From Bacteroidales bacterium (GTDB lineage: Bacteria > Bacteroidota > Bacteroidia > Bacteroidales > WCHB1-69), in the NCBI GenBank assembly GCA_045130235.1, contig JBGUPJ010000025.1:16873-80872 (forward strand): 64,000 bases of DNA, read 5' to 3'. Below the pieces are notes generated by a model. That model made no database searches. It was not told where the DNA came from and saw only the letters and a program-made list of their open reading frames with translations. This document shows, one piece after another, positions 1-64,000 of this stretch (position 1 is its first letter; every line of letters begins with the position of its first letter). The position numbers were made by a program, and so were the translations under genes.

Positions 1-684
1 GATGGGCTGCTCCTGCGTGCCCACCGCCTGGATATTGCCGTAGCGGTAAATCCATAGTCCAGCGCCATTGTGGAAGTAGATGGTGGTTCCGGGGTCGATG
101 ATGAGCGTGCCGAGCGAGTCTACCGCCGCATAGCCGCCGTAGATGACGTACGGTAAGTCGTTGGTCCAGTGTACGGTCTCATGTTCGTGGGCGATGATTT
201 TGTAGCGCAGGCTGCTCCCTTGGTCGGCCACGATGAAGTGGGCATTCTGCCCGTAGGCCATCAGATCCACATCCTGCATGGTCTTGCCGTGCAGAAACAC
301 CACCGAGTCGGTCACCACAAACGGCTGGCTTTGGTCGTTGGGGTTTACATTCACCTTTACATGAACGAAAATGCTGTCCTTGGCCGGAATCTCCACATCT
401 TTGAAATAGGTACCCGCTACACCGTCCACATTGATGCTGAACTGCGAGTGGTCGCCGCCCGCAAGGTAAACATCCAATTTAATGTCGTAGTTGTACGGGT
501 TATATACCCGGAAATTCTGGGTGGCCGACCCCACCGTAGTGAAAACCGTGTCGAACTGCACCAAGTCGGTGGAAAAAGTCACTTTGGAATCCTCTTCGGG
601 ATGGATTTTATGGCAGGATGAGAGCGCCACGACGGCGGTCAACAGGAGGATGCAAATGGATAGCTTGTGACGGCGGTAACTCAT
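1..684 (-). CDS. lipoprotein of unknown function, truncated by window edge (N-terminal 228 aa present)
   Basis: Not in the ORF track because it runs off the window. Reverse complement from ATG (684..682) is open to base 1: MSYRRHKLSICILLLTAVVALSSCHKIHPEEDSKVTFSTDLVQFDTVFTTVGSATQNFRVYN... It has a signal peptide with a lipobox-like LSSC. The + ORF 169..621 is its antisense shadow. Confidence 0.75.
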   Translation of the reverse strand, partial: MSYRRHKLSICILLLTAVVALSSCHKIHPEEDSKVTFSTDLVQFDTVFTTVGSATQNFRVYNPYNYDIKLDVYLAGGDHSQFSINVDGVAGTYFKDVEIPAKDSIFVHVKVNVNPNDQSQPFVVTDSVVFLHGKTMQDVDLMAYGQNAHFIVADQGSSLRYKIIAHEHETVHWTNDLPYVIYGGYAAVDSLGTLIIDPGTTIYFHNGAGLWIYRYGNIQAVGTQEQPI

Positions 685-751
685 ATTATATATAAAATGA
701 AACAAGGCTTAAACGAAAAAAAAGTGGTTTTATTTTATGGGTTAATAATGA

Positions 752-790
752 ATAAAAAAGCCGGAACCCTTGTTGTATCGGTGTTCCGGC
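752..790 (-). terminator. rho-independent terminator downstream of tRNA-Met
   Basis: Hairpin GCCGGAAC (760-767) / GTTCCGGC (783-790). On the minus strand it is followed by a T-run (A-run 754-759 on +). Confidence 0.6.
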
Positions 791-799
791 TGCTTTTCG

Positions 800-873
800 T
801 GGCGGGATCGAGAGTTGAACTCGAGACCTCCGGGTTATGAATCCGACGCTCTAACCAACTGAGCTACCCCGCC
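800..873 (-). tRNA. tRNA with CAT anticodon (Met; lysidine-Ile2 cannot be excluded by eye)
   Basis: Reverse complement GGCGGGGTAGCTCAGTTGGTTAGAGCGTCGGATTCATAACCCGGAGGTCTCGAGTTCAACTCTCGATCCCGCCA. It folds as a cloverleaf with acceptor GGCGGGG/TCCCGCC, T-arm TCGAG-TTCAACT-CTCGA and anticodon loop TTCATAA. Confidence 0.9.
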
Positions 874-888
874 ATCATTTTGAGGCTG

Positions 889-896
889 CAAAAATA
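889..896 (-). promoter_or_regulatory. -7 promoter element TAnnTTTG (TATTTTTG) for tRNA-Met
   Basis: + strand caaaaata; 16 nt upstream of the tRNA 5' end. Confidence 0.55.
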
Positions 897-1014
897 GCAC
901 TTTTTTCTTTGCCAACAGCCATCTCTATGAAAATATTTTTCAAATTGATATGAGATTGATTTTCAAATCATTAAAAATGATAATTCTTGAAAATTCTTGA
1001 AAATATTAACCCTA

Positions 1015-1743
1015 TTACGCTTGGGGCGAATTGGATATTGGGAAAATTGGCACGCCAAAACACCGATCCAGAATCAACAGAACTCCTAACAAACAGAAGA
1101 TAATGCCAATGATGCGGTTGACGTGGTAGAAAATTTTCGGGGTGACCATGTTCTTGATTTTGCCGGCAAAGAAACTCTTCAGCACATCAATGCAGAAAAT
1201 AGTGGCAAGGATGCAACCAAAAAAGGCAATCTGTTGTTTGAGGCTGAAACTGGCGGTCACGGGCAATATACCCACCCAAAGAATCCAAGCCACCGGGTTG
1301 AGAAAATTGAATAGAAAGCCTTTCGACATGGGTTTCAAGACATTCAAATACTTGTGCCGGGGTAATACGGGCTTGAGGTTGTCAATTTTGTCGTCCATCT
1401 CATGGATGCGATTTTCAACCTGCATACGCTGTTTCTCACTCACTTTGTCGCGCCTGCTGAAAAATGTGATGAGGCCGTATCCTACCAGAATACTGCCACA
1501 TACGGCTCCAAATATCTGCTGTGCGAGCGGATTTCCGAGTATGGCCGAGAAACCGAAAAGACAAAGGGAGATGGGAATCATGTCGCTCAAGGCGATGCCG
1601 AGCGCAAAGAACACACCCGACTTGAACCCCTTGGAAAGGCTGGTCTGGATAATACCGAACAACGCAGCTCCTGGCGATATGGAGATGATCAGCCCGGTGC
1701 CGATGGCGTTCAAAAGAATTTTCCAGAGCATACTATAATCCAT
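1015..1743 (-). CDS. LysE/RhtB-type translocator-like membrane protein
   Basis: 242 aa and multi-TM. The N-terminus (LLNAIGTGLIISISPGAALFGIIQTSLSKGFKSGVFFALGIALSDM) resembles the LysE family. The ATG overlaps the upstream stop (TAATG). Confidence 0.55.
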   Translation of the reverse strand: MDYSMLWKILLNAIGTGLIISISPGAALFGIIQTSLSKGFKSGVFFALGIALSDMIPISLCLFGFSAILGNPLAQQIFGAVCGSILVGYGLITFFSRRDKVSEKQRMQVENRIHEMDDKIDNLKPVLPRHKYLNVLKPMSKGFLFNFLNPVAWILWVGILPVTASFSLKQQIAFFGCILATIFCIDVLKSFFAGKIKNMVTPKIFYHVNRIIGIIFCLLGVLLILDRCFGVPIFPISNSPQA

Positions 1744-2492
1744 TATTCGTAATTTCCTTTCCGTTTTCCAAAATGATACGCTATATAGGCGCAGAGATAA
1801 AAGGGTTTCGCTTTGTTGAACGCCATCTGCTGCACAAATGGAAATATCATATCGATGGTTCCACCCACCTCCAATGCGTGAATGGTGTATTCGTCCTTGC
1901 TAAAGTCGAAATTGAGCCCTGTCTTGAAGTAAAAGCCAGGTCGCAACTGTGTCTCGCCAATTCCTCTGAAAAAAGGACCTCTGCAAACGATGTTGTCGAT
2001 GTTGTGTTCTTCGGGAGAGTAGCGTTCAACTCTGGAACCTGTATATAGACCGTTGTTGTCGAACTCTGCGATGTTCAGATACACCGGCAAGGCCATACCG
2101 AGCGAGAAACCACCCGACAGAGTGTATCGTATCCGCACGCCGCCCCAATAGGGCTTCTGGTGGATGGTGCGCTGGTATCCGTACCCGCCGCGAAGAAAGA
2201 AAAGATCGCACAACTTTCCGTATGCAAATGCTTTAGAAACAGCATAATACGAGCGAGCTCTTACCGCCTTGTAGTGGAAGTTGTACAGAAAGTCCAACTC
2301 CCAAAAGTGCTTGTCGGAATAGGTGGGCGTGCGCCCATGCTGGAATCCTACGCCACCCCCATTCGTGTTGAGGAAAGCGTTGACACTCCACTCCTTCACA
2401 ATCACTTTCTTCCATTCCACCTCACCTACATCCTGACAGAATGCGAAGAGGGGAAGCAGAAAAAGCAGACCAACAAGGGCTCTTCTCAACAT
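1743..2492 (-). CDS. hypothetical secreted/outer-membrane protein
   Basis: 249 aa with signal peptide MLRRALVGLLFLLPLFAFCQ. The aromatic-rich alternating pattern suggests a beta-barrel. No family recognised. Confidence 0.5.
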   Translation of the reverse strand: MLRRALVGLLFLLPLFAFCQDVGEVEWKKVIVKEWSVNAFLNTNGGGVGFQHGRTPTYSDKHFWELDFLYNFHYKAVRARSYYAVSKAFAYGKLCDLFFLRGGYGYQRTIHQKPYWGGVRIRYTLSGGFSLGMALPVYLNIAEFDNNGLYTGSRVERYSPEEHNIDNIVCRGPFFRGIGETQLRPGFYFKTGLNFDFSKDEYTIHALEVGGTIDMIFPFVQQMAFNKAKPFYLCAYIAYHFGKRKGNYE

Positions 2493-2498
2493 TAGCGA

Positions 2499-2645
2499 CT
2501 ATTTCTCGGCAAGCGTGCTGTCATCAGTCTGAGAAGGAACGTCGGTGTAGTGACCGTAAGCCGGACATTTGTGTTGGTTTTCACATGCGCAAGCCAAAAG
2601 AATGACTGCTACTACAACGCAAAGACTTAAAATGAAACGTTTCAT
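2499..2645 (-). CDS. small putative lipoprotein
   Basis: MKRFILSLCVVVAVILLACACENQHKCPAYGHYTD... The start was moved to the internal ATG because the track start lies inside the promoter region. Confidence 0.4.
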   Translation of the reverse strand: MKRFILSLCVVVAVILLACACENQHKCPAYGHYTDVPSQTDDSTLAEK

Positions 2646-2667
2646 ATCAAAATATTTTTTTAATCTG

Positions 2668-2675
2668 CAAAAATA
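2668..2675 (-). promoter_or_regulatory. -7 promoter element TATTTTTG
   Basis: + strand caaaaata, 23 nt upstream of ATG 2645. Confidence 0.45.
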
Positions 2676-2734
2676 AATAAAATACATTTTAGTTTAATTA
2701 TAGGTAAAAATGATTTTTCAACAATAACAATAGA

Positions 2735-4465
2735 TTGATTATTAAGAAAATAGCTGTTTTTATGGTGATAATTGTCTTTTTTTGCGGGGATATTTTTTCG
2801 CAAAAAAATGTCATTTATACCGCAGAACAGCTATTTCCGAACCCGCCAAAACGCTCCTTGATGCCCCGCAAAGTTGCAGATTCCTCCGTCCTGCAAACCA
2901 CTCTGCCTCTGCTCGTGGCATACTACCAGCAGCAAGGATATGTGGGCTTTTCCATTGATACAGTGCGTGCCAGCGGCGACACCCTGTATGCGGATTGTTT
3001 CATCGGTCCATGCTATGGCCAAAAGTCCATCAGCATTGCCGACAGTACCTTGTCTGCGCTGCCGACAGGTACCCCCCTCCGCTCTGTGCGCAGTGGCACT
3101 CTCCCTTTGAGTGAATACGCCCGCTTCGCTGAGAAGGTGGTGCAACAATATGAAAACAACGGTCATCCGTTCTGTCAAGTTAGTATAAAAGATATTGATT
3201 TTGAGAAGGATACCATTGGAATGCTTTCTGTGGAAGCTGGTCCTTCCATTATCTTCGACTCCATCATCGTGAAAGGAGATGCCAAGGTGCGTCCATCGTT
3301 CTTGCAGCCTTATCTGAACTGGCGGCGAAAACGGCGCTACTCAGAGGCCGTGGTGAGCCAAATTCCTTCTTTGCTGGAACGGCTTCCCTATGTTACCATG
3401 ACCCGCGAGCCGGGGGTGGAGTTCGTGGGTGACCGCGCCTTCCTGTACCTTTTCCTCGACCGGCAGCGCGTCAACCAGTTTGACGGTTATATCGGACTGG
3501 TGCCTGTGAGTGCCTCCACCGGCAAGGTGATGTTCAACGGCGAGGTGACACTCAAACTGCAGAACCTCTTCACCATTGGTGAACGGCTGACATTGCAGTG
3601 GCGCACGCCGGAGCGATACTCGCAGTATTTGGACATACAAGCCGAGTTCCCGTACCTGTTTCGTACTCCCATCGGGGTGGCAGGCTCGTTCACCCTCGAC
3701 AAAAAAGATACCACCTATTTGAATATGAATTACTTGGTAGCGTTGCAGTACTCATTTGCCGGCAGCAGCAGCCTGCGGGCCAGCTACCAGTACACCACTT
3801 CGGCTCTGTTATCGCTGTCACCGAATTATGTGGCCGCTGATGACACGTTGGCCGCCGATTTCCGCAAGAGTTTGTGGGGCGTGCAACTCAATGTGAGCCG
3901 GGTGGACAACATTCTGCAGCCGTGGCAGGGGGTGGTAGCACGGGTGGGTGTGTCGGCGGGGACGCGGCGACTGCTGCACAAGGCGCAGGTTGTGGGGGAA
4001 GGAAGCTCAGAACAGCTGAAGTCAACGCACTATCTGATGGAGGCGGAGCTCAACGGGTATGTGGCCATCGGTAAGAGATGGGGATGGACGGCGGGAGTGC
4101 ACGGAGCCTCCCAGTTCGGTGGCACTTGCCTCTACAACGACCTCTTCCGTATCGGCGGCACGCATACCCTGCAAGGCTTCGATGAACAGTCGCTCTTCGC
4201 CTCCACCTATCTCATCGCCCGCACCGAGTTCCGCTTCCGGTTCGCACGGCTCTCGTACCTGTGCGCCTTCTTCAACGCCGCCTGGTACGAGCGTAACCTC
4301 AAAGGGGCGATGTACAACGACTGGCCATTCGGCTTCGGCATTGGCGCCACCATCCATACCAAAGCGGGCAACTTGTACCTCAGCTATGCGCTCGGACAGC
4401 AAAAAGAAAGCCCCTTATCTTTCAAGACAGGGAAGATTCATTTTGGAATAGATGTCAGTTTTTAG
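2735..4465 (+). CDS. Omp85/BamA-TamA-family outer membrane beta-barrel protein
   Basis: 576 aa with a signal peptide, a POTRA-like N-terminal part, and a barrel ending ...GKIHFGIDVSF with the typical terminal Phe. The track start is TTG; the alternative ATG is at 2762. Confidence 0.6.
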   Translation: MIIKKIAVFMVIIVFFCGDIFSQKNVIYTAEQLFPNPPKRSLMPRKVADSSVLQTTLPLLVAYYQQQGYVGFSIDTVRASGDTLYADCFIGPCYGQKSISIADSTLSALPTGTPLRSVRSGTLPLSEYARFAEKVVQQYENNGHPFCQVSIKDIDFEKDTIGMLSVEAGPSIIFDSIIVKGDAKVRPSFLQPYLNWRRKRRYSEAVVSQIPSLLERLPYVTMTREPGVEFVGDRAFLYLFLDRQRVNQFDGYIGLVPVSASTGKVMFNGEVTLKLQNLFTIGERLTLQWRTPERYSQYLDIQAEFPYLFRTPIGVAGSFTLDKKDTTYLNMNYLVALQYSFAGSSSLRASYQYTTSALLSLSPNYVAADDTLAADFRKSLWGVQLNVSRVDNILQPWQGVVARVGVSAGTRRLLHKAQVVGEGSSEQLKSTHYLMEAELNGYVAIGKRWGWTAGVHGASQFGGTCLYNDLFRIGGTHTLQGFDEQSLFASTYLIARTEFRFRFARLSYLCAFFNAAWYERNLKGAMYNDWPFGFGIGATIHTKAGNLYLSYALGQQKESPLSFKTGKIHFGIDVSF

Positions 4466-4510
4466 GCGAAGTTGCCCAAGCGAGATGGCTCAAGAATGAA
4501 TTCGCGAAAC

Positions 4511-4547
4511 AAAAAAGCACTTACAAAATGTTTCGTAAGTGCTTTTC
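4511..4547. terminator. bidirectional hairpin terminator
   Basis: AGCACTTAC (4516-4524) / GTAAGTGCT (4535-4543), flanked by an A-run and a T-run. It lies between the + CDS and the minus-strand tRNAs. Confidence 0.6.
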
Positions 4548-4554
4548 CAGTTCG

Positions 4555-4628
4555 TGATTCCGCCGCGATTCGAACGCGGGACCTACTGCTTAGAAGGCAG
4601 TTGCTCTATCCAGCTGAGCTACGGAACC
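4555..4628 (-). tRNA. tRNA-Arg (TCT)
   Basis: Reverse complement GGTTCCGTAGCTCAGCTGGATAGAGCAACTGCCTTCTAAGCAGTAGGTCCCGCGTTCGAATCGCGGCGGAATCA. The anticodon stem is ACTGC/GCAGT and the loop is CTTCTAA. Confidence 0.9.
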
Positions 4629-4639
4629 CTTTATTTTAT

Positions 4640-4715
4640 TGGTCGGGATGACTCGACTCGAACGAGCGACCCCTTGGTCCCAAACCAAGTATTCTGCCAA
4701 CTGAACTACATCCCG
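4640..4715 (-). tRNA. tRNA-Pro (TGG), CCA encoded
   Basis: Reverse complement CGGGATGTAGTTCAGTTGGCAGAATACTTGGTTTGGGACCAAGGGGTCGCTCGTTCGAGTCGAGTCATCCCGACCA. The anticodon loop is TTTGGGA. Confidence 0.9.
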
Positions 4716-4764
4716 TATTTCAAATCCGTATCAGAATTGATACGGATTTGAATGCTGTAACGGG

Positions 4765-5037
4765 TTATGCTTCAGCGCCTTGTTCCATCGGGATGACAGA
4801 AACAAAGGATTTTCCGCCCGTGCGTTTTTTGAATTCTACGGTACCGTCAACAAGAGCGTAGATGGTGTGATCCTTGCCCATGCCCACGTTTCTGCCGGGA
4901 TTGTGAAGAGTACCTCTCTGTCGGATGAGAATATTACCGGCTTTGCAAATCTGGCCGCCAAAAACCTTGATTCCTAAACGTTTGCTTTCGGACTCGCGAC
5001 CGTTTTGAGTACTACCGACACCTTTTTTATGAGCCAT
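4765..5037 (-). CDS. rpmA: 50S ribosomal protein L27
   Basis: [29 protein letters not shown]... is the canonical L27 N-terminus. Confidence 0.97.
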
Positions 5038-5079
5038 AATGAATTATTTTTTTAGTGATAAAATCCGTGAATTAATTGA

Positions 5080-5391
5080 TTAAAGGTTGATGCTGTTGAT
5101 CTGGACAGAGGTCAAATACTGACGATGACCATTCAAAGTCTGATAACCTTTTCTTCTTTTCTTCTTGAAGACCAGCACTTTTTCTCCTTTGAGATGTTTC
5201 AAGACAGTGGCAGAAACTTCTGCACCAGCAACGGTGGGGGTACCCACTTTTACAGAACCGTTGTCGTCCACTAACATCACGCGGTCGAATTTTACTTCGG
5301 CACCTTCTTCAGCTTTGAGGCGATGAACAAAGATCTTCTGATCTTTTTCAATCTTAAATTGTTGCCCTGCTATTTCTACGATTGCGTACAT
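5080..5391 (-). CDS. rplU: 50S ribosomal protein L21
   Basis: [25 protein letters not shown]...; upstream of rpmA as in the conserved operon. Confidence 0.97.
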
Positions 5392-5428
5392 TTTGATTGA
5401 TTTTAGTTAGACATAATTTTTCGGGCGG

Positions 5429-5436
5429 CAAAATTA
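5429..5436 (-). promoter_or_regulatory. -7 promoter element TAATTTTG for rplU-rpmA
   Basis: + strand caaaatta, 38 nt upstream of the rplU ATG. Confidence 0.5.
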
Positions 5437-5536
5437 CAACTATTTTTTTAAATTTTCTCTTTATTTGAAAAATAAAATAATTTTTAGCGAACAATTTCGT
5501 TTCTTGTTTGTCTATGTTATATTATATGTTGAATGA

Positions 5537-6664
5537 ATGTTGATAAAAATTACGCCTATGAAAACGATCAAATTATTGATAACCACATTGTTGATTGTGA
5601 TTGTAACGGGAGTGTCGGCTCAGTCCGCTTCACGCTCGTATGTTGATTTGACTTCTGCCGCCGAGCAGTCGGTACACGCCGTTGTGCATATCAAAACCAC
5701 CTTTTCGTACCGTACTTCCGGCTGGGATGACTTCTTCAGTGGAAGTTTTTGGGAAGATTTTTTCAATTTTTCGTCACCTTTCGGCACTTACGAACAGCAG
5801 GTGATGGGTGCCGGCTCCGGCGTTATTATCAGTCCCGACGGATACATCGTCACCAACAACCATGTGGTGGAAGATGCACAAGATGTTGTGGTGACCTTGA
5901 ACGACAAGCGTGAGTTCCCCGCCACCATCGTCGGCACCGACCCGCAGACCGACCTCGCCCTCATCAAGATTGAGTGCGACGGACTGCCCACCCTCACCTT
6001 CGGCAACTCCGACCAGGTGCGGATAGGGGAGTGGGTGCTCGCTGTGGGCAACCCCTTCAACCTCACCTCTACCGTCACCGCCGGCATCGTGAGCGCCAAA
6101 GCCCGTAACCTCGACATCCTCGGCGAAAATACTTCCATTGAGTCTTTCATACAGACTGATGCAGCTGTCAATCAGGGAAATAGCGGTGGTGCTCTGGTGA
6201 ATGCCTCGGGCGAACTCATCGGCATCAACTCCGCCATCGCCAGTCATACCGGTTATTTTACGGGCTACTCCTTCGCCATCCCCTCCAACATCGCCCGTAA
6301 GGTGGTGGCGGATTTAAAAGAATATGGTATGGTGCAACGCGCTGTGCTGGCCGTCACCATCCAGGAGGTGGACAATAACGTGGCGCAGGAACTGAACCTC
6401 TCGCAGGTGAAAGGCGTATGCATCACCTCCGTTGCCGACGATGGCGCTGCCTACCGCGCTGGCCTACAGCAGTATGATGTCATCACCTCCGTCAACGGCG
6501 CGGAAGTTAATTCTGTTTCCGAACTGCGCGAAGTGCTGGCCCAGTACTCACCCGGCGACCGTGTGGAAATCGCTTACCTGCGCGACGGCAGCTCCCATAA
6601 AACACCCCTCACCCTCCTCAACAGCGAAGGCACCACCCAACTCTATTACTCCAACGGACAATAA
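5537..6664 (+). CDS. HtrA/DegP-family trypsin-like serine protease with one PDZ domain
   Basis: Catalytic motifs TNNHVV (His), DLALIKI (Asp) and GNSGGALVN (Ser), plus a C-terminal PDZ-like region. The alternative start MKTIKLL is at 5558. Confidence 0.85.
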   Translation: MLIKITPMKTIKLLITTLLIVIVTGVSAQSASRSYVDLTSAAEQSVHAVVHIKTTFSYRTSGWDDFFSGSFWEDFFNFSSPFGTYEQQVMGAGSGVIISPDGYIVTNNHVVEDAQDVVVTLNDKREFPATIVGTDPQTDLALIKIECDGLPTLTFGNSDQVRIGEWVLAVGNPFNLTSTVTAGIVSAKARNLDILGENTSIESFIQTDAAVNQGNSGGALVNASGELIGINSAIASHTGYFTGYSFAIPSNIARKVVADLKEYGMVQRAVLAVTIQEVDNNVAQELNLSQVKGVCITSVADDGAAYRAGLQQYDVITSVNGAEVNSVSELREVLAQYSPGDRVEIAYLRDGSSHKTPLTLLNSEGTTQLYYSNGQ

Positions 6665-6674
6665 TCTAATAATC

Positions 6675-6770
6675 AACTTCTTCACTTCTTCACTCCATCA
6701 CTTCTTCACCCTTCACTTTTAACTCTTAACTCTTAACTCTTAACTCTCAACTTCTCCCTCTCCCTCCATC
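6675..6770 (+). repeat. G-free short-period repeat tract (CTTCTTCAC-like units, then TTAACTC x4 at 6719-6746)
   Basis: Read directly. Bases 6665-6804 contain a single G (6777). Confidence 0.9.
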
Positions 6771-6802
6771 AATCAAGCATTAACACCAAAAACCATACCA
6801 TT

Positions 6803-7666
6803 ATGATGCGTCAAATTAAAATCTCCAACTCCATTACCAACCGCGACTCGGCTTCGTTGGAGCGTTACCTTGCCGACATTTCCAAGGCACCGCTCATCAC
6901 CGCAGACGAAGAGGTCGAGCTGGCCCGCCGTATCAAGGCAGGCGACCGCGAGGCACTGGAGAAACTCACCACCTCTAACCTGAGATTTGTTGTTTCCATT
7001 GCCAAGAAATACCAGAACCAGGGCATCTCACTGTCGGACCTGATTACCGAAGGCAATATCGGACTGCTGCGGGCCGCCGAGCGTTTCGATGAGACCCGCG
7101 GCTTCAAGTTCATCTCGTATGCCGTTTGGTGGATCCGCCAGTCGATTCTCACCGCCATCGCCGAGCAGTCGAGGGTGGTGCGTCTGCCCCTTAACCAGGT
7201 GAGCACCATCGGCAAAATCCGCAAGGAGATGTCGCGACTCGAGCAGGAACTGCTCCGCAATCCTACCATTGAGGAAATTGCTGAGGCTGTGGATCTTGCG
7301 CCCGACAAAGTAACCGACCTGCTGCGTCAGAACGGCTACCATGTTTCCATCGATGCCCCGCTGAGCGCCGACGACGACACCAAGTTCATCGACACGTTCG
7401 TGCCGGAAGGTGGCAAATCGACCGACGATGTGCTGATGTCGGAGTCGCTCACCACCGATCTCGATGCGGTGCTGGCTTCTCTTCCGCCCACCGAGCGTGA
7501 GGTGGTCAGCATGTACTTCGGTTTCCATACCAAACGCGAATACACCCTCGATGAGATCAGCGCCTGCACCTCCCTCTCCAGAGAACGCGTGCGCCAGATC
7601 AAGGAGCGCGCCATCAAGCGCCTCCGCACAGACGGGAACCAGTCGAAACTCAAAACTTATCTGTAG
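6803..7666 (+). CDS. rpoD: primary RNA polymerase sigma factor (Bacteroidota sigma-A type)
   Basis: 287 aa with sigma-70 regions 2-4 (DLITEGNIGLLRAAERFD, YAVWWIRQSI, TLDEISACTSLSRERVRQIKERA). The short N-terminus is typical of Bacteroidota. Confidence 0.95.
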   Translation: MMRQIKISNSITNRDSASLERYLADISKAPLITADEEVELARRIKAGDREALEKLTTSNLRFVVSIAKKYQNQGISLSDLITEGNIGLLRAAERFDETRGFKFISYAVWWIRQSILTAIAEQSRVVRLPLNQVSTIGKIRKEMSRLEQELLRNPTIEEIAEAVDLAPDKVTDLLRQNGYHVSIDAPLSADDDTKFIDTFVPEGGKSTDDVLMSESLTTDLDAVLASLPPTEREVVSMYFGFHTKREYTLDEISACTSLSRERVRQIKERAIKRLRTDGNQSKLKTYL

Positions 7667-7669
7667 TCT

Positions 7670-8362
7670 ATGCGGCTTGTCGTTGTACCCACCCCGATCG
7701 GGAATTTGGAAGATATCACTCTTCGGGCACTTAACGTGCTGAAAGAGGCAGACTTTGTACTTTGCGAAGATACCCGCACCACCAAAAATCTGCTCCGCCA
7801 TTTTGAGCTGGAGAAGACCTGCTTCGCATACCATATTCATAATGAGCACCAGCAGCTGGAGCATATCATCCGGCAGATTCAGCAGGCGGAAATGGTGGCG
7901 CTTACCTCCGATGCGGGAACTCCCTGCATCTCTGACCCTGGCTATCTGTTGGTGCGGGAGTGCGTGCGGCAAGGTATCGAGGTGGAGTGCCTGCCCGGTG
8001 CCACTGCGCTGATTCCGGCACTCGTCAACTCCGCCCTTCCCGCCAGCAGCTTCAAATTCTACGGTTTCATTCCCCATAAAAAAGGCAAAGAGACCTGTCT
8101 CAAGCAGATGGCTGCCGCTCAGGAGACCTCCATCTTTTATGAATCACCCTACCGTTTGGTGAAAACTTTGGAGATGATGATGCCATTTTTTGGCACAGAC
8201 AGGGCCGTTTGTGTCTGCCGTGAGCTGACCAAAATCCATGAGGAGAACTTCCGGGGCACGTTGCAGGAGGCGCTCCAGCATTTCTCTGCCAAAGAGGTGA
8301 AAGGCGAGATTGTGGTGGTGGTGGAACCCGCGCCGGATGACCATCAAACGGAATCTAAATGA
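7670..8362 (+). CDS. rsmI: 16S rRNA (cytidine1402-2'-O)-methyltransferase
   Basis: MRLVVVPTPIGNLEDITLRALNVLKEADFVLCEDTRTTKNLL... is the RsmI signature. Confidence 0.9.
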   Translation: MRLVVVPTPIGNLEDITLRALNVLKEADFVLCEDTRTTKNLLRHFELEKTCFAYHIHNEHQQLEHIIRQIQQAEMVALTSDAGTPCISDPGYLLVRECVRQGIEVECLPGATALIPALVNSALPASSFKFYGFIPHKKGKETCLKQMAAAQETSIFYESPYRLVKTLEMMMPFFGTDRAVCVCRELTKIHEENFRGTLQEALQHFSAKEVKGEIVVVVEPAPDDHQTESK

Positions 8363-8745
8363 GCCCACACATGGAAAGAATTTGGCATAGTGGAAGCGTA
8401 ATTCATGGTCATGAGAATGGCAGAAAATGGCATTATCCGACCATCAATTTAGCTGATATACATCCTGTTATGTCGATAGAGGCGGGGGTGTATGCCGCAA
8501 AGGTCAAGGTCGCTGAAAAAACGCTGGCTGCGATGCTCTATTGTGGTCATCGGCCCACGCTGAACCTGTCGGAGCCGGTGGTGGAGCTTCATCTTTTGGA
8601 CTTTCAGGGCGATTTGTATGGGCAGCAGGTGGAGTTTATGGTGCTGGATCGGGTGAGGGGAGAGCAGAAATTCGCCTCGGTGGACGAACTGGCCGCGCAG
8701 CTCCGTGCCGACGAGCTGGCGATTCGCAGACTGCTGAATCTGTAA
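8359..8745 (+). CDS. stand-alone riboflavin kinase domain protein
   Basis: 128 aa matching the RibF C-terminal domain (GRKWHYPTINLA, GVYAAKV, CGHRPTLN, ELHLLDFQGDLYG, RGEQKFASVDEL). There is no FAD-synthetase domain. It overlaps rsmI by 4 nt (ATGA). Confidence 0.8.
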   Translation: MSPHMERIWHSGSVIHGHENGRKWHYPTINLADIHPVMSIEAGVYAAKVKVAEKTLAAMLYCGHRPTLNLSEPVVELHLLDFQGDLYGQQVEFMVLDRVRGEQKFASVDELAAQLRADELAIRRLLNL

Positions 8746-8761
8746 CCGCAGATTTTTTTTT
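8736..8761 (+). terminator. weak hairpin plus T9 run after the riboflavin kinase gene
   Basis: AATCTG (8737-8742) / CAGATT (8749-8754) followed by T-run 8753-8761. Confidence 0.4.
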
Positions 8762-8834
8762 AAGTCACGTGGGGGAATTATTTCAGAGAAACGCTCTTTT
8801 ACTCCGTAGTGATTGCGTATTGAATAAAATTTTG

Positions 8835-8842
8835 TATTTTTG
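8835..8842 (+). promoter_or_regulatory. -7 promoter element TATTTTTG
   Basis: It overlaps the track's TTG start (8840), so the kinase start is placed at ATG 8864. Confidence 0.5.
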
Positions 8843-8863
8843 TTCCCCATCATTTTGTTCGCA

Positions 8864-10120
8864 ATGACCTCCCACAACATCTCCTCTTCCGGCAAAATCA
8901 CCTCCTCGTTTGAGAACATCTCCAACGTATTCACTTCCTATACAGAGATTCCCTCCGCAGGATTCAACTGTCTGTACAAAGCCCAGCGGTATGGCAAGTG
9001 GTTTGTGCTGAAAGGGTTGAAGCCTGAGTATCAGGGCGAGGCCGTCTATGAGGAACTGCTGGCCAAAGAGTTTGAGCTGGGCATGAAGATGGAGCACCCT
9101 CACATTGCACACACGTTCAGCAAGGAGGTGGACCCTGTGGCTGGTCCCTGCATCGTGATGGAGTATGTGGATGGCATGACCCTCCGCGAGTTCCTCGTCC
9201 AGAAGCCCTCCGCCAATACGCGCCTGAAAATCGTGAAGGAGCTGCTGGAGGCGATGGCCTATTACCACAGTCTGCAGATCATCCACCGCGACCTCAAGCC
9301 CGACAACATCCTCATCACGCGCAACGGCCACAATGTGAAGCTCATCGATTTCGGACTGGCCGACAGCGACTACCACGGCATTTTGAAGCAGCCGGCGGGC
9401 AGCAACCGATACGCTGCTCCAGAGCAGGTGGCGGGCGATGTGCCCCTCGACCTGCGCGCCGACCTGTACGCCTTCGGTATCATTCTGTCACAGATTTTCC
9501 CGCATCGTTACCATGACATCGCCCGTAAGTGCACCCGCCCCGCCCGCGAGAAACGCTTCAACAACGCAGAGGAGATTCTGCGACGCCTGCAGCGACGGCG
9601 TGTGCTCATCGTCATCTTCGCAGTGATGGCCCTTCTCCTTGTTATCGCCAGCATGGGAGTACTACTTTTCCATCAGCAGAAAAGTCTGGTAACGGAGCAA
9701 ACCGCCACTACCGCCATCCCCGTCGCGCACGATTCGGTTACTCCGATTGTGGTACACGATACCATTTTCATTTCAGAGACGGACAGAATCAACAAGGCCA
9801 TGCAATTCATAGATGTAAAGATGGATTCTGTTTTTAGGCCTTTGCAGTCATGGTACAATTCCGTTACTGCTGAGGAATCAAAACTCGACTCCGCCAGGGT
9901 GTATGACATTCTTATAGAATTCAGTCATAGGCTGCCAGCATATAATCGAAAACTGAACCTGCGCATTGTGGATGAAACCTTGAAGGCATATCCTCAATGT
10001 TCAACATCGAGAAGACAATTGGAGCAGTATGCTGAAACCAGTTTTTCAACCCACATTGCCGATTGCAGCAATACCATGCTGGAATTATGGGAAGAGAAAA
10101 AGAAAATCCGGAATGATTAG
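8864..10120 (+). CDS. Hanks-type serine/threonine protein kinase with C-terminal TM and extracytoplasmic domain
   Basis: Motifs HRDLKPDNIL, KLIDFGLA and APEQ, and a TM segment VLIVIFAVMALLLVIASMGVLLF. Confidence 0.85.
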   Translation: MTSHNISSSGKITSSFENISNVFTSYTEIPSAGFNCLYKAQRYGKWFVLKGLKPEYQGEAVYEELLAKEFELGMKMEHPHIAHTFSKEVDPVAGPCIVMEYVDGMTLREFLVQKPSANTRLKIVKELLEAMAYYHSLQIIHRDLKPDNILITRNGHNVKLIDFGLADSDYHGILKQPAGSNRYAAPEQVAGDVPLDLRADLYAFGIILSQIFPHRYHDIARKCTRPAREKRFNNAEEILRRLQRRRVLIVIFAVMALLLVIASMGVLLFHQQKSLVTEQTATTAIPVAHDSVTPIVVHDTIFISETDRINKAMQFIDVKMDSVFRPLQSWYNSVTAEESKLDSARVYDILIEFSHRLPAYNRKLNLRIVDETLKAYPQCSTSRRQLEQYAETSFSTHIADCSNTMLELWEEKKKIRND

Positions 10121-10690
10121 TTAGTTTTTGCGCTCCACGGTGGTGAGTCCGCCTTTGTTGCCCACCACAAACAGCGTGGGCGGGTTGTGGCCGCGCACGA
10201 AATGGTCGAGGTAGAGCGGCTGCCCGAGGATGAAGCAGGTGCAGTGGAAGGTATCATCGGGTTTGAGTTTGGAGTTCTCGCTTTCCAACACTTTGAAGTT
10301 CCCTTCGCCCAGGTGCTGCAGTAGCACGCGACGGTCGGGCGCCCATGTGATGGAAAGCTGGCCGTTTTCAGGAATTTCGCTGGCATACAGGGTGTGGCCG
10401 ATTACCCAATTCGACGATTCTCCTTCACGTCCGTGGTTGGCGAGGAAATCCTCCCAGTCGCGGAAGCCGATGCAGCGGGCGAGGAGGGAAAGGGTGGAGA
10501 AGCGGGTGGTGTCGTAGCCGTCCACATAGCCCCAGATGCGCTTGAGGGTGCTCACCGCAAGGGTTTCGTGGCACCGTTCCTGAATGACACCTGTAAGGAA
10601 GATGAAGTCGGCGGGCGACTTCATCTTCCGCGCCACCGACTTCTCTACCATATCGCGTAAAAGCAAAATGTCGTTTTCTTCAGGAGTCAT
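10121..10690 (-). CDS. hypothetical protein
   Basis: 189-aa ORF with its own promoter element. No family recognised. Its stop abuts the kinase stop with no spacer. Confidence 0.5.
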   Translation of the reverse strand: MTPEENDILLLRDMVEKSVARKMKSPADFIFLTGVIQERCHETLAVSTLKRIWGYVDGYDTTRFSTLSLLARCIGFRDWEDFLANHGREGESSNWVIGHTLYASEIPENGQLSITWAPDRRVLLQHLGEGNFKVLESENSKLKPDDTFHCTCFILGQPLYLDHFVRGHNPPTLFVVGNKGGLTTVERKN

Positions 10691-10710
10691 AAGGGTTCTT
10701 TTTTCAGGTG

Positions 10711-10718
10711 CAAAATTA
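10711..10718 (-). promoter_or_regulatory. -7 promoter element TAATTTTG
   Basis: + strand caaaatta, 21 nt upstream of ATG 10690. Confidence 0.5.
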
Positions 10719-10725
10719 GTAATTT

Positions 10726-11667
10726 TTATGGTTTCGTTATCTTTAATTGGAACTTCTTGACTTTATCCAATTCTGCACTTACATTAGGCGGATTGATTCC
10801 TGAAAATGAGAGTGTAATGGTTTCGCCAGGTTCACCTTCCAAAAATTCCTTAAATTGATCTCCACGAGAATCACCAGATCTCCATTCTCCAGATCCAAGT
10901 GCGTCAATGGGTGCGCCATCTTCATCTTGAGCAAAGCCAACTATCCAAAATTGGTTTGTATAACCGCACAAAGGCTTTGTATTTACTGTGCTGAGAAGTT
11001 TGAAAGTAACTGCTACATGTGGGAATCCATTACTGACTTTTTTTGAAACCTTAATGACTTCAACTTTATCTTTGAGCTGGGAAGGCAACACAACATCTTC
11101 TAACTCTATTGAGGAGGCATTTGCTTGAGCTTTAGAACCTTCCGAATCTCCCACAAGCTCGTATGCACTTGATACTTTGAATTTCAAAGGCTCTTTTGCA
11201 TCCATGCACTTTTTATCAACACTCCAACGGATTTCTCCCACTTCGCCCGGCTTAAGCTTTAGCAATCCCTCAACATCGTCACTATAGGGACCACCCATAC
11301 CGCCTTCTGTGGCTTTGTTTTCCTGCACTACATCTCCGTCTGCCCCTTCAATTCTCAATCCAAAACCAACAAGGCAATAGGGGGTTATGGTGCTATAACC
11401 ACCATACGATATAAAATTCATACCCTCTTCAAAAGGCAGTGGAGCATCCGTTCGTTTCACTTTCACTCTCCAAACAGATTCTAAATCATCCAGTTTGCCA
11501 TCTTTGAGTTTAACAACAACTTCCTCATCAACTACTTCAAAACAGTTTGCCAAATCTCCCGAAACCTTGGTCGTTTCAGGCTTCATGCTGATATTCGACT
11601 TTTTACAAGCCGATAGGGATACTACCGCGACAACCAGCACTGCAATAAAAAACAAATTTCTTTTCAT
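10726..11667 (-). CDS. hypothetical lipoprotein
   Basis: MKRNLFFIAVLVVAVVSLSACKK is a signal peptide plus lipobox. Confidence 0.6.
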   Translation of the reverse strand: MKRNLFFIAVLVVAVVSLSACKKSNISMKPETTKVSGDLANCFEVVDEEVVVKLKDGKLDDLESVWRVKVKRTDAPLPFEEGMNFISYGGYSTITPYCLVGFGLRIEGADGDVVQENKATEGGMGGPYSDDVEGLLKLKPGEVGEIRWSVDKKCMDAKEPLKFKVSSAYELVGDSEGSKAQANASSIELEDVVLPSQLKDKVEVIKVSKKVSNGFPHVAVTFKLLSTVNTKPLCGYTNQFWIVGFAQDEDGAPIDALGSGEWRSGDSRGDQFKEFLEGEPGETITLSFSGINPPNVSAELDKVKKFQLKITKP

Positions 11668-11754
11668 TTTAATAGTATTAGTGTTAGGCTTACTCTTTTG
11701 GGGATTTTCAGCATCCTCCCATGAAAACTGATTTTGACGTCAAATATGATGCCG

Positions 11755-11762
11755 CAAAAATA
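11755..11762 (-). promoter_or_regulatory. -7 promoter element TATTTTTG
   Basis: + strand caaaaata, 88 nt upstream of ATG 11667. Confidence 0.35.
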
Positions 11763-12011
11763 CAATGTTCATCCATGCGGAGGCTGGTTCTTATTGGTTC
11801 TTATTGTGACGATAAATGGAGGGTGTTTGGGGGTGAAAAAAAACTTCCGCCTGCGGATGGCGAATTATACACCCGGTATCGTTTGCATGAGATATGGTGG
11901 ACGTATTTATAGCCTTCCCTCCCCGTTCTTTCGCATTTTCTTGTAAAACAATGTTTTACACTTTTTATTAACAAAACATCCACAACCCGCTTTTCATTGC
12001 CATTCTTTTTG

Positions 12012-12019
12012 TATTTTTG
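12012..12019 (+). promoter_or_regulatory. -7 promoter element TATTTTTG
   Basis: 29 nt upstream of ATG 12048. The track's upstream ATG (11997) lies before this promoter. Confidence 0.5.
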
Positions 12020-12047
12020 CAGTCAATTATCACTAAAAAATACATTT

Positions 12048-12671
12048 ATGCACATTGCAGTAGCAGGCAACATCGGATCGGGAAAAACCACCCTTACCGG
12101 CATGTTGGCCAAACATTATGGCTGGGAGGCCATGTACGAGAGTGTGGAAAACAACCCCTATCTCGCCAGTTATTATGAGGACATGCAGCGTTGGTCGTTC
12201 AATCTGCAGGTCTATTTTCTGAACAACCGTTTCCGTCAGGTTATCGACATCCGGAAACACAGCAAGACCGTCATTCAGGACCGTACCATCTACGAGGACG
12301 CGTATATCTTCGCCCCCAACTTGCACGACATGCAGCTGATGGCCACCCGCGACTTCGAGAACTATGCTTCTCTCTTCGAGCTGATGGCGCAATTTCTCCA
12401 GGCTCCCGACCTCCTGATTTACCTTCATGCTGACACTTCCACCCTCGTTTCCCAAATTCAGAAGCGCGGTCGTGAGTACGAGAAGACCATCCGTCTCGAC
12501 TACCTCCAGCACCTGAACGAGCGTTATGAGGATTGGATCTCCAACTATAAGTTGGGTAAGCTCCTGGTTATTGATGTCAATAAGATTAAATTTGGCGAGC
12601 GTCCGGAGGACTTCGGAACCATCATCAACAAAATTGATGCCGAGTTGTTCGGTCTTTTCCCCAACAAATAG
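12048..12671 (+). CDS. deoxynucleoside kinase (dAK/dGK/dCK family)
   Basis: MHIAVAGNIGSGKTTL P-loop, followed by ENNPYLASYYEDMQRWSFNLQVYFLNNRF. Confidence 0.85.
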   Translation: MHIAVAGNIGSGKTTLTGMLAKHYGWEAMYESVENNPYLASYYEDMQRWSFNLQVYFLNNRFRQVIDIRKHSKTVIQDRTIYEDAYIFAPNLHDMQLMATRDFENYASLFELMAQFLQAPDLLIYLHADTSTLVSQIQKRGREYEKTIRLDYLQHLNERYEDWISNYKLGKLLVIDVNKIKFGERPEDFGTIINKIDAELFGLFPNK

Positions 12672-12674
12672 CGT

Positions 12675-13406
12675 ATGGCGTTCATCGGAATCATTCCTGC
12701 ACGCTACGCCTCCACCCGTTTCCCCGGCAAGCCGTTGGCTTTGATACATGGCCGGCCGATGGTGCAATGGGTGTATGAGCGTGCCTGTAGGGCAGGTTTG
12801 TCACAGGTGGCCGTCGCCACCGACGATGACCGCATCCGTGAGGCGGTGGAGCGCTTTGGCGGACAGGTGGTGATGACCTCTCCCAACCACCGCTCCGGCA
12901 CTGACCGTTGCGCCGAGGCCGCTCGTGCGCTGGGAGCATCTGAAGAGGATGTGGTGGTTAACATACAAGGCGATGAGCCGTTTATCCAACCCGATGCCAT
13001 CCGTTTGTTAACCAGTCAGTTCGACCGTCCAGAGGTGCATATCGCCACGTTGGCAAAAGCTTTCATGGAGGATGAAAATCCCCAAAATCCGAACATGGTG
13101 AAGGTAGTGGTGGCGCAGAACGGCCGCGCCCTCTATTTCAGCCGCTCGCCGATACCTTATTTTCGAAATGAGCAGTTGTCCCCCTTCCATTACAAGCATG
13201 TCGGCATCTATGCCTACCGACTCTCCGTGTTAAACGAGCTGGTGCAGTTGCCAGCCTCCCCTTTGGAGGAGGCCGAAAAGCTGGAACAGCTGCGCTGGCT
13301 GGACAATGGGTATGACATTTTCGTGAGAATTTGCGATTACGAGAGTATCGGCATCGACACACTGGAGGATTTGAAACGGGCAGAAAATATGACACAGTTT
13401 AATTGA
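12675..13406 (+). CDS. kdsB: 3-deoxy-manno-octulosonate cytidylyltransferase
   Basis: IIPARYASTRFPGKPLALIHGRPMVQWVYERA and NIQGDEPFI motifs. Confidence 0.92.
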   Translation: MAFIGIIPARYASTRFPGKPLALIHGRPMVQWVYERACRAGLSQVAVATDDDRIREAVERFGGQVVMTSPNHRSGTDRCAEAARALGASEEDVVVNIQGDEPFIQPDAIRLLTSQFDRPEVHIATLAKAFMEDENPQNPNMVKVVVAQNGRALYFSRSPIPYFRNEQLSPFHYKHVGIYAYRLSVLNELVQLPASPLEEAEKLEQLRWLDNGYDIFVRICDYESIGIDTLEDLKRAENMTQFN

Positions 13407-15185
<1,779 letters not shown>

Positions 15186-15200
15186 CCAAATTGAAAAACG

Positions 15201-15938
15201 ATGAACGAGTCAATTACATACGGTTTGCGTCCTGTTTTAGAGGCTATTGCTACAGGCAAGACCATTGATAAGGTGCTGTTTCAGAAGGATTTGAGTGGCC
15301 CGCTCTTCAAGGATCTCTTTATAAAGGTGCGCGAGCGCAAGATTCCCTTCCAGTACGTGCCTGCCGAGAAGCTGAACCGCCTCACCCGTGGCAACCATCA
15401 GGGTGTGGTCGCCTTCATGTCGGCCATCGAGTACGACGACATTTACGCCATCCTGCCCTACCTGTTCGAGCAAGGCAAGGTGCCGTTCCTGCTTATCTTG
15501 GACAAGGTGACGGATGTGCGCAACATCGGGGCCATCGCCCGCTCGGCAGAGTGCGCCGGCGTGGATGCCATCATCATCCCGATGAAAGGTGCCGCCCAGC
15601 TCAACGAGGATGCCGTCAAGAGCTCTGCGGGTGCCCTGCATAAGGTGCCGGTGTGCCGCCACACCAACCTCGTGGAAGTGATTCGCTTTCTGCAAGATTC
15701 TGGCATAGAGGTGGTGGGTGTTACCGAAAAGGCGGAACACCTGTTTCACGAGCACGACTACCGTAAACCGCTGTGTCTCATCATGGGAAATGAGTACGAG
15801 GGCATCGCATGGGACTATCTGCGCCTATGTAACGAGACAGTCCGCATCCCGATGGCGGGCACCATCCGCTCGCTCAACGTGTCGGTGGCGACGGGCGTGC
15901 TGCTCTTTGAGGTGGTGCGGCAGCGCATGACAGAGTAA
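15201..15938 (+). CDS. rlmB: 23S rRNA (guanosine2251-2'-O)-methyltransferase, SpoU/TrmH family
   Basis: N-terminal L30e-like substrate-binding region plus SpoU motifs (NIGAIARSAECAGVD, LIMGNEYEG, IPMAGTIRSLNVSVA). Confidence 0.85.
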   Translation: MNESITYGLRPVLEAIATGKTIDKVLFQKDLSGPLFKDLFIKVRERKIPFQYVPAEKLNRLTRGNHQGVVAFMSAIEYDDIYAILPYLFEQGKVPFLLILDKVTDVRNIGAIARSAECAGVDAIIIPMKGAAQLNEDAVKSSAGALHKVPVCRHTNLVEVIRFLQDSGIEVVGVTEKAEHLFHEHDYRKPLCLIMGNEYEGIAWDYLRLCNETVRIPMAGTIRSLNVSVATGVLLFEVVRQRMTE

Positions 15939-16006
15939 GGCGAATAATTCAACGGGCAATGTTCACAAATGTCGTGAAAGCGTGTCTTTCGCTTCGTTTT
16001 TTGTCG

Positions 16007-16014
16007 TAATTTTG
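16007..16014 (+). promoter_or_regulatory. -7 promoter element TAATTTTG
   Basis: 24 nt upstream of the ddl ATG. Confidence 0.5.
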
Positions 16015-16037
16015 CAGTCGTTAATAATGCGAATATT

Positions 16038-17021
16038 ATGAAAAGAATAGCTTTGATGACGGGCGGAAACTCTGGTGAATACGAGATTTCGCTCAAAACT
16101 GCCGACAACATCTTTCAGATGCTTGACAAGAATCTTTACGAACCCTATCTTATTCATTTGAAGGGAAATAACTGGACATATACCGCACCCGATGGGGAAG
16201 TGGTTGAGGTGAATCGGAATGATTTTTCTTTGGATTTGAAAGGGGAGAAAATCACTTTTGACGCGGTTTTCATCGCCATTCATGGCAACCCGGGCGAGAA
16301 CGGCCGGCTGGAAGCCTATTTCGACATGATTGGGATGCCCTATACGGGCTGCGGAATGCTCTCTTCCGCTCTTACTTTCAACAAGTATTACTGCAATGTG
16401 GTGGTTAAGAACCTCGGAATCCCCGTTGCGCCCTCGCTTCATTATTTTAGAGGAGAAACGGTAGATCCGAAAAAAGTGGCTGAAGTTTGCGGTTATCCTT
16501 GTTTTGTAAAATCTTGTAACTCAGGTTCGAGTGTAGGGGTAACTAAAGTACATATTGAAGAAGAATTGGCGGCTGCTGTGGAGGAGGCGTTCAAATATGA
16601 CTCGCAATTAGTAATTGAAAAGATGATTGTGGGACGTGAGGTGACCTGCGGTGTGGGGCGCATTAAAGGTACTGTGCGTGCTTTTGCCGTCACCGAAATT
16701 GTCACTATGCGTGAGTTCTACGACTATAAGTCGAAATATACTGACGGTCAGCATGATCTGATTACGCCTGCCGACATTCCAGACACCATCCGCGACCTCA
16801 TCTTCCACTATTCGGAGATGCTGTACCGCGAGTTGGCCTGCGGCGGCATCGTGCGCGCCGACTTCATCGTCACTCCCGAGGGCGTTCCCTACTTCCTGGA
16901 AGTGAATACTATCCCCGGTCAGACCGCCATGAGCATCGTTCCCAACCAGATTCGTTATATTGGGATGAACCTTACGGATGTCTATTCCGATTTGATAGAA
17001 CAGTCTTTTAATCAACTTTAA
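16038..17021 (+). CDS. ddl: D-alanine--D-alanine ligase
   Basis: MKRIALMTGGNSGEYEISL, FIAIHGNPGENGRLE and ATP-grasp C-terminus FLEVNTIPG. Confidence 0.92.
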   Translation: MKRIALMTGGNSGEYEISLKTADNIFQMLDKNLYEPYLIHLKGNNWTYTAPDGEVVEVNRNDFSLDLKGEKITFDAVFIAIHGNPGENGRLEAYFDMIGMPYTGCGMLSSALTFNKYYCNVVVKNLGIPVAPSLHYFRGETVDPKKVAEVCGYPCFVKSCNSGSSVGVTKVHIEEELAAAVEEAFKYDSQLVIEKMIVGREVTCGVGRIKGTVRAFAVTEIVTMREFYDYKSKYTDGQHDLITPADIPDTIRDLIFHYSEMLYRELACGGIVRADFIVTPEGVPYFLEVNTIPGQTAMSIVPNQIRYIGMNLTDVYSDLIEQSFNQL

Positions 17022-17044
17022 TAAATCTTTACAAATTTTTGAAA

Positions 17045-17722
17045 ATGAATGCTTTAATTGCTCCTTCAATGCTTTCCGCCGACTTCTGTCATTTGGCAGA
17101 TGATATTGAAATGGTAAACCGCTCTCAAGCCGATTGGTTTCATTTGGATATCATGGATGGAATGTTTGTTCCTAACATTTCATACGGACTTCCTGTTGTG
17201 AAGGCCATCCGTGGACTGGCGGAAAAACCGTTGGATGTGCATCTGATGATCAATGACCCTGGCCGTTATGTTTCCGAGTTCAAACAGGCGGGTGCTGATA
17301 TTTTGACCGTTCATTATGAGGCCGTTACCCATCTGCACCGGGTGGTGTGGCAGATCAAGAACGAGGATATGCTGGCCGGTGTGGCCCTTAATCCCCACAC
17401 GCCCGTCGCTCTGTTGGACGATATTATCCAAGACCTTGATATGGTGCTGATTATGTCGGTTAACCCGGGTTTCGGCGGACAGAAATTCATCCGCAATGCG
17501 GTGAAGAAGGTCAACGAGTTGCGCGAAATCATTGAAAAACGCAATCTCAACGTGATGATTGAAGTGGATGGCGGTGTGGATGGTAATACGGCGGTCGAGC
17601 TGGTGGAGGCTGGTGCGGATGTGCTGGTTTCAGGTAACTATATTTTTAAAGCTACCAATCCTGAAAAAACCATTGAAGCACTTAAACACATCGGCAAAGA
17701 TGATATTTCTTCTGTAAAATAA
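17045..17722 (+). CDS. rpe: ribulose-phosphate 3-epimerase
   Basis: IAPSMLSADF, HLDIMDGMFVPN, MSVNPGFGGQKF and EVDGG. The track start is TTG at 17039; the ATG is at 17045. Confidence 0.93.
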   Translation: MNALIAPSMLSADFCHLADDIEMVNRSQADWFHLDIMDGMFVPNISYGLPVVKAIRGLAEKPLDVHLMINDPGRYVSEFKQAGADILTVHYEAVTHLHRVVWQIKNEDMLAGVALNPHTPVALLDDIIQDLDMVLIMSVNPGFGGQKFIRNAVKKVNELREIIEKRNLNVMIEVDGGVDGNTAVELVEAGADVLVSGNYIFKATNPEKTIEALKHIGKDDISSVK

Positions 17723-20148
17723 TGAAATATAAGAATTTAATACGTTCTCTATGGGGAATTATCCTCTCCTTTTTTTTAGGGAATGGATTGTGGGCACAGA
17801 CAGTGACGGTGAGTGGCTACGTGTATGAGCGCGGCAGTCTCGAGCTGTTGCCGTATATCAACGTGTATGAGGAGAAGAGTGGAATGTCAGTGTTTTCTAA
17901 TGAATATGGTTTCTATGTGATGCAGATTCCATACGCTGACACGTTGAACGTCATCTTTTCCGGTTATGGTTATGCGTATGACACGTTGCGGATTGTTTCG
18001 CCAACGAGCCAAGAATCCTATAATCCTGAGCTGTATAAGATTACTGTTTTGGAAGACGTGATTGTACGTGCTGATCGCTTGACGCAGGATGTGCAGATGA
18101 GTACTATCCAAGTGTCGGCGAAAGAGGTAAAGTCCATTCCTATCTTGTTGGGAGAAAAGGACTTGTTTAAAACCCTCATGCTGATGCCGGGGGTTCAGTC
18201 GGGCAACGAGGGCACTTCCGGTATATATGTGCGTGGCGGCGGTCCCGACCAAAATCTCATCATCCTCGATGAGGCTACCATTTACAACGCCAACCACCTG
18301 TTGGGCTTTTTCTCCATCTTTAACGGCGACGCAATGAAATCGGTGGAGTTGGTAAAAGGCGGATTTCCAGCTCGTTATGGAGGTCGTCTCTCTTCTGTGA
18401 TTGATGTCCACATGAAAGAGGGCAACAAGACTGAGTATCACGGCGAGGGTGGCATCGGCATTATCTCATCGCACCTGATGGTGGAAGGCCCCATCGTGAA
18501 AAACAAGGCTTCGTTCATGATTTCCGGCCGTACCACCTATTTCGACCTGCTGGCACGTCCCCTCATGAAGATCCTTTCGCCTGGATCTTCCGCAGGTTAC
18601 TATTTCTTTGACCTCAATGCCAAGTTCAACTACGACTTCGGCGACAAGAACAAACTGTATGTCAGCGCTTATTTCGGTCGCGACAAATTCCATCTGGAGG
18701 AGTTTTTTAAGGATGAAGGGGAAAAGGAAAAATACAAGATGGGATTGTATTGGCAGAACGCCACTGCCACCGCACGTTGGAACCACCAGTTCGCCAGCAG
18801 TCTCTTTTCCAACCTCTCTTTTATCTTTAGCGATTATACGATGGATATCTATGATAAGTATAAAGGTGTTGATTATCAGTATTCTTCTACTTATAAATCA
18901 GGTATCCGCGACTATACGCTCAAGTACGACCTTACCTACGTGCCAGATGGCTTACAGCGTATTCTTGTGGGGGCTGCTGTTACCTATCATCAGTCCTGCC
19001 CGAGTGCAATCTCCTTGAAGGAGGACACTCTCTCGTCGAAACAGGTGCAGATGGAACATGGTCTCGAATATTCGCTGTACGCCGAGGATGAGATTAACAT
19101 TCGCAACAAGTTCCGCATCAATCCGGGCATCCGGCTCACCTGTTTCTCTGTGCCGCGTCGCACCTACTTCTCTCCTGAGCCGCGCCTCTCTTTGAGCTAC
19201 AATTTCCTGCCCAACCTCGCTCTCAAAGCCTCGTATGCCATGATGAGCCAGAGTATGTTGCTGCTCAGTACCAGCACGATAGGACTTCCTACCGACTTGT
19301 GGGTACCCGTTACGGCGAATGTGAAGCCGCAACGCTCGCAGCAGGTTGCCCTCGGCTTGCACTATGATCTGTACAACCCCTCGATGTCGTTCTCGGTGGA
19401 GGGCTACTACAAGCATCTCAACAATGTGCTCGCCTATAAGGAGGGAGCCTCTTTCTTCCTGGATGCTTTGGAGGGTATTTTCGACCAAACGGGTGAGTTC
19501 GAGAAAATCTGGAGCGACAATGTCACGGCCGGCAAGGGTTGGTCGTATGGTGTTGAGTTTCTGGTGCGTAAAAATGCCGGCAAGTTCACCGGCTGGATCG
19601 GCTACACCCTCTCGTGGACGCAGCAGCAGTTCGATGACCTCAACTTCGGCCGCAAGTTCTTCGCCCGCTACGACCGCCGCCACGACGTCTCTATCGTGCT
19701 GATGTACAGTCCCACCAAAAAGATTAACCTGTCGCTGGCATGGGTCTTCGCCACGGGGAATGCGGTCACGCTGCCCGTATCGGTATATCAGGAACAAAAC
19801 ATTTCGCAGTACCTCCAAGACTACCTCTATCCCGACCCCGATGCCGCTCTCTACAACGACGACTACGGTCATTATGTGGGATATGTGGAGAATTATAGCG
19901 AGAAAAACAACCTCCGGATGCAACCTTTCCATCATCTCGACATCGGAGCGCAGTTTATTGTGCCTCATAGAAAGAAAGGGGAGAGCATCTTCGAGGTGAG
20001 CATCTATAATGTGTATAATTACAAAAACGCATTCTTCTATTTTGTTGATAGTGAGTATGATGAAAATACAGGCACCTCATCCCAAGTGCTGAAGAAAGTC
20101 TGCATTTTCCCCATCATTCCTTCCTTTACCTATCATTTTCGTTTTTAA
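17722..20148 (+). CDS. TonB-dependent receptor (CarboxypepD_reg-like N-terminus, plug, beta-barrel)
   Basis: 808 aa with a signal peptide. VSGYVYERGS...GFYVM is the carboxypeptidase-regulatory-like domain. Plug motifs and terminal ...FTYHFRF are present. The ATG overlaps the rpe stop (TAATG). Confidence 0.85.
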   Translation: MKYKNLIRSLWGIILSFFLGNGLWAQTVTVSGYVYERGSLELLPYINVYEEKSGMSVFSNEYGFYVMQIPYADTLNVIFSGYGYAYDTLRIVSPTSQESYNPELYKITVLEDVIVRADRLTQDVQMSTIQVSAKEVKSIPILLGEKDLFKTLMLMPGVQSGNEGTSGIYVRGGGPDQNLIILDEATIYNANHLLGFFSIFNGDAMKSVELVKGGFPARYGGRLSSVIDVHMKEGNKTEYHGEGGIGIISSHLMVEGPIVKNKASFMISGRTTYFDLLARPLMKILSPGSSAGYYFFDLNAKFNYDFGDKNKLYVSAYFGRDKFHLEEFFKDEGEKEKYKMGLYWQNATATARWNHQFASSLFSNLSFIFSDYTMDIYDKYKGVDYQYSSTYKSGIRDYTLKYDLTYVPDGLQRILVGAAVTYHQSCPSAISLKEDTLSSKQVQMEHGLEYSLYAEDEINIRNKFRINPGIRLTCFSVPRRTYFSPEPRLSLSYNFLPNLALKASYAMMSQSMLLLSTSTIGLPTDLWVPVTANVKPQRSQQVALGLHYDLYNPSMSFSVEGYYKHLNNVLAYKEGASFFLDALEGIFDQTGEFEKIWSDNVTAGKGWSYGVEFLVRKNAGKFTGWIGYTLSWTQQQFDDLNFGRKFFARYDRRHDVSIVLMYSPTKKINLSLAWVFATGNAVTLPVSVYQEQNISQYLQDYLYPDPDAALYNDDYGHYVGYVENYSEKNNLRMQPFHHLDIGAQFIVPHRKKGESIFEVSIYNVYNYKNAFFYFVDSEYDENTGTSSQVLKKVCIFPIIPSFTYHFRF

Positions 20149-20163
20149 TATTTATTATTGATA

Positions 20164-21093
20164 ATGAATAAATTGCATAAAATTCTGATGCTGGTTTGGC
20201 TCCTGCTTACTGTAGGGTTGACAGGGTGCATTTCGACTGTAGATATTGAAGACCAGCTTCACGAGACACAGAAGTTGGTGCTATACTGCCGTATCTTCCC
20301 GGGGATGGACACGGTGAAAGTGCACCTGTCGCACACCCACCTCTTGTACGGTAGCGGCAGCCGCGAGGATATCCAAATCATCAGCGATGGCGTGGTGCAA
20401 CTCTCTACCGACCGAGCCAACTGGTACACTGCGCAGTACGATTCTATCCAAAAACTCTACCTGTTGCCTACCACTGAATTCCCTATCGAAGAGGGGCATA
20501 CCTATCATATCCGGGCTATCGCTCGCGATTTTGATGAAGTGACCTCCACCTGTACGGTTCCTTACGCACATGACATCCAGTTGCATTGGGAACATGTTCT
20601 CAATCAGAACGATACGCACGATGGTGCCTTCTATAACAATCCGCATTACGACACTTATCTGACCTGGAATGACTATGCGGGAGAGAAAAACTACTATGCT
20701 TTTGGCACCCTTTGGGAGGTGGAATATGATGATGATGATTGGACTGAGGTGGAGATGAGTCGCTATTACACCACCTATTTCTCCCTAATGACTTTGTATG
20801 AGGGGAGCAAGGTTTACAATTGTTTCTCTGATGAGGGAAGGGATGGCAAAACTATACGCTATCTCTATGAATATGACACTGATTATGAGGAAGATGAAGA
20901 GATGGATGAAGAGGTGGAGTGGATTCTCTTCCTCGACGAGCATTGTTATATGTACGAAAGCACGTTGAATGATTTGGGTGCATTGAGTACCTTTTTGTTG
21001 GAGCCGATTCAGACCTATAACAATATTGAAGGCGGCTTCGGACTTTTTGGTGCTTTTGCGCTTCAGCATGTAGAACATGATAAAAAACAATAG
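20164..21093 (+). CDS. DUF4249-family lipoprotein (usual partner of this TonB-dependent receptor class)
   Basis: MNKLHKILMLVWLLLTVGLTGC lipobox, and the position immediately after the receptor. The family call is from memory of the typical pairing. Confidence 0.6.
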   Translation: MNKLHKILMLVWLLLTVGLTGCISTVDIEDQLHETQKLVLYCRIFPGMDTVKVHLSHTHLLYGSGSREDIQIISDGVVQLSTDRANWYTAQYDSIQKLYLLPTTEFPIEEGHTYHIRAIARDFDEVTSTCTVPYAHDIQLHWEHVLNQNDTHDGAFYNNPHYDTYLTWNDYAGEKNYYAFGTLWEVEYDDDDWTEVEMSRYYTTYFSLMTLYEGSKVYNCFSDEGRDGKTIRYLYEYDTDYEEDEEMDEEVEWILFLDEHCYMYESTLNDLGALSTFLLEPIQTYNNIEGGFGLFGAFALQHVEHDKKQ

Positions 21094-21096
21094 GTT

Positions 21097-21546
21097 ATGA
21101 GAGTGGTAGTACAGCGTTGCAGTCGTGCAGAGGTGCGCATCGATGGTCAAGTGGTTGGAAAAATCGGCCGCGGATTCATGCTGCTGGTGGGTTTCTGCCA
21201 TGAAGATACGCCCGCTGAAGTGGAGTTCTTGGCTAAGAAAGTCGCTGGGATGCGGGTGTTTGAAGACGGGGAGGGGAAAATGAATCTCTCTTTGGCGGAT
21301 GTGTCGGGTGAAATTCTGAGCATCTCACAGTTCACGCTGTACGGCGATGCGCGCAAGGGCAACCGTCCCAGTTTCATCCATGCCGCCCGGCCCGATGTCG
21401 CCGAACCGCTGTACGACCTTTTCAACAAAATCCTTCGCGAACAGTACGGACTGCATGTGGAAACCGGTAGCTTCGGCGCCGACATGAAGGTAGATTTTGT
21501 CAACGACGGTCCCGTCACCATTCTTCTGGAATGGCCGGAAAAGTAG
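21097..21546 (+). CDS. dtd: D-aminoacyl-tRNA deacylase
   Basis: [33 protein letters not shown]... and SQFTLYGD...GNRPSF. Confidence 0.93.
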
Positions 21547-21556
21547 GGAAGGGGAC

Positions 21557-21585
21557 AAAAAAAGAGGATGCTTTCGGCATCCTCT
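21557..21585 (-). terminator. rho-independent terminator of lpxD (also closes dtd)
   Basis: AGAGGATGC (21563-21571) / GCATCCTCT (21577-21585). On the minus strand it is followed by T7. Confidence 0.7.
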
Positions 21586-21590
21586 CACAA

Positions 21591-22574
21591 CTATTTCGGT
21601 AATTGATTTTTCAGTTCCGCCAACTCCTTTTTGAGTTGGTAAATCTCGTCGGCCATTTCCGGCAATTGTCGTGTACAGGCCATCTCGCGCCACTTGCGGC
21701 GGGCGTCGATGGCGGGGGTGCCGAAAAGAACCGTGCCCTCTTCCGTCACATTTTTGTCGATGGCTGAAAGGGCAAGCAAGGTAGTGCGTTTTGCGACAGT
21801 CAAATCTTTGTTAATCACCGACTTGGCCCATATTACGCACTCGTCTTCGATGCGCGAGCAGCCGGCGACTGCCGAGTGGGAGCCGAAGAGACAGCGATGC
21901 CCGATGTAGGTGTCGTGGCCTACCTGCACGAAATTGTCGAACTTGCAGCCGTTGCCGACGAAGGTGTCGCCCGACACGCCGCGGTCGATACAGACGCAGC
22001 AGCCAATCTCCACATCGTTGCCGATGACGGTCTTGCCGCAGGAGTCGAATTTCACCCAGCCGTCAGGACGTTTTTGGAAGTAGCAGGCGTCGGCGCCGAT
22101 CACGCTGCCCGAGTGAATCACCACGTTGTCGCCAATCACCGTGTCGGCATAGATGCTCACATTCGAGTGGATGATGCAGTTCTTGCCGATAGTGACATTC
22201 TCGCCGATGAAGGTGCAGGGCTGCACTACCGTGCCTTCGCCAATCTGCGCCGACGGGTGGATGGCCTCCTGCTGGGGAGTGAAATGGATATATTTCCGCA
22301 CCACCGTCAGGTAGCTCATCAGCGGGTCTTTGACGAGAATCAGGGTCTTGCCTTCCGGACAGTCGTAATCCTTATCAATCAGGATGACAGAAGCTTTGCT
22401 GCGCAACATCCGGTCGTAGTACTTCTCGTTGTCCACGAACGAAAGGTCGCCCTCTTCTACAGAGTGAAGCTCGTTAATGCCGCACACGCGGTTGTCTGTC
22501 TTCCCCTTGACGGTGGCTTCCGTTTGCAGGATGTCCAATAGCTCGTCAATAGAGATGGGATACGCTAATTTCAT
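21591..22574 (-). CDS. lpxD: UDP-3-O-acylglucosamine N-acyltransferase
   Basis: N-terminal LpxD domain plus left-handed beta-helix hexapeptide repeats ([38 protein letters not shown]). Confidence 0.88.
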
Positions 22575-23143
22575 TATTCTTTGACTCGTTCTGAGTATTT
22601 GTTGGTGCGGGTGTCCACCATGATTTTTTCACCAGTTTCAATGAACAGCGGCACAAACACCTCTGCGCCAGTCTCAACGGTGGCTCTCTTCATCGTGTTG
22701 GTGGCGGTATCGCCCTTCACGCCGGGTTCGGTATAGGTGACTTCCAATGCCACGAAAGCGGGCATCTCGCAGGTGAGGGGAGTCTCGGTCTTGGCGTCGA
22801 ACATCATCTCCACGGTCTGGCCTTCCTTCAACAGGTCGGGGTTGCTCACGAGGTCGTGAGGAATGGAGATCTGCTCGTAGGTCTCGGTGTGCATGAAGTT
22901 GTACATGTCGTCACCCTCTTTGTACAAAAATTGGTAGGGACGACGCTCCACGTTGGCCAATTCAATCTTTACACCAGCAGTGAAAGTGTTCTCCAGCACG
23001 CGGCCAGTCTTGAGGTTTTTCAGTTTGGAAGTAACGAAAGCGGGACCTTTTCCGGGTTTAACATGTTGGAACTCAACAATTTTCCAAAGATCACCATTGA
23101 ACTCTATGCATAAGCCGTTCTTGAAATCTGCAGTTGTTGCCAT
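22574..23143 (-). CDS. efp: elongation factor P
   Basis: [48 protein letters not shown]... Confidence 0.96.
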
Positions 23144-23182
23144 AAATATTTTAGTTTAATTGATATTAAAAATTTCCAGCTG

Positions 23183-23190
23183 CAAAAATA
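23183..23190 (-). promoter_or_regulatory. -7 promoter element TATTTTTG for efp-lpxD
   Basis: + strand caaaaata, 40 nt upstream of the efp ATG. Confidence 0.5.
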
Positions 23191-23315
23191 CAATTTTTTG
23201 CCGTATCTGAAAATACTATTAACTTTTGTTAACAATTCGTGCGGGCATAATTATTTTCATTTTTAGTATTAAGCGGCTTTTTTTAGTGAATCCCTCAATA
23301 TTTAGAAAAAAATAG

Positions 23316-23323
23316 TATTTTTG
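23316..23323 (+). promoter_or_regulatory. -7 promoter element TATTTTTG
   Basis: It overlaps the track's TTG start (23321). The real start is taken as ATG 23372. Confidence 0.5.
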
Positions 23324-23371
23324 CTGCCTCAAAATGAAATTAAAATTTTTCTATTAATAAAATTTATAGCT

Positions 23372-24244
23372 ATGAAACGTTTATCATTTCTTTTTGTCAT
23401 CGCCTTGATATGCTCGGTGATGGTGTCATGTAACAAAGAGGGACAGTTCAACCCTAAGAAGAAAATCAGCCAAATCAGTTATGCAAATTCGTATAAGTCG
23501 GAATATTGGGATGAATATTCACTTGAATGGGAAACAGAACAGGGGTCTTCCAATTACGTTGGCCAGCGTTGGAATTGGAATGGCAACTTGCTGGAAAGCA
23601 TTGATTTTTATGAATCAGACGGCACTCTGGATTATACTGAATATTACACGTATGACGGCAAGCAGATTTCTTCCGTTAATTATGGTGGATCAGGGAGATA
23701 TGATTTTGTGTATGAGAAAAATAAGCTGTCTGCTATCGACTATTATGTGGGTTCAACGCATTACTACCACTATGAGCTTACGCATGATGGAAAGAAAATC
23801 TCCAAGATGACGCTTACTGTATTGAATGATTCTAAGGCCGAAATGCCCTCATTCCCGTCCTTCTTGCTGAATATTCCCACCAAGCAGCTCCAAAAGGCAT
23901 CGAAGGGTGTTGAATGTGAGTGGAGATTTGAATGGGATGGAGATAATTTGAAGCACATTACTTATTTGGAGCCAGGTGACAGTTATGATTTGTATTACAC
24001 CTATGACAACAAGTTGAATCCCATGTGTGGGTTGTGGGATATGGAAAGTGGAGGAATTGCAGCCTTCATGTCAAAAAACAATATTGTTCGTGAAGAATAC
24101 CGCTGGGACGGAGAAACTGAAGTTTACAATATTTCATATACTTATCAAGGCAACTATCCTGCTACTGCTACTACTTCATATAACTATAATAGTGATGACT
24201 ACCGTTACACATCTACTACCACCACTTATTTTGATTATAAGTAA
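23372..24244 (+). CDS. hypothetical lipoprotein with YD-like repeats
   Basis: MKRLSFLFVIALICSVMVSC lipobox. Recurrent Y-[TY]-Y-[DEQ]-x-[KN] motifs occur (YYTYDGKQIS, FVYEKNKLS, YYTYDNKLNP, SYTYQGNYP). Confidence 0.55.
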   Translation: MKRLSFLFVIALICSVMVSCNKEGQFNPKKKISQISYANSYKSEYWDEYSLEWETEQGSSNYVGQRWNWNGNLLESIDFYESDGTLDYTEYYTYDGKQISSVNYGGSGRYDFVYEKNKLSAIDYYVGSTHYYHYELTHDGKKISKMTLTVLNDSKAEMPSFPSFLLNIPTKQLQKASKGVECEWRFEWDGDNLKHITYLEPGDSYDLYYTYDNKLNPMCGLWDMESGGIAAFMSKNNIVREEYRWDGETEVYNISYTYQGNYPATATTSYNYNSDDYRYTSTTTTYFDYK

Positions 24245-24267
24245 TCGTTGAACGAAAGCATTGCAAC

Positions 24268-24300
24268 AAAAAAAATCCGCTGTTTCCAGCGGATTTTTTT
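24268..24300. terminator. bidirectional rho-independent terminator
   Basis: A8-AATCCGCTG-TTTC-CAGCGGATT-T7, between convergent genes. Confidence 0.8.
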
Positions 24301-24324
24301 GTTGTAGGAAATTCCGTGAACGGC

Positions 24325-25242
24325 TTATTTGTTCACCTGGAACTTCTTGTCGCCGGTCTGGAAGAAGCTGACAATCTGGCTGGCAGCAGCCTTCGCGGCG
24401 TTGATGTTGGCCTCGGCGGTCTCGGCACCCTGTTTCTTCGGGGTGGCGAAGAAGCGCTTCTCGAAGCCTTCGAACAGACCCATCTCCACGGGGGCGATGT
24501 CGGTGCAGTATTTGATATCCTCACGCTCAGCCATCAGGGCGGCGAGTTCCTCTTCGTTGATGACCTCCTTGCGGGCGGTGTTGATCACGCAGCCGCCTTT
24601 GGGCATACGGCCGACGAGGTTTTTGCCGATCGACTTCTTGGTCTGGTCGTTGGCAGGAATATGGAGGGAGATGTAGTGGCAGTTCTCGTACATCTCTTCG
24701 AGGGTAGCGGGAACATGCACACCTTCGGCTTCCATCTTTTCTTTCGGTACGAAGGGGTCGAAAGCCCAGACTTCCATGCCGAGGGCTTTGGCCTTTTCAG
24801 CCACGAGGCGGCCGACATTACCGTAAGCCTGGATACCGATCTTCTTGCCTTTCAGCTCAGCGCCGGTGCCGGGTTTGAAGGTGTTGCGGGCCATGTAAAT
24901 CATCATGCCGAGAGCGAGTTCGGCCACGGCGTTGGAGTTCTGACCGGGGGTGTTTTCAGCCACGATGTTGTTGGCGGTACAGGCGGCGAGGTCGAGGTTG
25001 TCGAAGCCGGCTCCTGCGCGAACCACAATCTTGAGGTTCTTGGCGGCGTCCACCACCTGGGCGGTCACCTTGTCGGAACGCACGATCAGCGCGTCCACAT
25101 CGGCCACTGCATCGTAAAACTGCTGAACATCAGTATATTTTTCGAGAAGGCACAGCTCATAACCGGCCGCCTCCACGATTTCGCGAATGCCATCAACGGC
25201 CACCTTCGCGAAAGGTTTTTCGGTTGCAACTAATACTTTCAT
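24325..25242 (-). CDS. serA: D-3-phosphoglycerate dehydrogenase (D-2-hydroxyacid dehydrogenase family)
   Basis: NAD-binding GIQAYGNVGRLVA and the catalytic region. It is a neighbour of serC. The track start (25251) is TTG; the ATG is at 25242. Confidence 0.8.
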   Translation of the reverse strand: MKVLVATEKPFAKVAVDGIREIVEAAGYELCLLEKYTDVQQFYDAVADVDALIVRSDKVTAQVVDAAKNLKIVVRAGAGFDNLDLAACTANNIVAENTPGQNSNAVAELALGMMIYMARNTFKPGTGAELKGKKIGIQAYGNVGRLVAEKAKALGMEVWAFDPFVPKEKMEAEGVHVPATLEEMYENCHYISLHIPANDQTKKSIGKNLVGRMPKGGCVINTARKEVINEEELAALMAEREDIKYCTDIAPVEMGLFEGFEKRFFATPKKQGAETAEANINAAKAAASQIVSFFQTGDKKFQVNK

Positions 25243-25252
25243 TTTTTTCAAG

Positions 25253-25280
25253 TTAAAAATTAAAAACTAAAAATTAAAAA
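25253..25280 (+). repeat. heptamer tandem array (T/C)TAAAAA x4
   Basis: ttaaaaa ttaaaaa ctaaaaa ttaaaaa, read directly. It is the inverted counterpart of 25709-25722. Confidence 0.9.
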
Positions 25281-25290
25281 TGCAATGGAA

Positions 25291-25665
25291 TTATCGTTGT
25301 TTGTTGGAACGCTGTTTTTGCTTGATGGTTTTGAGACTTGCCGTGATGAGGGCAATGATTTCTGAAATGTCTTTACTCAAATTTTCTCCTTGATCCTTTG
25401 TGATGAAATCACATTCTTGTAGAAGTCGTATCCAATAATGGGATTCGTTCGCTTCTTTCAGAGAGATATGGAGTTTGGCAATGAAATCATTGTCTGATTG
25501 TGCGCCACAGGCTTCTTCAATATTTGCACCAATAGAAGTCCCGCTTCTAAGAATCTGTTTTGAAAGAACAAATTCTTGCTTTTCTGTACGCAAATATTGG
25601 CAAAGCTTTACTGCACGTACTGCAAATGCAAAACTCTTCTCTTTCAAAATATTCTTTTTCGCCAT
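25291..25665 (-). CDS. four-helix-bundle protein (TIGR02436 / 23S rRNA intervening-sequence protein family)
   Basis: FAFAVRAVKLCQYL...LSKQILRSGTSIGANIEEA...DFIAKLHISLKEANESHYWIRLL is the family signature. Confidence 0.85.
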   Translation of the reverse strand: MAKKNILKEKSFAFAVRAVKLCQYLRTEKQEFVLSKQILRSGTSIGANIEEACGAQSDNDFIAKLHISLKEANESHYWIRLLQECDFITKDQGENLSKDISEIIALITASLKTIKQKQRSNKQR

Positions 25666-25708
25666 GGAAGCTTCACAACAACTCCAACATTTTCAAAGAA
25701 CGAATTGA

Positions 25709-25722
25709 TTTTTAATTTTTAA
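25709..25722 (+). repeat. heptamer array TTTTTAA x2 (reverse complement of TTAAAAA)
   Basis: Read directly; lies between the four-helix-bundle gene start and the serC stop. Confidence 0.85.
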
Positions 25723-25725
25723 TTG

Positions 25726-26841
25726 TTATTTATTATTTTTTTCAAACTTCTGCATGCAATCCACGAGTGCCTCGACGTCTTCGATGGAGCAAGCGTTGTA
25801 GAGGGAGGCGCGGAAGCCGCCGACGCTGCGGTGACCCTTGATGCCAACCATGCCGCATTCCTTGGCGTAGGCCATGAAAGCGTCCTGCTTGTCCTCGTAG
25901 CCGGGAGCCATCACCCAGCAGTGGTTCATGATGGAACGGTCGGCCTTGTCGGCGACGGTGCCCACGAACATGCTGTTGCGGTCGATCTCTTCGTACAGGA
26001 GGTTGGATTTCTTGGTGTTGATCTTGTTCATCTCAGCCACACCACCGATGGTCTCTTTCAACCATTTCAGGGTTTCGTGCATGATGAAGATGGCGCCTAC
26101 CGGAGGAGTGTTGAACATGGAGATGTTCTTGGCCTCTTCAGCAGCGTGGGTTCTGTAGTCCACCATGGTCGGCAGCGGGTTCATATAGGCGCGGTCGCCG
26201 ATGTTGCCGAGGATGGATTTCTTGACGATGACGAAGGTGACACCGGCAGGACCGACGTTCTTCTGAGCACCACCGTAAATCAAACCGTATTTGGTCACGT
26301 CAACGGGACGGCTCATGATGTCGGAGGACATATCAGCAACGAGCATCACGTTGTTGCACTTCTCAGCGGTGAAGTCCTCGCGGATCTCGGTACCGTAGAT
26401 GGTGTTGTTGGTAGTGATGTGGAAGTAGTCGGCGTCAGCGGGAACGGTCCAACCCTTCGGGATGTAGTTGTAGGTCTTGTCTTCGGAGGAAGCGATGATG
26501 TCAACCTTACCGAACAGCTTGGCTTCCTTAGCGGCCTTCTTAGCCCAAACACCAGTCTGGAGGTAAGCGGCTTTGCTGCGCATCAGGTTAGCGGGCACGC
26601 AGAAGAACTGGGTGCTGGCACCGCCACCGAGGAAAAGGATCTCATACTCTTCGGGGATGTTGAGGAGGTCGCGCCAGAGCTGACGGGTTTCAGCCATGAT
26701 GCGTTCCCAACCCGGGGTACGGTGGGAGATTTCCATGATGCCGACACCGGTGTTGTCGAAGTTGCGCATAGCGTTGATCGTTGATTCGATCGCTTCTTTC
26801 GGGAGGACGCAGGGTCCTGCATTGAAATTGTGTACTGTCAT
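25726..26841 (-). CDS. serC: phosphoserine aminotransferase
   Basis: MTVHNFNAGPCVLPKEAIE..., class-V aminotransferase fold, 371 aa. Confidence 0.9.
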   Translation of the reverse strand: MTVHNFNAGPCVLPKEAIESTINAMRNFDNTGVGIMEISHRTPGWERIMAETRQLWRDLLNIPEEYEILFLGGGASTQFFCVPANLMRSKAAYLQTGVWAKKAAKEAKLFGKVDIIASSEDKTYNYIPKGWTVPADADYFHITTNNTIYGTEIREDFTAEKCNNVMLVADMSSDIMSRPVDVTKYGLIYGGAQKNVGPAGVTFVIVKKSILGNIGDRAYMNPLPTMVDYRTHAAEEAKNISMFNTPPVGAIFIMHETLKWLKETIGGVAEMNKINTKKSNLLYEEIDRNSMFVGTVADKADRSIMNHCWVMAPGYEDKQDAFMAYAKECGMVGIKGHRSVGGFRASLYNACSIEDVEALVDCMQKFEKNNK

Positions 26842-26896
26842 AATATCAGTATTTTTAATGGTTTATGATAATTTAGTGTTTGCCTAAAAAACGGTG

Positions 26897-26904
26897 CAAA
26901 GGTA
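26897..26904 (-). promoter_or_regulatory. -7 promoter element TACCTTTG for serC
   Basis: + strand caaaggta, 56 nt upstream of ATG 26841. Confidence 0.4.
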
Positions 26905-27019
26905 CGCCTTTTTTTCGATATGGATAATCATTTATATTAAGATTTTTCAAATATATTTTTAAAGAGATAAAGATACTTCCAAATTGTCATTTTAAAGAAT
27001 AGCAATTTGATTTTTTGAG

Positions 27020-27027
27020 TAATTTTG
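27020..27027 (+). promoter_or_regulatory. -7 promoter element TAATTTTG
   Basis: It lies downstream of the track's TTG start (27015), so the start is moved to ATG 27075. Confidence 0.5.
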
Positions 27028-27074
27028 CAAGTGTAAATTTGCGGTTGGATAAACCGATATTTCCTTTTGTAATT

Positions 27075-28226
27075 ATGCTAATATCAGAAAAATCAATAAA
27101 AACTGATGGTTCAGTTCTCGCTGACATCCGCCACCAGCTGCACCGATTGGCCGAACCCTCCGGCGAGGAGGTGCGCACCCATGCGTTTATTTTGGAACAG
27201 CTGAAAGCCTGTTCGCCTTCGCGGATTCTTACTTTTGAAGATACACAGAGTATTATTGCTGTTTTTGAGGGTGAAGAACCCGGGCGTACACTGCTGTTCC
27301 GAGGCGATTTCGATGCTGTGCGGGTGGAGGAGACTATCGGCGTGCCCTACGCCTCCGAGATGGCGGGGGTAGCCCACAAGTGCGGTCACGACGGCCATGC
27401 CACCATCCTGCTCGGTCTGGCACACAGCTTGCACCAGCGGCCGCCTCAGCGCGGACGGGTGCTGCTGTTCTTCCAGGCCGCCGAGGAGACCGGTCAGGGC
27501 GCAGGCCAGCTGCTCGCCACCCACTGTCTCGACGCGTATCAACCCGACCGTGTGTATGCGCTGCATAATATTCCGGGCGAGAAGTTGGGCACCGTGTTGG
27601 GCAAGCCGGGCAGTTTTACCTGCTCGGTGGTGAGCACCGACATCGTTTTGCAGGGACATAGTGCCCATGCTGCCGAGCCCCTCAAGGCGTTATCGCCCTA
27701 TCCCGCCGCACGAGCCATCGCCGACAAGTTGCTGTCGCTCAATAACTACGATATGCACAGTGACCACTACCGGCTGCTCACGCTGGTGGAGTTCAGGGTA
27801 GGGGAGCAGGCCTACGGGGTGGCCGCCGGCGACGGGGTGCTGCGATTCACCCTGCGCGCCAAGGACGATGCATGGCTGCAACAAACCAAAAAAGAGGTGC
27901 TTCAGATTGTGGACGAAGAGGTGAAAAAAGTACCTGGATTGGTCTCTACGCAGAGCTGGAAAGAGTACTTTGCGGCTTCTGACAACCATCCCGAGGCTAT
28001 GGCCGAAGTGCGGGAGGCGGCTTTGCGCAGTGGTTTGGAATACAAAGAGTTGGAACTCCCATTTTCGTGGGGTGAAGACTTCGGACTTCTCACTCAACAC
28101 TATCCGGGTGCGTTGTTTGGGATCGGCTCCGGCGAATGCCAGCCCTCGCTTCACCACCCCCATTTCGACTTTCCCGATGAGCTTCTTCCCATCGGCGTGC
28201 GCCTTTTCCGCGAGCTGGTGCAATAA
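27075..28226 (+). CDS. M20D-family amidohydrolase (hippurate hydrolase/aminoacylase-like)
   Basis: HKCGHDGHATILLG, FQAAEE and a C-terminal HHPHFDF motif. Confidence 0.8.
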   Translation: MLISEKSIKTDGSVLADIRHQLHRLAEPSGEEVRTHAFILEQLKACSPSRILTFEDTQSIIAVFEGEEPGRTLLFRGDFDAVRVEETIGVPYASEMAGVAHKCGHDGHATILLGLAHSLHQRPPQRGRVLLFFQAAEETGQGAGQLLATHCLDAYQPDRVYALHNIPGEKLGTVLGKPGSFTCSVVSTDIVLQGHSAHAAEPLKALSPYPAARAIADKLLSLNNYDMHSDHYRLLTLVEFRVGEQAYGVAAGDGVLRFTLRAKDDAWLQQTKKEVLQIVDEEVKKVPGLVSTQSWKEYFAASDNHPEAMAEVREAALRSGLEYKELELPFSWGEDFGLLTQHYPGALFGIGSGECQPSLHHPHFDFPDELLPIGVRLFRELVQ

Positions 28227-28295
28227 TTTTGTGTTTTTTTGACTGTAAGGGTTCACATTTCTGTTGTGAAGACGTCATTATTCAAAGAATATGTG

Positions 28296-28303
28296 TATTT
28301 TTG
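28296..28303 (+). promoter_or_regulatory. -7 promoter element TATTTTTG
   Basis: 45 nt upstream of ATG 28348. Confidence 0.5.
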
Positions 28304-28347
28304 CACCTGAATGATAATCCCTTTATAACCCTTTAAATCATATTGTC

Positions 28348-30690
28348 ATGAAAAAGCTGTCTCTTCTTTCTTTACTTATAATTTTGAGTATTAGTGCGTT
28401 CGCACAGACTGTCACCGTTACGTTCACAGGACGCGATATGAATGGACACTGGGTGCAACTCGACCGCGTGGTGATTACGAATCTTACAAAAAACTGGACG
28501 GAAACCATCTACTGGCCCGATACCGTGCTCACCGTTGAGAATAATATCGGCATCAACGATTTCGACCGCAACAATGGTTTTGGTCTGTCGCAAAACACCC
28601 CCAACCCGTTCAATGGCACCACCGATGTGAATCTGACCATGGAGGATGCTGGTGAGGTGGTGTTGGAAATCGCGGATGCGAATGGGCGCGTTGCCGTAGA
28701 GACGCGCCATGGCACGTCTCTACAACCGGGCACCCACCAATTCCGTATCACCCTGGCAACCGCCGGTACCTATGTGCTGACCGCACGGCAAAACGGAAAA
28801 ATCTCTTCCATAAAAATGGTGAATAATGCGGCTGGTAATGCGGATAATATTGATTATAAGGGAAATGTGGGTTTATATCGCCCTATGGGTGTTCAGCCTA
28901 AGTCGGGGGTGCGGGCCAATGTGGCTCGTCCCTTCGAGAGTGGCGACGTGATGGAGTTTAAGGGCTATGTGGTGCTGGGTGATGAAGAGGTGGAAAGTGA
29001 GACGATCAGTAGTGTGAATTTTTCTTCTCAAACTTATGTGTTCCAGTTTATGTTGGATGGACATCCTTGTCCGGGCACACCAACGCTCACCGACATAGAT
29101 GGAAACACGTATGGTACGGTCTGGATGGACGGTCAGTGCTGGATGAGGGAGAACCTTCGCACCACGAAGTATGCTGATGGCAATGCCATTGCGTATGGAA
29201 CCGGAAGCTCTGCCACGGTGGCGCACTGGTATTATCCGAACAACCTTGCGGCCAACAAGACCACGTATGGCTTGTTGTATAACTGGAAGGCGGTGCGGCG
29301 TAATTCGGGCGCTTCAGCGGAAAATCCGAGCGGGGTGCAGGGCATCTGTCCCGATGGCTGGCATGTGCCCAGCGATGCTGAATGGAAACAGATGGAGCGG
29401 TATTTGGGTATGAATCAGTATGATGCTGAGCATACAGGATTCAGGGGCGATATTGCCGCCCTGCTGTGTGGGAATACGGGGTGGCAGTCGTCGGCTATAG
29501 CCAATGCGGCGGGGAATACCGCTGCCGAAGGACGCAACGCATCGGGCTTCAGCGCATTGCCGGCGGGGTGCTACAACGATGACTTTAGTGATTTCGACTC
29601 CGTAGCCTATTTCTGGACTGTGACGGGCAACGGGGAGTGCTGCGCCTTTAAACGGTCACTCGAATACGACAATGCAGGCGTGTACCGCGGCAATGGCGAC
29701 AAATCAGATGGCTATTCCGTGCGGTGCGTTCGTGGGGAAGGGGGGAGCTTGGCCAATCTTCCCATCGTCAATACCTACTATGCCACGCCTGCTACCACTT
29801 CGGCGTCGTTGAGCGGCGAGGTGACGTATGATGGCGGTTTATCGGTGACCGCCAGGGGTTTCTGCTGGAGTCTTTCGCACAATCCCACTTTGAATGACAA
29901 TCATACCACCGAGGGTAGCGGGCTGGGAAATTTCACCAGTATCGCGCATGGACTTTCGGCGAATACCACCTATTATGTTCGTGCCTATGCCACCAACAGC
30001 GAGGGTACGTCCTACGGCAACGAGGTGGACTTCACCACATTGAGTGATAGCGTGATAATGGATGATGAGTATAGCTTCTTTCTGCAAAATACGGTGTTTC
30101 TCCACGATGCCGGATGCTCGACGCCATGTGTCAGTTCCAGTATCGATATCTTCCATTTTCCACCGGCTGCATACATCTCCTCGGCAGCCGATGTCCTGGA
30201 GGTGAGACTGAACCTTGAACATTCCAGTATCGGGGACCTCAATATCATACTGACTTGTCCTAATGGTCACTCGGTGCTGTTGATGCCAGACCATTGCGGT
30301 AATTTGGGCGGCAGCAATATGGCTCACTTTGGAGTGAATTCCACGGTTGATGGCGACTATTGTGATCCCACCAGTAACATGCCAGGGACGGGATGGACAT
30401 ATTGTTGGAGCGAGAATTCCGATTATGCGCAGCTTTCAGGGGCTTGTTACTTGAACGACAATATCGGGCATGATGCTGATCAAACGGTGGATGCTTCCCA
30501 TGTGGCGCAAAGTTATCCGGGGTATGACGACTTCGTGCCCGGACAGCAGTACTATACTCCCTACCAGTCGTTCAATAATTTGCTGGGCTGCCCGCTCAAC
30601 GGACGCTGGACGATTCAGGTGTGCGACACTTGGTCGGGCGACAATGGCTTTTTGTTCGGGTGGGGGATGGTGTTCAATCCCGAGCCATAA
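28348..30690 (+). CDS. secreted multidomain protein: internal T9SS-CTD-like Ig domain, FISH (Fibrobacter succinogenes major paralogous, TIGR02145) domain, FN3-like domain, C-terminal proprotein-convertase P-domain
   Basis: Signal peptide. QNTPNPFNGTTDVNL...LEIADANGRV...GTYVLTARQNGKISSIKMV is CTD-like. DIDGNTYGTVWMDGQCWMRENL...GLLYNWKAV...CPDGWHVPSDAEW...GFSALPAG...YSVRCVRG is the FISH domain. SSIGDLNIILTCPNGHSVLLM is the P-domain. Confidence 0.75.
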   Translation: MKKLSLLSLLIILSISAFAQTVTVTFTGRDMNGHWVQLDRVVITNLTKNWTETIYWPDTVLTVENNIGINDFDRNNGFGLSQNTPNPFNGTTDVNLTMEDAGEVVLEIADANGRVAVETRHGTSLQPGTHQFRITLATAGTYVLTARQNGKISSIKMVNNAAGNADNIDYKGNVGLYRPMGVQPKSGVRANVARPFESGDVMEFKGYVVLGDEEVESETISSVNFSSQTYVFQFMLDGHPCPGTPTLTDIDGNTYGTVWMDGQCWMRENLRTTKYADGNAIAYGTGSSATVAHWYYPNNLAANKTTYGLLYNWKAVRRNSGASAENPSGVQGICPDGWHVPSDAEWKQMERYLGMNQYDAEHTGFRGDIAALLCGNTGWQSSAIANAAGNTAAEGRNASGFSALPAGCYNDDFSDFDSVAYFWTVTGNGECCAFKRSLEYDNAGVYRGNGDKSDGYSVRCVRGEGGSLANLPIVNTYYATPATTSASLSGEVTYDGGLSVTARGFCWSLSHNPTLNDNHTTEGSGLGNFTSIAHGLSANTTYYVRAYATNSEGTSYGNEVDFTTLSDSVIMDDEYSFFLQNTVFLHDAGCSTPCVSSSIDIFHFPPAAYISSAADVLEVRLNLEHSSIGDLNIILTCPNGHSVLLMPDHCGNLGGSNMAHFGVNSTVDGDYCDPTSNMPGTGWTYCWSENSDYAQLSGACYLNDNIGHDADQTVDASHVAQSYPGYDDFVPGQQYYTPYQSFNNLLGCPLNGRWTIQVCDTWSGDNGFLFGWGMVFNPEP

Positions 30691-30736
30691 CCGCAAAAAC
30701 CTTTCAGTTTTCCGTTTCCATTTTTCAAATTATTTG

Positions 30737-30744
30737 TATTTTTG
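30737..30744 (+). promoter_or_regulatory. -7 promoter element TATTTTTG
   Basis: 59 nt upstream of ATG 30803. The track start at 30767 is GTG. Confidence 0.45.
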
Positions 30745-30802
30745 CACTTTCAATCATTTTGGATAAGTGTTGTTGCGACAAACGGAAATTAAGGGAAATT
30801 GG

Positions 30803-33800
30803 ATGAAAGGATGGATGCTGAAAATTTTGATAATCAGTGTCTTAATTCTCGTTGTACAGCCTCTTTCCGCACAGTTCTATAACGGGTCGCAGCTCTCTTT
30901 TGGTAAAAATAGGGTGCAGTATCAGAAACAGAACTGGGAGTATTACCGTACCGAGCAGTTCGACGTTTATTTCTACCCCACCGGCAAGGAACTGGCTGAG
31001 TATGTGTTGTGGAAAGCACCTACCGAGATTGATGAGATTGAAAGGATGCTGAACTACACCTCTACCAAGAAGATACAGTTCATCGTTTATAATACGCAGT
31101 CTGATTTCCGTGAGTCGAATTTCGCTTACGATAATGAAGACTTTTACAACCAGGGTGGTGTCACCAACATCTATGGCACGAAGGTGTATCTCTATTTCGA
31201 TGGCGACCGCACCCATTTCGACCGCATGTTGCGCGCCGGTATCATGAACCTCTATGCCCATTGGGTCATCAACGGCACGTCGGTAGGGGCTAATATCTCT
31301 TCGGAAAGTCTGTTGGATGTTCCGAACTGGTACTTTTCGGGCCTTTCTTCTTATATCGGAGAGGAGTGGAACAGTACGATAGATGCTTATGTAAAAAACG
31401 GCATCCTGACGGAGAAGTACGCCGACTTTGGCGAACTCTCGCAGGTGGATGCCATGTATGCGGGGCACTCCCTCTGGAAGTATGTGGGCGACCGTTTTGG
31501 CAAGTCGGCCATTCCAGCCATCTTGTTCGCCACCCGCTCGTATCGAAGCCACGAGCGTGGTTTCTATAATGTGACCGGCGTGCCCTACAAACAGCTGCTC
31601 ATCGATTGGTATCGTTATTATTATGTTCTTTATAAAAAAGATATTAAACGGGATAAACCAGCCGATGATGGCCTGCTGAAACGCCCCAAGGCGAAGCGCG
31701 ACTACAACCAGTTCCGCCTATCGCCCGACGGCAAGAGCTATGCTTACGTCACCAATGAGGCGGGTAAAGTAACCATTTGGATGTATCGCGAGGGCGACAA
31801 AAAGCCGCGCCGCATCTACCATCGTTTCCATAAAACAGAAGACAATCCCGACCTCAGCTTCCCGCTGCTGGCTTGGCATCCCAATGGTGACATTCTGGGT
31901 TTCACCATCGAAGATGCAGGACGTTGCTACTATTATCCTTATAATATTGAAGAGAAAAAATGCGAGAAACGGCTGTTGGTAGATGTGGAGAAAATTACCG
32001 ACATATCCTTCTCCACCGATGGTAAGCTGCTGCTGTTCTCGGGCTTCCAGCACGGACAGTCTGACATCTTTGTCTATAGCCTCCGCGCACGCTCCTTCCA
32101 AAATCTCACCAACGATTTCTACGACGATTATGCCCCCCGTTTCATCAACAATAACAAACAGATCGTCTTCTCATCCAACCGTCCCGACAACCAGCTTCAT
32201 CCCAAGGAACGCTTCGACCAGCTGAATCCCCAGTCCAACTATGACCTTTTTATGTACGACTACTCCACCAAATCGTCTGATTTGATGCAGCTTACCTATA
32301 CTCCCACTGCCAAGGAGACCGATATACGTCCGCTGGCCGACGGCGGCATCACCTACCTGAGCGACGAGAACGGCATCCGCAACCGCTATGTGGCACAGTT
32401 CGACAGCACCATCAGTCGCATTGATACCACCATCCATTATGCCTATTATGCGAATAGTCAGGTGGTAACCAACCGTGCGTATAGTATCTTGGAGCAGGAT
32501 TATTCGCCCGAAACGGGACAGGTGGCCGAGGTGATGTTGCGCAAAGGAGCGAAAAGACTGTACATCAGTCCGATAGAGGAACAACCCCTGTCGGCTGAAC
32601 TCACCAAGGCGGCTTTTGTGACACAGATGGAGGCCAACCAGGCCCGCCGCGACAGCATCCAGCAGGCCAACCAGAAAAGCGCCTCGTCGGGTACACGCCA
32701 CCGCGGCTTCCGCCAGATTCATCGCAGCGACCTGTCGGGCAATCGCTCTGACGGCATGGACGAGGGCGACAGCAGTTCATTCACCCGTGTGGCCGCCCGA
32801 AACTATTATACACAATTTTCTATCAACCAGTTGGTTACACAGGCTGACTTTAGCTTCCTCAATACTACTTACCAGCAGTTTACTGGCGGCACATCGCCCG
32901 TTTACCTGAACACTGGCATCAATGCCCTCGTCATGGTGGGCATCAATGATCTGTTTGAGGATTACCGCATTACAGGCGGTTTCCGCCTCTCGTTCGACCT
33001 GCAGAGCAACGAGTTTATGTTCAGCTACGAGGACCTCCACCGCCGCCTCGACCATCAGGTGGTGGTGTATCGCCAGAGTATCAAATCCATTATCGGCGAT
33101 TATTACTACAAACAGCACGCCAACAGCGTCTTCTATATCATGAAGTACCCGTTCGACAAATTCAACAGTTTGCGACTGACACTGACGGGCCGATACGAGA
33201 CCAACATCATGGCGGGACTTAACGACTATTCGTTGAAGATGCCCGATGAGCGGCATGTGTGGGGCGGTGTGAAGTTGGAGTACGTGTTTGATTCTTCGAA
33301 AGAGTTGTTCACCAACTTGTGGAAGGGCAGCAAAATCAAGCTGTGCTTGGAATACCAGCACCGTGTGGACCGCGAAAATATGTACCTTTTTGTGGCTGGA
33401 CTTGACATCCGCAAGTCGGTGAAGGTGTTCCGCAACATGACGTGGGCTACGCGCTTTGCCGCCTCCACCAACTTTGGCAGCAGCCGGTTGGTTTATTACA
33501 TGGGCGGCGTTGACAACTGGATTTTCGCCAAGTTCGACAGCGATATTTGGGTGGACCAGAGCAAGAATTACGCTTATCAGACCTTGGCCACCAACATGCG
33601 CGGTTTCAAGCAGAACATCCGCAATGGCACCTCCTTTGCGTTGCTCAGCACCGAGTTGCGCATCCCGTTCGTGCAGCTGATTGCCCGCCGGCAGATCTCC
33701 AACCAGTTCTTCAACTCGCTACAGCTGGTGCTGTTCGGCGATGTGGGTACCGCATGGACGGGCGTTTCTCCGTACTCAGACGAAAACTGCCTTTATACTC

Positions 33801-33994
33801 GCTGGGTGTATGCTGGCGATATCACGGTGCGGGTGAAACGGCAGGTGGAGCCCATCATTGGTGGTTTCGGCCTCGGCCTGCGGGCCAGTTTGTTCGGCTA
33901 TTTCCTCCGGCTGGATTATGCATGGGGTGTGGAGGATTTCAAGATAGAGGATAAGACGGGAATGCTGCATTTTTCGATAGGATTGGATTTTTAA
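30803..33994 (+). CDS. large outer-membrane protein: TolB/PD40-like beta-propeller repeats plus C-terminal Omp85-like barrel
   Basis: Signal peptide MKGWMLKILIISVLILVVQPLSAQ. PD40-like repeats are present (LSPDGKSYAYVTNEAGKVTIWMY, FSTDGKLLLFSG..SDIFVYSL, QIVFSSNR). The terminus is ...MLHFSIGLDF. Confidence 0.55.
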   Translation: MKGWMLKILIISVLILVVQPLSAQFYNGSQLSFGKNRVQYQKQNWEYYRTEQFDVYFYPTGKELAEYVLWKAPTEIDEIERMLNYTSTKKIQFIVYNTQSDFRESNFAYDNEDFYNQGGVTNIYGTKVYLYFDGDRTHFDRMLRAGIMNLYAHWVINGTSVGANISSESLLDVPNWYFSGLSSYIGEEWNSTIDAYVKNGILTEKYADFGELSQVDAMYAGHSLWKYVGDRFGKSAIPAILFATRSYRSHERGFYNVTGVPYKQLLIDWYRYYYVLYKKDIKRDKPADDGLLKRPKAKRDYNQFRLSPDGKSYAYVTNEAGKVTIWMYREGDKKPRRIYHRFHKTEDNPDLSFPLLAWHPNGDILGFTIEDAGRCYYYPYNIEEKKCEKRLLVDVEKITDISFSTDGKLLLFSGFQHGQSDIFVYSLRARSFQNLTNDFYDDYAPRFINNNKQIVFSSNRPDNQLHPKERFDQLNPQSNYDLFMYDYSTKSSDLMQLTYTPTAKETDIRPLADGGITYLSDENGIRNRYVAQFDSTISRIDTTIHYAYYANSQVVTNRAYSILEQDYSPETGQVAEVMLRKGAKRLYISPIEEQPLSAELTKAAFVTQMEANQARRDSIQQANQKSASSGTRHRGFRQIHRSDLSGNRSDGMDEGDSSSFTRVAARNYYTQFSINQLVTQADFSFLNTTYQQFTGGTSPVYLNTGINALVMVGINDLFEDYRITGGFRLSFDLQSNEFMFSYEDLHRRLDHQVVVYRQSIKSIIGDYYYKQHANSVFYIMKYPFDKFNSLRLTLTGRYETNIMAGLNDYSLKMPDERHVWGGVKLEYVFDSSKELFTNLWKGSKIKLCLEYQHRVDRENMYLFVAGLDIRKSVKVFRNMTWATRFAASTNFGSSRLVYYMGGVDNWIFAKFDSDIWVDQSKNYAYQTLATNMRGFKQNIRNGTSFALLSTELRIPFVQLIARRQISNQFFNSLQLVLFGDVGTAWTGVSPYSDENCLYTRWVYAGDITVRVKRQVEPIIGGFGLGLRASLFGYFLRLDYAWGVEDFKIEDKTGMLHFSIGLDF

Positions 33995-34032
33995 TAGATT
34001 GATATTTAATACGTTATTAAAAAAATTAAATT

Positions 34033-34893
34033 ATGAAAACAAAAGTAGCAATTATTGGTTATGGAAACATTGGTCGTGCGGTGGAGCAGGCGCTTCAGGT
34101 GGCCGATGATATGGAATTGGTTGGTATTTATCATCACAACGATGACATGAATGCAGTGCAGGCGGATGTGGCGGTGTTGTGTACTCCTACCCGCGAGGTG
34201 CCCGCTTTTGCGGAGAAGTTGCTGTCGCGGGGCATCTGCACGGTTGACAGTTTCGACATCCACACGCAGATTGTGGAGTTGCGTCGCCGCTTGATGCCGC
34301 AGTCCAAGGAGCATAAGGCAGTCAGCATCATCGCTGCCGGCTGGGATCCGGGTTCCGACTCCATGGTGCGTGCCCTCTTGCAGGCCATCGCCCCGAAGGG
34401 TCTCACTTACACCAACTTCGGTCCCGGCCGTAGCATGGGACATACCGTCGCCGCCAAGGCCATCGCGGGGGTCAAGGATGCGCTCTCAATGACCATACCG
34501 CTCGGCTCAGGGGTACATCGACGTATGGTATATGTGGTGCTGGAGGATGGCGCCGACTTCGCCACCGTGGAGAAAAACCTTCTCGCCGACGACTATTTTG
34601 CCCATGATGAGACCCATGTGGTGCAGGTGAATTCTATTGATGAGTTGAACAATGTGGCGCATGGCGTGAACCTCGTGCGTTCGGGCGTGAGCGGAACCAC
34701 TCACAACCAGCGTTTTGAGTTCAACATGGAGATCAACAACCCTGCGCTCACCGGTCAGGTGTTGGTGGCCTGCGCCCGTGCGGCTCACCGGCTCACCGCC
34801 GAACAGCGTTACGGCACCTACACCATGATTGAAATCGCCCCAGTATATATGCTGCCCGGCGATGACGAGATGTGGGTAGGGAAGTTGGTGTAA
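34033..34893 (+). CDS. ddh: meso-diaminopimelate D-dehydrogenase
   Basis: MKTKVAIIGYGNIGRAVEQAL Rossmann start, and AAGWDPGSDSMVRAL typical of Ddh. Confidence 0.85.
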   Translation: MKTKVAIIGYGNIGRAVEQALQVADDMELVGIYHHNDDMNAVQADVAVLCTPTREVPAFAEKLLSRGICTVDSFDIHTQIVELRRRLMPQSKEHKAVSIIAAGWDPGSDSMVRALLQAIAPKGLTYTNFGPGRSMGHTVAAKAIAGVKDALSMTIPLGSGVHRRMVYVVLEDGADFATVEKNLLADDYFAHDETHVVQVNSIDELNNVAHGVNLVRSGVSGTTHNQRFEFNMEINNPALTGQVLVACARAAHRLTAEQRYGTYTMIEIAPVYMLPGDDEMWVGKLV

Positions 34894-34987
34894 TAAGGTT
34901 GCAAAATCCATATTGTTTCAGAACCGTGCCATTGGAACCCTTGGCACGGTTCAAACCATAAACAGAAGTCTTCAAATAAATATGAAT

Positions 34988-35020
34988 GAAAAAAAAGCAG
35001 CGGCAATTTCTTGTCGCTGC
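34988..35020 (-). terminator. rho-independent terminator after tRNA-His
   Basis: GCAGCG (34997-35002) / CGCTGC (35015-35020). On the minus strand it is followed by T9. Confidence 0.6.
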
Positions 35021-35030
35021 TTCGCTTTTG

Positions 35031-35105
35031 GGCGGCAGGTCGGATTCGAACCGACGACCCACGGAACCACAATCCGGTACTCTAACCAACTGAGCTACAA
35101 CCGCC
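35031..35105 (-). tRNA. tRNA-His (GTG) with encoded G-1
   Basis: Reverse complement GGCGGTTGTAGCTCAGTTGGTTAGAGTACCGGATTGTGGTTCCGTGGGTCGTCGGTTCGAATCCGACCTGCCGCC. The anticodon loop is TTGTGGT, and the extra 5' G pairs with C73. Confidence 0.88.
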
Positions 35106-35118
35106 ATGTTTGAGGGTG

Positions 35119-35126
35119 CAAAATTA
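35119..35126 (-). promoter_or_regulatory. -7 promoter element TAATTTTG for tRNA-His
   Basis: + strand caaaatta, 14 nt upstream of the tRNA 5' end. Confidence 0.55.
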
Positions 35127-35318
35127 CAACTTTTTTCATCACTTTTTACAAATTCTTGAAAAAATTTTTTAATTATCAATTTATTGATAAACAAAAGATT
35201 GCGATTTTGACCCAAATCTTCCTTCTCTCGCATCACCCAATATTTGGGCAAACCGATGGCAATCTTTTCGCATCGCGTCTTTTTTCGCTTTTCCCTTGCT
35301 TCTTATTGATTTTTCTCG

Positions 35319-35326
35319 TAATTTTG
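35319..35326 (+). promoter_or_regulatory. -7 promoter element TAATTTTG
   Basis: 38 nt upstream of ATG 35364. Confidence 0.5.
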
Positions 35327-35363
35327 CAGCCGTAATTTTCGGCAACATTAAAAATCTATAATT

Positions 35364-36314
35364 ATGAAGAAATTTTTCGCATTATTTGTCGCACTCTGCA
35401 CTTTTGCAGCCGTCAGCGCCGCCGACATTCCCGGCAACCAGGACCTGAAACAGGACACCCGTATCGTCACCGAATTCCAACAGGTGGTCGTCACCGCCGA
35501 CTTCAACATCAAACTCGACTATGCCATCTCCCCCAAAGTCATGGTAGAGGCCGAGTCGAACCTGCTGCCCTACATCATCACCGAGGTGAAGGGCAAGACC
35601 CTCAACATCTACGTTGAAAAGAAGACCCGCCTCGCGCCCAACTACCCCATCACCATCACCCTCTCCACCTCCATGCTCAACAAGTTGCAGTTCAAGGGCG
35701 AAGGTAACATCACCGCCGACGGCATCCCGTCCGACAAGATGGACCTCTCGCTGGCTGGAAAAGGTCAGTGCAACATCACCAACCTGAAAACCGGTAGCCT
35801 CAAGGTGGCCGCCACCGGCAATTTCGAGGTAAATATGAAGGATGTGGTTTGTAGTAGCGCTGTTAAGATTTCCATGTCTGACAACGTGACCGGCAACATC
35901 AACAACTTCACCGCCCCCAAAGTGGAAGTGGAAGCCAACTCGCTCGAAGGCTCCCGCTGGGGTAGCCTGCAAACCGATGCCCTCACCCTCAAGGTGAACA
36001 ACGCCGGCAATATGGACTTCACCGGTTTCGCTGGCAAGGATGTCAATGTTACGATGACCAGCACGGGTGCTATCACCATGGCAGGCACCGCCCGCAATGT
36101 CAACATTACCGCCTCCAATGCCTCCAAGTTCGATGCGCTGAACCTCGCCGCTGAAAAGGCTAAGGTGGTCAACAATGGTACCGGCGACCTCGGCGTGGCC
36201 GCCTCCTCCAGCCTCGATGTCACCATCACCTCCTCCGGCAGCGTGATGTTCAAGGGCGACCTCAAAATCAGCTACACCAGCAACGGTTCTGGCCAGCTCG
36301 TCAAGAAAAAATAA
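35364..36314 (+). CDS. DUF2807 / head-GIN-domain (putative adhesin-like beta-helix) protein
   Basis: Signal peptide. FQQVVVTADFNIKLDYAISPKVMVEAESNLLPYIITEVKGKTLNIY, then repeated G-x-G...(V/I)..(S/T/A)G.. strands. Confidence 0.65.
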   Translation: MKKFFALFVALCTFAAVSAADIPGNQDLKQDTRIVTEFQQVVVTADFNIKLDYAISPKVMVEAESNLLPYIITEVKGKTLNIYVEKKTRLAPNYPITITLSTSMLNKLQFKGEGNITADGIPSDKMDLSLAGKGQCNITNLKTGSLKVAATGNFEVNMKDVVCSSAVKISMSDNVTGNINNFTAPKVEVEANSLEGSRWGSLQTDALTLKVNNAGNMDFTGFAGKDVNVTMTSTGAITMAGTARNVNITASNASKFDALNLAAEKAKVVNNGTGDLGVAASSSLDVTITSSGSVMFKGDLKISYTSNGSGQLVKKK

Positions 36315-36335
36315 GCGTTTCCGCTTCTCTACTAT

Positions 36336-36360
36336 AGCACGGTTTCGGCCGTGCTTTTTT
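36336..36360 (+). terminator. rho-independent terminator
   Basis: AGCACGG (36336-36342) / CCGTGCT (36349-36355) plus T6. Confidence 0.7.
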
Positions 36361-36397
36361 ATTTGATATTACTTGTAAAATATTGATTTTCAAAATA

Positions 36398-37054
36398 ATG
36401 AATTGTAGAAGAATTCTGTCGACCATCTGCCTCTTCTTTGTCTTAGGCATGGCCTTTGCGCAGCATCCCGCTGTGCAGACCGGCGACCTGCTGTTTGTGG
36501 GCATCCCGTCCGACTATACCATCCACGACGACACCACCATGACCGGTGCCATCGCTGCCGCCACGGGCTCCGGCGACACCGAATATATCCATGTCGCTAT
36601 CCTTGAGGTGGATGTAGTGGGCAGCCTGTGGATTATCGATGCCACCCTCAAGCACGGCGTGGCCCGCTATCCCATCGACACTTTCCTTACCGACTTCACG
36701 CTGAAGGATGGCTCCCAGCCGCTGCTGCGCATCATGCGCCTCAACGACAATCGCCATGCTGCTGAGTATGTGGAGAATGCCAAGCGTTTTTGCGGACTTG
36801 TGTATAACATGTCCTTCGTTCCCGACCCTAAAGCCAAGTATTGCAGCGAGTTGGTGCGCGACTCCTACATCGAGAATGGCGACTATATTTTCACAGCTTC
36901 CCCCATGAATTTCAAAGGTCCCGACGGCACTTTCCCGCTGTATTGGGTGCAGCTGTTCGAACTGATTGGGCAGCCCATCCCGCAAGGGGTGTTAGGTACC
37001 AATCCCAACGACATGATCAAGGAGAAGTGCATCCACTTTGTGGGTGACATGTAG
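36398..37054 (+). CDS. YiiX/permuted-papain (NlpC/P60 superfamily) cysteine hydrolase-like protein
   Basis: Signal peptide. GDLLFVG...YIHVAIL...ATLKHGV...KYCSELV gives the permuted H...C arrangement. The track start is TTG at 36383. Confidence 0.6.
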   Translation: MNCRRILSTICLFFVLGMAFAQHPAVQTGDLLFVGIPSDYTIHDDTTMTGAIAAATGSGDTEYIHVAILEVDVVGSLWIIDATLKHGVARYPIDTFLTDFTLKDGSQPLLRIMRLNDNRHAAEYVENAKRFCGLVYNMSFVPDPKAKYCSELVRDSYIENGDYIFTASPMNFKGPDGTFPLYWVQLFELIGQPIPQGVLGTNPNDMIKEKCIHFVGDM

Positions 37055-37057
37055 AAA

Positions 37058-38143
37058 TTATTGCTGTTTTTTCCTGGTGAAGGCCGGCGAGTCGCCCCAC
37101 GCGTTGTACTGGATTTCGTGACCGATCGACTCCATCCGTTTGTCTAAGCAGAAGCGGCACTGTTCGGGTTTGTCGCCCACGCATGCCTTGTCGGGGTAAA
37201 TCAGGTAATCCTCGCGGAACTCGTTGGGGGTGAGGTTGGGCATGATGACGTTGGCGCCGGCGAGGATGGCCTTTTCGCGCCCCATCAGGTCAACGGTCTG
37301 GTTGGCGGTGGCCGCCACCATATTGATATCCGGCATCATCAGTCGCAGGATGGCGATCATCTTGAGGGTGAGGTTCATCCGTTCTTCCGCAGTCGGAATC
37401 TGGTCGGCGTATGCGTACAACGGTGTATCGGGGTGGGGGATGAATGGTCCCATGCCGACCATGGCCACATCTTTGCGGAGGAAGAAGAGCAGGTCGTCGG
37501 CGAGGTCGCTGAGGGTTTGGAAGGGCAGTCCCACCATCACGCCGGTGCCTGTCTGGTAGCCGATTTTCAGCAGCTGGTCGATGCAGCCGAGCCGCTGGTG
37601 AAAGTCGTGCCGCTCGTCGTGGGGATGGATGCGGTAGTAAAGTTCCTCGTTGGAGGCTTCGATGCGGAGCAGATAGCGGTGCGCGCCAGCCTCAAACCAC
37701 TCGCGATACACCTCCTCGCTCTGTTCGCCGAGCGAGAGCGTGATGCCGAGCGAGCCGCCGTCAATCTCTTTGATCTGGCGCACAAGTCGCGTGATGCGGT
37801 CGGTGAAGACCTTGTCGCTGCGCTCGCCGCCCTGTATGGCCACCGAGCCGTAGCCGAGCTGGTGCGCCAGTCGGGCACAGCCGATCACCTCCTCGTCGGT
37901 CAGCTCGTAGCGCTCCACCTTGCGGTTGTCGCTGCGGATGCCACAGTAGAGGCACGACTTGCGACAGATGTTGCTCAGTTCGATGAGGCCGCGCAGATGC
38001 ACCTGAGGACCCACATGCTCCTTCTTCACCTCAAGCGCCCTTTTCAGAAGCAGGTCCATGTCGTCGCCCTTACAGGCGAGTAGGGCAACGAGTTCCTCTT
38101 TTTCGAAATGTTGCTGGGTGAGAAGGGTGGATATATTTTTCAT
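37058..38143 (-). CDS. hydE: [FeFe]-hydrogenase H-cluster radical SAM maturase HydE
   Basis: Collinear with remembered Thermotoga HydE: LSNICRKSCLYCGIRSDN, ITLSLGE, GAHRYLLRIEASN, GYQTGTGVMVGLPFQT, MVGMGPFIPHPDTPL, LTLKMIAILRLMMPD and GANVIMPNLTP. The start is placed at MKNISTLL; the upstream ATG 38200 gives an AT-rich extension. Confidence 0.8.
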   Translation of the reverse strand: MKNISTLLTQQHFEKEELVALLACKGDDMDLLLKRALEVKKEHVGPQVHLRGLIELSNICRKSCLYCGIRSDNRKVERYELTDEEVIGCARLAHQLGYGSVAIQGGERSDKVFTDRITRLVRQIKEIDGGSLGITLSLGEQSEEVYREWFEAGAHRYLLRIEASNEELYYRIHPHDERHDFHQRLGCIDQLLKIGYQTGTGVMVGLPFQTLSDLADDLLFFLRKDVAMVGMGPFIPHPDTPLYAYADQIPTAEERMNLTLKMIAILRLMMPDINMVAATANQTVDLMGREKAILAGANVIMPNLTPNEFREDYLIYPDKACVGDKPEQCRFCLDKRMESIGHEIQYNAWGDSPAFTRKKQQ

Positions 38144-38211
38144 TATTTTAATATAAATTATTGTTTTATAATGATTTATGAAAAGATTGACACTCGTCAT
38201 TTTTCTTTCGG

Positions 38212-38219
38212 CAAAAATA
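38212..38219 (-). promoter_or_regulatory. -7 promoter element TATTTTTG for hydE
   Basis: + strand caaaaata. Confidence 0.45.
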
Positions 38220-38264
38220 TTACAAAATTCCCAATATTACTATTTGTGGTTCGATTTTTAGTTG

Positions 38265-38272
38265 TAATTTTG
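38265..38272 (+). promoter_or_regulatory. -7 promoter element TAATTTTG for mnmA (very short leader)
   Basis: 17 nt upstream of ATG 38289. The track's TTG at 38283 would be at or before the transcription start. Confidence 0.45.
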
Positions 38273-38288
38273 CTGGAAATTTTTGAGG

Positions 38289-39374
38289 ATGAAGAAAAAG
38301 AAAATCTTGATGGCGATGAGCGGCGGTATCGACAGCACCGTGTCAGCGCTTTTGCTGCTGGAGCAGGGCTACGAGCTGGTGGGCGGCACCTTTCGCACGT
38401 TCGACAGCATCAAGGAGAGTTGTATCGCTAAGGAGCGCGGCTGTTGCAGCATCGACTCCATCATGGAGGCGCGCCATCTGGCTGAGCAGCTGGGTTTTGA
38501 ACATCATATTTTGGATTTTCGGGATGCTTTTAAGAAGCATGTCATTGGCGATTTCATCCATGAATATATGAACGGGCGCACGCCCAACCCGTGTGTGTTG
38601 TGCAACTCTTCCATCAAGTGGGGGCTGCTGTTAGACAAAGCCGATGAGCTGGGCTGCGACGGCATTGCCACGGGGCATTATGCGCGGGTGGTGCAGCGCG
38701 ACGGCCATTATTATCTGGGCACTGCCGCCGACACCATGAAAGATCAGACCTATTTCTTGTGGCGGCTTACCGAGGAGAATTTGTCCCGCACCATCTTCCC
38801 GTTGGGGAATCTTACAAAGCCGGAGGTGCGCCAGATTGCCTTCGACCATGGCTTTAAGAAACTTTCGCAAAAAACTGAAAGTCAGGAAATTTGTTTTATT
38901 CCAGATAATGACTATCGTAGATTTTTGTCGGAGAATGTGCCCGATTTCAGCGAGATTGTAAAGCCTGGTGACTTCTTGGATCTGGATGGTAACAAGGTGG
39001 GCCAGCACGACGGTTTCCCGTTTTACACCATCGGGCAGCGCAAGGGGTTGCGGGTGGCATTTGGCACGCCGAAGTACGTGACCGCCATTTCGGCGAAGGA
39101 CAACACGGTGACGTTGGGCGACCGCGACGAACTGTTAACCACCACTTTGCGTGCGGAGGGTTGCAGTTTCACCGACGCTGAAAGGCTGCGCGAGCATCCG
39201 CAGGTGCAGGCGCGAATCCGCTACCGGAGTGCGGCGGCGGCGGCCACTGTGAGCCTTGACGGCGACAGCCTGGAACTCCGTTTCAACGAGCCGGTATGGG
39301 GCGTAACGCCCGGACAGTCGCTGGTGCTCTATCAGGACGGCTTGGTGGTGGGCGGCGGCCTGATAGTCGGCTGA
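38289..39374 (+). CDS. mnmA: tRNA 2-thiouridine(34) synthase
   Basis: PP-loop MAMSGGIDSTVSA, NPCVLCNSSIKW, DQTYFLW. Confidence 0.93.
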   Translation: MKKKKILMAMSGGIDSTVSALLLLEQGYELVGGTFRTFDSIKESCIAKERGCCSIDSIMEARHLAEQLGFEHHILDFRDAFKKHVIGDFIHEYMNGRTPNPCVLCNSSIKWGLLLDKADELGCDGIATGHYARVVQRDGHYYLGTAADTMKDQTYFLWRLTEENLSRTIFPLGNLTKPEVRQIAFDHGFKKLSQKTESQEICFIPDNDYRRFLSENVPDFSEIVKPGDFLDLDGNKVGQHDGFPFYTIGQRKGLRVAFGTPKYVTAISAKDNTVTLGDRDELLTTTLRAEGCSFTDAERLREHPQVQARIRYRSAAAAATVSLDGDSLELRFNEPVWGVTPGQSLVLYQDGLVVGGGLIVG

Positions 39375-39439
39375 TTGATAATAGCTGCTTTTTTCTTGAA
39401 AAAACGAGGAACGATATTGTTTATTTAAGCAAAAAGTTG

Positions 39440-39447
39440 TATTTTTG
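39440..39447 (+). promoter_or_regulatory. -7 promoter element TATTTTTG
   Basis: 24 nt upstream of ATG 39471. Confidence 0.5.
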
Positions 39448-39470
39448 CCCTCGCATTTCAACTTTATAAT

Positions 39471-40949
39471 ATGGGACGCAAACGATTGATATTCCTTATA
39501 GGGTGGATTATGCTGCTGATTGTTCTTGTGGGTGCGCTGGGCATCAGCTTTTATCGTTTGTATGAGCAGGCCGAAAAGGCGCAGAAGTCGGCTTTCACTG
39601 GCAATGTGTTGAAAGTGGGGCGTGAGATTTCCGAAAAATTCAACGAAAGAATCAATGCTGAATTTTTGGCTGATACGGCATTGGTCTCTTATTCAAGGTC
39701 TTCAGATTCGCCCGACACCCATACCTTGTTGGTGATGGATAACGGTGTTCCAAGTGCGTTGCTTACGCAGACGGTCGCCGAATATCAGGGCGGGTTGGTC
39801 ATTCTAAAGCAAGATACCAGTTATTTCCATAGTGATGACAGCTCCAAACTAATCGTGCTCGATACGGTAGCCACTGGTCATTCTCTTTACACAGATTCTA
39901 TCATCAGCCGTATTCCCAGTCGTGAATTTACCAATATTGTGAAGAATACGCTTCACAAGAACGGGATGGACATTGAGTTTGAGTACGGTATCTTTAATTT
40001 CCCTAAGGACCATTTCATCATTAGGACGGCCTCCATGGACAAGAATATTGTGGACAAAGCCTATATTTTTGCTCTGCAGACCAACAATACGGAGGTATAT
40101 ACGCATTATCTCATTTTGAATTTCCCCTCGGAGCGTGCGTTCTTTCTCAAAAGAATGCTGCCTATCGTGTTGCCTATCGCTGGTATTATATTGTTACTCA
40201 GTTTGTTGATGATTATAATGATTATCATCTTGTCGCAGCAGAAACGCAACCAGGAGGTGAAGAATGATTTCATCAACAACATGACCCACGAGTTCAAGAC
40301 TCCCATCTCTACTATCTCGTTGGCTTGTGAGGCCATGGAGGATGACTCTATTCAGACGGATGCGGCGACCCGGAAAGCCTACGTCTCTATGATTCGTGCC
40401 GAAAATGAGCGTTTACAGAAAATGGTCACCAACATTCTTCAACTGGCACAGCTCAAGAAAGGACAGTTGAAGATCAATGCCGAGGATGTGAACGTGCATG
40501 GGGTGCTGAATGCTATTGTGAGGAGCTTTTCACTCCAGGTCACCAACCTTGGAGGCAAGTTTGTTACCCGTTTCAATGCGGAAATGCCCATCGTGGTCGC
40601 TGACAAATCGCACATTGAGAGCATTTTTATCAATCTGATTGAAAATGCGCTGAAATACAGCAATAAGGAACCGGTTATTGAGATCGCCTCTCGTTGTGAA
40701 CGGGGAATGTTGGTCGTTTCTGTAGAGGATAATGGCATTGGCATATCTAAGAAAAATCTGAAGCACATTTTCGATGAGTTTTATCGTGTGACTAAAGGAA
40801 ATGTACACGACAACAAAGGTTACGGTCTGGGACTCAACTATGTGCGGAAGATAGTGGAGTTGCATGGCGGTCAGGTGAAGGTGAAAAGCGTGTTAGGGGA
40901 AGGTTCCACATTTACTGTGTATTTACCCATTAAGAACAATAAAAAATGA
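39471..40949 (+). CDS. two-component sensor histidine kinase
   Basis: Two TM segments, H-box NMTHEFKTPIS, and HATPase_c motifs (NLIENALKYS, DNGIGI, GYGLGLNYV, GEGSTF). Confidence 0.9.
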   Translation: MGRKRLIFLIGWIMLLIVLVGALGISFYRLYEQAEKAQKSAFTGNVLKVGREISEKFNERINAEFLADTALVSYSRSSDSPDTHTLLVMDNGVPSALLTQTVAEYQGGLVILKQDTSYFHSDDSSKLIVLDTVATGHSLYTDSIISRIPSREFTNIVKNTLHKNGMDIEFEYGIFNFPKDHFIIRTASMDKNIVDKAYIFALQTNNTEVYTHYLILNFPSERAFFLKRMLPIVLPIAGIILLLSLLMIIMIIILSQQKRNQEVKNDFINNMTHEFKTPISTISLACEAMEDDSIQTDAATRKAYVSMIRAENERLQKMVTNILQLAQLKKGQLKINAEDVNVHGVLNAIVRSFSLQVTNLGGKFVTRFNAEMPIVVADKSHIESIFINLIENALKYSNKEPVIEIASRCERGMLVVSVEDNGIGISKKNLKHIFDEFYRVTKGNVHDNKGYGLGLNYVRKIVELHGGQVKVKSVLGEGSTFTVYLPIKNNKK

Positions 40950-41641
40950 ACGATATGGAAACTTGTAAGATTTTATTAGCAGAAGATGATGTCAATTTGG
41001 GAAAAGTGCTCACCACCTATCTCGAGGCTAAGGGTTTCTCGGTGATGCACGCCAACAACGGCGAAGTAGCCTACGAGATGTTCTGTGCCAACACTTTCGG
41101 CATCTGTCTTGTGGATGTGATGATGCCCATACAGGATGGTTTCACATTGGCTGAAAGTATTCGTAAGGTGGATCGCAAAATCCCCATTATCTTTTTGACT
41201 GCCAAGAGTATGCAGGAAGATATCCTTCAGGGATTATCCATCGGTGATGATTATGTCACCAAGCCGTTTTCTATGGAAGTGTTGCTCGCACGTATCCAAA
41301 CCGTGCTGCGCCGCGTCAACAGTTCCGATGAGGCTTCTAATGGACCGGTGATGGTGGGTTCCCTCAGCTTCGACCCCAACAAGCAGACACTCTCCAAGAA
41401 TGGGGAGGTGGTGGAGAAGCTTACTACCCGCGAGGTGGAGCTGCTCAGCATGCTGATTGAGAAAAAGAACGAGATAATGGAAAGAGGTTATGCGCTCAAA
41501 AAAATCTGGGGCGACGACAGCTTCTACAACGCCCGCAGCATGGATGTATATATCGCCAAACTGCGCCACAAGTTCAACGATCACGATCCCAGCATCAAGA
41601 TTATCAATGTGCATAGCATTGGTTTTAAGCTGGTTTTCTAA
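40946..41641 (+). CDS. OmpR/PhoB-type response regulator
   Basis: Receiver domain (ILLAEDD...CLVDVMMP...LTAK) plus winged-helix (LTTREVELLSML...IINVHSIGFKL). It overlaps the kinase gene by 4 nt (ATGA). Confidence 0.9.
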   Translation: MNDMETCKILLAEDDVNLGKVLTTYLEAKGFSVMHANNGEVAYEMFCANTFGICLVDVMMPIQDGFTLAESIRKVDRKIPIIFLTAKSMQEDILQGLSIGDDYVTKPFSMEVLLARIQTVLRRVNSSDEASNGPVMVGSLSFDPNKQTLSKNGEVVEKLTTREVELLSMLIEKKNEIMERGYALKKIWGDDSFYNARSMDVYIAKLRHKFNDHDPSIKIINVHSIGFKLVF

Positions 41642-41665
41642 CTACATCTTCTTCAGTAAGAACGG

Positions 41666-42745
41666 ATGCTGAGGTTTATTCTGAAAAGAATCGGTTATGG
41701 GCTGTTGCTCCTTTTCGGAGTGATTACCCTTGTTTTCTTCCTGTTTACGGTACTCCCCACCGACCCCGTCAGCGAGATTATGGGGCAGCACAACGACAAG
41801 AAGACTGAAGATGCCATCCGCCACCAGCTGGGCTTGGACTTGCCCATTGGGGTGCAGTACCTCGGCTACCTCAACGATCTTTCCCCCATATCGTGGCATC
41901 GTACCGATGATGCGACGAATTTCTTTTATCTGAATGACCGTAATTATCATTATGTCAAGGTGATGAGCTTTAAGAAGTCGGCGGTCGTGCTGAAAGCACC
42001 TTATTTGCGCCGCTCGTACCATGGCGATAGGCCGGTAGCCGATATCATCACTGAGGCGTTCCCCAAAACCATGCTGCTCGCCATCGTCTCCATCATCTTC
42101 GGCATCGTGGTGGGCATCTTCATCGGGGTGCTCTGTGCCATATACCAGGGCACATGGTTCGACAAGACCTCGCTGCTGGTGGCGGTGCTGGGCATGTCGG
42201 TGCCCTCATTTTTCGTTGCCATCCTCTTGGCATGGATTTTCGCCTATCTGCTGTCGGATTATACTGGTCTCAGCATGTTTGGAAGTCTCTATTCTGTTGA
42301 CGATTACGGAGAAGGGGTGTATGTGGATCTGAAGAATCTGATACTTCCGGCCATTACGCTGGGCATCAGGCCATTGGCTATCGTTATCGAGCTGACCAAA
42401 AGCTCGGTGCTGGATGTGATGTCGCAGGACTACATCCGTACCGCCCGCGCCAAGGGGGTGACACCCGCCCGCATCATGCTGAAACACGCCCTCAAGAACG
42501 CTCTCAACCCGGTGGTGACCGCCATCTCCGGCTGGTTGGCGGGACTGTTGGCCGGTGCCGTGTTCGTGGAGTACATCTTCGACTGGAAAGGGATGGGGGT
42601 GGTGATCGTTAATGCGCTCAATCAGAACGATTTGCCCGTGCTGATGGGGTCGTTGCTCTATATCTCTATCATTTTAGTGCTCATAAATATTGTTGTCGAT
42701 ATCATTTACGGCTGGCTCGATCCGCGTGTCAAGACCGCTGCATGA
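41666..42745 (+). CDS. ABC transporter permease, DppB/OppB type
   Basis: MLRFILKRIGYGLLLLFGVITLVFFL, DYIRTARAKGV motif, six TM segments. No cognate ATPase or binding protein is present in the window. Confidence 0.8.
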   Translation: MLRFILKRIGYGLLLLFGVITLVFFLFTVLPTDPVSEIMGQHNDKKTEDAIRHQLGLDLPIGVQYLGYLNDLSPISWHRTDDATNFFYLNDRNYHYVKVMSFKKSAVVLKAPYLRRSYHGDRPVADIITEAFPKTMLLAIVSIIFGIVVGIFIGVLCAIYQGTWFDKTSLLVAVLGMSVPSFFVAILLAWIFAYLLSDYTGLSMFGSLYSVDDYGEGVYVDLKNLILPAITLGIRPLAIVIELTKSSVLDVMSQDYIRTARAKGVTPARIMLKHALKNALNPVVTAISGWLAGLLAGAVFVEYIFDWKGMGVVIVNALNQNDLPVLMGSLLYISIILVLINIVVDIIYGWLDPRVKTAA

Positions 42746-42805
42746 CCTTTTTTAGTATAAAATTTTATTAAGTAATTATAAATCAAATTATTAAAAACAA
42801 AAAGT

Positions 42806-44020
42806 ATGAAAGTTTTAGTTATCAACTGCGGAAGTTCTTCCCTCAAGTACCAACTCATTGACATGGCCAACAATGCCGAGCTGAAAGCCAAAGGTTTGGT
42901 GGAGCGTATCGGTTTGGAAATGGGCGAGTTCACCCATAAGCCGGTCGGCAAGGACAAATATTACACTCAGACTCCCATTCCGGATCACGCTGCCGGTATC
43001 AAGCTGGTGCTGGATGCACTTACCGACCCCAAGATGGGCGTGATCTCCTCCCTCGATGAGATTGGCGCAGTGGGTCACCGCGTGGCTCACGGCGGCGAGT
43101 ATTTCACCCAAAGCTGTCTGATCGACGACAAGGCCATCGCCGAGATCGAAAAACTCTGCAAGATTGCTCCGCTCCACAATCCTGCCAGCCTCGTGGGTAT
43201 CAACTCCATGAAGCAGCTGCTGCCCAACGTGCCGCACGTGGCCGTTTTCGACACCTCCTTCCATCAGACCATGCCGCCTCACGCTTATCTGTATGCCATT
43301 CCTTACAAATATTATGAAGAAGACCGTATCCGTCGCTATGGTTTCCACGGCACCAGCCACAAGTTTGTGGGCCCCCGCGCCGCTGAAATCGCCGGTGTGG
43401 ACTACAACCACTCCAAAATCATCAGCTGCCACCTCGGTAGCGGCGCTTCCATCTGCGCCATCAAGGACGGCAAGTCGGTGGATACCTCTATGGGCTTCAC
43501 TCCGGTGGAAGGCCTCGTGATGGGTACCCGCTGCGGCGACCTCGACCTCGGCGTGATGCTGCACATCGCAGAGAAAGAGAATATGAACTTCAAGCAGATC
43601 ACCACCTTCATCAACAAAGAGTGCGGTCTGAAGGGCGTTTCTGGCAAGGGCGTTGACATGCGCGACATCCGTGCCGGCAAAGAGGCGGGCGATATGCGTT
43701 CCACCTACGCTTTCGACATGTTCTCCTACAGAGTGAAGAAATATATCGGTGCTTATGCAGCTGCCATGGGCGGTGTGGACGTCATCCTGTTCACCGGCGG
43801 TATCGGCGAGAATGCCTTCTTCCAGAGAGAGCCCATCTGCGAAGGTTTGGAGTTCCTCGGCGCCAAGCTCGATAAAGAGAAAAACAAGACCGTCATCGGC
43901 GACGACGCCATCATTTCCACTCCCGACTCCAAGGTGAAAATCGTGGTGGTGGCCACCAACGAAGAGCTGGTGATTGCTACCGACACCTACAATATTGCCA
44001 TGGGCAAGGTGGTGAAATAG
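42806..44020 (+). CDS. ackA: acetate kinase
   Basis: MKVLVINCGSSSLKYQL, GHRVAHGG, FHGTSH, EELVIA. Confidence 0.96.
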   Translation: MKVLVINCGSSSLKYQLIDMANNAELKAKGLVERIGLEMGEFTHKPVGKDKYYTQTPIPDHAAGIKLVLDALTDPKMGVISSLDEIGAVGHRVAHGGEYFTQSCLIDDKAIAEIEKLCKIAPLHNPASLVGINSMKQLLPNVPHVAVFDTSFHQTMPPHAYLYAIPYKYYEEDRIRRYGFHGTSHKFVGPRAAEIAGVDYNHSKIISCHLGSGASICAIKDGKSVDTSMGFTPVEGLVMGTRCGDLDLGVMLHIAEKENMNFKQITTFINKECGLKGVSGKGVDMRDIRAGKEAGDMRSTYAFDMFSYRVKKYIGAYAAAMGGVDVILFTGGIGENAFFQREPICEGLEFLGAKLDKEKNKTVIGDDAIISTPDSKVKIVVVATNEELVIATDTYNIAMGKVVK

Positions 44021-44052
44021 TGAGGTCGTAGAACCACAGACCCCATTAATTT

Positions 44053-44093
44053 ATAAATAGAGGGCTGTCACATTGTGGCAGCCCTCTATTTAT
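44053..44093. terminator. bidirectional terminator, 15-bp perfect inverted repeat
   Basis: ATAAATAGAGGGCTG (44053-44067) / CAGCCCTCTATTTAT (44079-44093), between convergent ackA and the M16 gene. Confidence 0.75.
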
Positions 44094-44123
44094 AATCGAA
44101 TGCTGTAGCACCTTTCCGCTTGC

Positions 44124-47030
44124 TTACTTCATGATGTCCTTGACCTTCACCTCAATGATGTTGTATTGGTCGCTCAGCGACTGCAGATTCATGCGTTTCT
44201 TGTCGCCGGCCACGGTGATGACCATAGGGCTGCCCGACGTGGATTGCTCGTAGAATTTCTTTACTTCTTCGTAGGTGATATTGTGCAGGTAATCAATCTG
44301 TTTCTGCAGCGGATCCTCATTGATTTGCTGTGCCCGCCAACGATACACCTGCTGTGGGATGTCGCGGAAATGTGTCGATGACGACTCCATTTTCTTGATG
44401 GCTGACTCCTTGGCGGCCTCGAACTTCTCGGGTTTTTCGGGGAATTTCGTCAGCAGTTTCCCCATCTCCTCGCAGCCTTCCAAAGTCTTGTCGGCCTGTG
44501 TGCCGAGGAAACCCCATATCATGCCGGGACGGCGGTTGAGCCAGTCGTAGTCGTAGCGCCCGTGAGCAGAGTATCCGAGGGAACGCAATTCTCTGATTTC
44601 TTGGAAGATGACGCCTGCCATGCTGCCACCCATGTATTCGTTGTAGGCATGGCATACCATGCGCTGCTGCATATCTTTCACAGGCTGGGCTTGCAGATAG
44701 AAATAGATGTTGCTCTGGAGGAAGCTTTTGTTGGAAACCATCAGGATGGTGGGCTTGTCGTATTTCACAAGGGGAGCGACATTGTGTTCGCCCTTTTCCC
44801 ATTTCCGGTCTTCGGGAAGGAGACTTTTGCGCAGCAATTCAGCCACCATGTCGGGAGCGTGGTTGCCCACGTAGTTCACATGCCCGTCGTACTTCAGCGT
44901 TTCACTGAAAACGGACAGCAACTCTTCGCCGCTCACCTTCTTCAACTCCTTGAGTGTCATTTTGTTGATCTCTGGCGAATTTTCTCCGTAGATGGCGTAG
45001 TAGAACAGAGCGCGGCCCCATGCGCTGGCATCTTTTTTCATCATCTTTTGGGCGGAAAGTTCCTCGTTGATGAGGGTGGCGAGCTTGCTCTCGTCGTTGG
45101 CAGGTGCAAGGATTTTCTCGCTGCAAAGCTGTATCACCTCTTTGATCTGATTGTCAAATCCGCTGATGGAGATGGCGGTTTGTTCAGCGTTGGCGGAAAT
45201 TTCCAGCGATGCCCCCATCTGCTGCAAAGCCATCTGGAACTCGTTGAACGACTGCTGTTTTGTGCCCTGCTGCTCGATGTAGCTGATGGCATTGTCAAGG
45301 CGCTTGTCGTTCAATGTGCCGTAATTGTACACAATGGTAAGGGTGAAGATGTCGTTGACGGGATTGTGAGTGCTGTAAAGGGTGAAAGCGGGGTTGATGT
45401 CGTTTTCTTTTACCGTTTTTTGAATGTCGAGGGTAAAGGGTTTCATCTCCTTGGCCGGCATCTTAGCGATTTTTTGGGCGTATTCAGACTCCTTGTCGGT
45501 GTTTTGCGCCACCACCGGCGACCAGTTGGGCTTGTTGAGTTTCTCTTGATTCTTGACGCCCATGCTGGAGCGAACGATGAGGCAGTTGTCGGAGAAGTAA
45601 TGCGCCGCCTTTTTTATCAATTCCTCTTTGGTCAGATTGCGGATAATATCTTGTGTTTTCAGGTACAAACCGGGATCCTTCTGGTCGGTCACTATGCCTA
45701 ACACGGTGTAGAATTTGCTCTCCAGCGTCTCCATTTCCGTCAGGTATTCGGTCAGGTACTCCATCTGCACCGCTTTGAAGAGTTCGTCGCTGAATTGACC
45801 TTTTTTCAGCGAGTCGATGGCGGCGAAGATGAGGGATTCGGCCTGCTCGTGCGACTGGCCAATGATTTTGGGCACATACATGAAGGCGAAAAGTCCCTCT
45901 TCGAGCAGGCTGTAGTTGAAGCTGTAGGCCATGAGCAGTTTGTTCTCGTTGTTGAGCTGGTCGATAAGTCCGGTGGAGGAGTTGTTGTTGAGAAGGCGGC
46001 CCATGATGTCGAGGTAGAGGGCGTCTTCATGGTCGGCACCCACGGTAAGGAAGCCGATGACACCCATCTTGACGGGCGTTTCGCGCATGGTGAAAACCTG
46101 CTGTCCAGAAGGGGTGGGGAGGGTGCGATGAAGGCGCGTGTCCATGCGTTCGGTGCGGTATGCCAGCTGCTTGTCCACGCCGGGCGCTTCGTTGTGCAAT
46201 TGTCCGATGGTGCGTTCCAACAGAGGCTTGAGACCGTCGGCGTTGAAGTCGCCCACCAGCACGAGGGTCATGTTGCAGGGGTGGTAGTAGGTGTTGAAGA
46301 ACTTTTGCATGGCCGAGGTCTGCGGGTTCTTCAGGTGCTGGGGGTAGCCGATTACCGGACGGCCGTAGGGGTGACCGCCGCAGGCCATCTCGACGGCATC
46401 TTCCATGAAGACCGCCAGCGGGTTGTCGTGATACATGTTGTATTCCTCGTACACCGCCTCCAATTCGCTCTGGAAGAGGCGGAACACCGGACGGCGGAAA
46501 CGCTCCATATAAACCGTCAGCCATTTCTCCAACTGGTTGGATGGAAAGCAGTTGTGGTAGCAGGTGACATCGTTGCTGGTGAAGGCGTTGACGTTCTCAC
46601 CGCCCATCTTGTTCAGGATCACATCCACCTCGTTGGGGATGGCGTACTGGGTGGCTTGGTTGCTCAGCTGGTTGATATGTTTCAGCAGGTCGTCGCGCTG
46701 TTGCGGGTCGGTAGTGCCGTGCAGCTGGTCGTACAGCAGGTCGATGCTGTCGAGATACACGCGCTCCTTCTCCCAGTCAAGCGTGCCGATGCGGTCGGTG
46801 CCTTTGAACATCAGGTGTTCTAGGTAGTGGGCCATGCCGGTATTGTCTTCGGGGTCGTTTTTCGAGCCCACATGCACACATACCGCGCCATAGATTTGCG
46901 GTTGGTTGTGGTCTTCGCACAACACCACGTTCATTCCGTTGGACAGGGTAAGGGTGGTGAGGGGTTGATTTTGTGCAAACAGACAAATAGTCAGGATGTT
47001 ACAGACTAATAGAAGGAGGATTTTTTTCAT
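44124..47030 (-). CDS. M16-family (insulinase/pitrilysin-like) zinc peptidase, double-length
   Basis: Signal peptide MKKILLLLVCNILTICLFAQ and inverted zinc motif HxxEH in GMAHYLEHLMFKG; 969 aa. The start was moved from 47090 to ATG 47030. Confidence 0.85.
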   Translation of the reverse strand: MKKILLLLVCNILTICLFAQNQPLTTLTLSNGMNVVLCEDHNQPQIYGAVCVHVGSKNDPEDNTGMAHYLEHLMFKGTDRIGTLDWEKERVYLDSIDLLYDQLHGTTDPQQRDDLLKHINQLSNQATQYAIPNEVDVILNKMGGENVNAFTSNDVTCYHNCFPSNQLEKWLTVYMERFRRPVFRLFQSELEAVYEEYNMYHDNPLAVFMEDAVEMACGGHPYGRPVIGYPQHLKNPQTSAMQKFFNTYYHPCNMTLVLVGDFNADGLKPLLERTIGQLHNEAPGVDKQLAYRTERMDTRLHRTLPTPSGQQVFTMRETPVKMGVIGFLTVGADHEDALYLDIMGRLLNNNSSTGLIDQLNNENKLLMAYSFNYSLLEEGLFAFMYVPKIIGQSHEQAESLIFAAIDSLKKGQFSDELFKAVQMEYLTEYLTEMETLESKFYTVLGIVTDQKDPGLYLKTQDIIRNLTKEELIKKAAHYFSDNCLIVRSSMGVKNQEKLNKPNWSPVVAQNTDKESEYAQKIAKMPAKEMKPFTLDIQKTVKENDINPAFTLYSTHNPVNDIFTLTIVYNYGTLNDKRLDNAISYIEQQGTKQQSFNEFQMALQQMGASLEISANAEQTAISISGFDNQIKEVIQLCSEKILAPANDESKLATLINEELSAQKMMKKDASAWGRALFYYAIYGENSPEINKMTLKELKKVSGEELLSVFSETLKYDGHVNYVGNHAPDMVAELLRKSLLPEDRKWEKGEHNVAPLVKYDKPTILMVSNKSFLQSNIYFYLQAQPVKDMQQRMVCHAYNEYMGGSMAGVIFQEIRELRSLGYSAHGRYDYDWLNRRPGMIWGFLGTQADKTLEGCEEMGKLLTKFPEKPEKFEAAKESAIKKMESSSTHFRDIPQQVYRWRAQQINEDPLQKQIDYLHNITYEEVKKFYEQSTSGSPMVITVAGDKKRMNLQSLSDQYNIIEVKVKDIMK

Positions 47031-47044
47031 ATAATAAATTTTTG

Positions 47045-47052
47045 CAAAGATA
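47045..47052 (-). promoter_or_regulatory. -7 promoter element TATCTTTG for the M16 peptidase gene
   Basis: + strand caaagata, 15 nt upstream of ATG 47030. Confidence 0.45.
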
Positions 47053-47108
47053 ATAAAAATGCCATTGCCGCTGCAATGGATCACCATCAATTCTCACGCT
47101 CCCTTTCT

Positions 47109-47143
47109 CCATTTTCAATTTTCAGTTTTCCATTTTCAATTTA
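47109..47143 (+). repeat. short-period repeat (A/G)TTTTCA(G) units
   Basis: ccattttcaattttcagttttccattttcaattt. Related tracts occur at 48057-48088 and 30700-30730. Confidence 0.85.
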
Positions 47144-47147
47144 TTTG

Positions 47148-47155
47148 TATCTTTG
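47148..47155 (+). promoter_or_regulatory. -7 promoter element TATCTTTG
   Basis: 27 nt upstream of ATG 47182. Confidence 0.45.
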
Positions 47156-47181
47156 CCGCATCTTTTTTAACCCCTATCGTC

Positions 47182-47958
47182 ATGAATGGCAAAGACAAGT
47201 GTAGTTACCTGAAAGCGATTCGCCGCGAAATAGCAGCGGCCAACGGCATTGACTTGGAGATTCCCGAATGCACCTTCGAGGGTGAGTGCTCCGGCACCTG
47301 TCCCCGCTGCGAAGGGGAGGTACGGCAGTTGGAGAGAGCAATCTCACAACGGCGGAAACTCTCCCAAAAGGTAGCCATTCTCGGCGTGGCGGCAGGATTG
47401 TCGCTGGCGGGGATGTCGCCCGCTGTCGCCCAAACGGAACCCTCGTGCGACAGCACCAAAACGCAGTTGACTGCGGGACTTGTGGAGAGAAAAGTGCCTG
47501 AACATGTGCTAGTCGGACTGGTTGACACACATTATGAATATTTCTCACATGATTTTCTCAATTTTGGTCCCACATCTACTGTGTTTGATTTTGCTGAGAA
47601 GACTCCTCTGAGACGAATCGGTGATGCCCAAAAAACGGATTTGTCGAAGTGCGATGTGAAATCCCCTATGTTTCCGGGTGGGGAGGATGAGATGAAGCGG
47701 TTCGTTCGAGAGAATTTCATCGTTCCAGAAACGGCTTGTGAGCTGAGAACTGACGGTGATGTCGTTGTGGCATTCCGGGTGAGCACGAAAGGAAAGGTGA
47801 GTGGCGTCAAGGTGAAAGGCAAAGCCGACCCTGCTGTAAAAAATGCGTTGAGAAAAGTCTTCCGCTCCATGCCTTTGTGGAATCCTGCCACTGTCGATGG
47901 CGAGGTGGTCTCCGGCTATGTGCATGTCCCCATCACATTCCTGCGTAAAGAAGAGTAA
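47182..47958 (+). CDS. TonB C-terminal-domain protein with Cys-rich cytoplasmic N-terminus
   Basis: N-terminus MNGKDKCSYLK...PECTFEGECSGTCPRCEGE, TM VAILGVAAGLSLAGM, and TonB_C-like PMFPGGEDEMKRFVRENF...VVVAFRVSTKGKVSGVKV...VSGYVHVPITF. Confidence 0.7.
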   Translation: MNGKDKCSYLKAIRREIAAANGIDLEIPECTFEGECSGTCPRCEGEVRQLERAISQRRKLSQKVAILGVAAGLSLAGMSPAVAQTEPSCDSTKTQLTAGLVERKVPEHVLVGLVDTHYEYFSHDFLNFGPTSTVFDFAEKTPLRRIGDAQKTDLSKCDVKSPMFPGGEDEMKRFVRENFIVPETACELRTDGDVVVAFRVSTKGKVSGVKVKGKADPAVKNALRKVFRSMPLWNPATVDGEVVSGYVHVPITFLRKEE

Positions 47959-47982
47959 CCGAGAGATTGTTGGATATTAATT

Positions 47983-48088
47983 AATGGTTAATAATTAATA
48001 ATTAATAACCATTGACTATTAACTATTAACTATTAACAATTAACTCCTAACTCTCCATTTTCAGTTTTCAATTTTCAGTTTTCAGTTT
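47983..48088. repeat. composite AT-rich repeat block: hairpin AATGGTTA...TAACCATT, heptamers CTATTAA x3 plus variants, then ATTTTCAG-type units
   Basis: Read directly: hairpin 47983-48013, heptamers 48016-48050, octamer-like units 48057-48088. The last units encode the C-terminal KLKTEN* of the minus-strand gene. Confidence 0.9.
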
Positions 48089-49096
48089 AACAAACACTGG
48101 CAGGTGGTCGGCATAGCCGCCGATGTACCGTGGACCGGAATAGGTGCGGTACACGCGGTAGCCGCCGTACTTGTCGTCGGGTTCCACCATGAAGTCAGCC
48201 ATGAAGATGTGCGCTTGTTGTCCGATGATATACGTGCCGCTGTCATCCAGCAGGGCAGGGGAGACGATGATCTGGTCGAGGCAGCCCCAGAAGTCCTCGT
48301 GCTTGTGCGAGCCGATGTTGGGTAGGTCGAGGAAATGGAACATGAGGTCGAACAGGGTGTGCTGGCTGTGGTCGTCCTTCTCCCAATTGCCGGCGCACAG
48401 CACCTCGGTGATGCTCTCGTCGGTGGGATAGTCGTTGAAGTCGCCGGTAATCAGGATGTTGGCGGTGGGTTCGCGGGCCAGTATCGAGTCGGCGAGCGTG
48501 CGCACCACCCGCGCATAGTGATTCCGCTTAGGTATGGTGGGAGCGTAGCCGCCGTAGCGCGAGGTCCAGTGGTTGACTACAATATGGATGGAGTCGCCGT
48601 TGGGCAGCCGGGCCACCACATACAGCAGGTCGCGGTTGCGGCAGGCCGTGTCGAAGGGAAACACCACCGGCACGGCGCGTTCCCGCAGGATGGCGATGCG
48701 GTCGGCGCGGTAGAGGAGCGCCACATCCACCCCGCGCGCGTCGGGCGAGTCGTGGTGCACGTAGCGGTAGCCGTAACCCTTCAGCGGTGAGTCGTAGCAC
48801 AGCTTTTTCAGCACCGCCGCGCACTCCACCTCCGCCAGCCCCATGATGTCGGGCGGCTCCCATCCGTTCAGGGCCAGCAGCACCTTCCCGATGTTGTTGA
48901 TTTTGCGGGTGTATTTGCCGTAAGTCCAGTGGTACAGCCCCGTCGGCGTGAACGCATCATCGTTTTTCAGCGAGTCGTCGCTGGGGTGGAACAGGTTTTC
49001 CACGTTGTAAAAACCGATGACAATAGGGCTAACTTCCTGCGCAGTCAGCGCGAAGCTACATATTGTTAATATAGTGCAAATGAGTGTTGTTTTCAT
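48068..49096 (-). CDS. endonuclease/exonuclease/phosphatase (EEP) family protein, secreted
   Basis: Signal peptide MKTTLICTILTICSFALTAQ. Motifs GFYNVENLF, IMGLAEVE, HIVVNHWTSR, ITGDFND and DHLPV. Confidence 0.8.
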   Translation of the reverse strand: MKTTLICTILTICSFALTAQEVSPIVIGFYNVENLFHPSDDSLKNDDAFTPTGLYHWTYGKYTRKINNIGKVLLALNGWEPPDIMGLAEVECAAVLKKLCYDSPLKGYGYRYVHHDSPDARGVDVALLYRADRIAILRERAVPVVFPFDTACRNRDLLYVVARLPNGDSIHIVVNHWTSRYGGYAPTIPKRNHYARVVRTLADSILAREPTANILITGDFNDYPTDESITEVLCAGNWEKDDHSQHTLFDLMFHFLDLPNIGSHKHEDFWGCLDQIIVSPALLDDSGTYIIGQQAHIFMADFMVEPDDKYGGYRVYRTYSGPRYIGGYADHLPVFVKLKTEN

Positions 49097-49128
49097 CTTG
49101 CCTCCTCGTTTAGTTCAAATTGAGGCTG

Positions 49129-49136
49129 CAAAGATA
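49129..49136 (-). promoter_or_regulatory. -7 promoter element TATCTTTG
   Basis: + strand caaagata, 33 nt upstream of ATG 49096. Confidence 0.45.
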
Positions 49137-49187
49137 CAACTTTATTTTCAAATATTTACAATCAATTAAAAATAATTTAATAAAATT

Positions 49188-49985
49188 TTAATCCCAGTCT
49201 TCTGAAACGGGGAATCGCGTTCTCCATGCGTTGAGGCGGGTGTGCGAGAGGGTGGTTTGAAGCAGTTGCGGGGTGCCGGGCTGAGCGGCAGCTTGTACGG
49301 CACCGTTGGGTGCAATTACCTGTGTATCACCTTGGTACTCCCGTCTCTGCGGATCGGTGCCCACGCAGTTGCAGCCCAGCACGTAGCATTGGTTTTCGAT
49401 GGCGCGGGCTCGCAGTAGGGTGCTCCAGATATCGGCGCGGGCGGCGGGCCAGTTGGCCACATACAGCAGGATGTCGTAGCGGAACTGTCCGTTAGTGACG
49501 GCGTTGCGGCTCCACACCGGGAAGCGCAGGTCGTAGCAGATTTGCGGACAGATGCGCCATCCCTGATACTCGAAGATGGTAAGCGTGTCGCCTTTCTGGA
49601 ACAGCTCTGGTTCAGGACTGGTGGGGAAGAGGTGTCGTTTGTCGTAGGTGAATTCAGCCCCGTCGGGAGAGATGAAAAAGAGCCGGTTGTACCAGCCGGT
49701 GGGTTCGTGTACGGCCACGGTTCCGGTGACGGCTGCTTGGCGGGTGGCGGCCAGCTCGCGCATCCATGCCACGATGGTGGAGGCGTTGTCCGACAGCTGG
49801 TTGTCCACGATGAAGCCGGTGGCGAAGTTCTCGGGCAGCACGATGAGCTCTTCGGGGGCGGCATCGCGCAGCATCTCGCTGATGGTGTCGAGATTGTGCC
49901 GCACGTTGTGCCACTGTATGGGGTTCTGCACGAGGGTGACGCGAAGGGTGTCGGGCTGGTTGTGACTGGAGGGAGTGCTGTTCAT
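49188..49985 (-). CDS. nitrilase-superfamily omega-amidase (YafV-like)
   Basis: E-K-C triad context: LPENFATGF, DKRHLF, ICYDLRFPVWSRN, then RARAIENQCYVLGCN. Confidence 0.8.
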   Translation of the reverse strand: MNSTPSSHNQPDTLRVTLVQNPIQWHNVRHNLDTISEMLRDAAPEELIVLPENFATGFIVDNQLSDNASTIVAWMRELAATRQAAVTGTVAVHEPTGWYNRLFFISPDGAEFTYDKRHLFPTSPEPELFQKGDTLTIFEYQGWRICPQICYDLRFPVWSRNAVTNGQFRYDILLYVANWPAARADIWSTLLRARAIENQCYVLGCNCVGTDPQRREYQGDTQVIAPNGAVQAAAQPGTPQLLQTTLSHTRLNAWRTRFPVSEDWD

Positions 49986-50005
49986 GTCAGGCGGTTTTTC
50001 GGCAG

Positions 50006-50013
50006 CAAAGTTA
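50006..50013 (-). promoter_or_regulatory. -7 promoter element TAACTTTG
   Basis: + strand caaagtta, 21 nt upstream of ATG 49985. Confidence 0.4.
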
Positions 50014-50146
50014 CAACATTTTTCCGTTGGAAAGACGGCGGATGAGAAGGAAAAGGTTTTGAATTTATTATAATAAACTAATTTTCAATTGATTATTAAT
50101 TTTGAAAAAAATAATTCGGAAGAGGGGTTTGCATTGAAAAAAGTCG

Positions 50147-50154
50147 TATTTTTG
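50147..50154 (+). promoter_or_regulatory. -7 promoter element TATTTTTG for tRNA-Ser
   Basis: 32 nt upstream of the tRNA 5' end. Confidence 0.5.
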
Positions 50155-50185
50155 CAGCCTCATTACAGCATTAAGCGCGAGACCC

Positions 50186-50272
50186 GGAGAGGTGGGTGAG
50201 TGGCTTAAACCACCAGTTTGCTAAACTGACGTAGGAGTAATCCTACCGCGAGTTCGAATCTCGCCCTCTCCG
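50186..50272 (+). tRNA. tRNA-Ser (GCT), class II with long variable arm
   Basis: GGAGAGGTGGGTGAGTGGCTTAAACCACCAGTTTGCTAAACTGACGTAGGAGTAATCCTACCGCGAGTTCGAATCTCGCCCTCTCCG. The anticodon loop is TTGCTAA and the variable arm is GTAGGA..TCCTAC. Confidence 0.9.
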
Positions 50273-50282
50273 CAAACAAAAA

Positions 50283-50303
50283 GGCGACACGAAAAGTGTC
50301 GCC
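50283..50303 (+). terminator. hairpin immediately after tRNA-Ser
   Basis: GGCGACAC-GAAAA-GTGTCGCC. The flanks CCGCAAACAA / TTGTTTGCAGG extend the inverted repeat. Confidence 0.55.
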
Positions 50304-50307
50304 TTAA

Positions 50308-50463
50308 TTGTTTGCAGGAAGCCGTCGTCCGCTTGCGGACGTAAGGCTGACGGCGAACAATTAGGAGGCCTTGCTGAGCAAAGGCCTTTTGTTTGCAAGG
50401 ACGCCCGCGGCAGCGCAAGGGATATGCAATCCCTCCAGAAGCCGCTTGCGGACGAAAGGATGA
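50308..50463 (+). repeat. two copies of a hairpin-containing motif, TTGTTTGCA(A)GGA...GAAGCCG..CCGCTTGCGGACG(T/A)AAGG(C/A)TGA
   Basis: Copy 1 is 50308-50350 and copy 2 is 50389-50463 (carrying an internal ~35-nt insertion). A GGCCTTGC-TGA-GCAAAGGCC-TTTT hairpin lies between them. Confidence 0.7.
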
Positions 50464-50621
50464 AGGGGGGCGTGAATTATGTCAAAATGGCGTTAGGTGC
50501 AATATGCAATCGTATAAAGATTGACTTTTCATAAATTGGAGTTCTTCGCCGTGGTGCCGCAGAAGTGAGGGGAAATGTCGCAAAAAGCAAAAAGAACTGT
50601 CATTTTTACGCAAAAAAGTGC

Positions 50622-50629
50622 TATTTTTG
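50622..50629 (+). promoter_or_regulatory. -7 promoter element TATTTTTG for the hsdM operon
   Basis: 28 nt upstream of ATG 50657. Confidence 0.5.
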
Positions 50630-50656
50630 CACCATATTTTGCATTAAACCGACAGT

Positions 50657-52159
50657 ATGATAACTGGTAAAATCAAATCCCAAATCGATGCCATCTGGAT
50701 GACGTTCTGGACCGGCGGGATTTCCAACTCCATTGATGTGCTTGAGCAGATGACCTACCTCTTCTTTATGAAGATGCTGGATGATGCTCAGCTGAACAAG
50801 GAAGCCACCGCGCAAGCGATGGGCATGACTGATTTCGAGGACCCGAATGCGGTGTTCAAAAAGGGCAACTGGCACAATCCCGACACCAACAGGGAGGTGC
50901 CGTACCACAACCTCCGCTGGAACGTGTTCCGGCAGTTCACGCCCGAGCAGATGTTCGACACGGTGCGTTTCGATGTGTTCACCTTTATTAAGAATATCAG
51001 TGATGAGAAGACTTCGGCCTATAGCCGCTTTATGAACGATGCCGTGTTCCTCATACAGCAACCTCGCACGCTGGTGAAGGTGGTGGAGGGCATTCAGGAG
51101 TTGGACATGAACGACCGTGACACCATGGGCGATGTGTATGAGTATGTGTTGGGCAAAATGGCCGCGGCAGGCACCAACGGGCAGTTCCGCACCCCGCGCC
51201 ACATTATCCGCATGATGGTGGAGCTGATGCAGCCCAAGCTGGACGACCGCATCTGCGACCCCGCTATGGGAACGGCGGGATTTCTGGTGGAAAGTGCCAA
51301 ATATATGCGCCGGCACCATGCCCAAGAACTGCTGAAGAAGCAGCACCAGACGCATTTCCGTACGAAAATGTTCAGCGGGTTCGATACCGACCCCAAGATG
51401 CTGCGCATTGGCTCGATGAACCTGATGCTCAATGGGGTGGACAACCCGAGTGTGATTGCACAGGACAGCCTCTCGAACCTGAACACTGCTGAAAGTACCT
51501 ACACCCTTTGTTTGGCAAATCCGCCTTTCTCGGGCAGCCTTGATTATGATGTGGTGAACTCGTCGCTGCTGGCAATGGCTCGCACCAAGAAGACAGAGCT
51601 GCTGTTCGTCAGTCTTTTCATCCGCATGTTGGAGTTGGGCGGCCGTTGCGCCTCTATTGTGCCTGACGGCGTTTTGTTTGGCAACAGTACGGGCCACAAG
51701 TCCATACGCAAGGAGCTGGTTGACAAGCAGCGCTTGCAGGCGGTGATTTCGATGCCCAGCGGGGTGTTCAAACCGTATGCAGGTGTCTCCACCGCCATCC
51801 TTATCTTCACCAAAACCAATGCCGGCGGCACCGACAAGGTGTGGTTTTACGACATGAAGGCCGACGGCTTTTCATTGGATGACAAGCGCAATCCTATTGC
51901 TGACAACGACATTCCCGATGTGATTGCCCGTTTCCACAACCTCGCCGCAGAGGAAAGCCGCACCCGCAAAGAGCAGAGTTTCCTGGTGCCTGTGGATGAA
52001 ATCAGAAACAACGGCTACGACCTCAGTATCAATAAGTACAAGGAGGTAGAGAAGGTGAAGGTGGAGTATGAAAATCCCGAGGTGGTGCTGGGAAGGATTG
52101 AGGCGTTGCAAACCGATATCAATGCCGCTTTCAAAGAGTTCAGAGAGAAATATATGTAA
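50657..52159 (+). CDS. hsdM: type I restriction-modification system, DNA methyltransferase subunit M
   Basis: HsdM_N-like start (IWMTFWTGGISNSIDVLEQMTYLFFMKMLD), SAM motif I DPAMGTAGFL and N6-adenine motif IV LANPPFSG. Confidence 0.93.
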   Translation: MITGKIKSQIDAIWMTFWTGGISNSIDVLEQMTYLFFMKMLDDAQLNKEATAQAMGMTDFEDPNAVFKKGNWHNPDTNREVPYHNLRWNVFRQFTPEQMFDTVRFDVFTFIKNISDEKTSAYSRFMNDAVFLIQQPRTLVKVVEGIQELDMNDRDTMGDVYEYVLGKMAAAGTNGQFRTPRHIIRMMVELMQPKLDDRICDPAMGTAGFLVESAKYMRRHHAQELLKKQHQTHFRTKMFSGFDTDPKMLRIGSMNLMLNGVDNPSVIAQDSLSNLNTAESTYTLCLANPPFSGSLDYDVVNSSLLAMARTKKTELLFVSLFIRMLELGGRCASIVPDGVLFGNSTGHKSIRKELVDKQRLQAVISMPSGVFKPYAGVSTAILIFTKTNAGGTDKVWFYDMKADGFSLDDKRNPIADNDIPDVIARFHNLAAEESRTRKEQSFLVPVDEIRNNGYDLSINKYKEVEKVKVEYENPEVVLGRIEALQTDINAAFKEFREKYM

Positions 52160-52161
52160 AA

Positions 52162-53070
52162 ATGGCAAACAAAGGCGCAGCATTAGAACAACTGGTTGCT
52201 TTAATTCAAGAAACATTGAAGGATAGGCAGGATGCGTCGATTCAAACCAATGTGATGTTGGCTGATAGTACGGGAATGAATCGAGAAATTGATGTGTTGG
52301 TTCATACCAAGATACAGGAATTTCCTATACTAATTGCTTTTGAATGTAAGAATTATGCAAAGAAAGCGGTTGATGTTCAAGTTGTGGATGCATTTATAGG
52401 AAAGTGTAAGTATCTTCCACAAATTCATCAAAAAGTAATTGTTTCTACTTCAGGTTTTACGGCTAATGCAACTGCCAGGGCAGAACAGGAAGGAATTAAA
52501 TTGTGTCCAATAGAGGAAATTCCTTTGTATAATATTTTAAGTGAATACCTTGTTTTTAGACCCATTCCAAATTTCCAAGTAGGTGAAACATTTAGCTTGA
52601 CATTTGATTCTAATAATTTGCCTTATGATACTGATATTTTGAATGATGGTAGTTACTTGATAATTGAAAATGCCGAATTTGATTTGAAACGCGAAGTATA
52701 CAAGGAAATAGTGAGTTTGGAATCACAAATGGAACTGGCCAAAAAATACATGGAGAATGAACGCAATCCATTTGTTGAAAATGTCACATTGCATTTTGAT
52801 TCAGGTGTTTACATAAAATGCAAAAATGAATGTAAATATAATGTGAGCGAAATCAAAGTACCCGTTCTCATTGATTTTGTTTTTGATAATGGAAAGATTG
52901 TCAAACAGCAAAAACTCGTACAGGGTGGAAATGTGTATATAACAGAGAATGAATTTAGGAAAATAGATAGTACTTTTAGCACTCTGGTCATTGAGGGTAA
53001 TGGGAAAACAAAAGTACTATTTAAACATGGTGATGAATTTATTGAACCGTCCATAAGAATAGAGTCATGA
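52162..53070 (+). CDS. Mrr-like PD-(D/E)xK restriction-endonuclease-fold domain fused to an unknown ~180-aa C-terminal domain
   Basis: GAALEQLVALIQETL...REIDVLVH...ILIAFECKNYAKKAVDVQVVDAFIGK...VIVSTSGFTANATARAEQEGIKL matches the Mrr_cat layout (D...E-x-K). It starts 3 nt after the hsdM stop and overlaps hsdS by 4 nt. About 32% GC on a hand-counted line. Confidence 0.65.
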   Translation: MANKGAALEQLVALIQETLKDRQDASIQTNVMLADSTGMNREIDVLVHTKIQEFPILIAFECKNYAKKAVDVQVVDAFIGKCKYLPQIHQKVIVSTSGFTANATARAEQEGIKLCPIEEIPLYNILSEYLVFRPIPNFQVGETFSLTFDSNNLPYDTDILNDGSYLIIENAEFDLKREVYKEIVSLESQMELAKKYMENERNPFVENVTLHFDSGVYIKCKNECKYNVSEIKVPVLIDFVFDNGKIVKQQKLVQGGNVYITENEFRKIDSTFSTLVIEGNGKTKVLFKHGDEFIEPSIRIES

Positions 53071-54164
53071 AAGAAAACTGGACATATAAGAAATTTAGTG
53101 AGGTGTTTAACCTACAAATGGGGAAAACACCAAGCCGAGATAATTTGGCATATTGGGGCGGTGATAATGTTTGGGTTTCCATTGCAGATTTAAAGGATAA
53201 ATATATTGAATCATCAAAGGAGCATATTACAGACATTGCTGTTTCTGAAAGTGGAATTAATAAAGTGCCACAAGACACTGCTATTATGAGCTTCAAACTG
53301 ACTATTGGCAGATCTGCCATTACAAAATGTGATTTGTTCACAAATGAAGCCATAATGTCTTTTGAGCCAAAAGAGAAAAACATTTTAGCAGCTGATTATA
53401 TCTATTATTATCTAAAAGGTTGTAAGTGGACTGGGGCAAACAAAGCAGTCATGGGACAAACTCTAAACAAAAAGACCATATCCGAGAATATGTTTGCATA
53501 CCCGTCTTTAGAAACCCAATCCCGCATCGTCTCCGAACTCGACCTCCTCCAATCCATCCTCGACAAGCAGCAAGCCCAACTCAAAGAACTGGACACCCTT
53601 GCACAATCCATTTTTTACGATATGTTCGGCGACCCGGTGGAGAATGAAAAGGGGTGGGAGGTGAAGAAATTAGGTGATGTATGCGAATTAAAAGCAGGTA
53701 AAAGTATTAAAGCGTCAGAACTGTCAAATTTACCAGCAGAAGGACTGTTTCCTTGCTATGGAGGAAATGGTATTAGAGGCTTTATTGCTAAAAAGTCTCA
53801 TAATAAAACATATCCTATTATTGGAAGGCAAGGTGCTTTATGCGGAAATGTTAATATGGCACAAGCACCATTTTATGCCACAGAACATGCAGTGGTTGTT
53901 ACTCCATCTATAGCATTAGATGTTGAATGGCTTTATTTTCAACTTAAGGCAATGAGATTAAATCAATATGCACATGGGGTTGCACAACCTGGATTATCGG
54001 TGCAAGATTTAACTCCACTATACATGATTGTTCCCACTATTAACCTTCAGCAATCCTTCGCCGCAAAGATTGAATCCATAGAAAAGCAGAAAGACGCCAT
54101 CAGCCAATCCATAGCGGAAACGCAGAAGTTGTTTGATTATACGATGGACAAGTATTTTGGATAA
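53067..54164 (+). CDS. hsdS: type I restriction-modification system, specificity subunit S
   Basis: Two target-recognition halves separated by a conserved coiled-coil block (SRIVSELDLLQSILDKQQAQLKELDTLAQSIFYDMFGDP), with a second conserved block at the C-terminus. Confidence 0.92.
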   Translation: MKENWTYKKFSEVFNLQMGKTPSRDNLAYWGGDNVWVSIADLKDKYIESSKEHITDIAVSESGINKVPQDTAIMSFKLTIGRSAITKCDLFTNEAIMSFEPKEKNILAADYIYYYLKGCKWTGANKAVMGQTLNKKTISENMFAYPSLETQSRIVSELDLLQSILDKQQAQLKELDTLAQSIFYDMFGDPVENEKGWEVKKLGDVCELKAGKSIKASELSNLPAEGLFPCYGGNGIRGFIAKKSHNKTYPIIGRQGALCGNVNMAQAPFYATEHAVVVTPSIALDVEWLYFQLKAMRLNQYAHGVAQPGLSVQDLTPLYMIVPTINLQQSFAAKIESIEKQKDAISQSIAETQKLFDYTMDKYFG

Positions 54165-54178
54165 AAAAGAATAGTTAT

Positions 54179-57100
54179 ATGAAATGTTTTGTAGAAAAAA
54201 TAAAAAATCTTTTTGGGAGGAGAAAAACAGATTCCGATGAGTCTGAATTGCGTTTTCACCCGCTAACACCTATTGATAATATTGAAGATCATAAAATCTA
54301 TCAAGACGCCTTGGAATTTTCTTTGCAGCAAGATGCTGTGAAAAACATTGCGGTTACAGGACCTTATGGCTCTGGCAAAAGCAGTGTCATTCAAAGTTTC
54401 TTTAAGAATTCCCCAAATAAATACAAAGTTATCACGTTATCGTTAGCTTCATTCCGCGACTGCGAGGAGGAATTGGGACAATCCGAGCAACAGGAACAAT
54501 CACAACGTGTTAAAAAACAAACAGATAAAGAGCAAACAAATCCAGAGAATAGAAATAATGGTTTTGCTGTTGACTCAAAATTACAACGGTTAATTGAAAT
54601 AAGTCTCCTTCAGCAACTTTTTTATCACGAAAAAGATTGCAAGTTGCCTGATTCACAGTTTAAAAAAATCAAAAAACAATCAAGATGTAAATTGTTGACA
54701 GTAACAGCGTTAGGACTTATCTTCATTTTGTCGCTTTTATATCTTCTGTTTCCAGATTTTCTCAAATCACTTATTGCCTATGACACAACTCATTGGGGGC
54801 AAAATTGGTGTTGGGCACCTTACGTTGCTCCCATTTGTCTGTTAGGAGTGTCTTTTTTTGTTTTGTATAAATTATCTCGGGTACTCATCAACATATCGGT
54901 CAAAAAGCTCAATTTGAAAACTGCTGAAATTGAGATAGACCAAAAGATTGACAAATCCATATTGAACAGCCATATCGATGAAATCATATATTTCTTTGAA
55001 GCAACTGATAATAATGTAGTTGTAATTGAAGATTTAGATAGATTTGAACACTCCGAAATTTTTGTCAAACTCAGGGAAATCAATCGTTTGATTAATAATT
55101 GCGATAAAATTGATCGTAAAATAACCTTTATATATGCTTTAAAAGATGAGGTCTTTGCAGATAAAGACAGAACCAAATTTTTTGATTTTATTCTTCCCAT
55201 TGTTCCCATCATCAATTATTCAAACTCTGGCGAGAAATTGCGGGCTTGTCTTCAAACCGAAATAGCGAAGGGATATATTTCAGAAGATTGTATTGACAAC
55301 ATCTCACTTTTTGTGAATGATATGCGATTGCTGTACAACATTGTTAATGAATACTACATATATTCAGATAAAGTAAACACTAGCAATTCATTGGATCATA
55401 ATAGGTTGTTGTCCATCATTGCCTATAAGAATTTGTATCCAAAGGATTTTTCTGATTTGGCGGAAAACAAAGGTGTATTATTTAATGCCATAAATAAAAA
55501 AGGCGATCTTTTGATGTCACAGATTTTAAGCTATAATCAAAAGATTGAAAAATTGAAAGAAAGAATTTCAGAAGCGACCAAGCAGAGTCTCAAAGATATT
55601 AAAGAGTTGCGATTATTATATTTGAGCAAGATTATAGAAAAATTGAATGGAAATTTTAAATCTTTTGTTTATGATAATGCTGATGTTTCCATGTCAAAAT
55701 GTGCTGAAAATGATGATATTTTCCAACAAGTTATAGATAATAGGATATTGTATAAGAATTTTAATAGGCCGTATAACACCCTTACTGTAGATTTTAAAAC
55801 CATAGAAAAGGAAGTTGATCCCAATGCTTCGTACGAACAAAGATCACAGGCCATTCAAGATAAAAATTCCATTGCAACTTTAGAAACACAAATTAGAGAA
55901 CTTGAAGATGAGCGAGATTCCTTATATAAAAAAACATTGAGTGAACTTTGGCCTGAACATACATCGGACATGAAAGAACAATCAAACCGAGAGGTAATTA
56001 TTGATATCTTCATTCGTAGTGGTTACATTAACGAAAATTATAACGATTACATCTCTATCTTCCACGAGGGAAGTCTTTCACGGTCCGACAATCAATTTAT
56101 CATCAATGTGAAAAGAGGTGTTCAATCCGACATGGATTATTCCTTGAATCACGTGGAAAATGTATTCAGGAAAATCAGTTTTTATAGTTTTGAATACCCT
56201 TGTACTTTGAATGTCAGTCTGGCGAATCACCTATTCGAAAAGTATCCTGATTCAAAACAAGCCGAATGTTTTATAATGCAACTTGCCAATGAATCCCAAC
56301 CATCTTTGGAATTTCTCGAAAAATACATTTTTGTCTGTACAAGTCCGCAGACTCTCTTTTCTAAACTTTGTGCAAGATGGAAAAATATTTGGCGGTTTGT
56401 TAGTTTACATGAGACAAAGGAAGACATAAAAGAGCAATACTATCATTCCATTCTTAAATATGCTGAATTGCAAGATGTTGTAATCGTTTTTGAGCAAAAT
56501 GAAGCCATAATTGCCAACGACCCTTCTTTCCTCAAAAAGAATATAGACCATACTCGAATCCTGGAAATCGTTAAGGGGTTAAACATCAAGTTCTTTTCGC
56601 TTAATCCGAATTATTCTGACGAGGTTTTTGAATTTGTGAGAAAAAATCGCCATTATGTGTTAACACATGAGAATCTAAAGGTTTTAATTCGCAAAGAACA
56701 TTGGGATGCAGATGCTTTCATTCACAAAAACTACTCTTATCTCAACCAATTGGAAGATAAATCCATCCTTGAATACGTGAATGAAAATCTTGCGGACTAT
56801 ATCCGAAATGTTTGGCTAAAATTGGATAGCAAGAGCGAGGAGGAAAAATACCTTATTCAATTAATCAATTCAAAGAAAATTGATTTAACTCTCAAAGAAC
56901 AAGTTGTTGAAAGAGTTGAAGTTTTAATTGACAACATTGAAGACATAGAAGATTCCAACGATTGGGAAATAGTATTTTTGTATATGAAAGTGAGACCCTC
57001 TTGGAAAAATGTAAGAGCATATTCAATAGCCAAAGGTGGGATAACTGGTGCCGTTTTATCGTGTGTAGAAAATGTGTCTTTTGTGAACCAACTTGTAGAA

Positions 57101-57832
57101 AACAAATTTCCACAAGAAGAGGGTTATAAGGATTTAGCTCTTCAACTCATATCTCTTAAAGGAATCTATACGAATTCATATACGAAACTTGTGAGTATAA
57201 TACCTTGGAAGATAACGGAAGTTCCAACAGATTTACCTCGAGAAAATATTCAAATATTGATTGAAAATGATATTGTTAAAGAGGTGATAGCTGCATACGA
57301 ATCATTAAAGGAACATTACAAAGGTTTGCATATTCAATTGATGTTGCACTATTTTGAGGAATTTGAAACTCGTTTTGAGGATTTGCATTTCTCTTCTGAA
57401 GATTTGAGAAGTATATTGAGTGTTAAATCGATTAGCAATAATCAATTACAAAAAATCATCGATTCGTTTGACAATGATACCATTGTTGAAGATATGACAG
57501 CATATAATCAAATATTAGAAAAGGGTATAAAGGGAGAAATTACCATCAATGATGAACTGATAACTGAAGCGATGATGAATCCAAATGTTTTACAAGAAAT
57601 CCGTATTCGATTATTCAATAAATATTATAAACTAATTTCAACAAGTTTTGCCGATTTTATTGATAATTTGGATCAACCGTACAATTTACTTAATGATAAG
57701 GATACACGGTTCTCATATATTCCAAAAAGTGAGTTGAATAAGTCGTTCTTAAGCTTGTTGAGAACATTGAATATCATTGGTACATTTTCAGAAGAACAAG
57801 ACAAATATAAAGTTAATCACAAACGTAAATAA
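54179..57832 (+). CDS. YobI/KAP-like P-loop NTPase, 1217 aa, with two TM helices inserted between Walker A and Walker B
   Basis: Walker A VTGPYGSGKSS (aa 59-69, nt 54353-54385). TM1 ~aa 171-192 (KLLTVTALGLIFILSLLYLLFP). TM2 ~aa 212-231 (APYVAPICLLGVSFFVLY). Walker B VVVIEDLDRFE (aa 280-290). About 900 aa of AT-rich, helix-prone C-terminus with no recognisable effector motif. Confidence 0.7.
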   Translation: MKCFVEKIKNLFGRRKTDSDESELRFHPLTPIDNIEDHKIYQDALEFSLQQDAVKNIAVTGPYGSGKSSVIQSFFKNSPNKYKVITLSLASFRDCEEELGQSEQQEQSQRVKKQTDKEQTNPENRNNGFAVDSKLQRLIEISLLQQLFYHEKDCKLPDSQFKKIKKQSRCKLLTVTALGLIFILSLLYLLFPDFLKSLIAYDTTHWGQNWCWAPYVAPICLLGVSFFVLYKLSRVLINISVKKLNLKTAEIEIDQKIDKSILNSHIDEIIYFFEATDNNVVVIEDLDRFEHSEIFVKLREINRLINNCDKIDRKITFIYALKDEVFADKDRTKFFDFILPIVPIINYSNSGEKLRACLQTEIAKGYISEDCIDNISLFVNDMRLLYNIVNEYYIYSDKVNTSNSLDHNRLLSIIAYKNLYPKDFSDLAENKGVLFNAINKKGDLLMSQILSYNQKIEKLKERISEATKQSLKDIKELRLLYLSKIIEKLNGNFKSFVYDNADVSMSKCAENDDIFQQVIDNRILYKNFNRPYNTLTVDFKTIEKEVDPNASYEQRSQAIQDKNSIATLETQIRELEDERDSLYKKTLSELWPEHTSDMKEQSNREVIIDIFIRSGYINENYNDYISIFHEGSLSRSDNQFIINVKRGVQSDMDYSLNHVENVFRKISFYSFEYPCTLNVSLANHLFEKYPDSKQAECFIMQLANESQPSLEFLEKYIFVCTSPQTLFSKLCARWKNIWRFVSLHETKEDIKEQYYHSILKYAELQDVVIVFEQNEAIIANDPSFLKKNIDHTRILEIVKGLNIKFFSLNPNYSDEVFEFVRKNRHYVLTHENLKVLIRKEHWDADAFIHKNYSYLNQLEDKSILEYVNENLADYIRNVWLKLDSKSEEEKYLIQLINSKKIDLTLKEQVVERVEVLIDNIEDIEDSNDWEIVFLYMKVRPSWKNVRAYSIAKGGITGAVLSCVENVSFVNQLVENKFPQEEGYKDLALQLISLKGIYTNSYTKLVSIIPWKITEVPTDLPRENIQILIENDIVKEVIAAYESLKEHYKGLHIQLMLHYFEEFETRFEDLHFSSEDLRSILSVKSISNNQLQKIIDSFDNDTIVEDMTAYNQILEKGIKGEITINDELITEAMMNPNVLQEIRIRLFNKYYKLISTSFADFIDNLDQPYNLLNDKDTRFSYIPKSELNKSFLSLLRTLNIIGTFSEEQDKYKVNHKRK

Positions 57833-58013
57833 TAGAAAATTCAATTTCGGAAAGGAGGAATGTTTTTTATCAAATGTCGTAACTAAAAGAAAACGAGTAT
57901 CGACAGAATTTATTTGCTTAATGGCAGGCATCTTCGGGACTCGTCACAAGTTGACAAATTGGGGATAATGAGATTAAAGTAAAAACATAAATTCGTATAA
58001 TCAAAATATTCTG

Positions 58014-58021
58014 TATTTTTG
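58014..58021 (+). promoter_or_regulatory. -7 promoter element TATTTTTG for the DUF3791-DUF3990-DUF3791-hsdR unit
   Basis: 35 nt upstream of ATG 58056, in a 223-nt gap after the NTPase gene. Confidence 0.5.
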
Positions 58022-58055
58022 CAAATTGTAATTCAAAAGAAAGAGGCCTAACAGA

Positions 58056-58271
58056 ATGGACAGAAACACATTGGAATTTGTAACCTACTGTATTGGAATG
58101 TTGTCGCTTCATCATCATTTGCCACAACAGGAGGTGTATAGCAGGTTAAAGAAGTCGGGCATATTATACGGATATATTGTGCCTTCGTATGATGTGCTGC
58201 ACACCTTTAGCTCGCACTATCTGATGGAAGACCTCACGGATTACATGAAAGAGAAAGGAGTTTTAGACTGA
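58056..58271 (+). CDS. DUF3791-family small protein
   Basis: MDRNTLEFVTYCIGMLSLHHHLPQQEVYSRLKKSGILYGYIVPSYDVLHTFSSHYLMEDL; family assignment from memory. Its stop overlaps the next ATG (TGATG). Confidence 0.6.
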   Translation: MDRNTLEFVTYCIGMLSLHHHLPQQEVYSRLKKSGILYGYIVPSYDVLHTFSSHYLMEDLTDYMKEKGVLD

Positions 58272-58741
58272 TGAAAGTGTATCATTCGTCCACAATTACG
58301 GTGAAGCATCCCGATACTACCCACTCACGGCAATACCTTGATTTCGGGCGTGGTTTCTACCTTACAACCCTTTACGAACAAGCAGTTCGGTATGCCGAGC
58401 GTTTCAAACGGCGTGGACAAATGGCTTGGCTCAACACCTACGAATTGGCAGACCATTGCGACGGTTGGAAAGTGCTCCGTCTGGATGCTTACGATAAAAC
58501 ATGGCTCGATTTTGTGTCGGTTTGTCGCTCGGGAGAAGACAAGAGCGATTACGATATGGTGGTGGGTGGCATCGCCAACGATAGAGTGATTTTCACGCTT
58601 GATCGTTATTTTGCAGGAGAGATATCTCAGGAAGAGGCACTTGGGTTGCTGAAATATGAGAAACCCAATGTACAGTATTGCATCCGCTCGGAAAGGATGC
58701 TTCAAGAATGTTTGACATTTATTGAAAGCAAGGAATTATGA
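58271..58741 (+). CDS. DUF3990-family protein (possible ADP-ribosyltransferase-like fold)
   Basis: MKVYHSSTITV...LDFGRGFYLTT...; the conserved GFY motif is typical of DUF3990. It overlaps the next gene by 4 nt (ATGA). Confidence 0.6.
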   Translation: MKVYHSSTITVKHPDTTHSRQYLDFGRGFYLTTLYEQAVRYAERFKRRGQMAWLNTYELADHCDGWKVLRLDAYDKTWLDFVSVCRSGEDKSDYDMVVGGIANDRVIFTLDRYFAGEISQEEALGLLKYEKPNVQYCIRSERMLQECLTFIESKEL

Positions 58742-58971
58742 CGGAGGTTACCAAGCAGATTATTCATAGTGAGCAGTGCGCAAGAATCATCCTGTGCATA
58801 AGCGAAATGGCAGGTGTGAGCATACAGGAGGCCACCGATATGTTTTACGAATCGGAAACCGCCAATCTGATTGAGGAGGGGGTGGCTGACTTGCACTGCC
58901 GTAGCGACAAGTATCTTGCAACTTTGGTGATAGAAGAATATCAAGAGAAAAAAGACAGCCTATCGTCATAA
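58738..58971 (+). CDS. second DUF3791-family small protein
   Basis: ...ARIILCISEMAGVSIQEATDMFYESETANLIEEGVADLHCRSDKYLATLVIEEY has the same layout as 58056..58271. Its stop overlaps the hsdR ATG (TAATG). Confidence 0.55.
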   Translation: MTEVTKQIIHSEQCARIILCISEMAGVSIQEATDMFYESETANLIEEGVADLHCRSDKYLATLVIEEYQEKKDSLSS

Positions 58972-61900
58972 TGCGCAACTTCGACTATCTTAACCCCCTT
59001 GGTCTCAACGACCTGCACCGCTTCTGCTCCGCTGCGGAAGAGCACCAGCTGAGCAACCCCGATTTCAGCGCGGTGAATGCCCGAAAGGCGCTGGAATACA
59101 TCGTGTGCGCCTTGTACTTTATGAAGAACATCGATGTGCCCGAAAGGAGCTCGCTGTTTGAGTTGGTCGATGGCAAGCCGTTCCGCGATTTCATCAACGA
59201 CGACCGCATCATGATGGCGGTTCACTATGTGCGCAAGGTGGGCAACAATGCCGCCCATACGGGGAAGGTGTCGAAAAAGGAGTCGTTTTTTGCTTTGCTG
59301 AACATCTACAACGTGGTTGGCGCTGTGCTGCTGAAATTGAAAGTGGTGCAGGAGGTCAAGCCTTTTGACAGCAACCTCATCCCGAAAACCGTAGAGCAGC
59401 CAGCCTTCCCGCCCGCCACAGTGGAGGTGAACGCCTCCGACCCCATCGTGGCTGCTACTGACAAGTCGTCACTGTCGGCTTCGAGTCCAGTGGTCCATAT
59501 TCCAACCGACATTTCGGAGGCCGAGACCCGAAAGGTGTTCATCGACCTGATGCTGAAGGAGGCCGGTTGGGAAATCCTGTTGCAGGAGAATGTGCCGTAC
59601 GCCACAAAGGCCGGCATTGAGATTGAAGTGCTCGGGATGCCCAACAATGAGAGCAAAGGCTATTGCGACTATGTGCTGTATGGCCGCGACGGCCGACCGC
59701 TGGCGGTGATTGAAGCCAAACGCACCAGCGTGAGCGAGGAGAAGGGAAAACACCAAGCGGAGTTGTATGCCGACTGTTTGGAACGCCAGTACGGCTTGCG
59801 CCCTGTAATCTACTATACCAACGGATATCACACGAAAATCATTGATGGATTGGGCTACCCGCCCCGTCCCGTGCTGGGCTTTCACACACTGGAGGACTTG
59901 GAGCTGCTCATCTCACGAAGGGGACGGCAGAAGATGACAAACCTCGCCATCAAAGACAAGATCACCAACCGTGAGTACCAGAAGCGAGCCATCCGTGCTG
60001 TGTGCGACCATCTCAACAGCATGCACCGCCATGCCCTGATTGTGATGGCTACGGGCACGGGCAAGACCCGTGTGGCCATTTCGCTGTGCGACGTGCTGCT
60101 GCGAAACCAATGGGTGAAGAATATCCTGTTTCTCGCCGACCGCACCTCCTTGGTGAAACAGGCCTACGAGAATTTCTCCACGTTGCTGCCGGATTATTCC
60201 GTCTGCAAACTGACCGATGCGGTAGAGGAGGACATGAACGCCCGTCTGATGTTCAGCACCTACCAGACCATGATCAACTACATTGATGCCGAACAGAAGC
60301 GGTTCTCTATCGGCCGGTTTGACCTGATTATTCTGGATGAGGCGCACCGCTCCATCTTCGGAAAATACACTTCCATCTTCGACTATTTCGACAGTTTCTT
60401 GGTGGGCCTTACCGCCACGCCCCGCGACGAGGTGGACCGCAGCACCTACGATATGTTCCACTTGGAGAGTGGCGAACCCAATTTCACCTATTCGCAGGAA
60501 GAGGCGGAACGGGACGGCTACCTTGTGGGCTATAATCCCGTATCGCGCACCACAAGGATGCTGCGAGAAGGCATTCTCTACGACAAGCTCTCAGACGAAG
60601 AGAAGGAGCAGCTGGACAATGTATGGGAGTACGAGCGCACGAAAGCGGAAATGGAAACAGGGTCGGCACAGGAGAAAACCCCACGCGATATCGAATCGCA
60701 GGAATTGTTCGACTATATCTACAATAAGTCAACAGTTGATCTTGTGCTTCAAGACCTGATGAACAACGGGTTGAAGGTCAACAATGGTGAAAAGATAGGC
60801 AAAAGCATCATCTTTGCATATAAACATAGCCATGCCCAACTGATTGTGGAGCGGTTTTATGCATTGTATCCGGATTTTGGAAGCGATTTTTGCCAGCTGA
60901 TTGACTATAGCGTCAACTATGCGCAGGACATTATCGACAGATTCAAAGAGAGGGAGAAGATGCCGCAGATTGCGGTGTCGGTGGGCATGCTCGACACGGG
61001 TATTGACGTGCCCGACATTTTGAATCTGGTGTTTTTCAAGCCGGTGTACAGCCGTATCCGGTTCGTCCAGATGGTGGGGCGTGGCACCCGTCTCTGTCCC
61101 GCGATTTTTGCCGACGGTTCCGACAAGAAGGAGTTTTACATCTTTGACTGGTGCAACAATTTTGAGTATTTCAACGATAATCGTAGCGGTAGGGAACCGT
61201 TGCCACCCATGTCGCTCTCGGAGCGTCTATTCGGTTTGATGCTTGACATAGCGGTGATTTTGCAGCACCAGAAATACCAGCAGGACGATTTCGCCCGTTC
61301 ATTGTGCAAAGAATTGAAAGAGATTCTTTTCGCGCAGGTGTGCCATTTGAATGAGAAGCATATCTCCGTCCGTAATAATTGGGCGGTGGTTTGCAAATTC
61401 AAAAATGCCGACAGATGGGTGTATATTTCGGAGTTGGATGCGTTGGAGATGAAGCAGCAGATTGCCCCCATCATTTTGAATGAGAGTGATGACAACGGCA
61501 GCCGTATGTTTGACGCGCTGATGTTGAACATCGAACTGTCGAAACTGACATCGGAGGTCAATGCTGCTCGCAGTACGCGAAAGGTCACACAAATAGCCCA
61601 ACGCTTGCAGCACAAAGCGACCATTCCCGCTGTGCAGGAGAGAATGTCAACCATTATTGAGGTCAGCAATCCCTCGTTCTGGCAATCGGCATCCATTGAA
61701 AGATTGGAAACCATTCGTCAGGAATTACGAGATATCATCTATGTGACATTAGGCTCGCAACACGAGCGCTTTTACATCAATATCGCCGATACGATGGAGG
61801 AGAAAGAGGGGGTGGAAAGACCGCAAATCGATATGGATTACCACACGCGGATTTTGGATTATCTGAGAGAGCATAGGAACCATCCTGCCATCAATAAAAT

Positions 61901-62297
61901 ATACCATTTGGAACAACTTTCCGCTGCCGACATTGCGGAACTGGAACATATCTGTTGGAAGGAACTGGGCACGAAAGAGGAGTACGAACACTATGTCAGC
62001 AAAGGTCAGATGATTTGCGGGGATAAAGTGGCTGCCTTCATCCGCTCCATCATTGGTATTGACAGGCAAATTGCCAAAGAGCGGTATTCAAAATTCTTGA
62101 GCGACAACATCTTGAACAGTCTTCAAGAAGAGTACATCAACCAAATCATCGGCTATGTTTGTGAAAATGGCGACATCACTCCTGAGACGCTCATCACGGA
62201 TGAAAACTTCACGGACCTTGATTGGAACGGTGTATTTGGCCAAAATCTCGCCACTCTACGCAAATACATTGATGAGCTGCATCGGTTGATTGCGTAA
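58971..62297 (+). CDS. hsdR: type I restriction endonuclease subunit R with N-terminal DUF4145-like domain
   Basis: DUF4145-like NARKALEYIV...VHYVRKVGNNAAHTG (aa ~35-97). PD-(D/E)xK nuclease CDYVLYGRDGRPLAVIEAKR. SF2 helicase motifs LIVMATGTGKT, LIILDEAHRS, GLTATP and VQMVGRGTR. EcoEI_R_C-like tail. Confidence 0.92.
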   Translation: MRNFDYLNPLGLNDLHRFCSAAEEHQLSNPDFSAVNARKALEYIVCALYFMKNIDVPERSSLFELVDGKPFRDFINDDRIMMAVHYVRKVGNNAAHTGKVSKKESFFALLNIYNVVGAVLLKLKVVQEVKPFDSNLIPKTVEQPAFPPATVEVNASDPIVAATDKSSLSASSPVVHIPTDISEAETRKVFIDLMLKEAGWEILLQENVPYATKAGIEIEVLGMPNNESKGYCDYVLYGRDGRPLAVIEAKRTSVSEEKGKHQAELYADCLERQYGLRPVIYYTNGYHTKIIDGLGYPPRPVLGFHTLEDLELLISRRGRQKMTNLAIKDKITNREYQKRAIRAVCDHLNSMHRHALIVMATGTGKTRVAISLCDVLLRNQWVKNILFLADRTSLVKQAYENFSTLLPDYSVCKLTDAVEEDMNARLMFSTYQTMINYIDAEQKRFSIGRFDLIILDEAHRSIFGKYTSIFDYFDSFLVGLTATPRDEVDRSTYDMFHLESGEPNFTYSQEEAERDGYLVGYNPVSRTTRMLREGILYDKLSDEEKEQLDNVWEYERTKAEMETGSAQEKTPRDIESQELFDYIYNKSTVDLVLQDLMNNGLKVNNGEKIGKSIIFAYKHSHAQLIVERFYALYPDFGSDFCQLIDYSVNYAQDIIDRFKEREKMPQIAVSVGMLDTGIDVPDILNLVFFKPVYSRIRFVQMVGRGTRLCPAIFADGSDKKEFYIFDWCNNFEYFNDNRSGREPLPPMSLSERLFGLMLDIAVILQHQKYQQDDFARSLCKELKEILFAQVCHLNEKHISVRNNWAVVCKFKNADRWVYISELDALEMKQQIAPIILNESDDNGSRMFDALMLNIELSKLTSEVNAARSTRKVTQIAQRLQHKATIPAVQERMSTIIEVSNPSFWQSASIERLETIRQELRDIIYVTLGSQHERFYINIADTMEEKEGVERPQIDMDYHTRILDYLREHRNHPAINKIYHLEQLSAADIAELEHICWKELGTKEEYEHYVSKGQMICGDKVAAFIRSIIGIDRQIAKERYSKFLSDNILNSLQEEYINQIIGYVCENGDITPETLITDENFTDLDWNGVFGQNLATLRKYIDELHRLIA

Positions 62298-62337
62298 AAG
62301 GGAAAAGAAAAAATATCATCAATTCAAAAAAATGTAG

Positions 62338-62345
62338 TACTTTTG
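62338..62345 (+). promoter_or_regulatory. possible -7 promoter element TACTTTTG
   Basis: It lies 41 nt after the hsdR stop and 166 nt upstream of ATG 62511. Confidence 0.35.
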
Positions 62346-62424
62346 CCGCCAGATGAGAAAGAGGAACGGATTTAAGTCAACTTGCCAACCTCTCTAAAAA
62401 ACGCGCTAAATAACAACCAGCCAT

Positions 62425-62458
62425 ACGCGGTGTTCTTTAGCGATAAAGGACACCGCGT
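62425..62458 (+). other. 15-bp stem hairpin with GCGA (GNRA) tetraloop, enclosed by a 9-10 bp long-range pairing (62351-62360 with 62458-62467)
   Basis: ACGCGGTGTTCTTTA-GCGA-TAAAGGACACCGCGT (one G-U pair). AGATGAGAAA upstream pairs with TTTCTCATCT immediately downstream. Confidence 0.6.
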
Positions 62459-62510
62459 TTCTCATCTTCGGCACTGAACCTTCTGGTGTATAGGCAACCA
62501 CCTCCGAGCG

Positions 62511-63236
62511 ATGAGAGAACGAGATTTTATGAAACACAAAAGAATTGTCCTGAATGAACCCCACGCTTCCGTAGAGGGACTGTACGACGAGCGTCTGAGC
62601 GGTTGGACTGTCGATGCACGCTTCATCAACGAAGTGGTGTGCCGTCTGACGGACTGGCACACGGACTATCTTTTCCATGGTTTCCGGCACCCGGGTATAA
62701 AGGCGGTGCGTTTCCCGTACTCCCGCTTCATTGTCGATGCGGAGCGGCTATGGAATGACCCGCTGGAGGCGGAAGGGCAGGGGATTATCTACCGCCATTT
62801 CAACGGCTACCGGCGCAATGTGCCCAAACAGCACGAAGCACGCTTGCTGCAACTGTGGGAAGGCCATCAGCAAAGACTGAAAGCCAACTTGTGTCAGGAC
62901 GCCCTGCTGATTGACTGCCACTCGTTTCCTGAGGACATGGGCGACGTGGACATCTGTATCGGATTCAACGAGGACTGGTCGAAACCGAGCCGCGTGTTGC
63001 TGGATTACACGATGGATCTGTTTGACAGCCACGGCTATTCGGTCGGTGTCAACAATCCGTACAGCAATTCGGAAGCCCCTAAGTGTCCGTTCCGCTACCA
63101 CTCCATGATGCTGGAGGTGAACAAGCGGGTCTATCTGGAAAAACGGTCGATGTATCTAAAAACGAACTACGGTAAAAGAAAAGATGTCCGGGATCTGTTT
63201 TCCCAATTGATGCAGGCACTGGTCGCCAGTGAATAG
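62511..63236 (+). CDS. N-formylglutamate amidohydrolase (FGase, PF05013-like) family protein
   Basis: NEPHAS, YSRFIVDAER, LLIDCHSF, DICIGFN, VNNPYS and MMLEVNKRVY follow the FGase motif order. The alternative start is ATG 62529. Confidence 0.6.
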   Translation: MRERDFMKHKRIVLNEPHASVEGLYDERLSGWTVDARFINEVVCRLTDWHTDYLFHGFRHPGIKAVRFPYSRFIVDAERLWNDPLEAEGQGIIYRHFNGYRRNVPKQHEARLLQLWEGHQQRLKANLCQDALLIDCHSFPEDMGDVDICIGFNEDWSKPSRVLLDYTMDLFDSHGYSVGVNNPYSNSEAPKCPFRYHSMMLEVNKRVYLEKRSMYLKTNYGKRKDVRDLFSQLMQALVASE

Positions 63237-63291
63237 GGGATGATTTCCCAATCATTTAAATAGAATTGTAAATAATTAAAAATCAATAACG

Positions 63292-64000
63292 ATGAATAAA
63301 AAAGAAACATTTTCAAAATTGTATGCCAATAGGCAGAACGTATTGGAACACCCTGAACAATATACAGAAGTGGTCACTGAATTTCTTTCAGGAGGATTGG
63401 GGGCTTGTGTTTACGACCAAGGAATAAAAGCTGCGGAGCTTGTCGGCTGCTGGCAGTTCAAGGAATATAGGATTGCCTGTCCCACATGTGGCGAAATGGC
63501 CTATATCACCCTATGGGCAGGCAGTATAAACAGCGGCGGCTATTGGGAAATCCAGGCATACTGCCCTCACTGCGATGCGCTGCACCAGTACCACAGGTAC
63601 ACAAAGCCCATTGCCTGGCACGACACAAATTGGACGACAATGAGGGACATTGTCAAGGAGGTGAAAGCTGCGTTGGAGTCTCGTGCAGAATGGAAAATGG
63701 TGCTCCTTGAGCATGACAATGCACTGCTCAAAAAGAGGATAAGCAGTTTGGAAAGATGTTTGGAATCCGAAAGAAAGGATCGCGAGCTCCAGACCAAGGC
63801 AATGCACATAGCTTTGCTCAATGCCTATTTCAATGGGAACCGCGATGTCTTGAAAGAATGGTATATCGAATATTGCCAATCGAAGAAAGAAAAGGAAAGG
63901 CAAATCAGCGAAATGGAACAGCAGAAGAAGGATCTTCGCCAACAGCTGCGAGCAGGAATAATAGATCATTTGTTCTATCAAAAACAGCTGACCCCGCTGA
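63292..64000 (+). CDS. hypothetical zinc-ribbon plus coiled-coil protein, truncated by window edge
   Basis: Not in the ORF track (no stop before the window end). ATG 63292 is open to 64000: MNKKETFSKLYANRQNVLEHPEQYTE...CPTCGEMAYITLWAGSINSGGYWEIQAYCPHCDALHQY..., then heptad-like LLEHDNALLKKRISSLERCLESERKDRELQ. Confidence 0.55.
   Translation, partial: MNKKETFSKLYANRQNVLEHPEQYTEVVTEFLSGGLGACVYDQGIKAAELVGCWQFKEYRIACPTCGEMAYITLWAGSINSGGYWEIQAYCPHCDALHQYHRYTKPIAWHDTNWTTMRDIVKEVKAALESRAEWKMVLLEHDNALLKKRISSLERCLESERKDRELQTKAMHIALLNAYFNGNRDVLKEWYIEYCQSKKEKERQISEMEQQKKDLRQQLRAGIIDHLFYQKQLTPL

What the first reader, a model, noticed from the sequence alone, without database searches (positions are those of the whole stretch)
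58056..58971. DUF3791-DUF3990-DUF3791 triad translationally chained into hsdR
Three small ORFs (71, 156 and 77 aa) start 35 nt after a TATTTTTG promoter element and are linked by TGATG, ATGA and TAATG overlaps, the last one into the hsdR start codon. HsdR is therefore translated only in the wake of the triad. The middle protein has YHSS near its N-terminus and GRGFYLT 20 residues later. This order is reminiscent of the H-x-[ST] and G-x-Y motifs of H-Y-[E/D/Q] ADP-ribosyltransferase-like folds (PARP, DarT, Tpt1). I recall DUF3990 being grouped with that clan but cannot verify it here. Two paralogous small helical proteins flanking a putative enzyme resemble a toxin with antitoxin or adaptor partners. 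The GC content is host-like (53%), unlike the NTPase, suggesting an older association with hsdR.
Basis: partly seen in the sequence, partly recalled or inferred. Interest (0 to 1): 0.6.

Follow-up and report, generated by a model that had tools for sequence, protein, structure and literature searches.

The report
Mobile ART-fold toxin cassette inside RM operon
Three tightly overlapping small genes just upstream of a restriction-enzyme gene are a widespread, self-contained, mobile cassette already catalogued as the untested defence candidate PDC-M13, built around a PARP-like enzyme fold, and its link to the restriction gene is a local accident of insertion.

Summary
One number is wrong: the triad is 45% GC, not 53%.

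- **Families:** ORF1 is DUF3791 and ORF2 is DUF3990. ORF3 is a divergent DUF3791 paralogue. PADLOC recognises all three as PDC-M13 A/B/C, a candidate defence system proposed by Payne et al. (2024) and never tested.
- **Enzyme fold:** DUF3990 gives a confident model. Its best solved-structure match is a RES NAD+-degrading toxin, and it also matches phage ART-PolyVal domains. Conserved residues follow a PARP-like pattern: Y-H-G-S, G-F-Y, an aromatic 11 residues later, and an invariant Asp before strand 5.
- **A unit of its own:** All 80 loci from other species keep the A-B-C order, mostly with 4-nt overlaps. Only about 10% have defence genes next door.
- **Recently mobile:** A 97%-identical copy sits elsewhere with no hsdR.
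- **The slot:** Orthologous type I operons have this hsdS-hsdR slot empty or filled with Septu, AbiU or unknown genes.

The triad is therefore an autonomous passenger. It is probably a toxin-antitoxin-like module that uses NAD+, not a gate on HsdR translation. This is a new member of a catalogued but uncharacterised kind, of moderate interest.

The parts
58014..58021 (+). TATTTTTG, a Bacteroidota-type -7 promoter box (TAnnTTTG) ahead of the triad
   Evidence: It is the only + strand match in the 223-nt gap after Tmn. The motif is enriched in the window (58 found, 35 expected) and recurs just upstream of many genes, including hsdM (50622-50629). Promoter function is inferred.
58021..58055 (+). 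35-nt leader that travels with the cassette
   Evidence: The 96.8% nucleotide homology to the hsdR-less copies L118 and L120 starts at 58021. Homology to L082 and L083 starts at 57900.
58056..58271 (+). Gene A: DUF3791 (A-type), 71 aa, a small four-helix protein
   Evidence: Pfam PF12668 E 6.6e-22. PADLOC PDC-M13A E 3.8e-24. AlphaFold model of 4 helices, pLDDT 88.7, with no solved-structure fold match. Invariant residues F8, Y28, Y40, L48 and H49.
58271..58741 (+). Gene B: DUF3990, 156 aa, a minimal ART-fold enzyme and the putative effector or toxin
   Evidence: Pfam PF13151 E 7.3e-45. PADLOC PDC-M13B E 1.8e-52. Model pLDDT 95.8. Foldseek best solved-structure hit is the RES toxin 9r35_A (E 1e-3, prob 1.0), followed by weak hits (E about 2.4 or above, prob up to 0.25) to PARP10, PARP14, TNKS2 and cholera toxin. 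Viral-library hits are ART-PolyVal domains, with weaker PARP, Arr and DarT matches. Conserved residues H5, S7, D24, F29, Y30, aromatic 41, W78, D95, G99, D104 and Q135.
58738..58971 (+). Gene C: divergent DUF3791 paralogue (C-type), 77 aa, with the motif G-[IV]-A-D-L-H-C-R-S-D-x-Y-L
   Evidence: PADLOC PDC-M13C E 6.4e-22. Pfam DUF3791 only E 0.0036, below the cut-off. hhalign against the A-type gives prob 76%, E 2.3e-5. Present after B in every complete locus. Invariant residues Y37, D51, S56 and Y59.
58971..62297 (+). hsdR, the type I restriction subunit and the host operon gene downstream of the inserted cassette. Its ATG overlaps the stop codon of C (TAATG).
   Evidence: Pfam ResIII, HSDR_N, EcoEI_R_C and DUF4145. 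PADLOC REase_I E 5e-155. Orthologues align from residue 1.
50657..52159 (+). hsdM, the first gene of the type I RM operon, preceded by a TATTTTTG box at 50622-50629
   Evidence: Pfam N6_Mtase E 1.3e-64 and HsdM_N. Promoter box.
53067..54164 (+). hsdS, the specificity subunit. The cargo slot lies between its 3' end and hsdR.
   Evidence: Pfam Methylase_S E 4.3e-36. Only the conserved central and C-terminal segments match orthologues.
54179..57832 (+). Tmn/YobI-like P-loop NTPase (1217 aa), a second and independent cargo gene in the same hsdS-hsdR slot
   Evidence: Pfam YobI-ATPase E 6.8e-118. PADLOC Tmn E 9.3e-117. GC 32.6%. Absent from L082 and L083, which carry three other ORFs there.
52162..53070 (+). 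Mrr_cat-domain nuclease-like protein (302 aa) embedded between hsdM and hsdS
   Evidence: Pfam Mrr_cat E 3.6e-09. No PADLOC hit. GC 33.8%. Absent from L083, where hsdS follows hsdM directly.

Best explanation
The three genes are one autonomous, horizontally mobile cassette of about 0.95 kb. In PADLOC it is the candidate system PDC-M13. The cassette has been inserted seamlessly into the cargo slot between hsdS and hsdR of a type I restriction-modification operon in an uncultured Bacteroidales bacterium. In related strains this slot is empty or holds other defence systems.

Shown here:
- The triad is a conserved unit with family-wide internal overlaps.
- It is mostly found alone.
- It has moved recently.
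- Its middle protein has an ART fold with a PARP-like pattern of conserved residues.

Inferred:
- B (DUF3990) is an NAD+-using enzyme that acts as a toxin or effector. It would either ADP-ribosylate a nucleic acid or protein target, or destroy NAD+ as RES toxins do.
- The catalytic set would be H5 and S7 on strand 1, Y30 on strand 2, the aromatic at position 41, and D95 at the start of strand 5.
- A (the obligatory partner, also present in two-gene variants) and C (its paralogue) are small helical proteins. They would hold B inactive and/or sense the trigger, so the module works as a toxin-antitoxin-like abortive-infection or addiction device.
- The overlap with hsdR and the internal promoter box mean that hsdR is probably co-transcribed, and perhaps translationally coupled, with the cassette in this strain. 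That is a by-product of in-operon insertion, not the cassette's function.
For: Cassette identity:
- PADLOC matches PDC-M13A/B/C at E 4e-24, 2e-52 and 6e-22.

Unit character:
- 80 loci from other species keep the A-B-C order. The only incomplete ones are cut by a contig end.
- A-B overlaps by 4 nt in 61 of 74 loci, and B-C by 4 nt in 53 of 74.
- All three genes show purifying selection.

Autonomy:
- Immediate neighbours are mostly housekeeping genes.
- About 10% or fewer are defence-like at E 1e-10.
- Type I RM genes lie nearby in only 2 of 81 loci.
- The orientation of the downstream neighbour is random, 37 same strand against 34 opposite.

Mobility:
- The 935-nt stretch 58021-58955 is 96.8% identical to copies in L118-L121, which sit between unrelated genes with no hsdR.
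- 86 plasmid records carry DUF3990, among them pBF9343 and about a dozen Bacteroides, Phocaeicola and Segatella records annotated DUF3990 (mostly with an adjacent DUF3791); the three best-scoring records carry no such annotation.

Slot:
- The slot is empty in L084, L087, L100 and L103.
- It holds Septu PtuAB in L095 and L096, AbiU plus an AriA-like ATPase in L106, and unknown genes elsewhere.
- L082 and L083 share the leader, triad and hsdR at 96% identity but carry different upstream cargo.

Enzyme:
- Pfam places DUF3990 in the ART clan (PMC7955679).
- The model has pLDDT 95.8.
- The best solved-structure match is the RES toxin 9r35_A, with weak PARP hits below it.
- The viral library gives ART-PolyVal, PARP, Arr and DarT matches.
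- Conservation is H5 50/51, G6 42/51, S7 47/51, Y30 51/51, aromatic 41 51/51 and D95 51/51.

Toxin activity:
- DUF3990 is the C-terminal domain of the Serratia Rhs5 effector (PMC4524185).
Against: - No experiment exists for any member. Toxicity, NAD+ use and phage defence are all inferred.
- Structural similarity to solved ARTs is modest (TM 0.47-0.53). No sequence-level match to any solved structure was found.
- D95 was assigned as the third catalytic residue from its position relative to the predicted strand, not from a superposition. Q135 (50/51) and D104 (49/51) are alternatives.
- DUF3791 has no structural or functional precedent, so the antitoxin or sensor role is a guess based on gene arrangement.
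- About 90% of loci have no defence neighbour. This fits a plain addiction module as well as it fits a defence system.
- In three strains the C-hsdR junction is conserved, so some local co-adaptation with hsdR cannot be excluded.
Confidence: 0.55

Rival explanations
1. The triad is functionally tied to the type I enzyme. It would gate HsdR synthesis by obligatory translational coupling, or act as a PrrC-like guard that the restriction complex keeps silent and that fires when a phage anti-restriction protein disables it.
For: - The stop of C overlaps the hsdR ATG, with a promoter box 34 nt before A.
- The leader-triad-hsdR block is conserved at 96% in L082 and L083 while the upstream cargo differs.
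- The triad is also embedded in another type I operon (L058), in BREX (L075; L079 has only a PglX-like methylase immediately upstream) and in Dpd-like helicase clusters (L031, L034).
- PrrC is the precedent for a toxin embedded in type I RM (named).
Against: - Only 2 of 81 loci have type I RM genes within 10 kb.
- A 96.8%-identical cassette lacks hsdR and still ends in ...TCATAATG.
- Orthologous operons work without it, or with Septu or AbiU in the same slot.
- Tight spacing before hsdR is the rule in these operons whatever gene precedes it. Gaps of 1-8 nt are seen in L087, L090, L100 and L106.
- Downstream neighbours are as often on the opposite strand as on the same strand.
Confidence: 0.1
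2. The cassette is a plain addiction (toxin-antitoxin) module. It stabilises plasmids, islands or operons and has no antiviral role. Its presence inside defence operons only reflects that these are permissive insertion sites.
For: - It is carried on 86 plasmid records, 28 of them conjugative. In pBF9343 a two-gene version sits next to a zeta-toxin module.
- About 90% of chromosomal loci have no defence neighbour.
- It is a compact, overlapping operon of a toxin-fold gene with small partners.
Against: - It has been inserted independently into at least three kinds of DNA-modification defence system: type I RM, BREX and Dpd-like clusters.
- The same slot in orthologues carries validated defence systems.
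- Many toxin-antitoxin modules turn out to be abortive-infection systems, so the two readings are not exclusive (established knowledge).
Confidence: 0.2
3. B is not a toxin. It would be a benign small ART acting on a small molecule or in RNA repair, like Arr (rifamycin ADP-ribosyltransferase, an H-Y-D enzyme) or Tpt1. A and C would be helpers.
For: - B is of minimal size (156 aa) with an H/Y/D-type residue set.
- There are weak fold hits to a rifampin ART (E 0.32) and to DarT (E 0.84).
- It is often found among housekeeping genes.
Against: - DUF3990 is used as an Rhs toxin tip.
- It has a patchy distribution across phyla and sits on plasmids.
- It is embedded in defence operons.
- Its best fold match is a toxin.
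- The invariable pairing with small partner genes by overlaps is typical of toxin control.
Confidence: 0.07

Closest known systems
PADLOC phage defence candidate PDC-M13 (Payne et al. 2024, bioRxiv 10.1101/2024.01.29.577857)
   Same: It has the same three protein families in the same order (E 4e-24, 2e-52 and 6e-22). It has the same kind of context by which the candidate set was defined, embedding in BREX, DISARM or type I RM systems. It is very abundant in rumen Bacteroidales and Prevotella, with 3324 hits in 6530 genomes (PMC13356809).
   Different: Nothing differs at the level of gene content, so this is an instance of it. PDC-M13 itself has no tested function. The main text of that paper does not discuss M13 or its ART fold.
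Xre-RES and MbcTA toxin-antitoxin systems (RES-domain NAD+-degrading toxins)
   Same: The best solved-structure match of B is a RES toxin in its Xre-RES complex (9r35_A, E 1e-3, prob 1.0). Both are small ART-clan toxins encoded next to small partner genes.
   Different: B has the H-G-S / Y / D pattern, not the R-E-S signature. The partners are four-helix DUF3791 proteins with no detectable helix-turn-helix or Xre fold. There are two partners, not one.
CmdTAC (tripartite toxin-antitoxin-chaperone system with an mRNA ADP-ribosyltransferase; PMC11618068)
   Same: It is a three-gene module built around an ART-fold effector, used for abortive infection.
   Different: No SecB-like chaperone is present, since A and C match only DUF3791. 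No sequence relationship was detected. The gene order and the paralogous partners differ.
DarTG (DNA ADP-ribosyltransferase toxin with a macrodomain antitoxin)
   Same: It has an ART-clan toxin of the H-Y-E type, and it is a defence toxin-antitoxin module. Pfam lists DarT in the same clan.
   Different: No macrodomain or other ADP-ribose-removing enzyme is found in the cassette or among frequent neighbours. The fold hit to DarT is weak (E 0.84).
PrrC-EcoprrI (anticodon nuclease embedded in a type I RM operon)
   Same: It is a toxin gene nested among the hsd genes of a type I operon and co-expressed with them.
   Different: PrrC is almost exclusively RM-embedded. This triad is RM-embedded in 2 of 81 loci. 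The toxin fold is unrelated.
Rhs5-CT toxin domain of Serratia marcescens (DUF3990; PMC4524185)
   Same: It has the same Pfam domain, used as an antibacterial effector tip with a downstream immunity gene.
   Different: There the domain is fused to an Rhs delivery scaffold. Here it is a free-standing 156-aa protein with DUF3791 partners. Whether Rhs immunity proteins are DUF3791-like was not tested.

Membership tests
PADLOC PDC-M13 | Three adjacent genes matching the M13A, M13B and M13C profiles | tested here: met
   E 3.8e-24, 1.8e-52 and 6.4e-22 for ORF1, ORF2 and ORF3. The genes are contiguous and on the same strand.
Pfam DUF3990 (PF13151) | Score above the gathering cut-off over the full domain | tested here: met
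   152.8 bits against a cut-off of 32.2, profile positions 1-151 of 152.
Pfam DUF3791 (PF12668) | Score above the gathering cut-off (25 bits) | tested here: inconclusive
   ORF1 scores 77.7 bits, which meets it. ORF3 scores 17.7 bits, which does not. ORF3 is related by profile-profile comparison (prob 76%, E 2.3e-5) and shares the L-H-[TC]-x-S-x-x-Y motif.
ADP-ribosyltransferase superfamily, H-Y-[E/D/Q] branch | ART fold (split beta-sheet core) | tested here: met
   Model pLDDT 95.8. Foldseek finds the RES toxin (prob 1.0, TM 0.47-0.50), with weak hits to PARP10, PARP14, TNKS2 and cholera toxin, and ART-PolyVal domains (E 2e-4, prob 1.0). Pfam clan membership is confirmed in PMC7955679. TM scores are modest.
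ADP-ribosyltransferase superfamily, H-Y-[E/D/Q] branch | Conserved His (with Ser/Thr two residues on) in strand 1 | tested here: met
   H5 50/51, G6 42/51 and S7 47/51, within predicted strand 2-7.
ADP-ribosyltransferase superfamily, H-Y-[E/D/Q] branch | Conserved Tyr in strand 2, plus a second aromatic about 10 residues later | tested here: met
   Y30 51/51 within strand 29-32, and position 41 is aromatic in 51/51 (W37, Y7, F7). The +11 spacing equals that of PARP1 Y896/Y907 (own knowledge).
ADP-ribosyltransferase superfamily, H-Y-[E/D/Q] branch | Acidic or Gln catalytic residue at the start of strand 5 | tested here: inconclusive
   D95 is invariant (51/51) immediately before strand 96-101. 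It was assigned by position only, because no superposition was available.
ADP-ribosyltransferase superfamily, H-Y-[E/D/Q] branch | NAD+ binding and ADP-ribosyl transfer or NAD+ hydrolysis | not testable with these tools
   This needs biochemistry.
RES-domain toxins (Xre-RES, MbcTA) | Conserved Arg-Glu-Ser signature and an Xre/MbcA-type antitoxin | tested here: not met
   No Pfam RES hit. The conserved set is H/S/Y/D/Q. Partner A has no helix-turn-helix fold match.
CmdTAC / TAC systems | SecB-like chaperone and an antitoxin with a chaperone-addiction element | tested here: not met
   A and C match only DUF3791 in Pfam. A is a four-helix protein.
DarTG | Macrodomain antitoxin next to the ART toxin | tested here: not met
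   No macrodomain in A or C and none among frequent neighbours.
PrrC-like RM-dependent guard | Near-exclusive embedding in type I RM operons | tested here: not met
   Type I RM genes lie within 10 kb in 2 of 81 triad loci. A near-identical copy has no hsdR.
Type II toxin-antitoxin module (generic) | The toxin is neutralised by direct binding of an adjacent small protein | not testable with these tools
   Only the arrangement is seen, namely overlapping small partner genes. Complex prediction was not possible with the tool's output.

The most novel reading that the evidence does not exclude
DUF3990 is a new kind of NAD+-dependent effector, possibly one that ADP-ribosylates nucleic acids. It would be controlled by a heterodimer of two DUF3791 paralogues of unprecedented fold. 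When embedded in DNA-modification defences (type I RM here, BREX and Dpd elsewhere), it would act as a second line of defence that fires when the host restriction complex is disabled by phage anti-restriction proteins. This would be a PrrC-like guard logic reached by an unrelated toxin, with translational coupling to hsdR setting the stoichiometry.
Probability: 0.08. Interest if true: 0.75.

Novelty: new member of a known kind. Interest (0 to 1): 0.38.

Why it matters
PDC-M13 is one of the most abundant predicted defence candidates in gut and rumen Bacteroidales, at roughly one per two genomes in one survey (PMC13356809), and nothing is known about how it works.

This analysis gives it a concrete, testable mechanism:
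- a minimal PARP-like ART-fold enzyme with named candidate catalytic residues (H5, S7, Y30, aromatic 41, D95);
- two paralogous partners of unknown fold;
- evidence that the 0.95-kb unit moves as a cassette without any recognisable mobility genes.

It also documents a cargo hotspot between hsdS and hsdR in one type I RM lineage. That slot is empty or holds Septu, AbiU, Tmn, PDC-M13 or unknown genes, which makes it a useful hunting ground for new defence genes.

It removes the idea that the triad is an HsdR-specific regulator.

Tried and rejected
- **Solved structures, by sequence.** Searches with B alone, the B profile, the A profile and the C profile gave only chance-level hits.
- **Helix-turn-helix idea for DUF3791.** Weak profile hits to YlxM-like proteins (E 0.1-0.5) raised this. 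The four-helix model has no significant fold match (best E 4.4), so it is not supported.
- **Shared promoter or flanks among distant cassettes.** There are none. Nucleotide homology to 50 loci starts at the ATG of A and ends 20-50 nt before the stop of C.
- **Flanking repeats that could explain mobility.** None were convincing.
- **Structured RNA in the leader or locus.** Only the tRNA-Ser was found.
- **Conserved coupling of C into a downstream gene.** This is rejected. Only about 5 of 71 loci have a downstream neighbour abutting or overlapping, and neighbour orientation is random.
- **C-type partner in pBF9343.** The 86-aa ORF after DUF3990 is not C-type (prob 2%). That plasmid carries a two-gene variant.
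- **Technical dead ends.**
  - Alignment A1 was too diverse for the locus search.
  - A prediction of the A-B-C complex was not attempted, because the tool reports no interface information.
Full report
**1. Observation**

- Three ORFs of 71, 156 and 77 aa lie at 58056-58271, 58271-58741 and 58738-58971 on the + strand.
- The junctions are TGATG, ATGA and TAATG. The last one shares its A with the ATG of a 1108-aa hsdR at 58971-62297.
- TATTTTTG lies at 58014-58021, 34 nt before the first ATG. TAnnTTTG, the Bacteroidota -7 box, is enriched in the window (58 matches, 35 +/- 5.8 expected). It recurs just upstream of many genes, including hsdM at 50622-50629.
- Pfam gives DUF3791 (E 6.6e-22) for ORF1 and DUF3990 (E 7.3e-45) for ORF2. 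For ORF3 it gives only a sub-threshold DUF3791 hit (17.7 bits against a cut-off of 25).
- The hsdR start is secure, because 25 orthologues align from residue 1.

One stated number is wrong. The triad is 45.2% GC (GC3 48.5%), not 53%. It sits between hsdM/hsdR (51-53%, GC3 68-73%) and the low-GC Mrr/hsdS/Tmn block (33-39%). The argument for an 'older, host-like association with hsdR' therefore has no basis.

**2. What the genes are**

- PADLOC-DB recognises the three proteins as PDC-M13A, M13B and M13C (E 3.8e-24, 1.8e-52 and 6.4e-22).
[quoted passage not shown] They were added to PADLOC but not tested (10.1101/2024.01.29.577857). That paper's main text does not discuss M13.
- A rumen survey counted 3324 PDC-M13 hits in 6530 genomes (PMC13356809).
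- Only four papers in the searchable library mention DUF3990 and only one mentions DUF3791. None of them characterises either family.

**3. The middle protein has an ART fold**

- Pfam lists DUF3990 in the ADP-ribosyltransferase clan, alongside PARP, DarT, RES and others (PMC7955679).
- The exhaustive search found 2182 cluster representatives at E <= 1e-3.
- In an alignment of 51 full-length representatives at 31-51% identity, the invariant residues are D24, F29, Y30, W78, D95 and G99. Near-invariant residues are H5 (50/51), S7 (47/51), Q37, A38, R86, D104 and Q135. Position 41 is always aromatic.
- The consensus reads Y-H-G-S ... D-F-G-x-G-F-Y-x-T-x(4)-Q-A-x-x-W ... Y-D-[ILV]-[IV]-x-G.
- From my own knowledge of PARP1 (H862-G-S; G-x-G-I-Y896-F-A...S904...Y907; E988 at the head of a strand), this is the same order and the same Y-to-aromatic spacing of +11.
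- The AlphaFold model is confident (pLDDT 95.8). It places H5 and S7 in strand 2-7, Y30 in strand 29-32, and D95 immediately before strand 96-101.
- Against solved structures, Foldseek's only strong match is the RES toxin of the Pseudomonas putida Xre-RES complex (9r35_A, E 1e-3, prob 1.0, TM 0.47-0.50). Weak matches to PARP10, PARP14, TNKS2 and cholera toxin follow.
- Against viral models it finds ART-PolyVal domains (E 2e-4, prob 1.0) and, more weakly, PARP, rifampin ART and DarT.
- No sequence-level relative has a solved structure.
- DUF3990 is also the C-terminal toxin domain of the Serratia Rhs5 type VI effector (PMC4524185).

I therefore accept 'ART-fold enzyme, probably a toxin'. I propose H5/S7, Y30, aromatic 41 and D95 as the active-site set. 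The D95 assignment is positional only.

**4. The two small proteins**

- ORF1 (A-type) and ORF3 (C-type) are distant paralogues. hhalign gives prob 76% and E 2.3e-5 over 56 columns, with a shared L-H-[TC]-x-S-x-x-Y-[LI] motif.
- They do not cross-hit in phmmer. Each keeps its own position in every locus.
- The A model is a four-helix protein (pLDDT 88.7) with no significant match to any solved fold (best E 4.4).
- A weak sequence hint of a helix-turn-helix is therefore not supported.
- A two-gene variant, consisting of a longer DUF3791 protein plus DUF3990, exists on the conjugative plasmid pBF9343 next to a zeta-toxin module. The A-type is therefore the core partner and the C-type an addition.

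**5. The triad is an autonomous unit, not an hsdR accessory**

- Every locus not cut by a contig end has A-B-C in this order.
- A-B overlaps by 4 nt in 61 of 74 loci. B-C overlaps by 4 nt in 53 of 74. The internal coupling is a family trait.
- By contrast, type I RM genes lie within 10 kb in only two loci: the window's own contig, and L058, where the triad sits between hsdM and hsdS.
- The immediate neighbours are a miscellany of housekeeping genes (SpoU methylase, topoisomerase, tRNA synthetase, RecA, GrpE, glycosidases).
- At E 1e-10 only about one locus in ten has a defence-like neighbour:
  - BREX in L075 (BrxC-PglX-triad-PglZ), with L079 having only a PglX-like methylase upstream;
  - Dpd-like helicases in L031 and L034;
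  - PDC-S01 ATPases.
- Downstream neighbours are on the same strand in 37 loci and on the opposite strand in 34. Only about five abut or overlap.
- The hosts span Bacteroidales, Clostridia, Adlercreutzia, a myxobacterial metagenome-assembled genome and Lentisphaeria.
- 86 plasmid records carry DUF3990.
- Five fecal 'Bacteriophage sp.' contigs also carry DUF3990.

**6. Recent mobility**

- A protein in the same 90%-identity cluster (P0393) is encoded on contigs L118-L121.
- There a 935-nt stretch, 96.8% identical to window 58021-58955, lies between a secreted endonuclease gene and either a PDDEXK_4 gene or an ion-channel/kinase/TerY/VWA/PP2C cluster. No hsdR is present.
- Homology starts exactly at the end of the TATTTTTG box, so the 35-nt leader belongs to the cassette.
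- Both copies end in ...TCATAATG, even where only a two-codon ORF follows.
- Across more distant loci, nucleotide similarity is confined to the coding region.
- No flanking repeats or mobility genes were found.
- Changes between copies are mainly synonymous in all three genes.

**7. The slot**

Orthologous type I operons with HsdR 60-98% identical were examined.
- hsdS abuts hsdR directly in L084, L087, L100 and L103.
- Elsewhere the same slot carries other cargo:
  - Septu PtuA/PtuB in L095 and L096 (E 2.7e-140 and 3.9e-72);
  - AbiU plus an AriA-like ATPase in L106;
  - unknown proteins in L085, L086, L088 and L094.
- A second slot between hsdM and hsdS also varies. The window carries an Mrr_cat protein there.
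- L082 and L083 share 96% identity with the window from 57900 to 63223, covering the leader, triad, hsdR and downstream flank. In place of Tmn they have three unrelated ORFs, and hsdM is only 89% identical.
- Gene spacing before hsdR is 1-8 nt in several of these operons, whatever gene comes first.
- The overlap of C with hsdR is therefore the normal outcome of seamless in-operon cargo insertion. The window's operon holds three independent passengers: Mrr-like, Tmn and PDC-M13.

**8. Mechanism**

Shown:
- a conserved, selected, mobile A-B-C operon;
- an ART fold with a PARP-like residue pattern in B;
- use of the same domain as a secreted antibacterial toxin;
- repeated insertion into DNA-modification defence operons and plasmids.

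Inferred:
- B consumes NAD+, either to ADP-ribosylate a macromolecule (as DarT and CmdT do) or to deplete NAD+ (as RES toxins do).
- A, perhaps together with C, keeps B inactive until a trigger arrives.
- The outcome is growth arrest, serving abortive infection and/or addiction.
- In this strain hsdR probably receives transcription from the cassette's promoter in addition to the hsdM promoter, and it may be translationally coupled. 'Only in the wake of the triad' is not demonstrated, and the wider comparison does not suggest it is functionally meaningful.

**9. Comparison and novelty**

- The cassette is a member of PDC-M13.
- It works most like small ART-clan toxin-antitoxin modules (Xre-RES/MbcTA, DarTG, CmdTAC). 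It fails the defining features of each: no R-E-S signature or Xre antitoxin, no macrodomain, and no SecB-like chaperone.
- It resembles PrrC only in being RM-embedded here. Unlike PrrC, it is rarely RM-embedded.
- It is thus a new member of a catalogued but mechanistically unknown kind.
- The residue-level ART assignment, the A/C paralogy, the evidence for cassette mobility and the hsdS-hsdR cargo hotspot are the useful additions.

**10. Scores**

- Interest is 0.38. This is an abundant, uncharacterised, testable system, but the specific claim that drew attention (chaining into hsdR) is incidental.
- The most novel reading not excluded is a PrrC-like guard coupled to restriction. I give it about 8% probability.

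Noticed in passing
window 54179-57832: A 1217-aa YobI-like P-loop NTPase matching the PADLOC defence protein Tmn (E 9e-117) lies in the same hsdS-hsdR slot. It is very low in GC (32.6%). Strains L082 and L083 have three unrelated ORFs of unknown function there, although they share the triad and hsdR at 96% identity.
   Followed up: partly
window 52162-53070: A 302-aa Mrr_cat-domain nuclease-like protein (33.8% GC, no PADLOC match) is embedded between hsdM and hsdS, with a 2-nt gap after hsdM and a 4-nt overlap into hsdS. Related operons lack it or carry other genes in this second slot, which makes it a candidate embedded defence gene.
   Followed up: partly
L118 7751-8685, also L119-L121; window 58021-58955: A 96.8%-identical copy of the whole cassette, including its 35-nt leader, occurs in other Bacteroidales contigs between unrelated genes and without hsdR. 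It ends in the same TCATAATG. No repeats or mobility genes flank it, so how the cassette moves is unexplained.
   Followed up: partly
window 54118-54165; L083 6555-6602 and 7605-7652; L082 606-653: The last 48 nt of hsdS appear twice in L083, once at the end of hsdS and once after the first cargo gene. This suggests that cargo is exchanged by recombination at the conserved 3' end of hsdS.
   Followed up: no
window 53067-54164: hsdS is mosaic. Only its first ~620 nt (against L106) or a central 170-nt segment, plus the last ~90 nt, match orthologues. This is the usual pattern of swapping of target-recognition domains.
   Followed up: no
L095 7865-9915 and L096 7864-9914; L106 4592-8272: Orthologous type I operons carry a complete Septu system (PtuA E 2.7e-140, PtuB E 3.9e-72), or AbiU plus an AriA-like ATPase plus an unknown 230-aa protein, in the hsdS-hsdR slot. 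Several other fillers (about 500 aa in L085, L086 and L088; 228 aa in L094) have no family match and are candidate new defence genes.
   Followed up: partly
L096 1615-2324: A second, divergent DUF3990 gene plus a C-type gene lies about 1.6 kb upstream of hsdM of an orthologous type I operon that already has Septu in its slot.
   Followed up: no
L062 2422-3536; L013 3152-3652; L043 11433-11859: Some genomes carry extra DUF3990 copies near the triad. In L062 a DUF3791 gene plus a 300-aa DUF3990 protein lies directly upstream of a full triad. L043 has fragments that look like a decayed copy.
   Followed up: no
L117 (pBF9343, NC_006873.1) 3555-5615: The conjugative Bacteroides fragilis plasmid pBF9343 and many near-identical gut Bacteroides plasmids carry a two-gene variant. 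It consists of a 149-aa protein with a C-terminal DUF3791 domain plus DUF3990, and it is immediately followed by a small ORF and a zeta-toxin gene.
   Followed up: partly
window 50186-50305: tRNA-Ser(GCT), followed by a strong 10-bp hairpin, lies 384 nt upstream of hsdM. In L106 the matching 190 nt (window 50246-50435) is found inverted downstream of hsdR. The RM island may therefore sit at a tRNA-associated, rearranging site.
   Followed up: no
L031 9706-17721 and L034 978-14093: The triad is embedded with gaps of 7-11 nt between large helicases whose best matches are PADLOC DpdE and DpdF (7-deazaguanine DNA modification system). This is a third kind of DNA-modification defence hosting the cassette.
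   Followed up: partly
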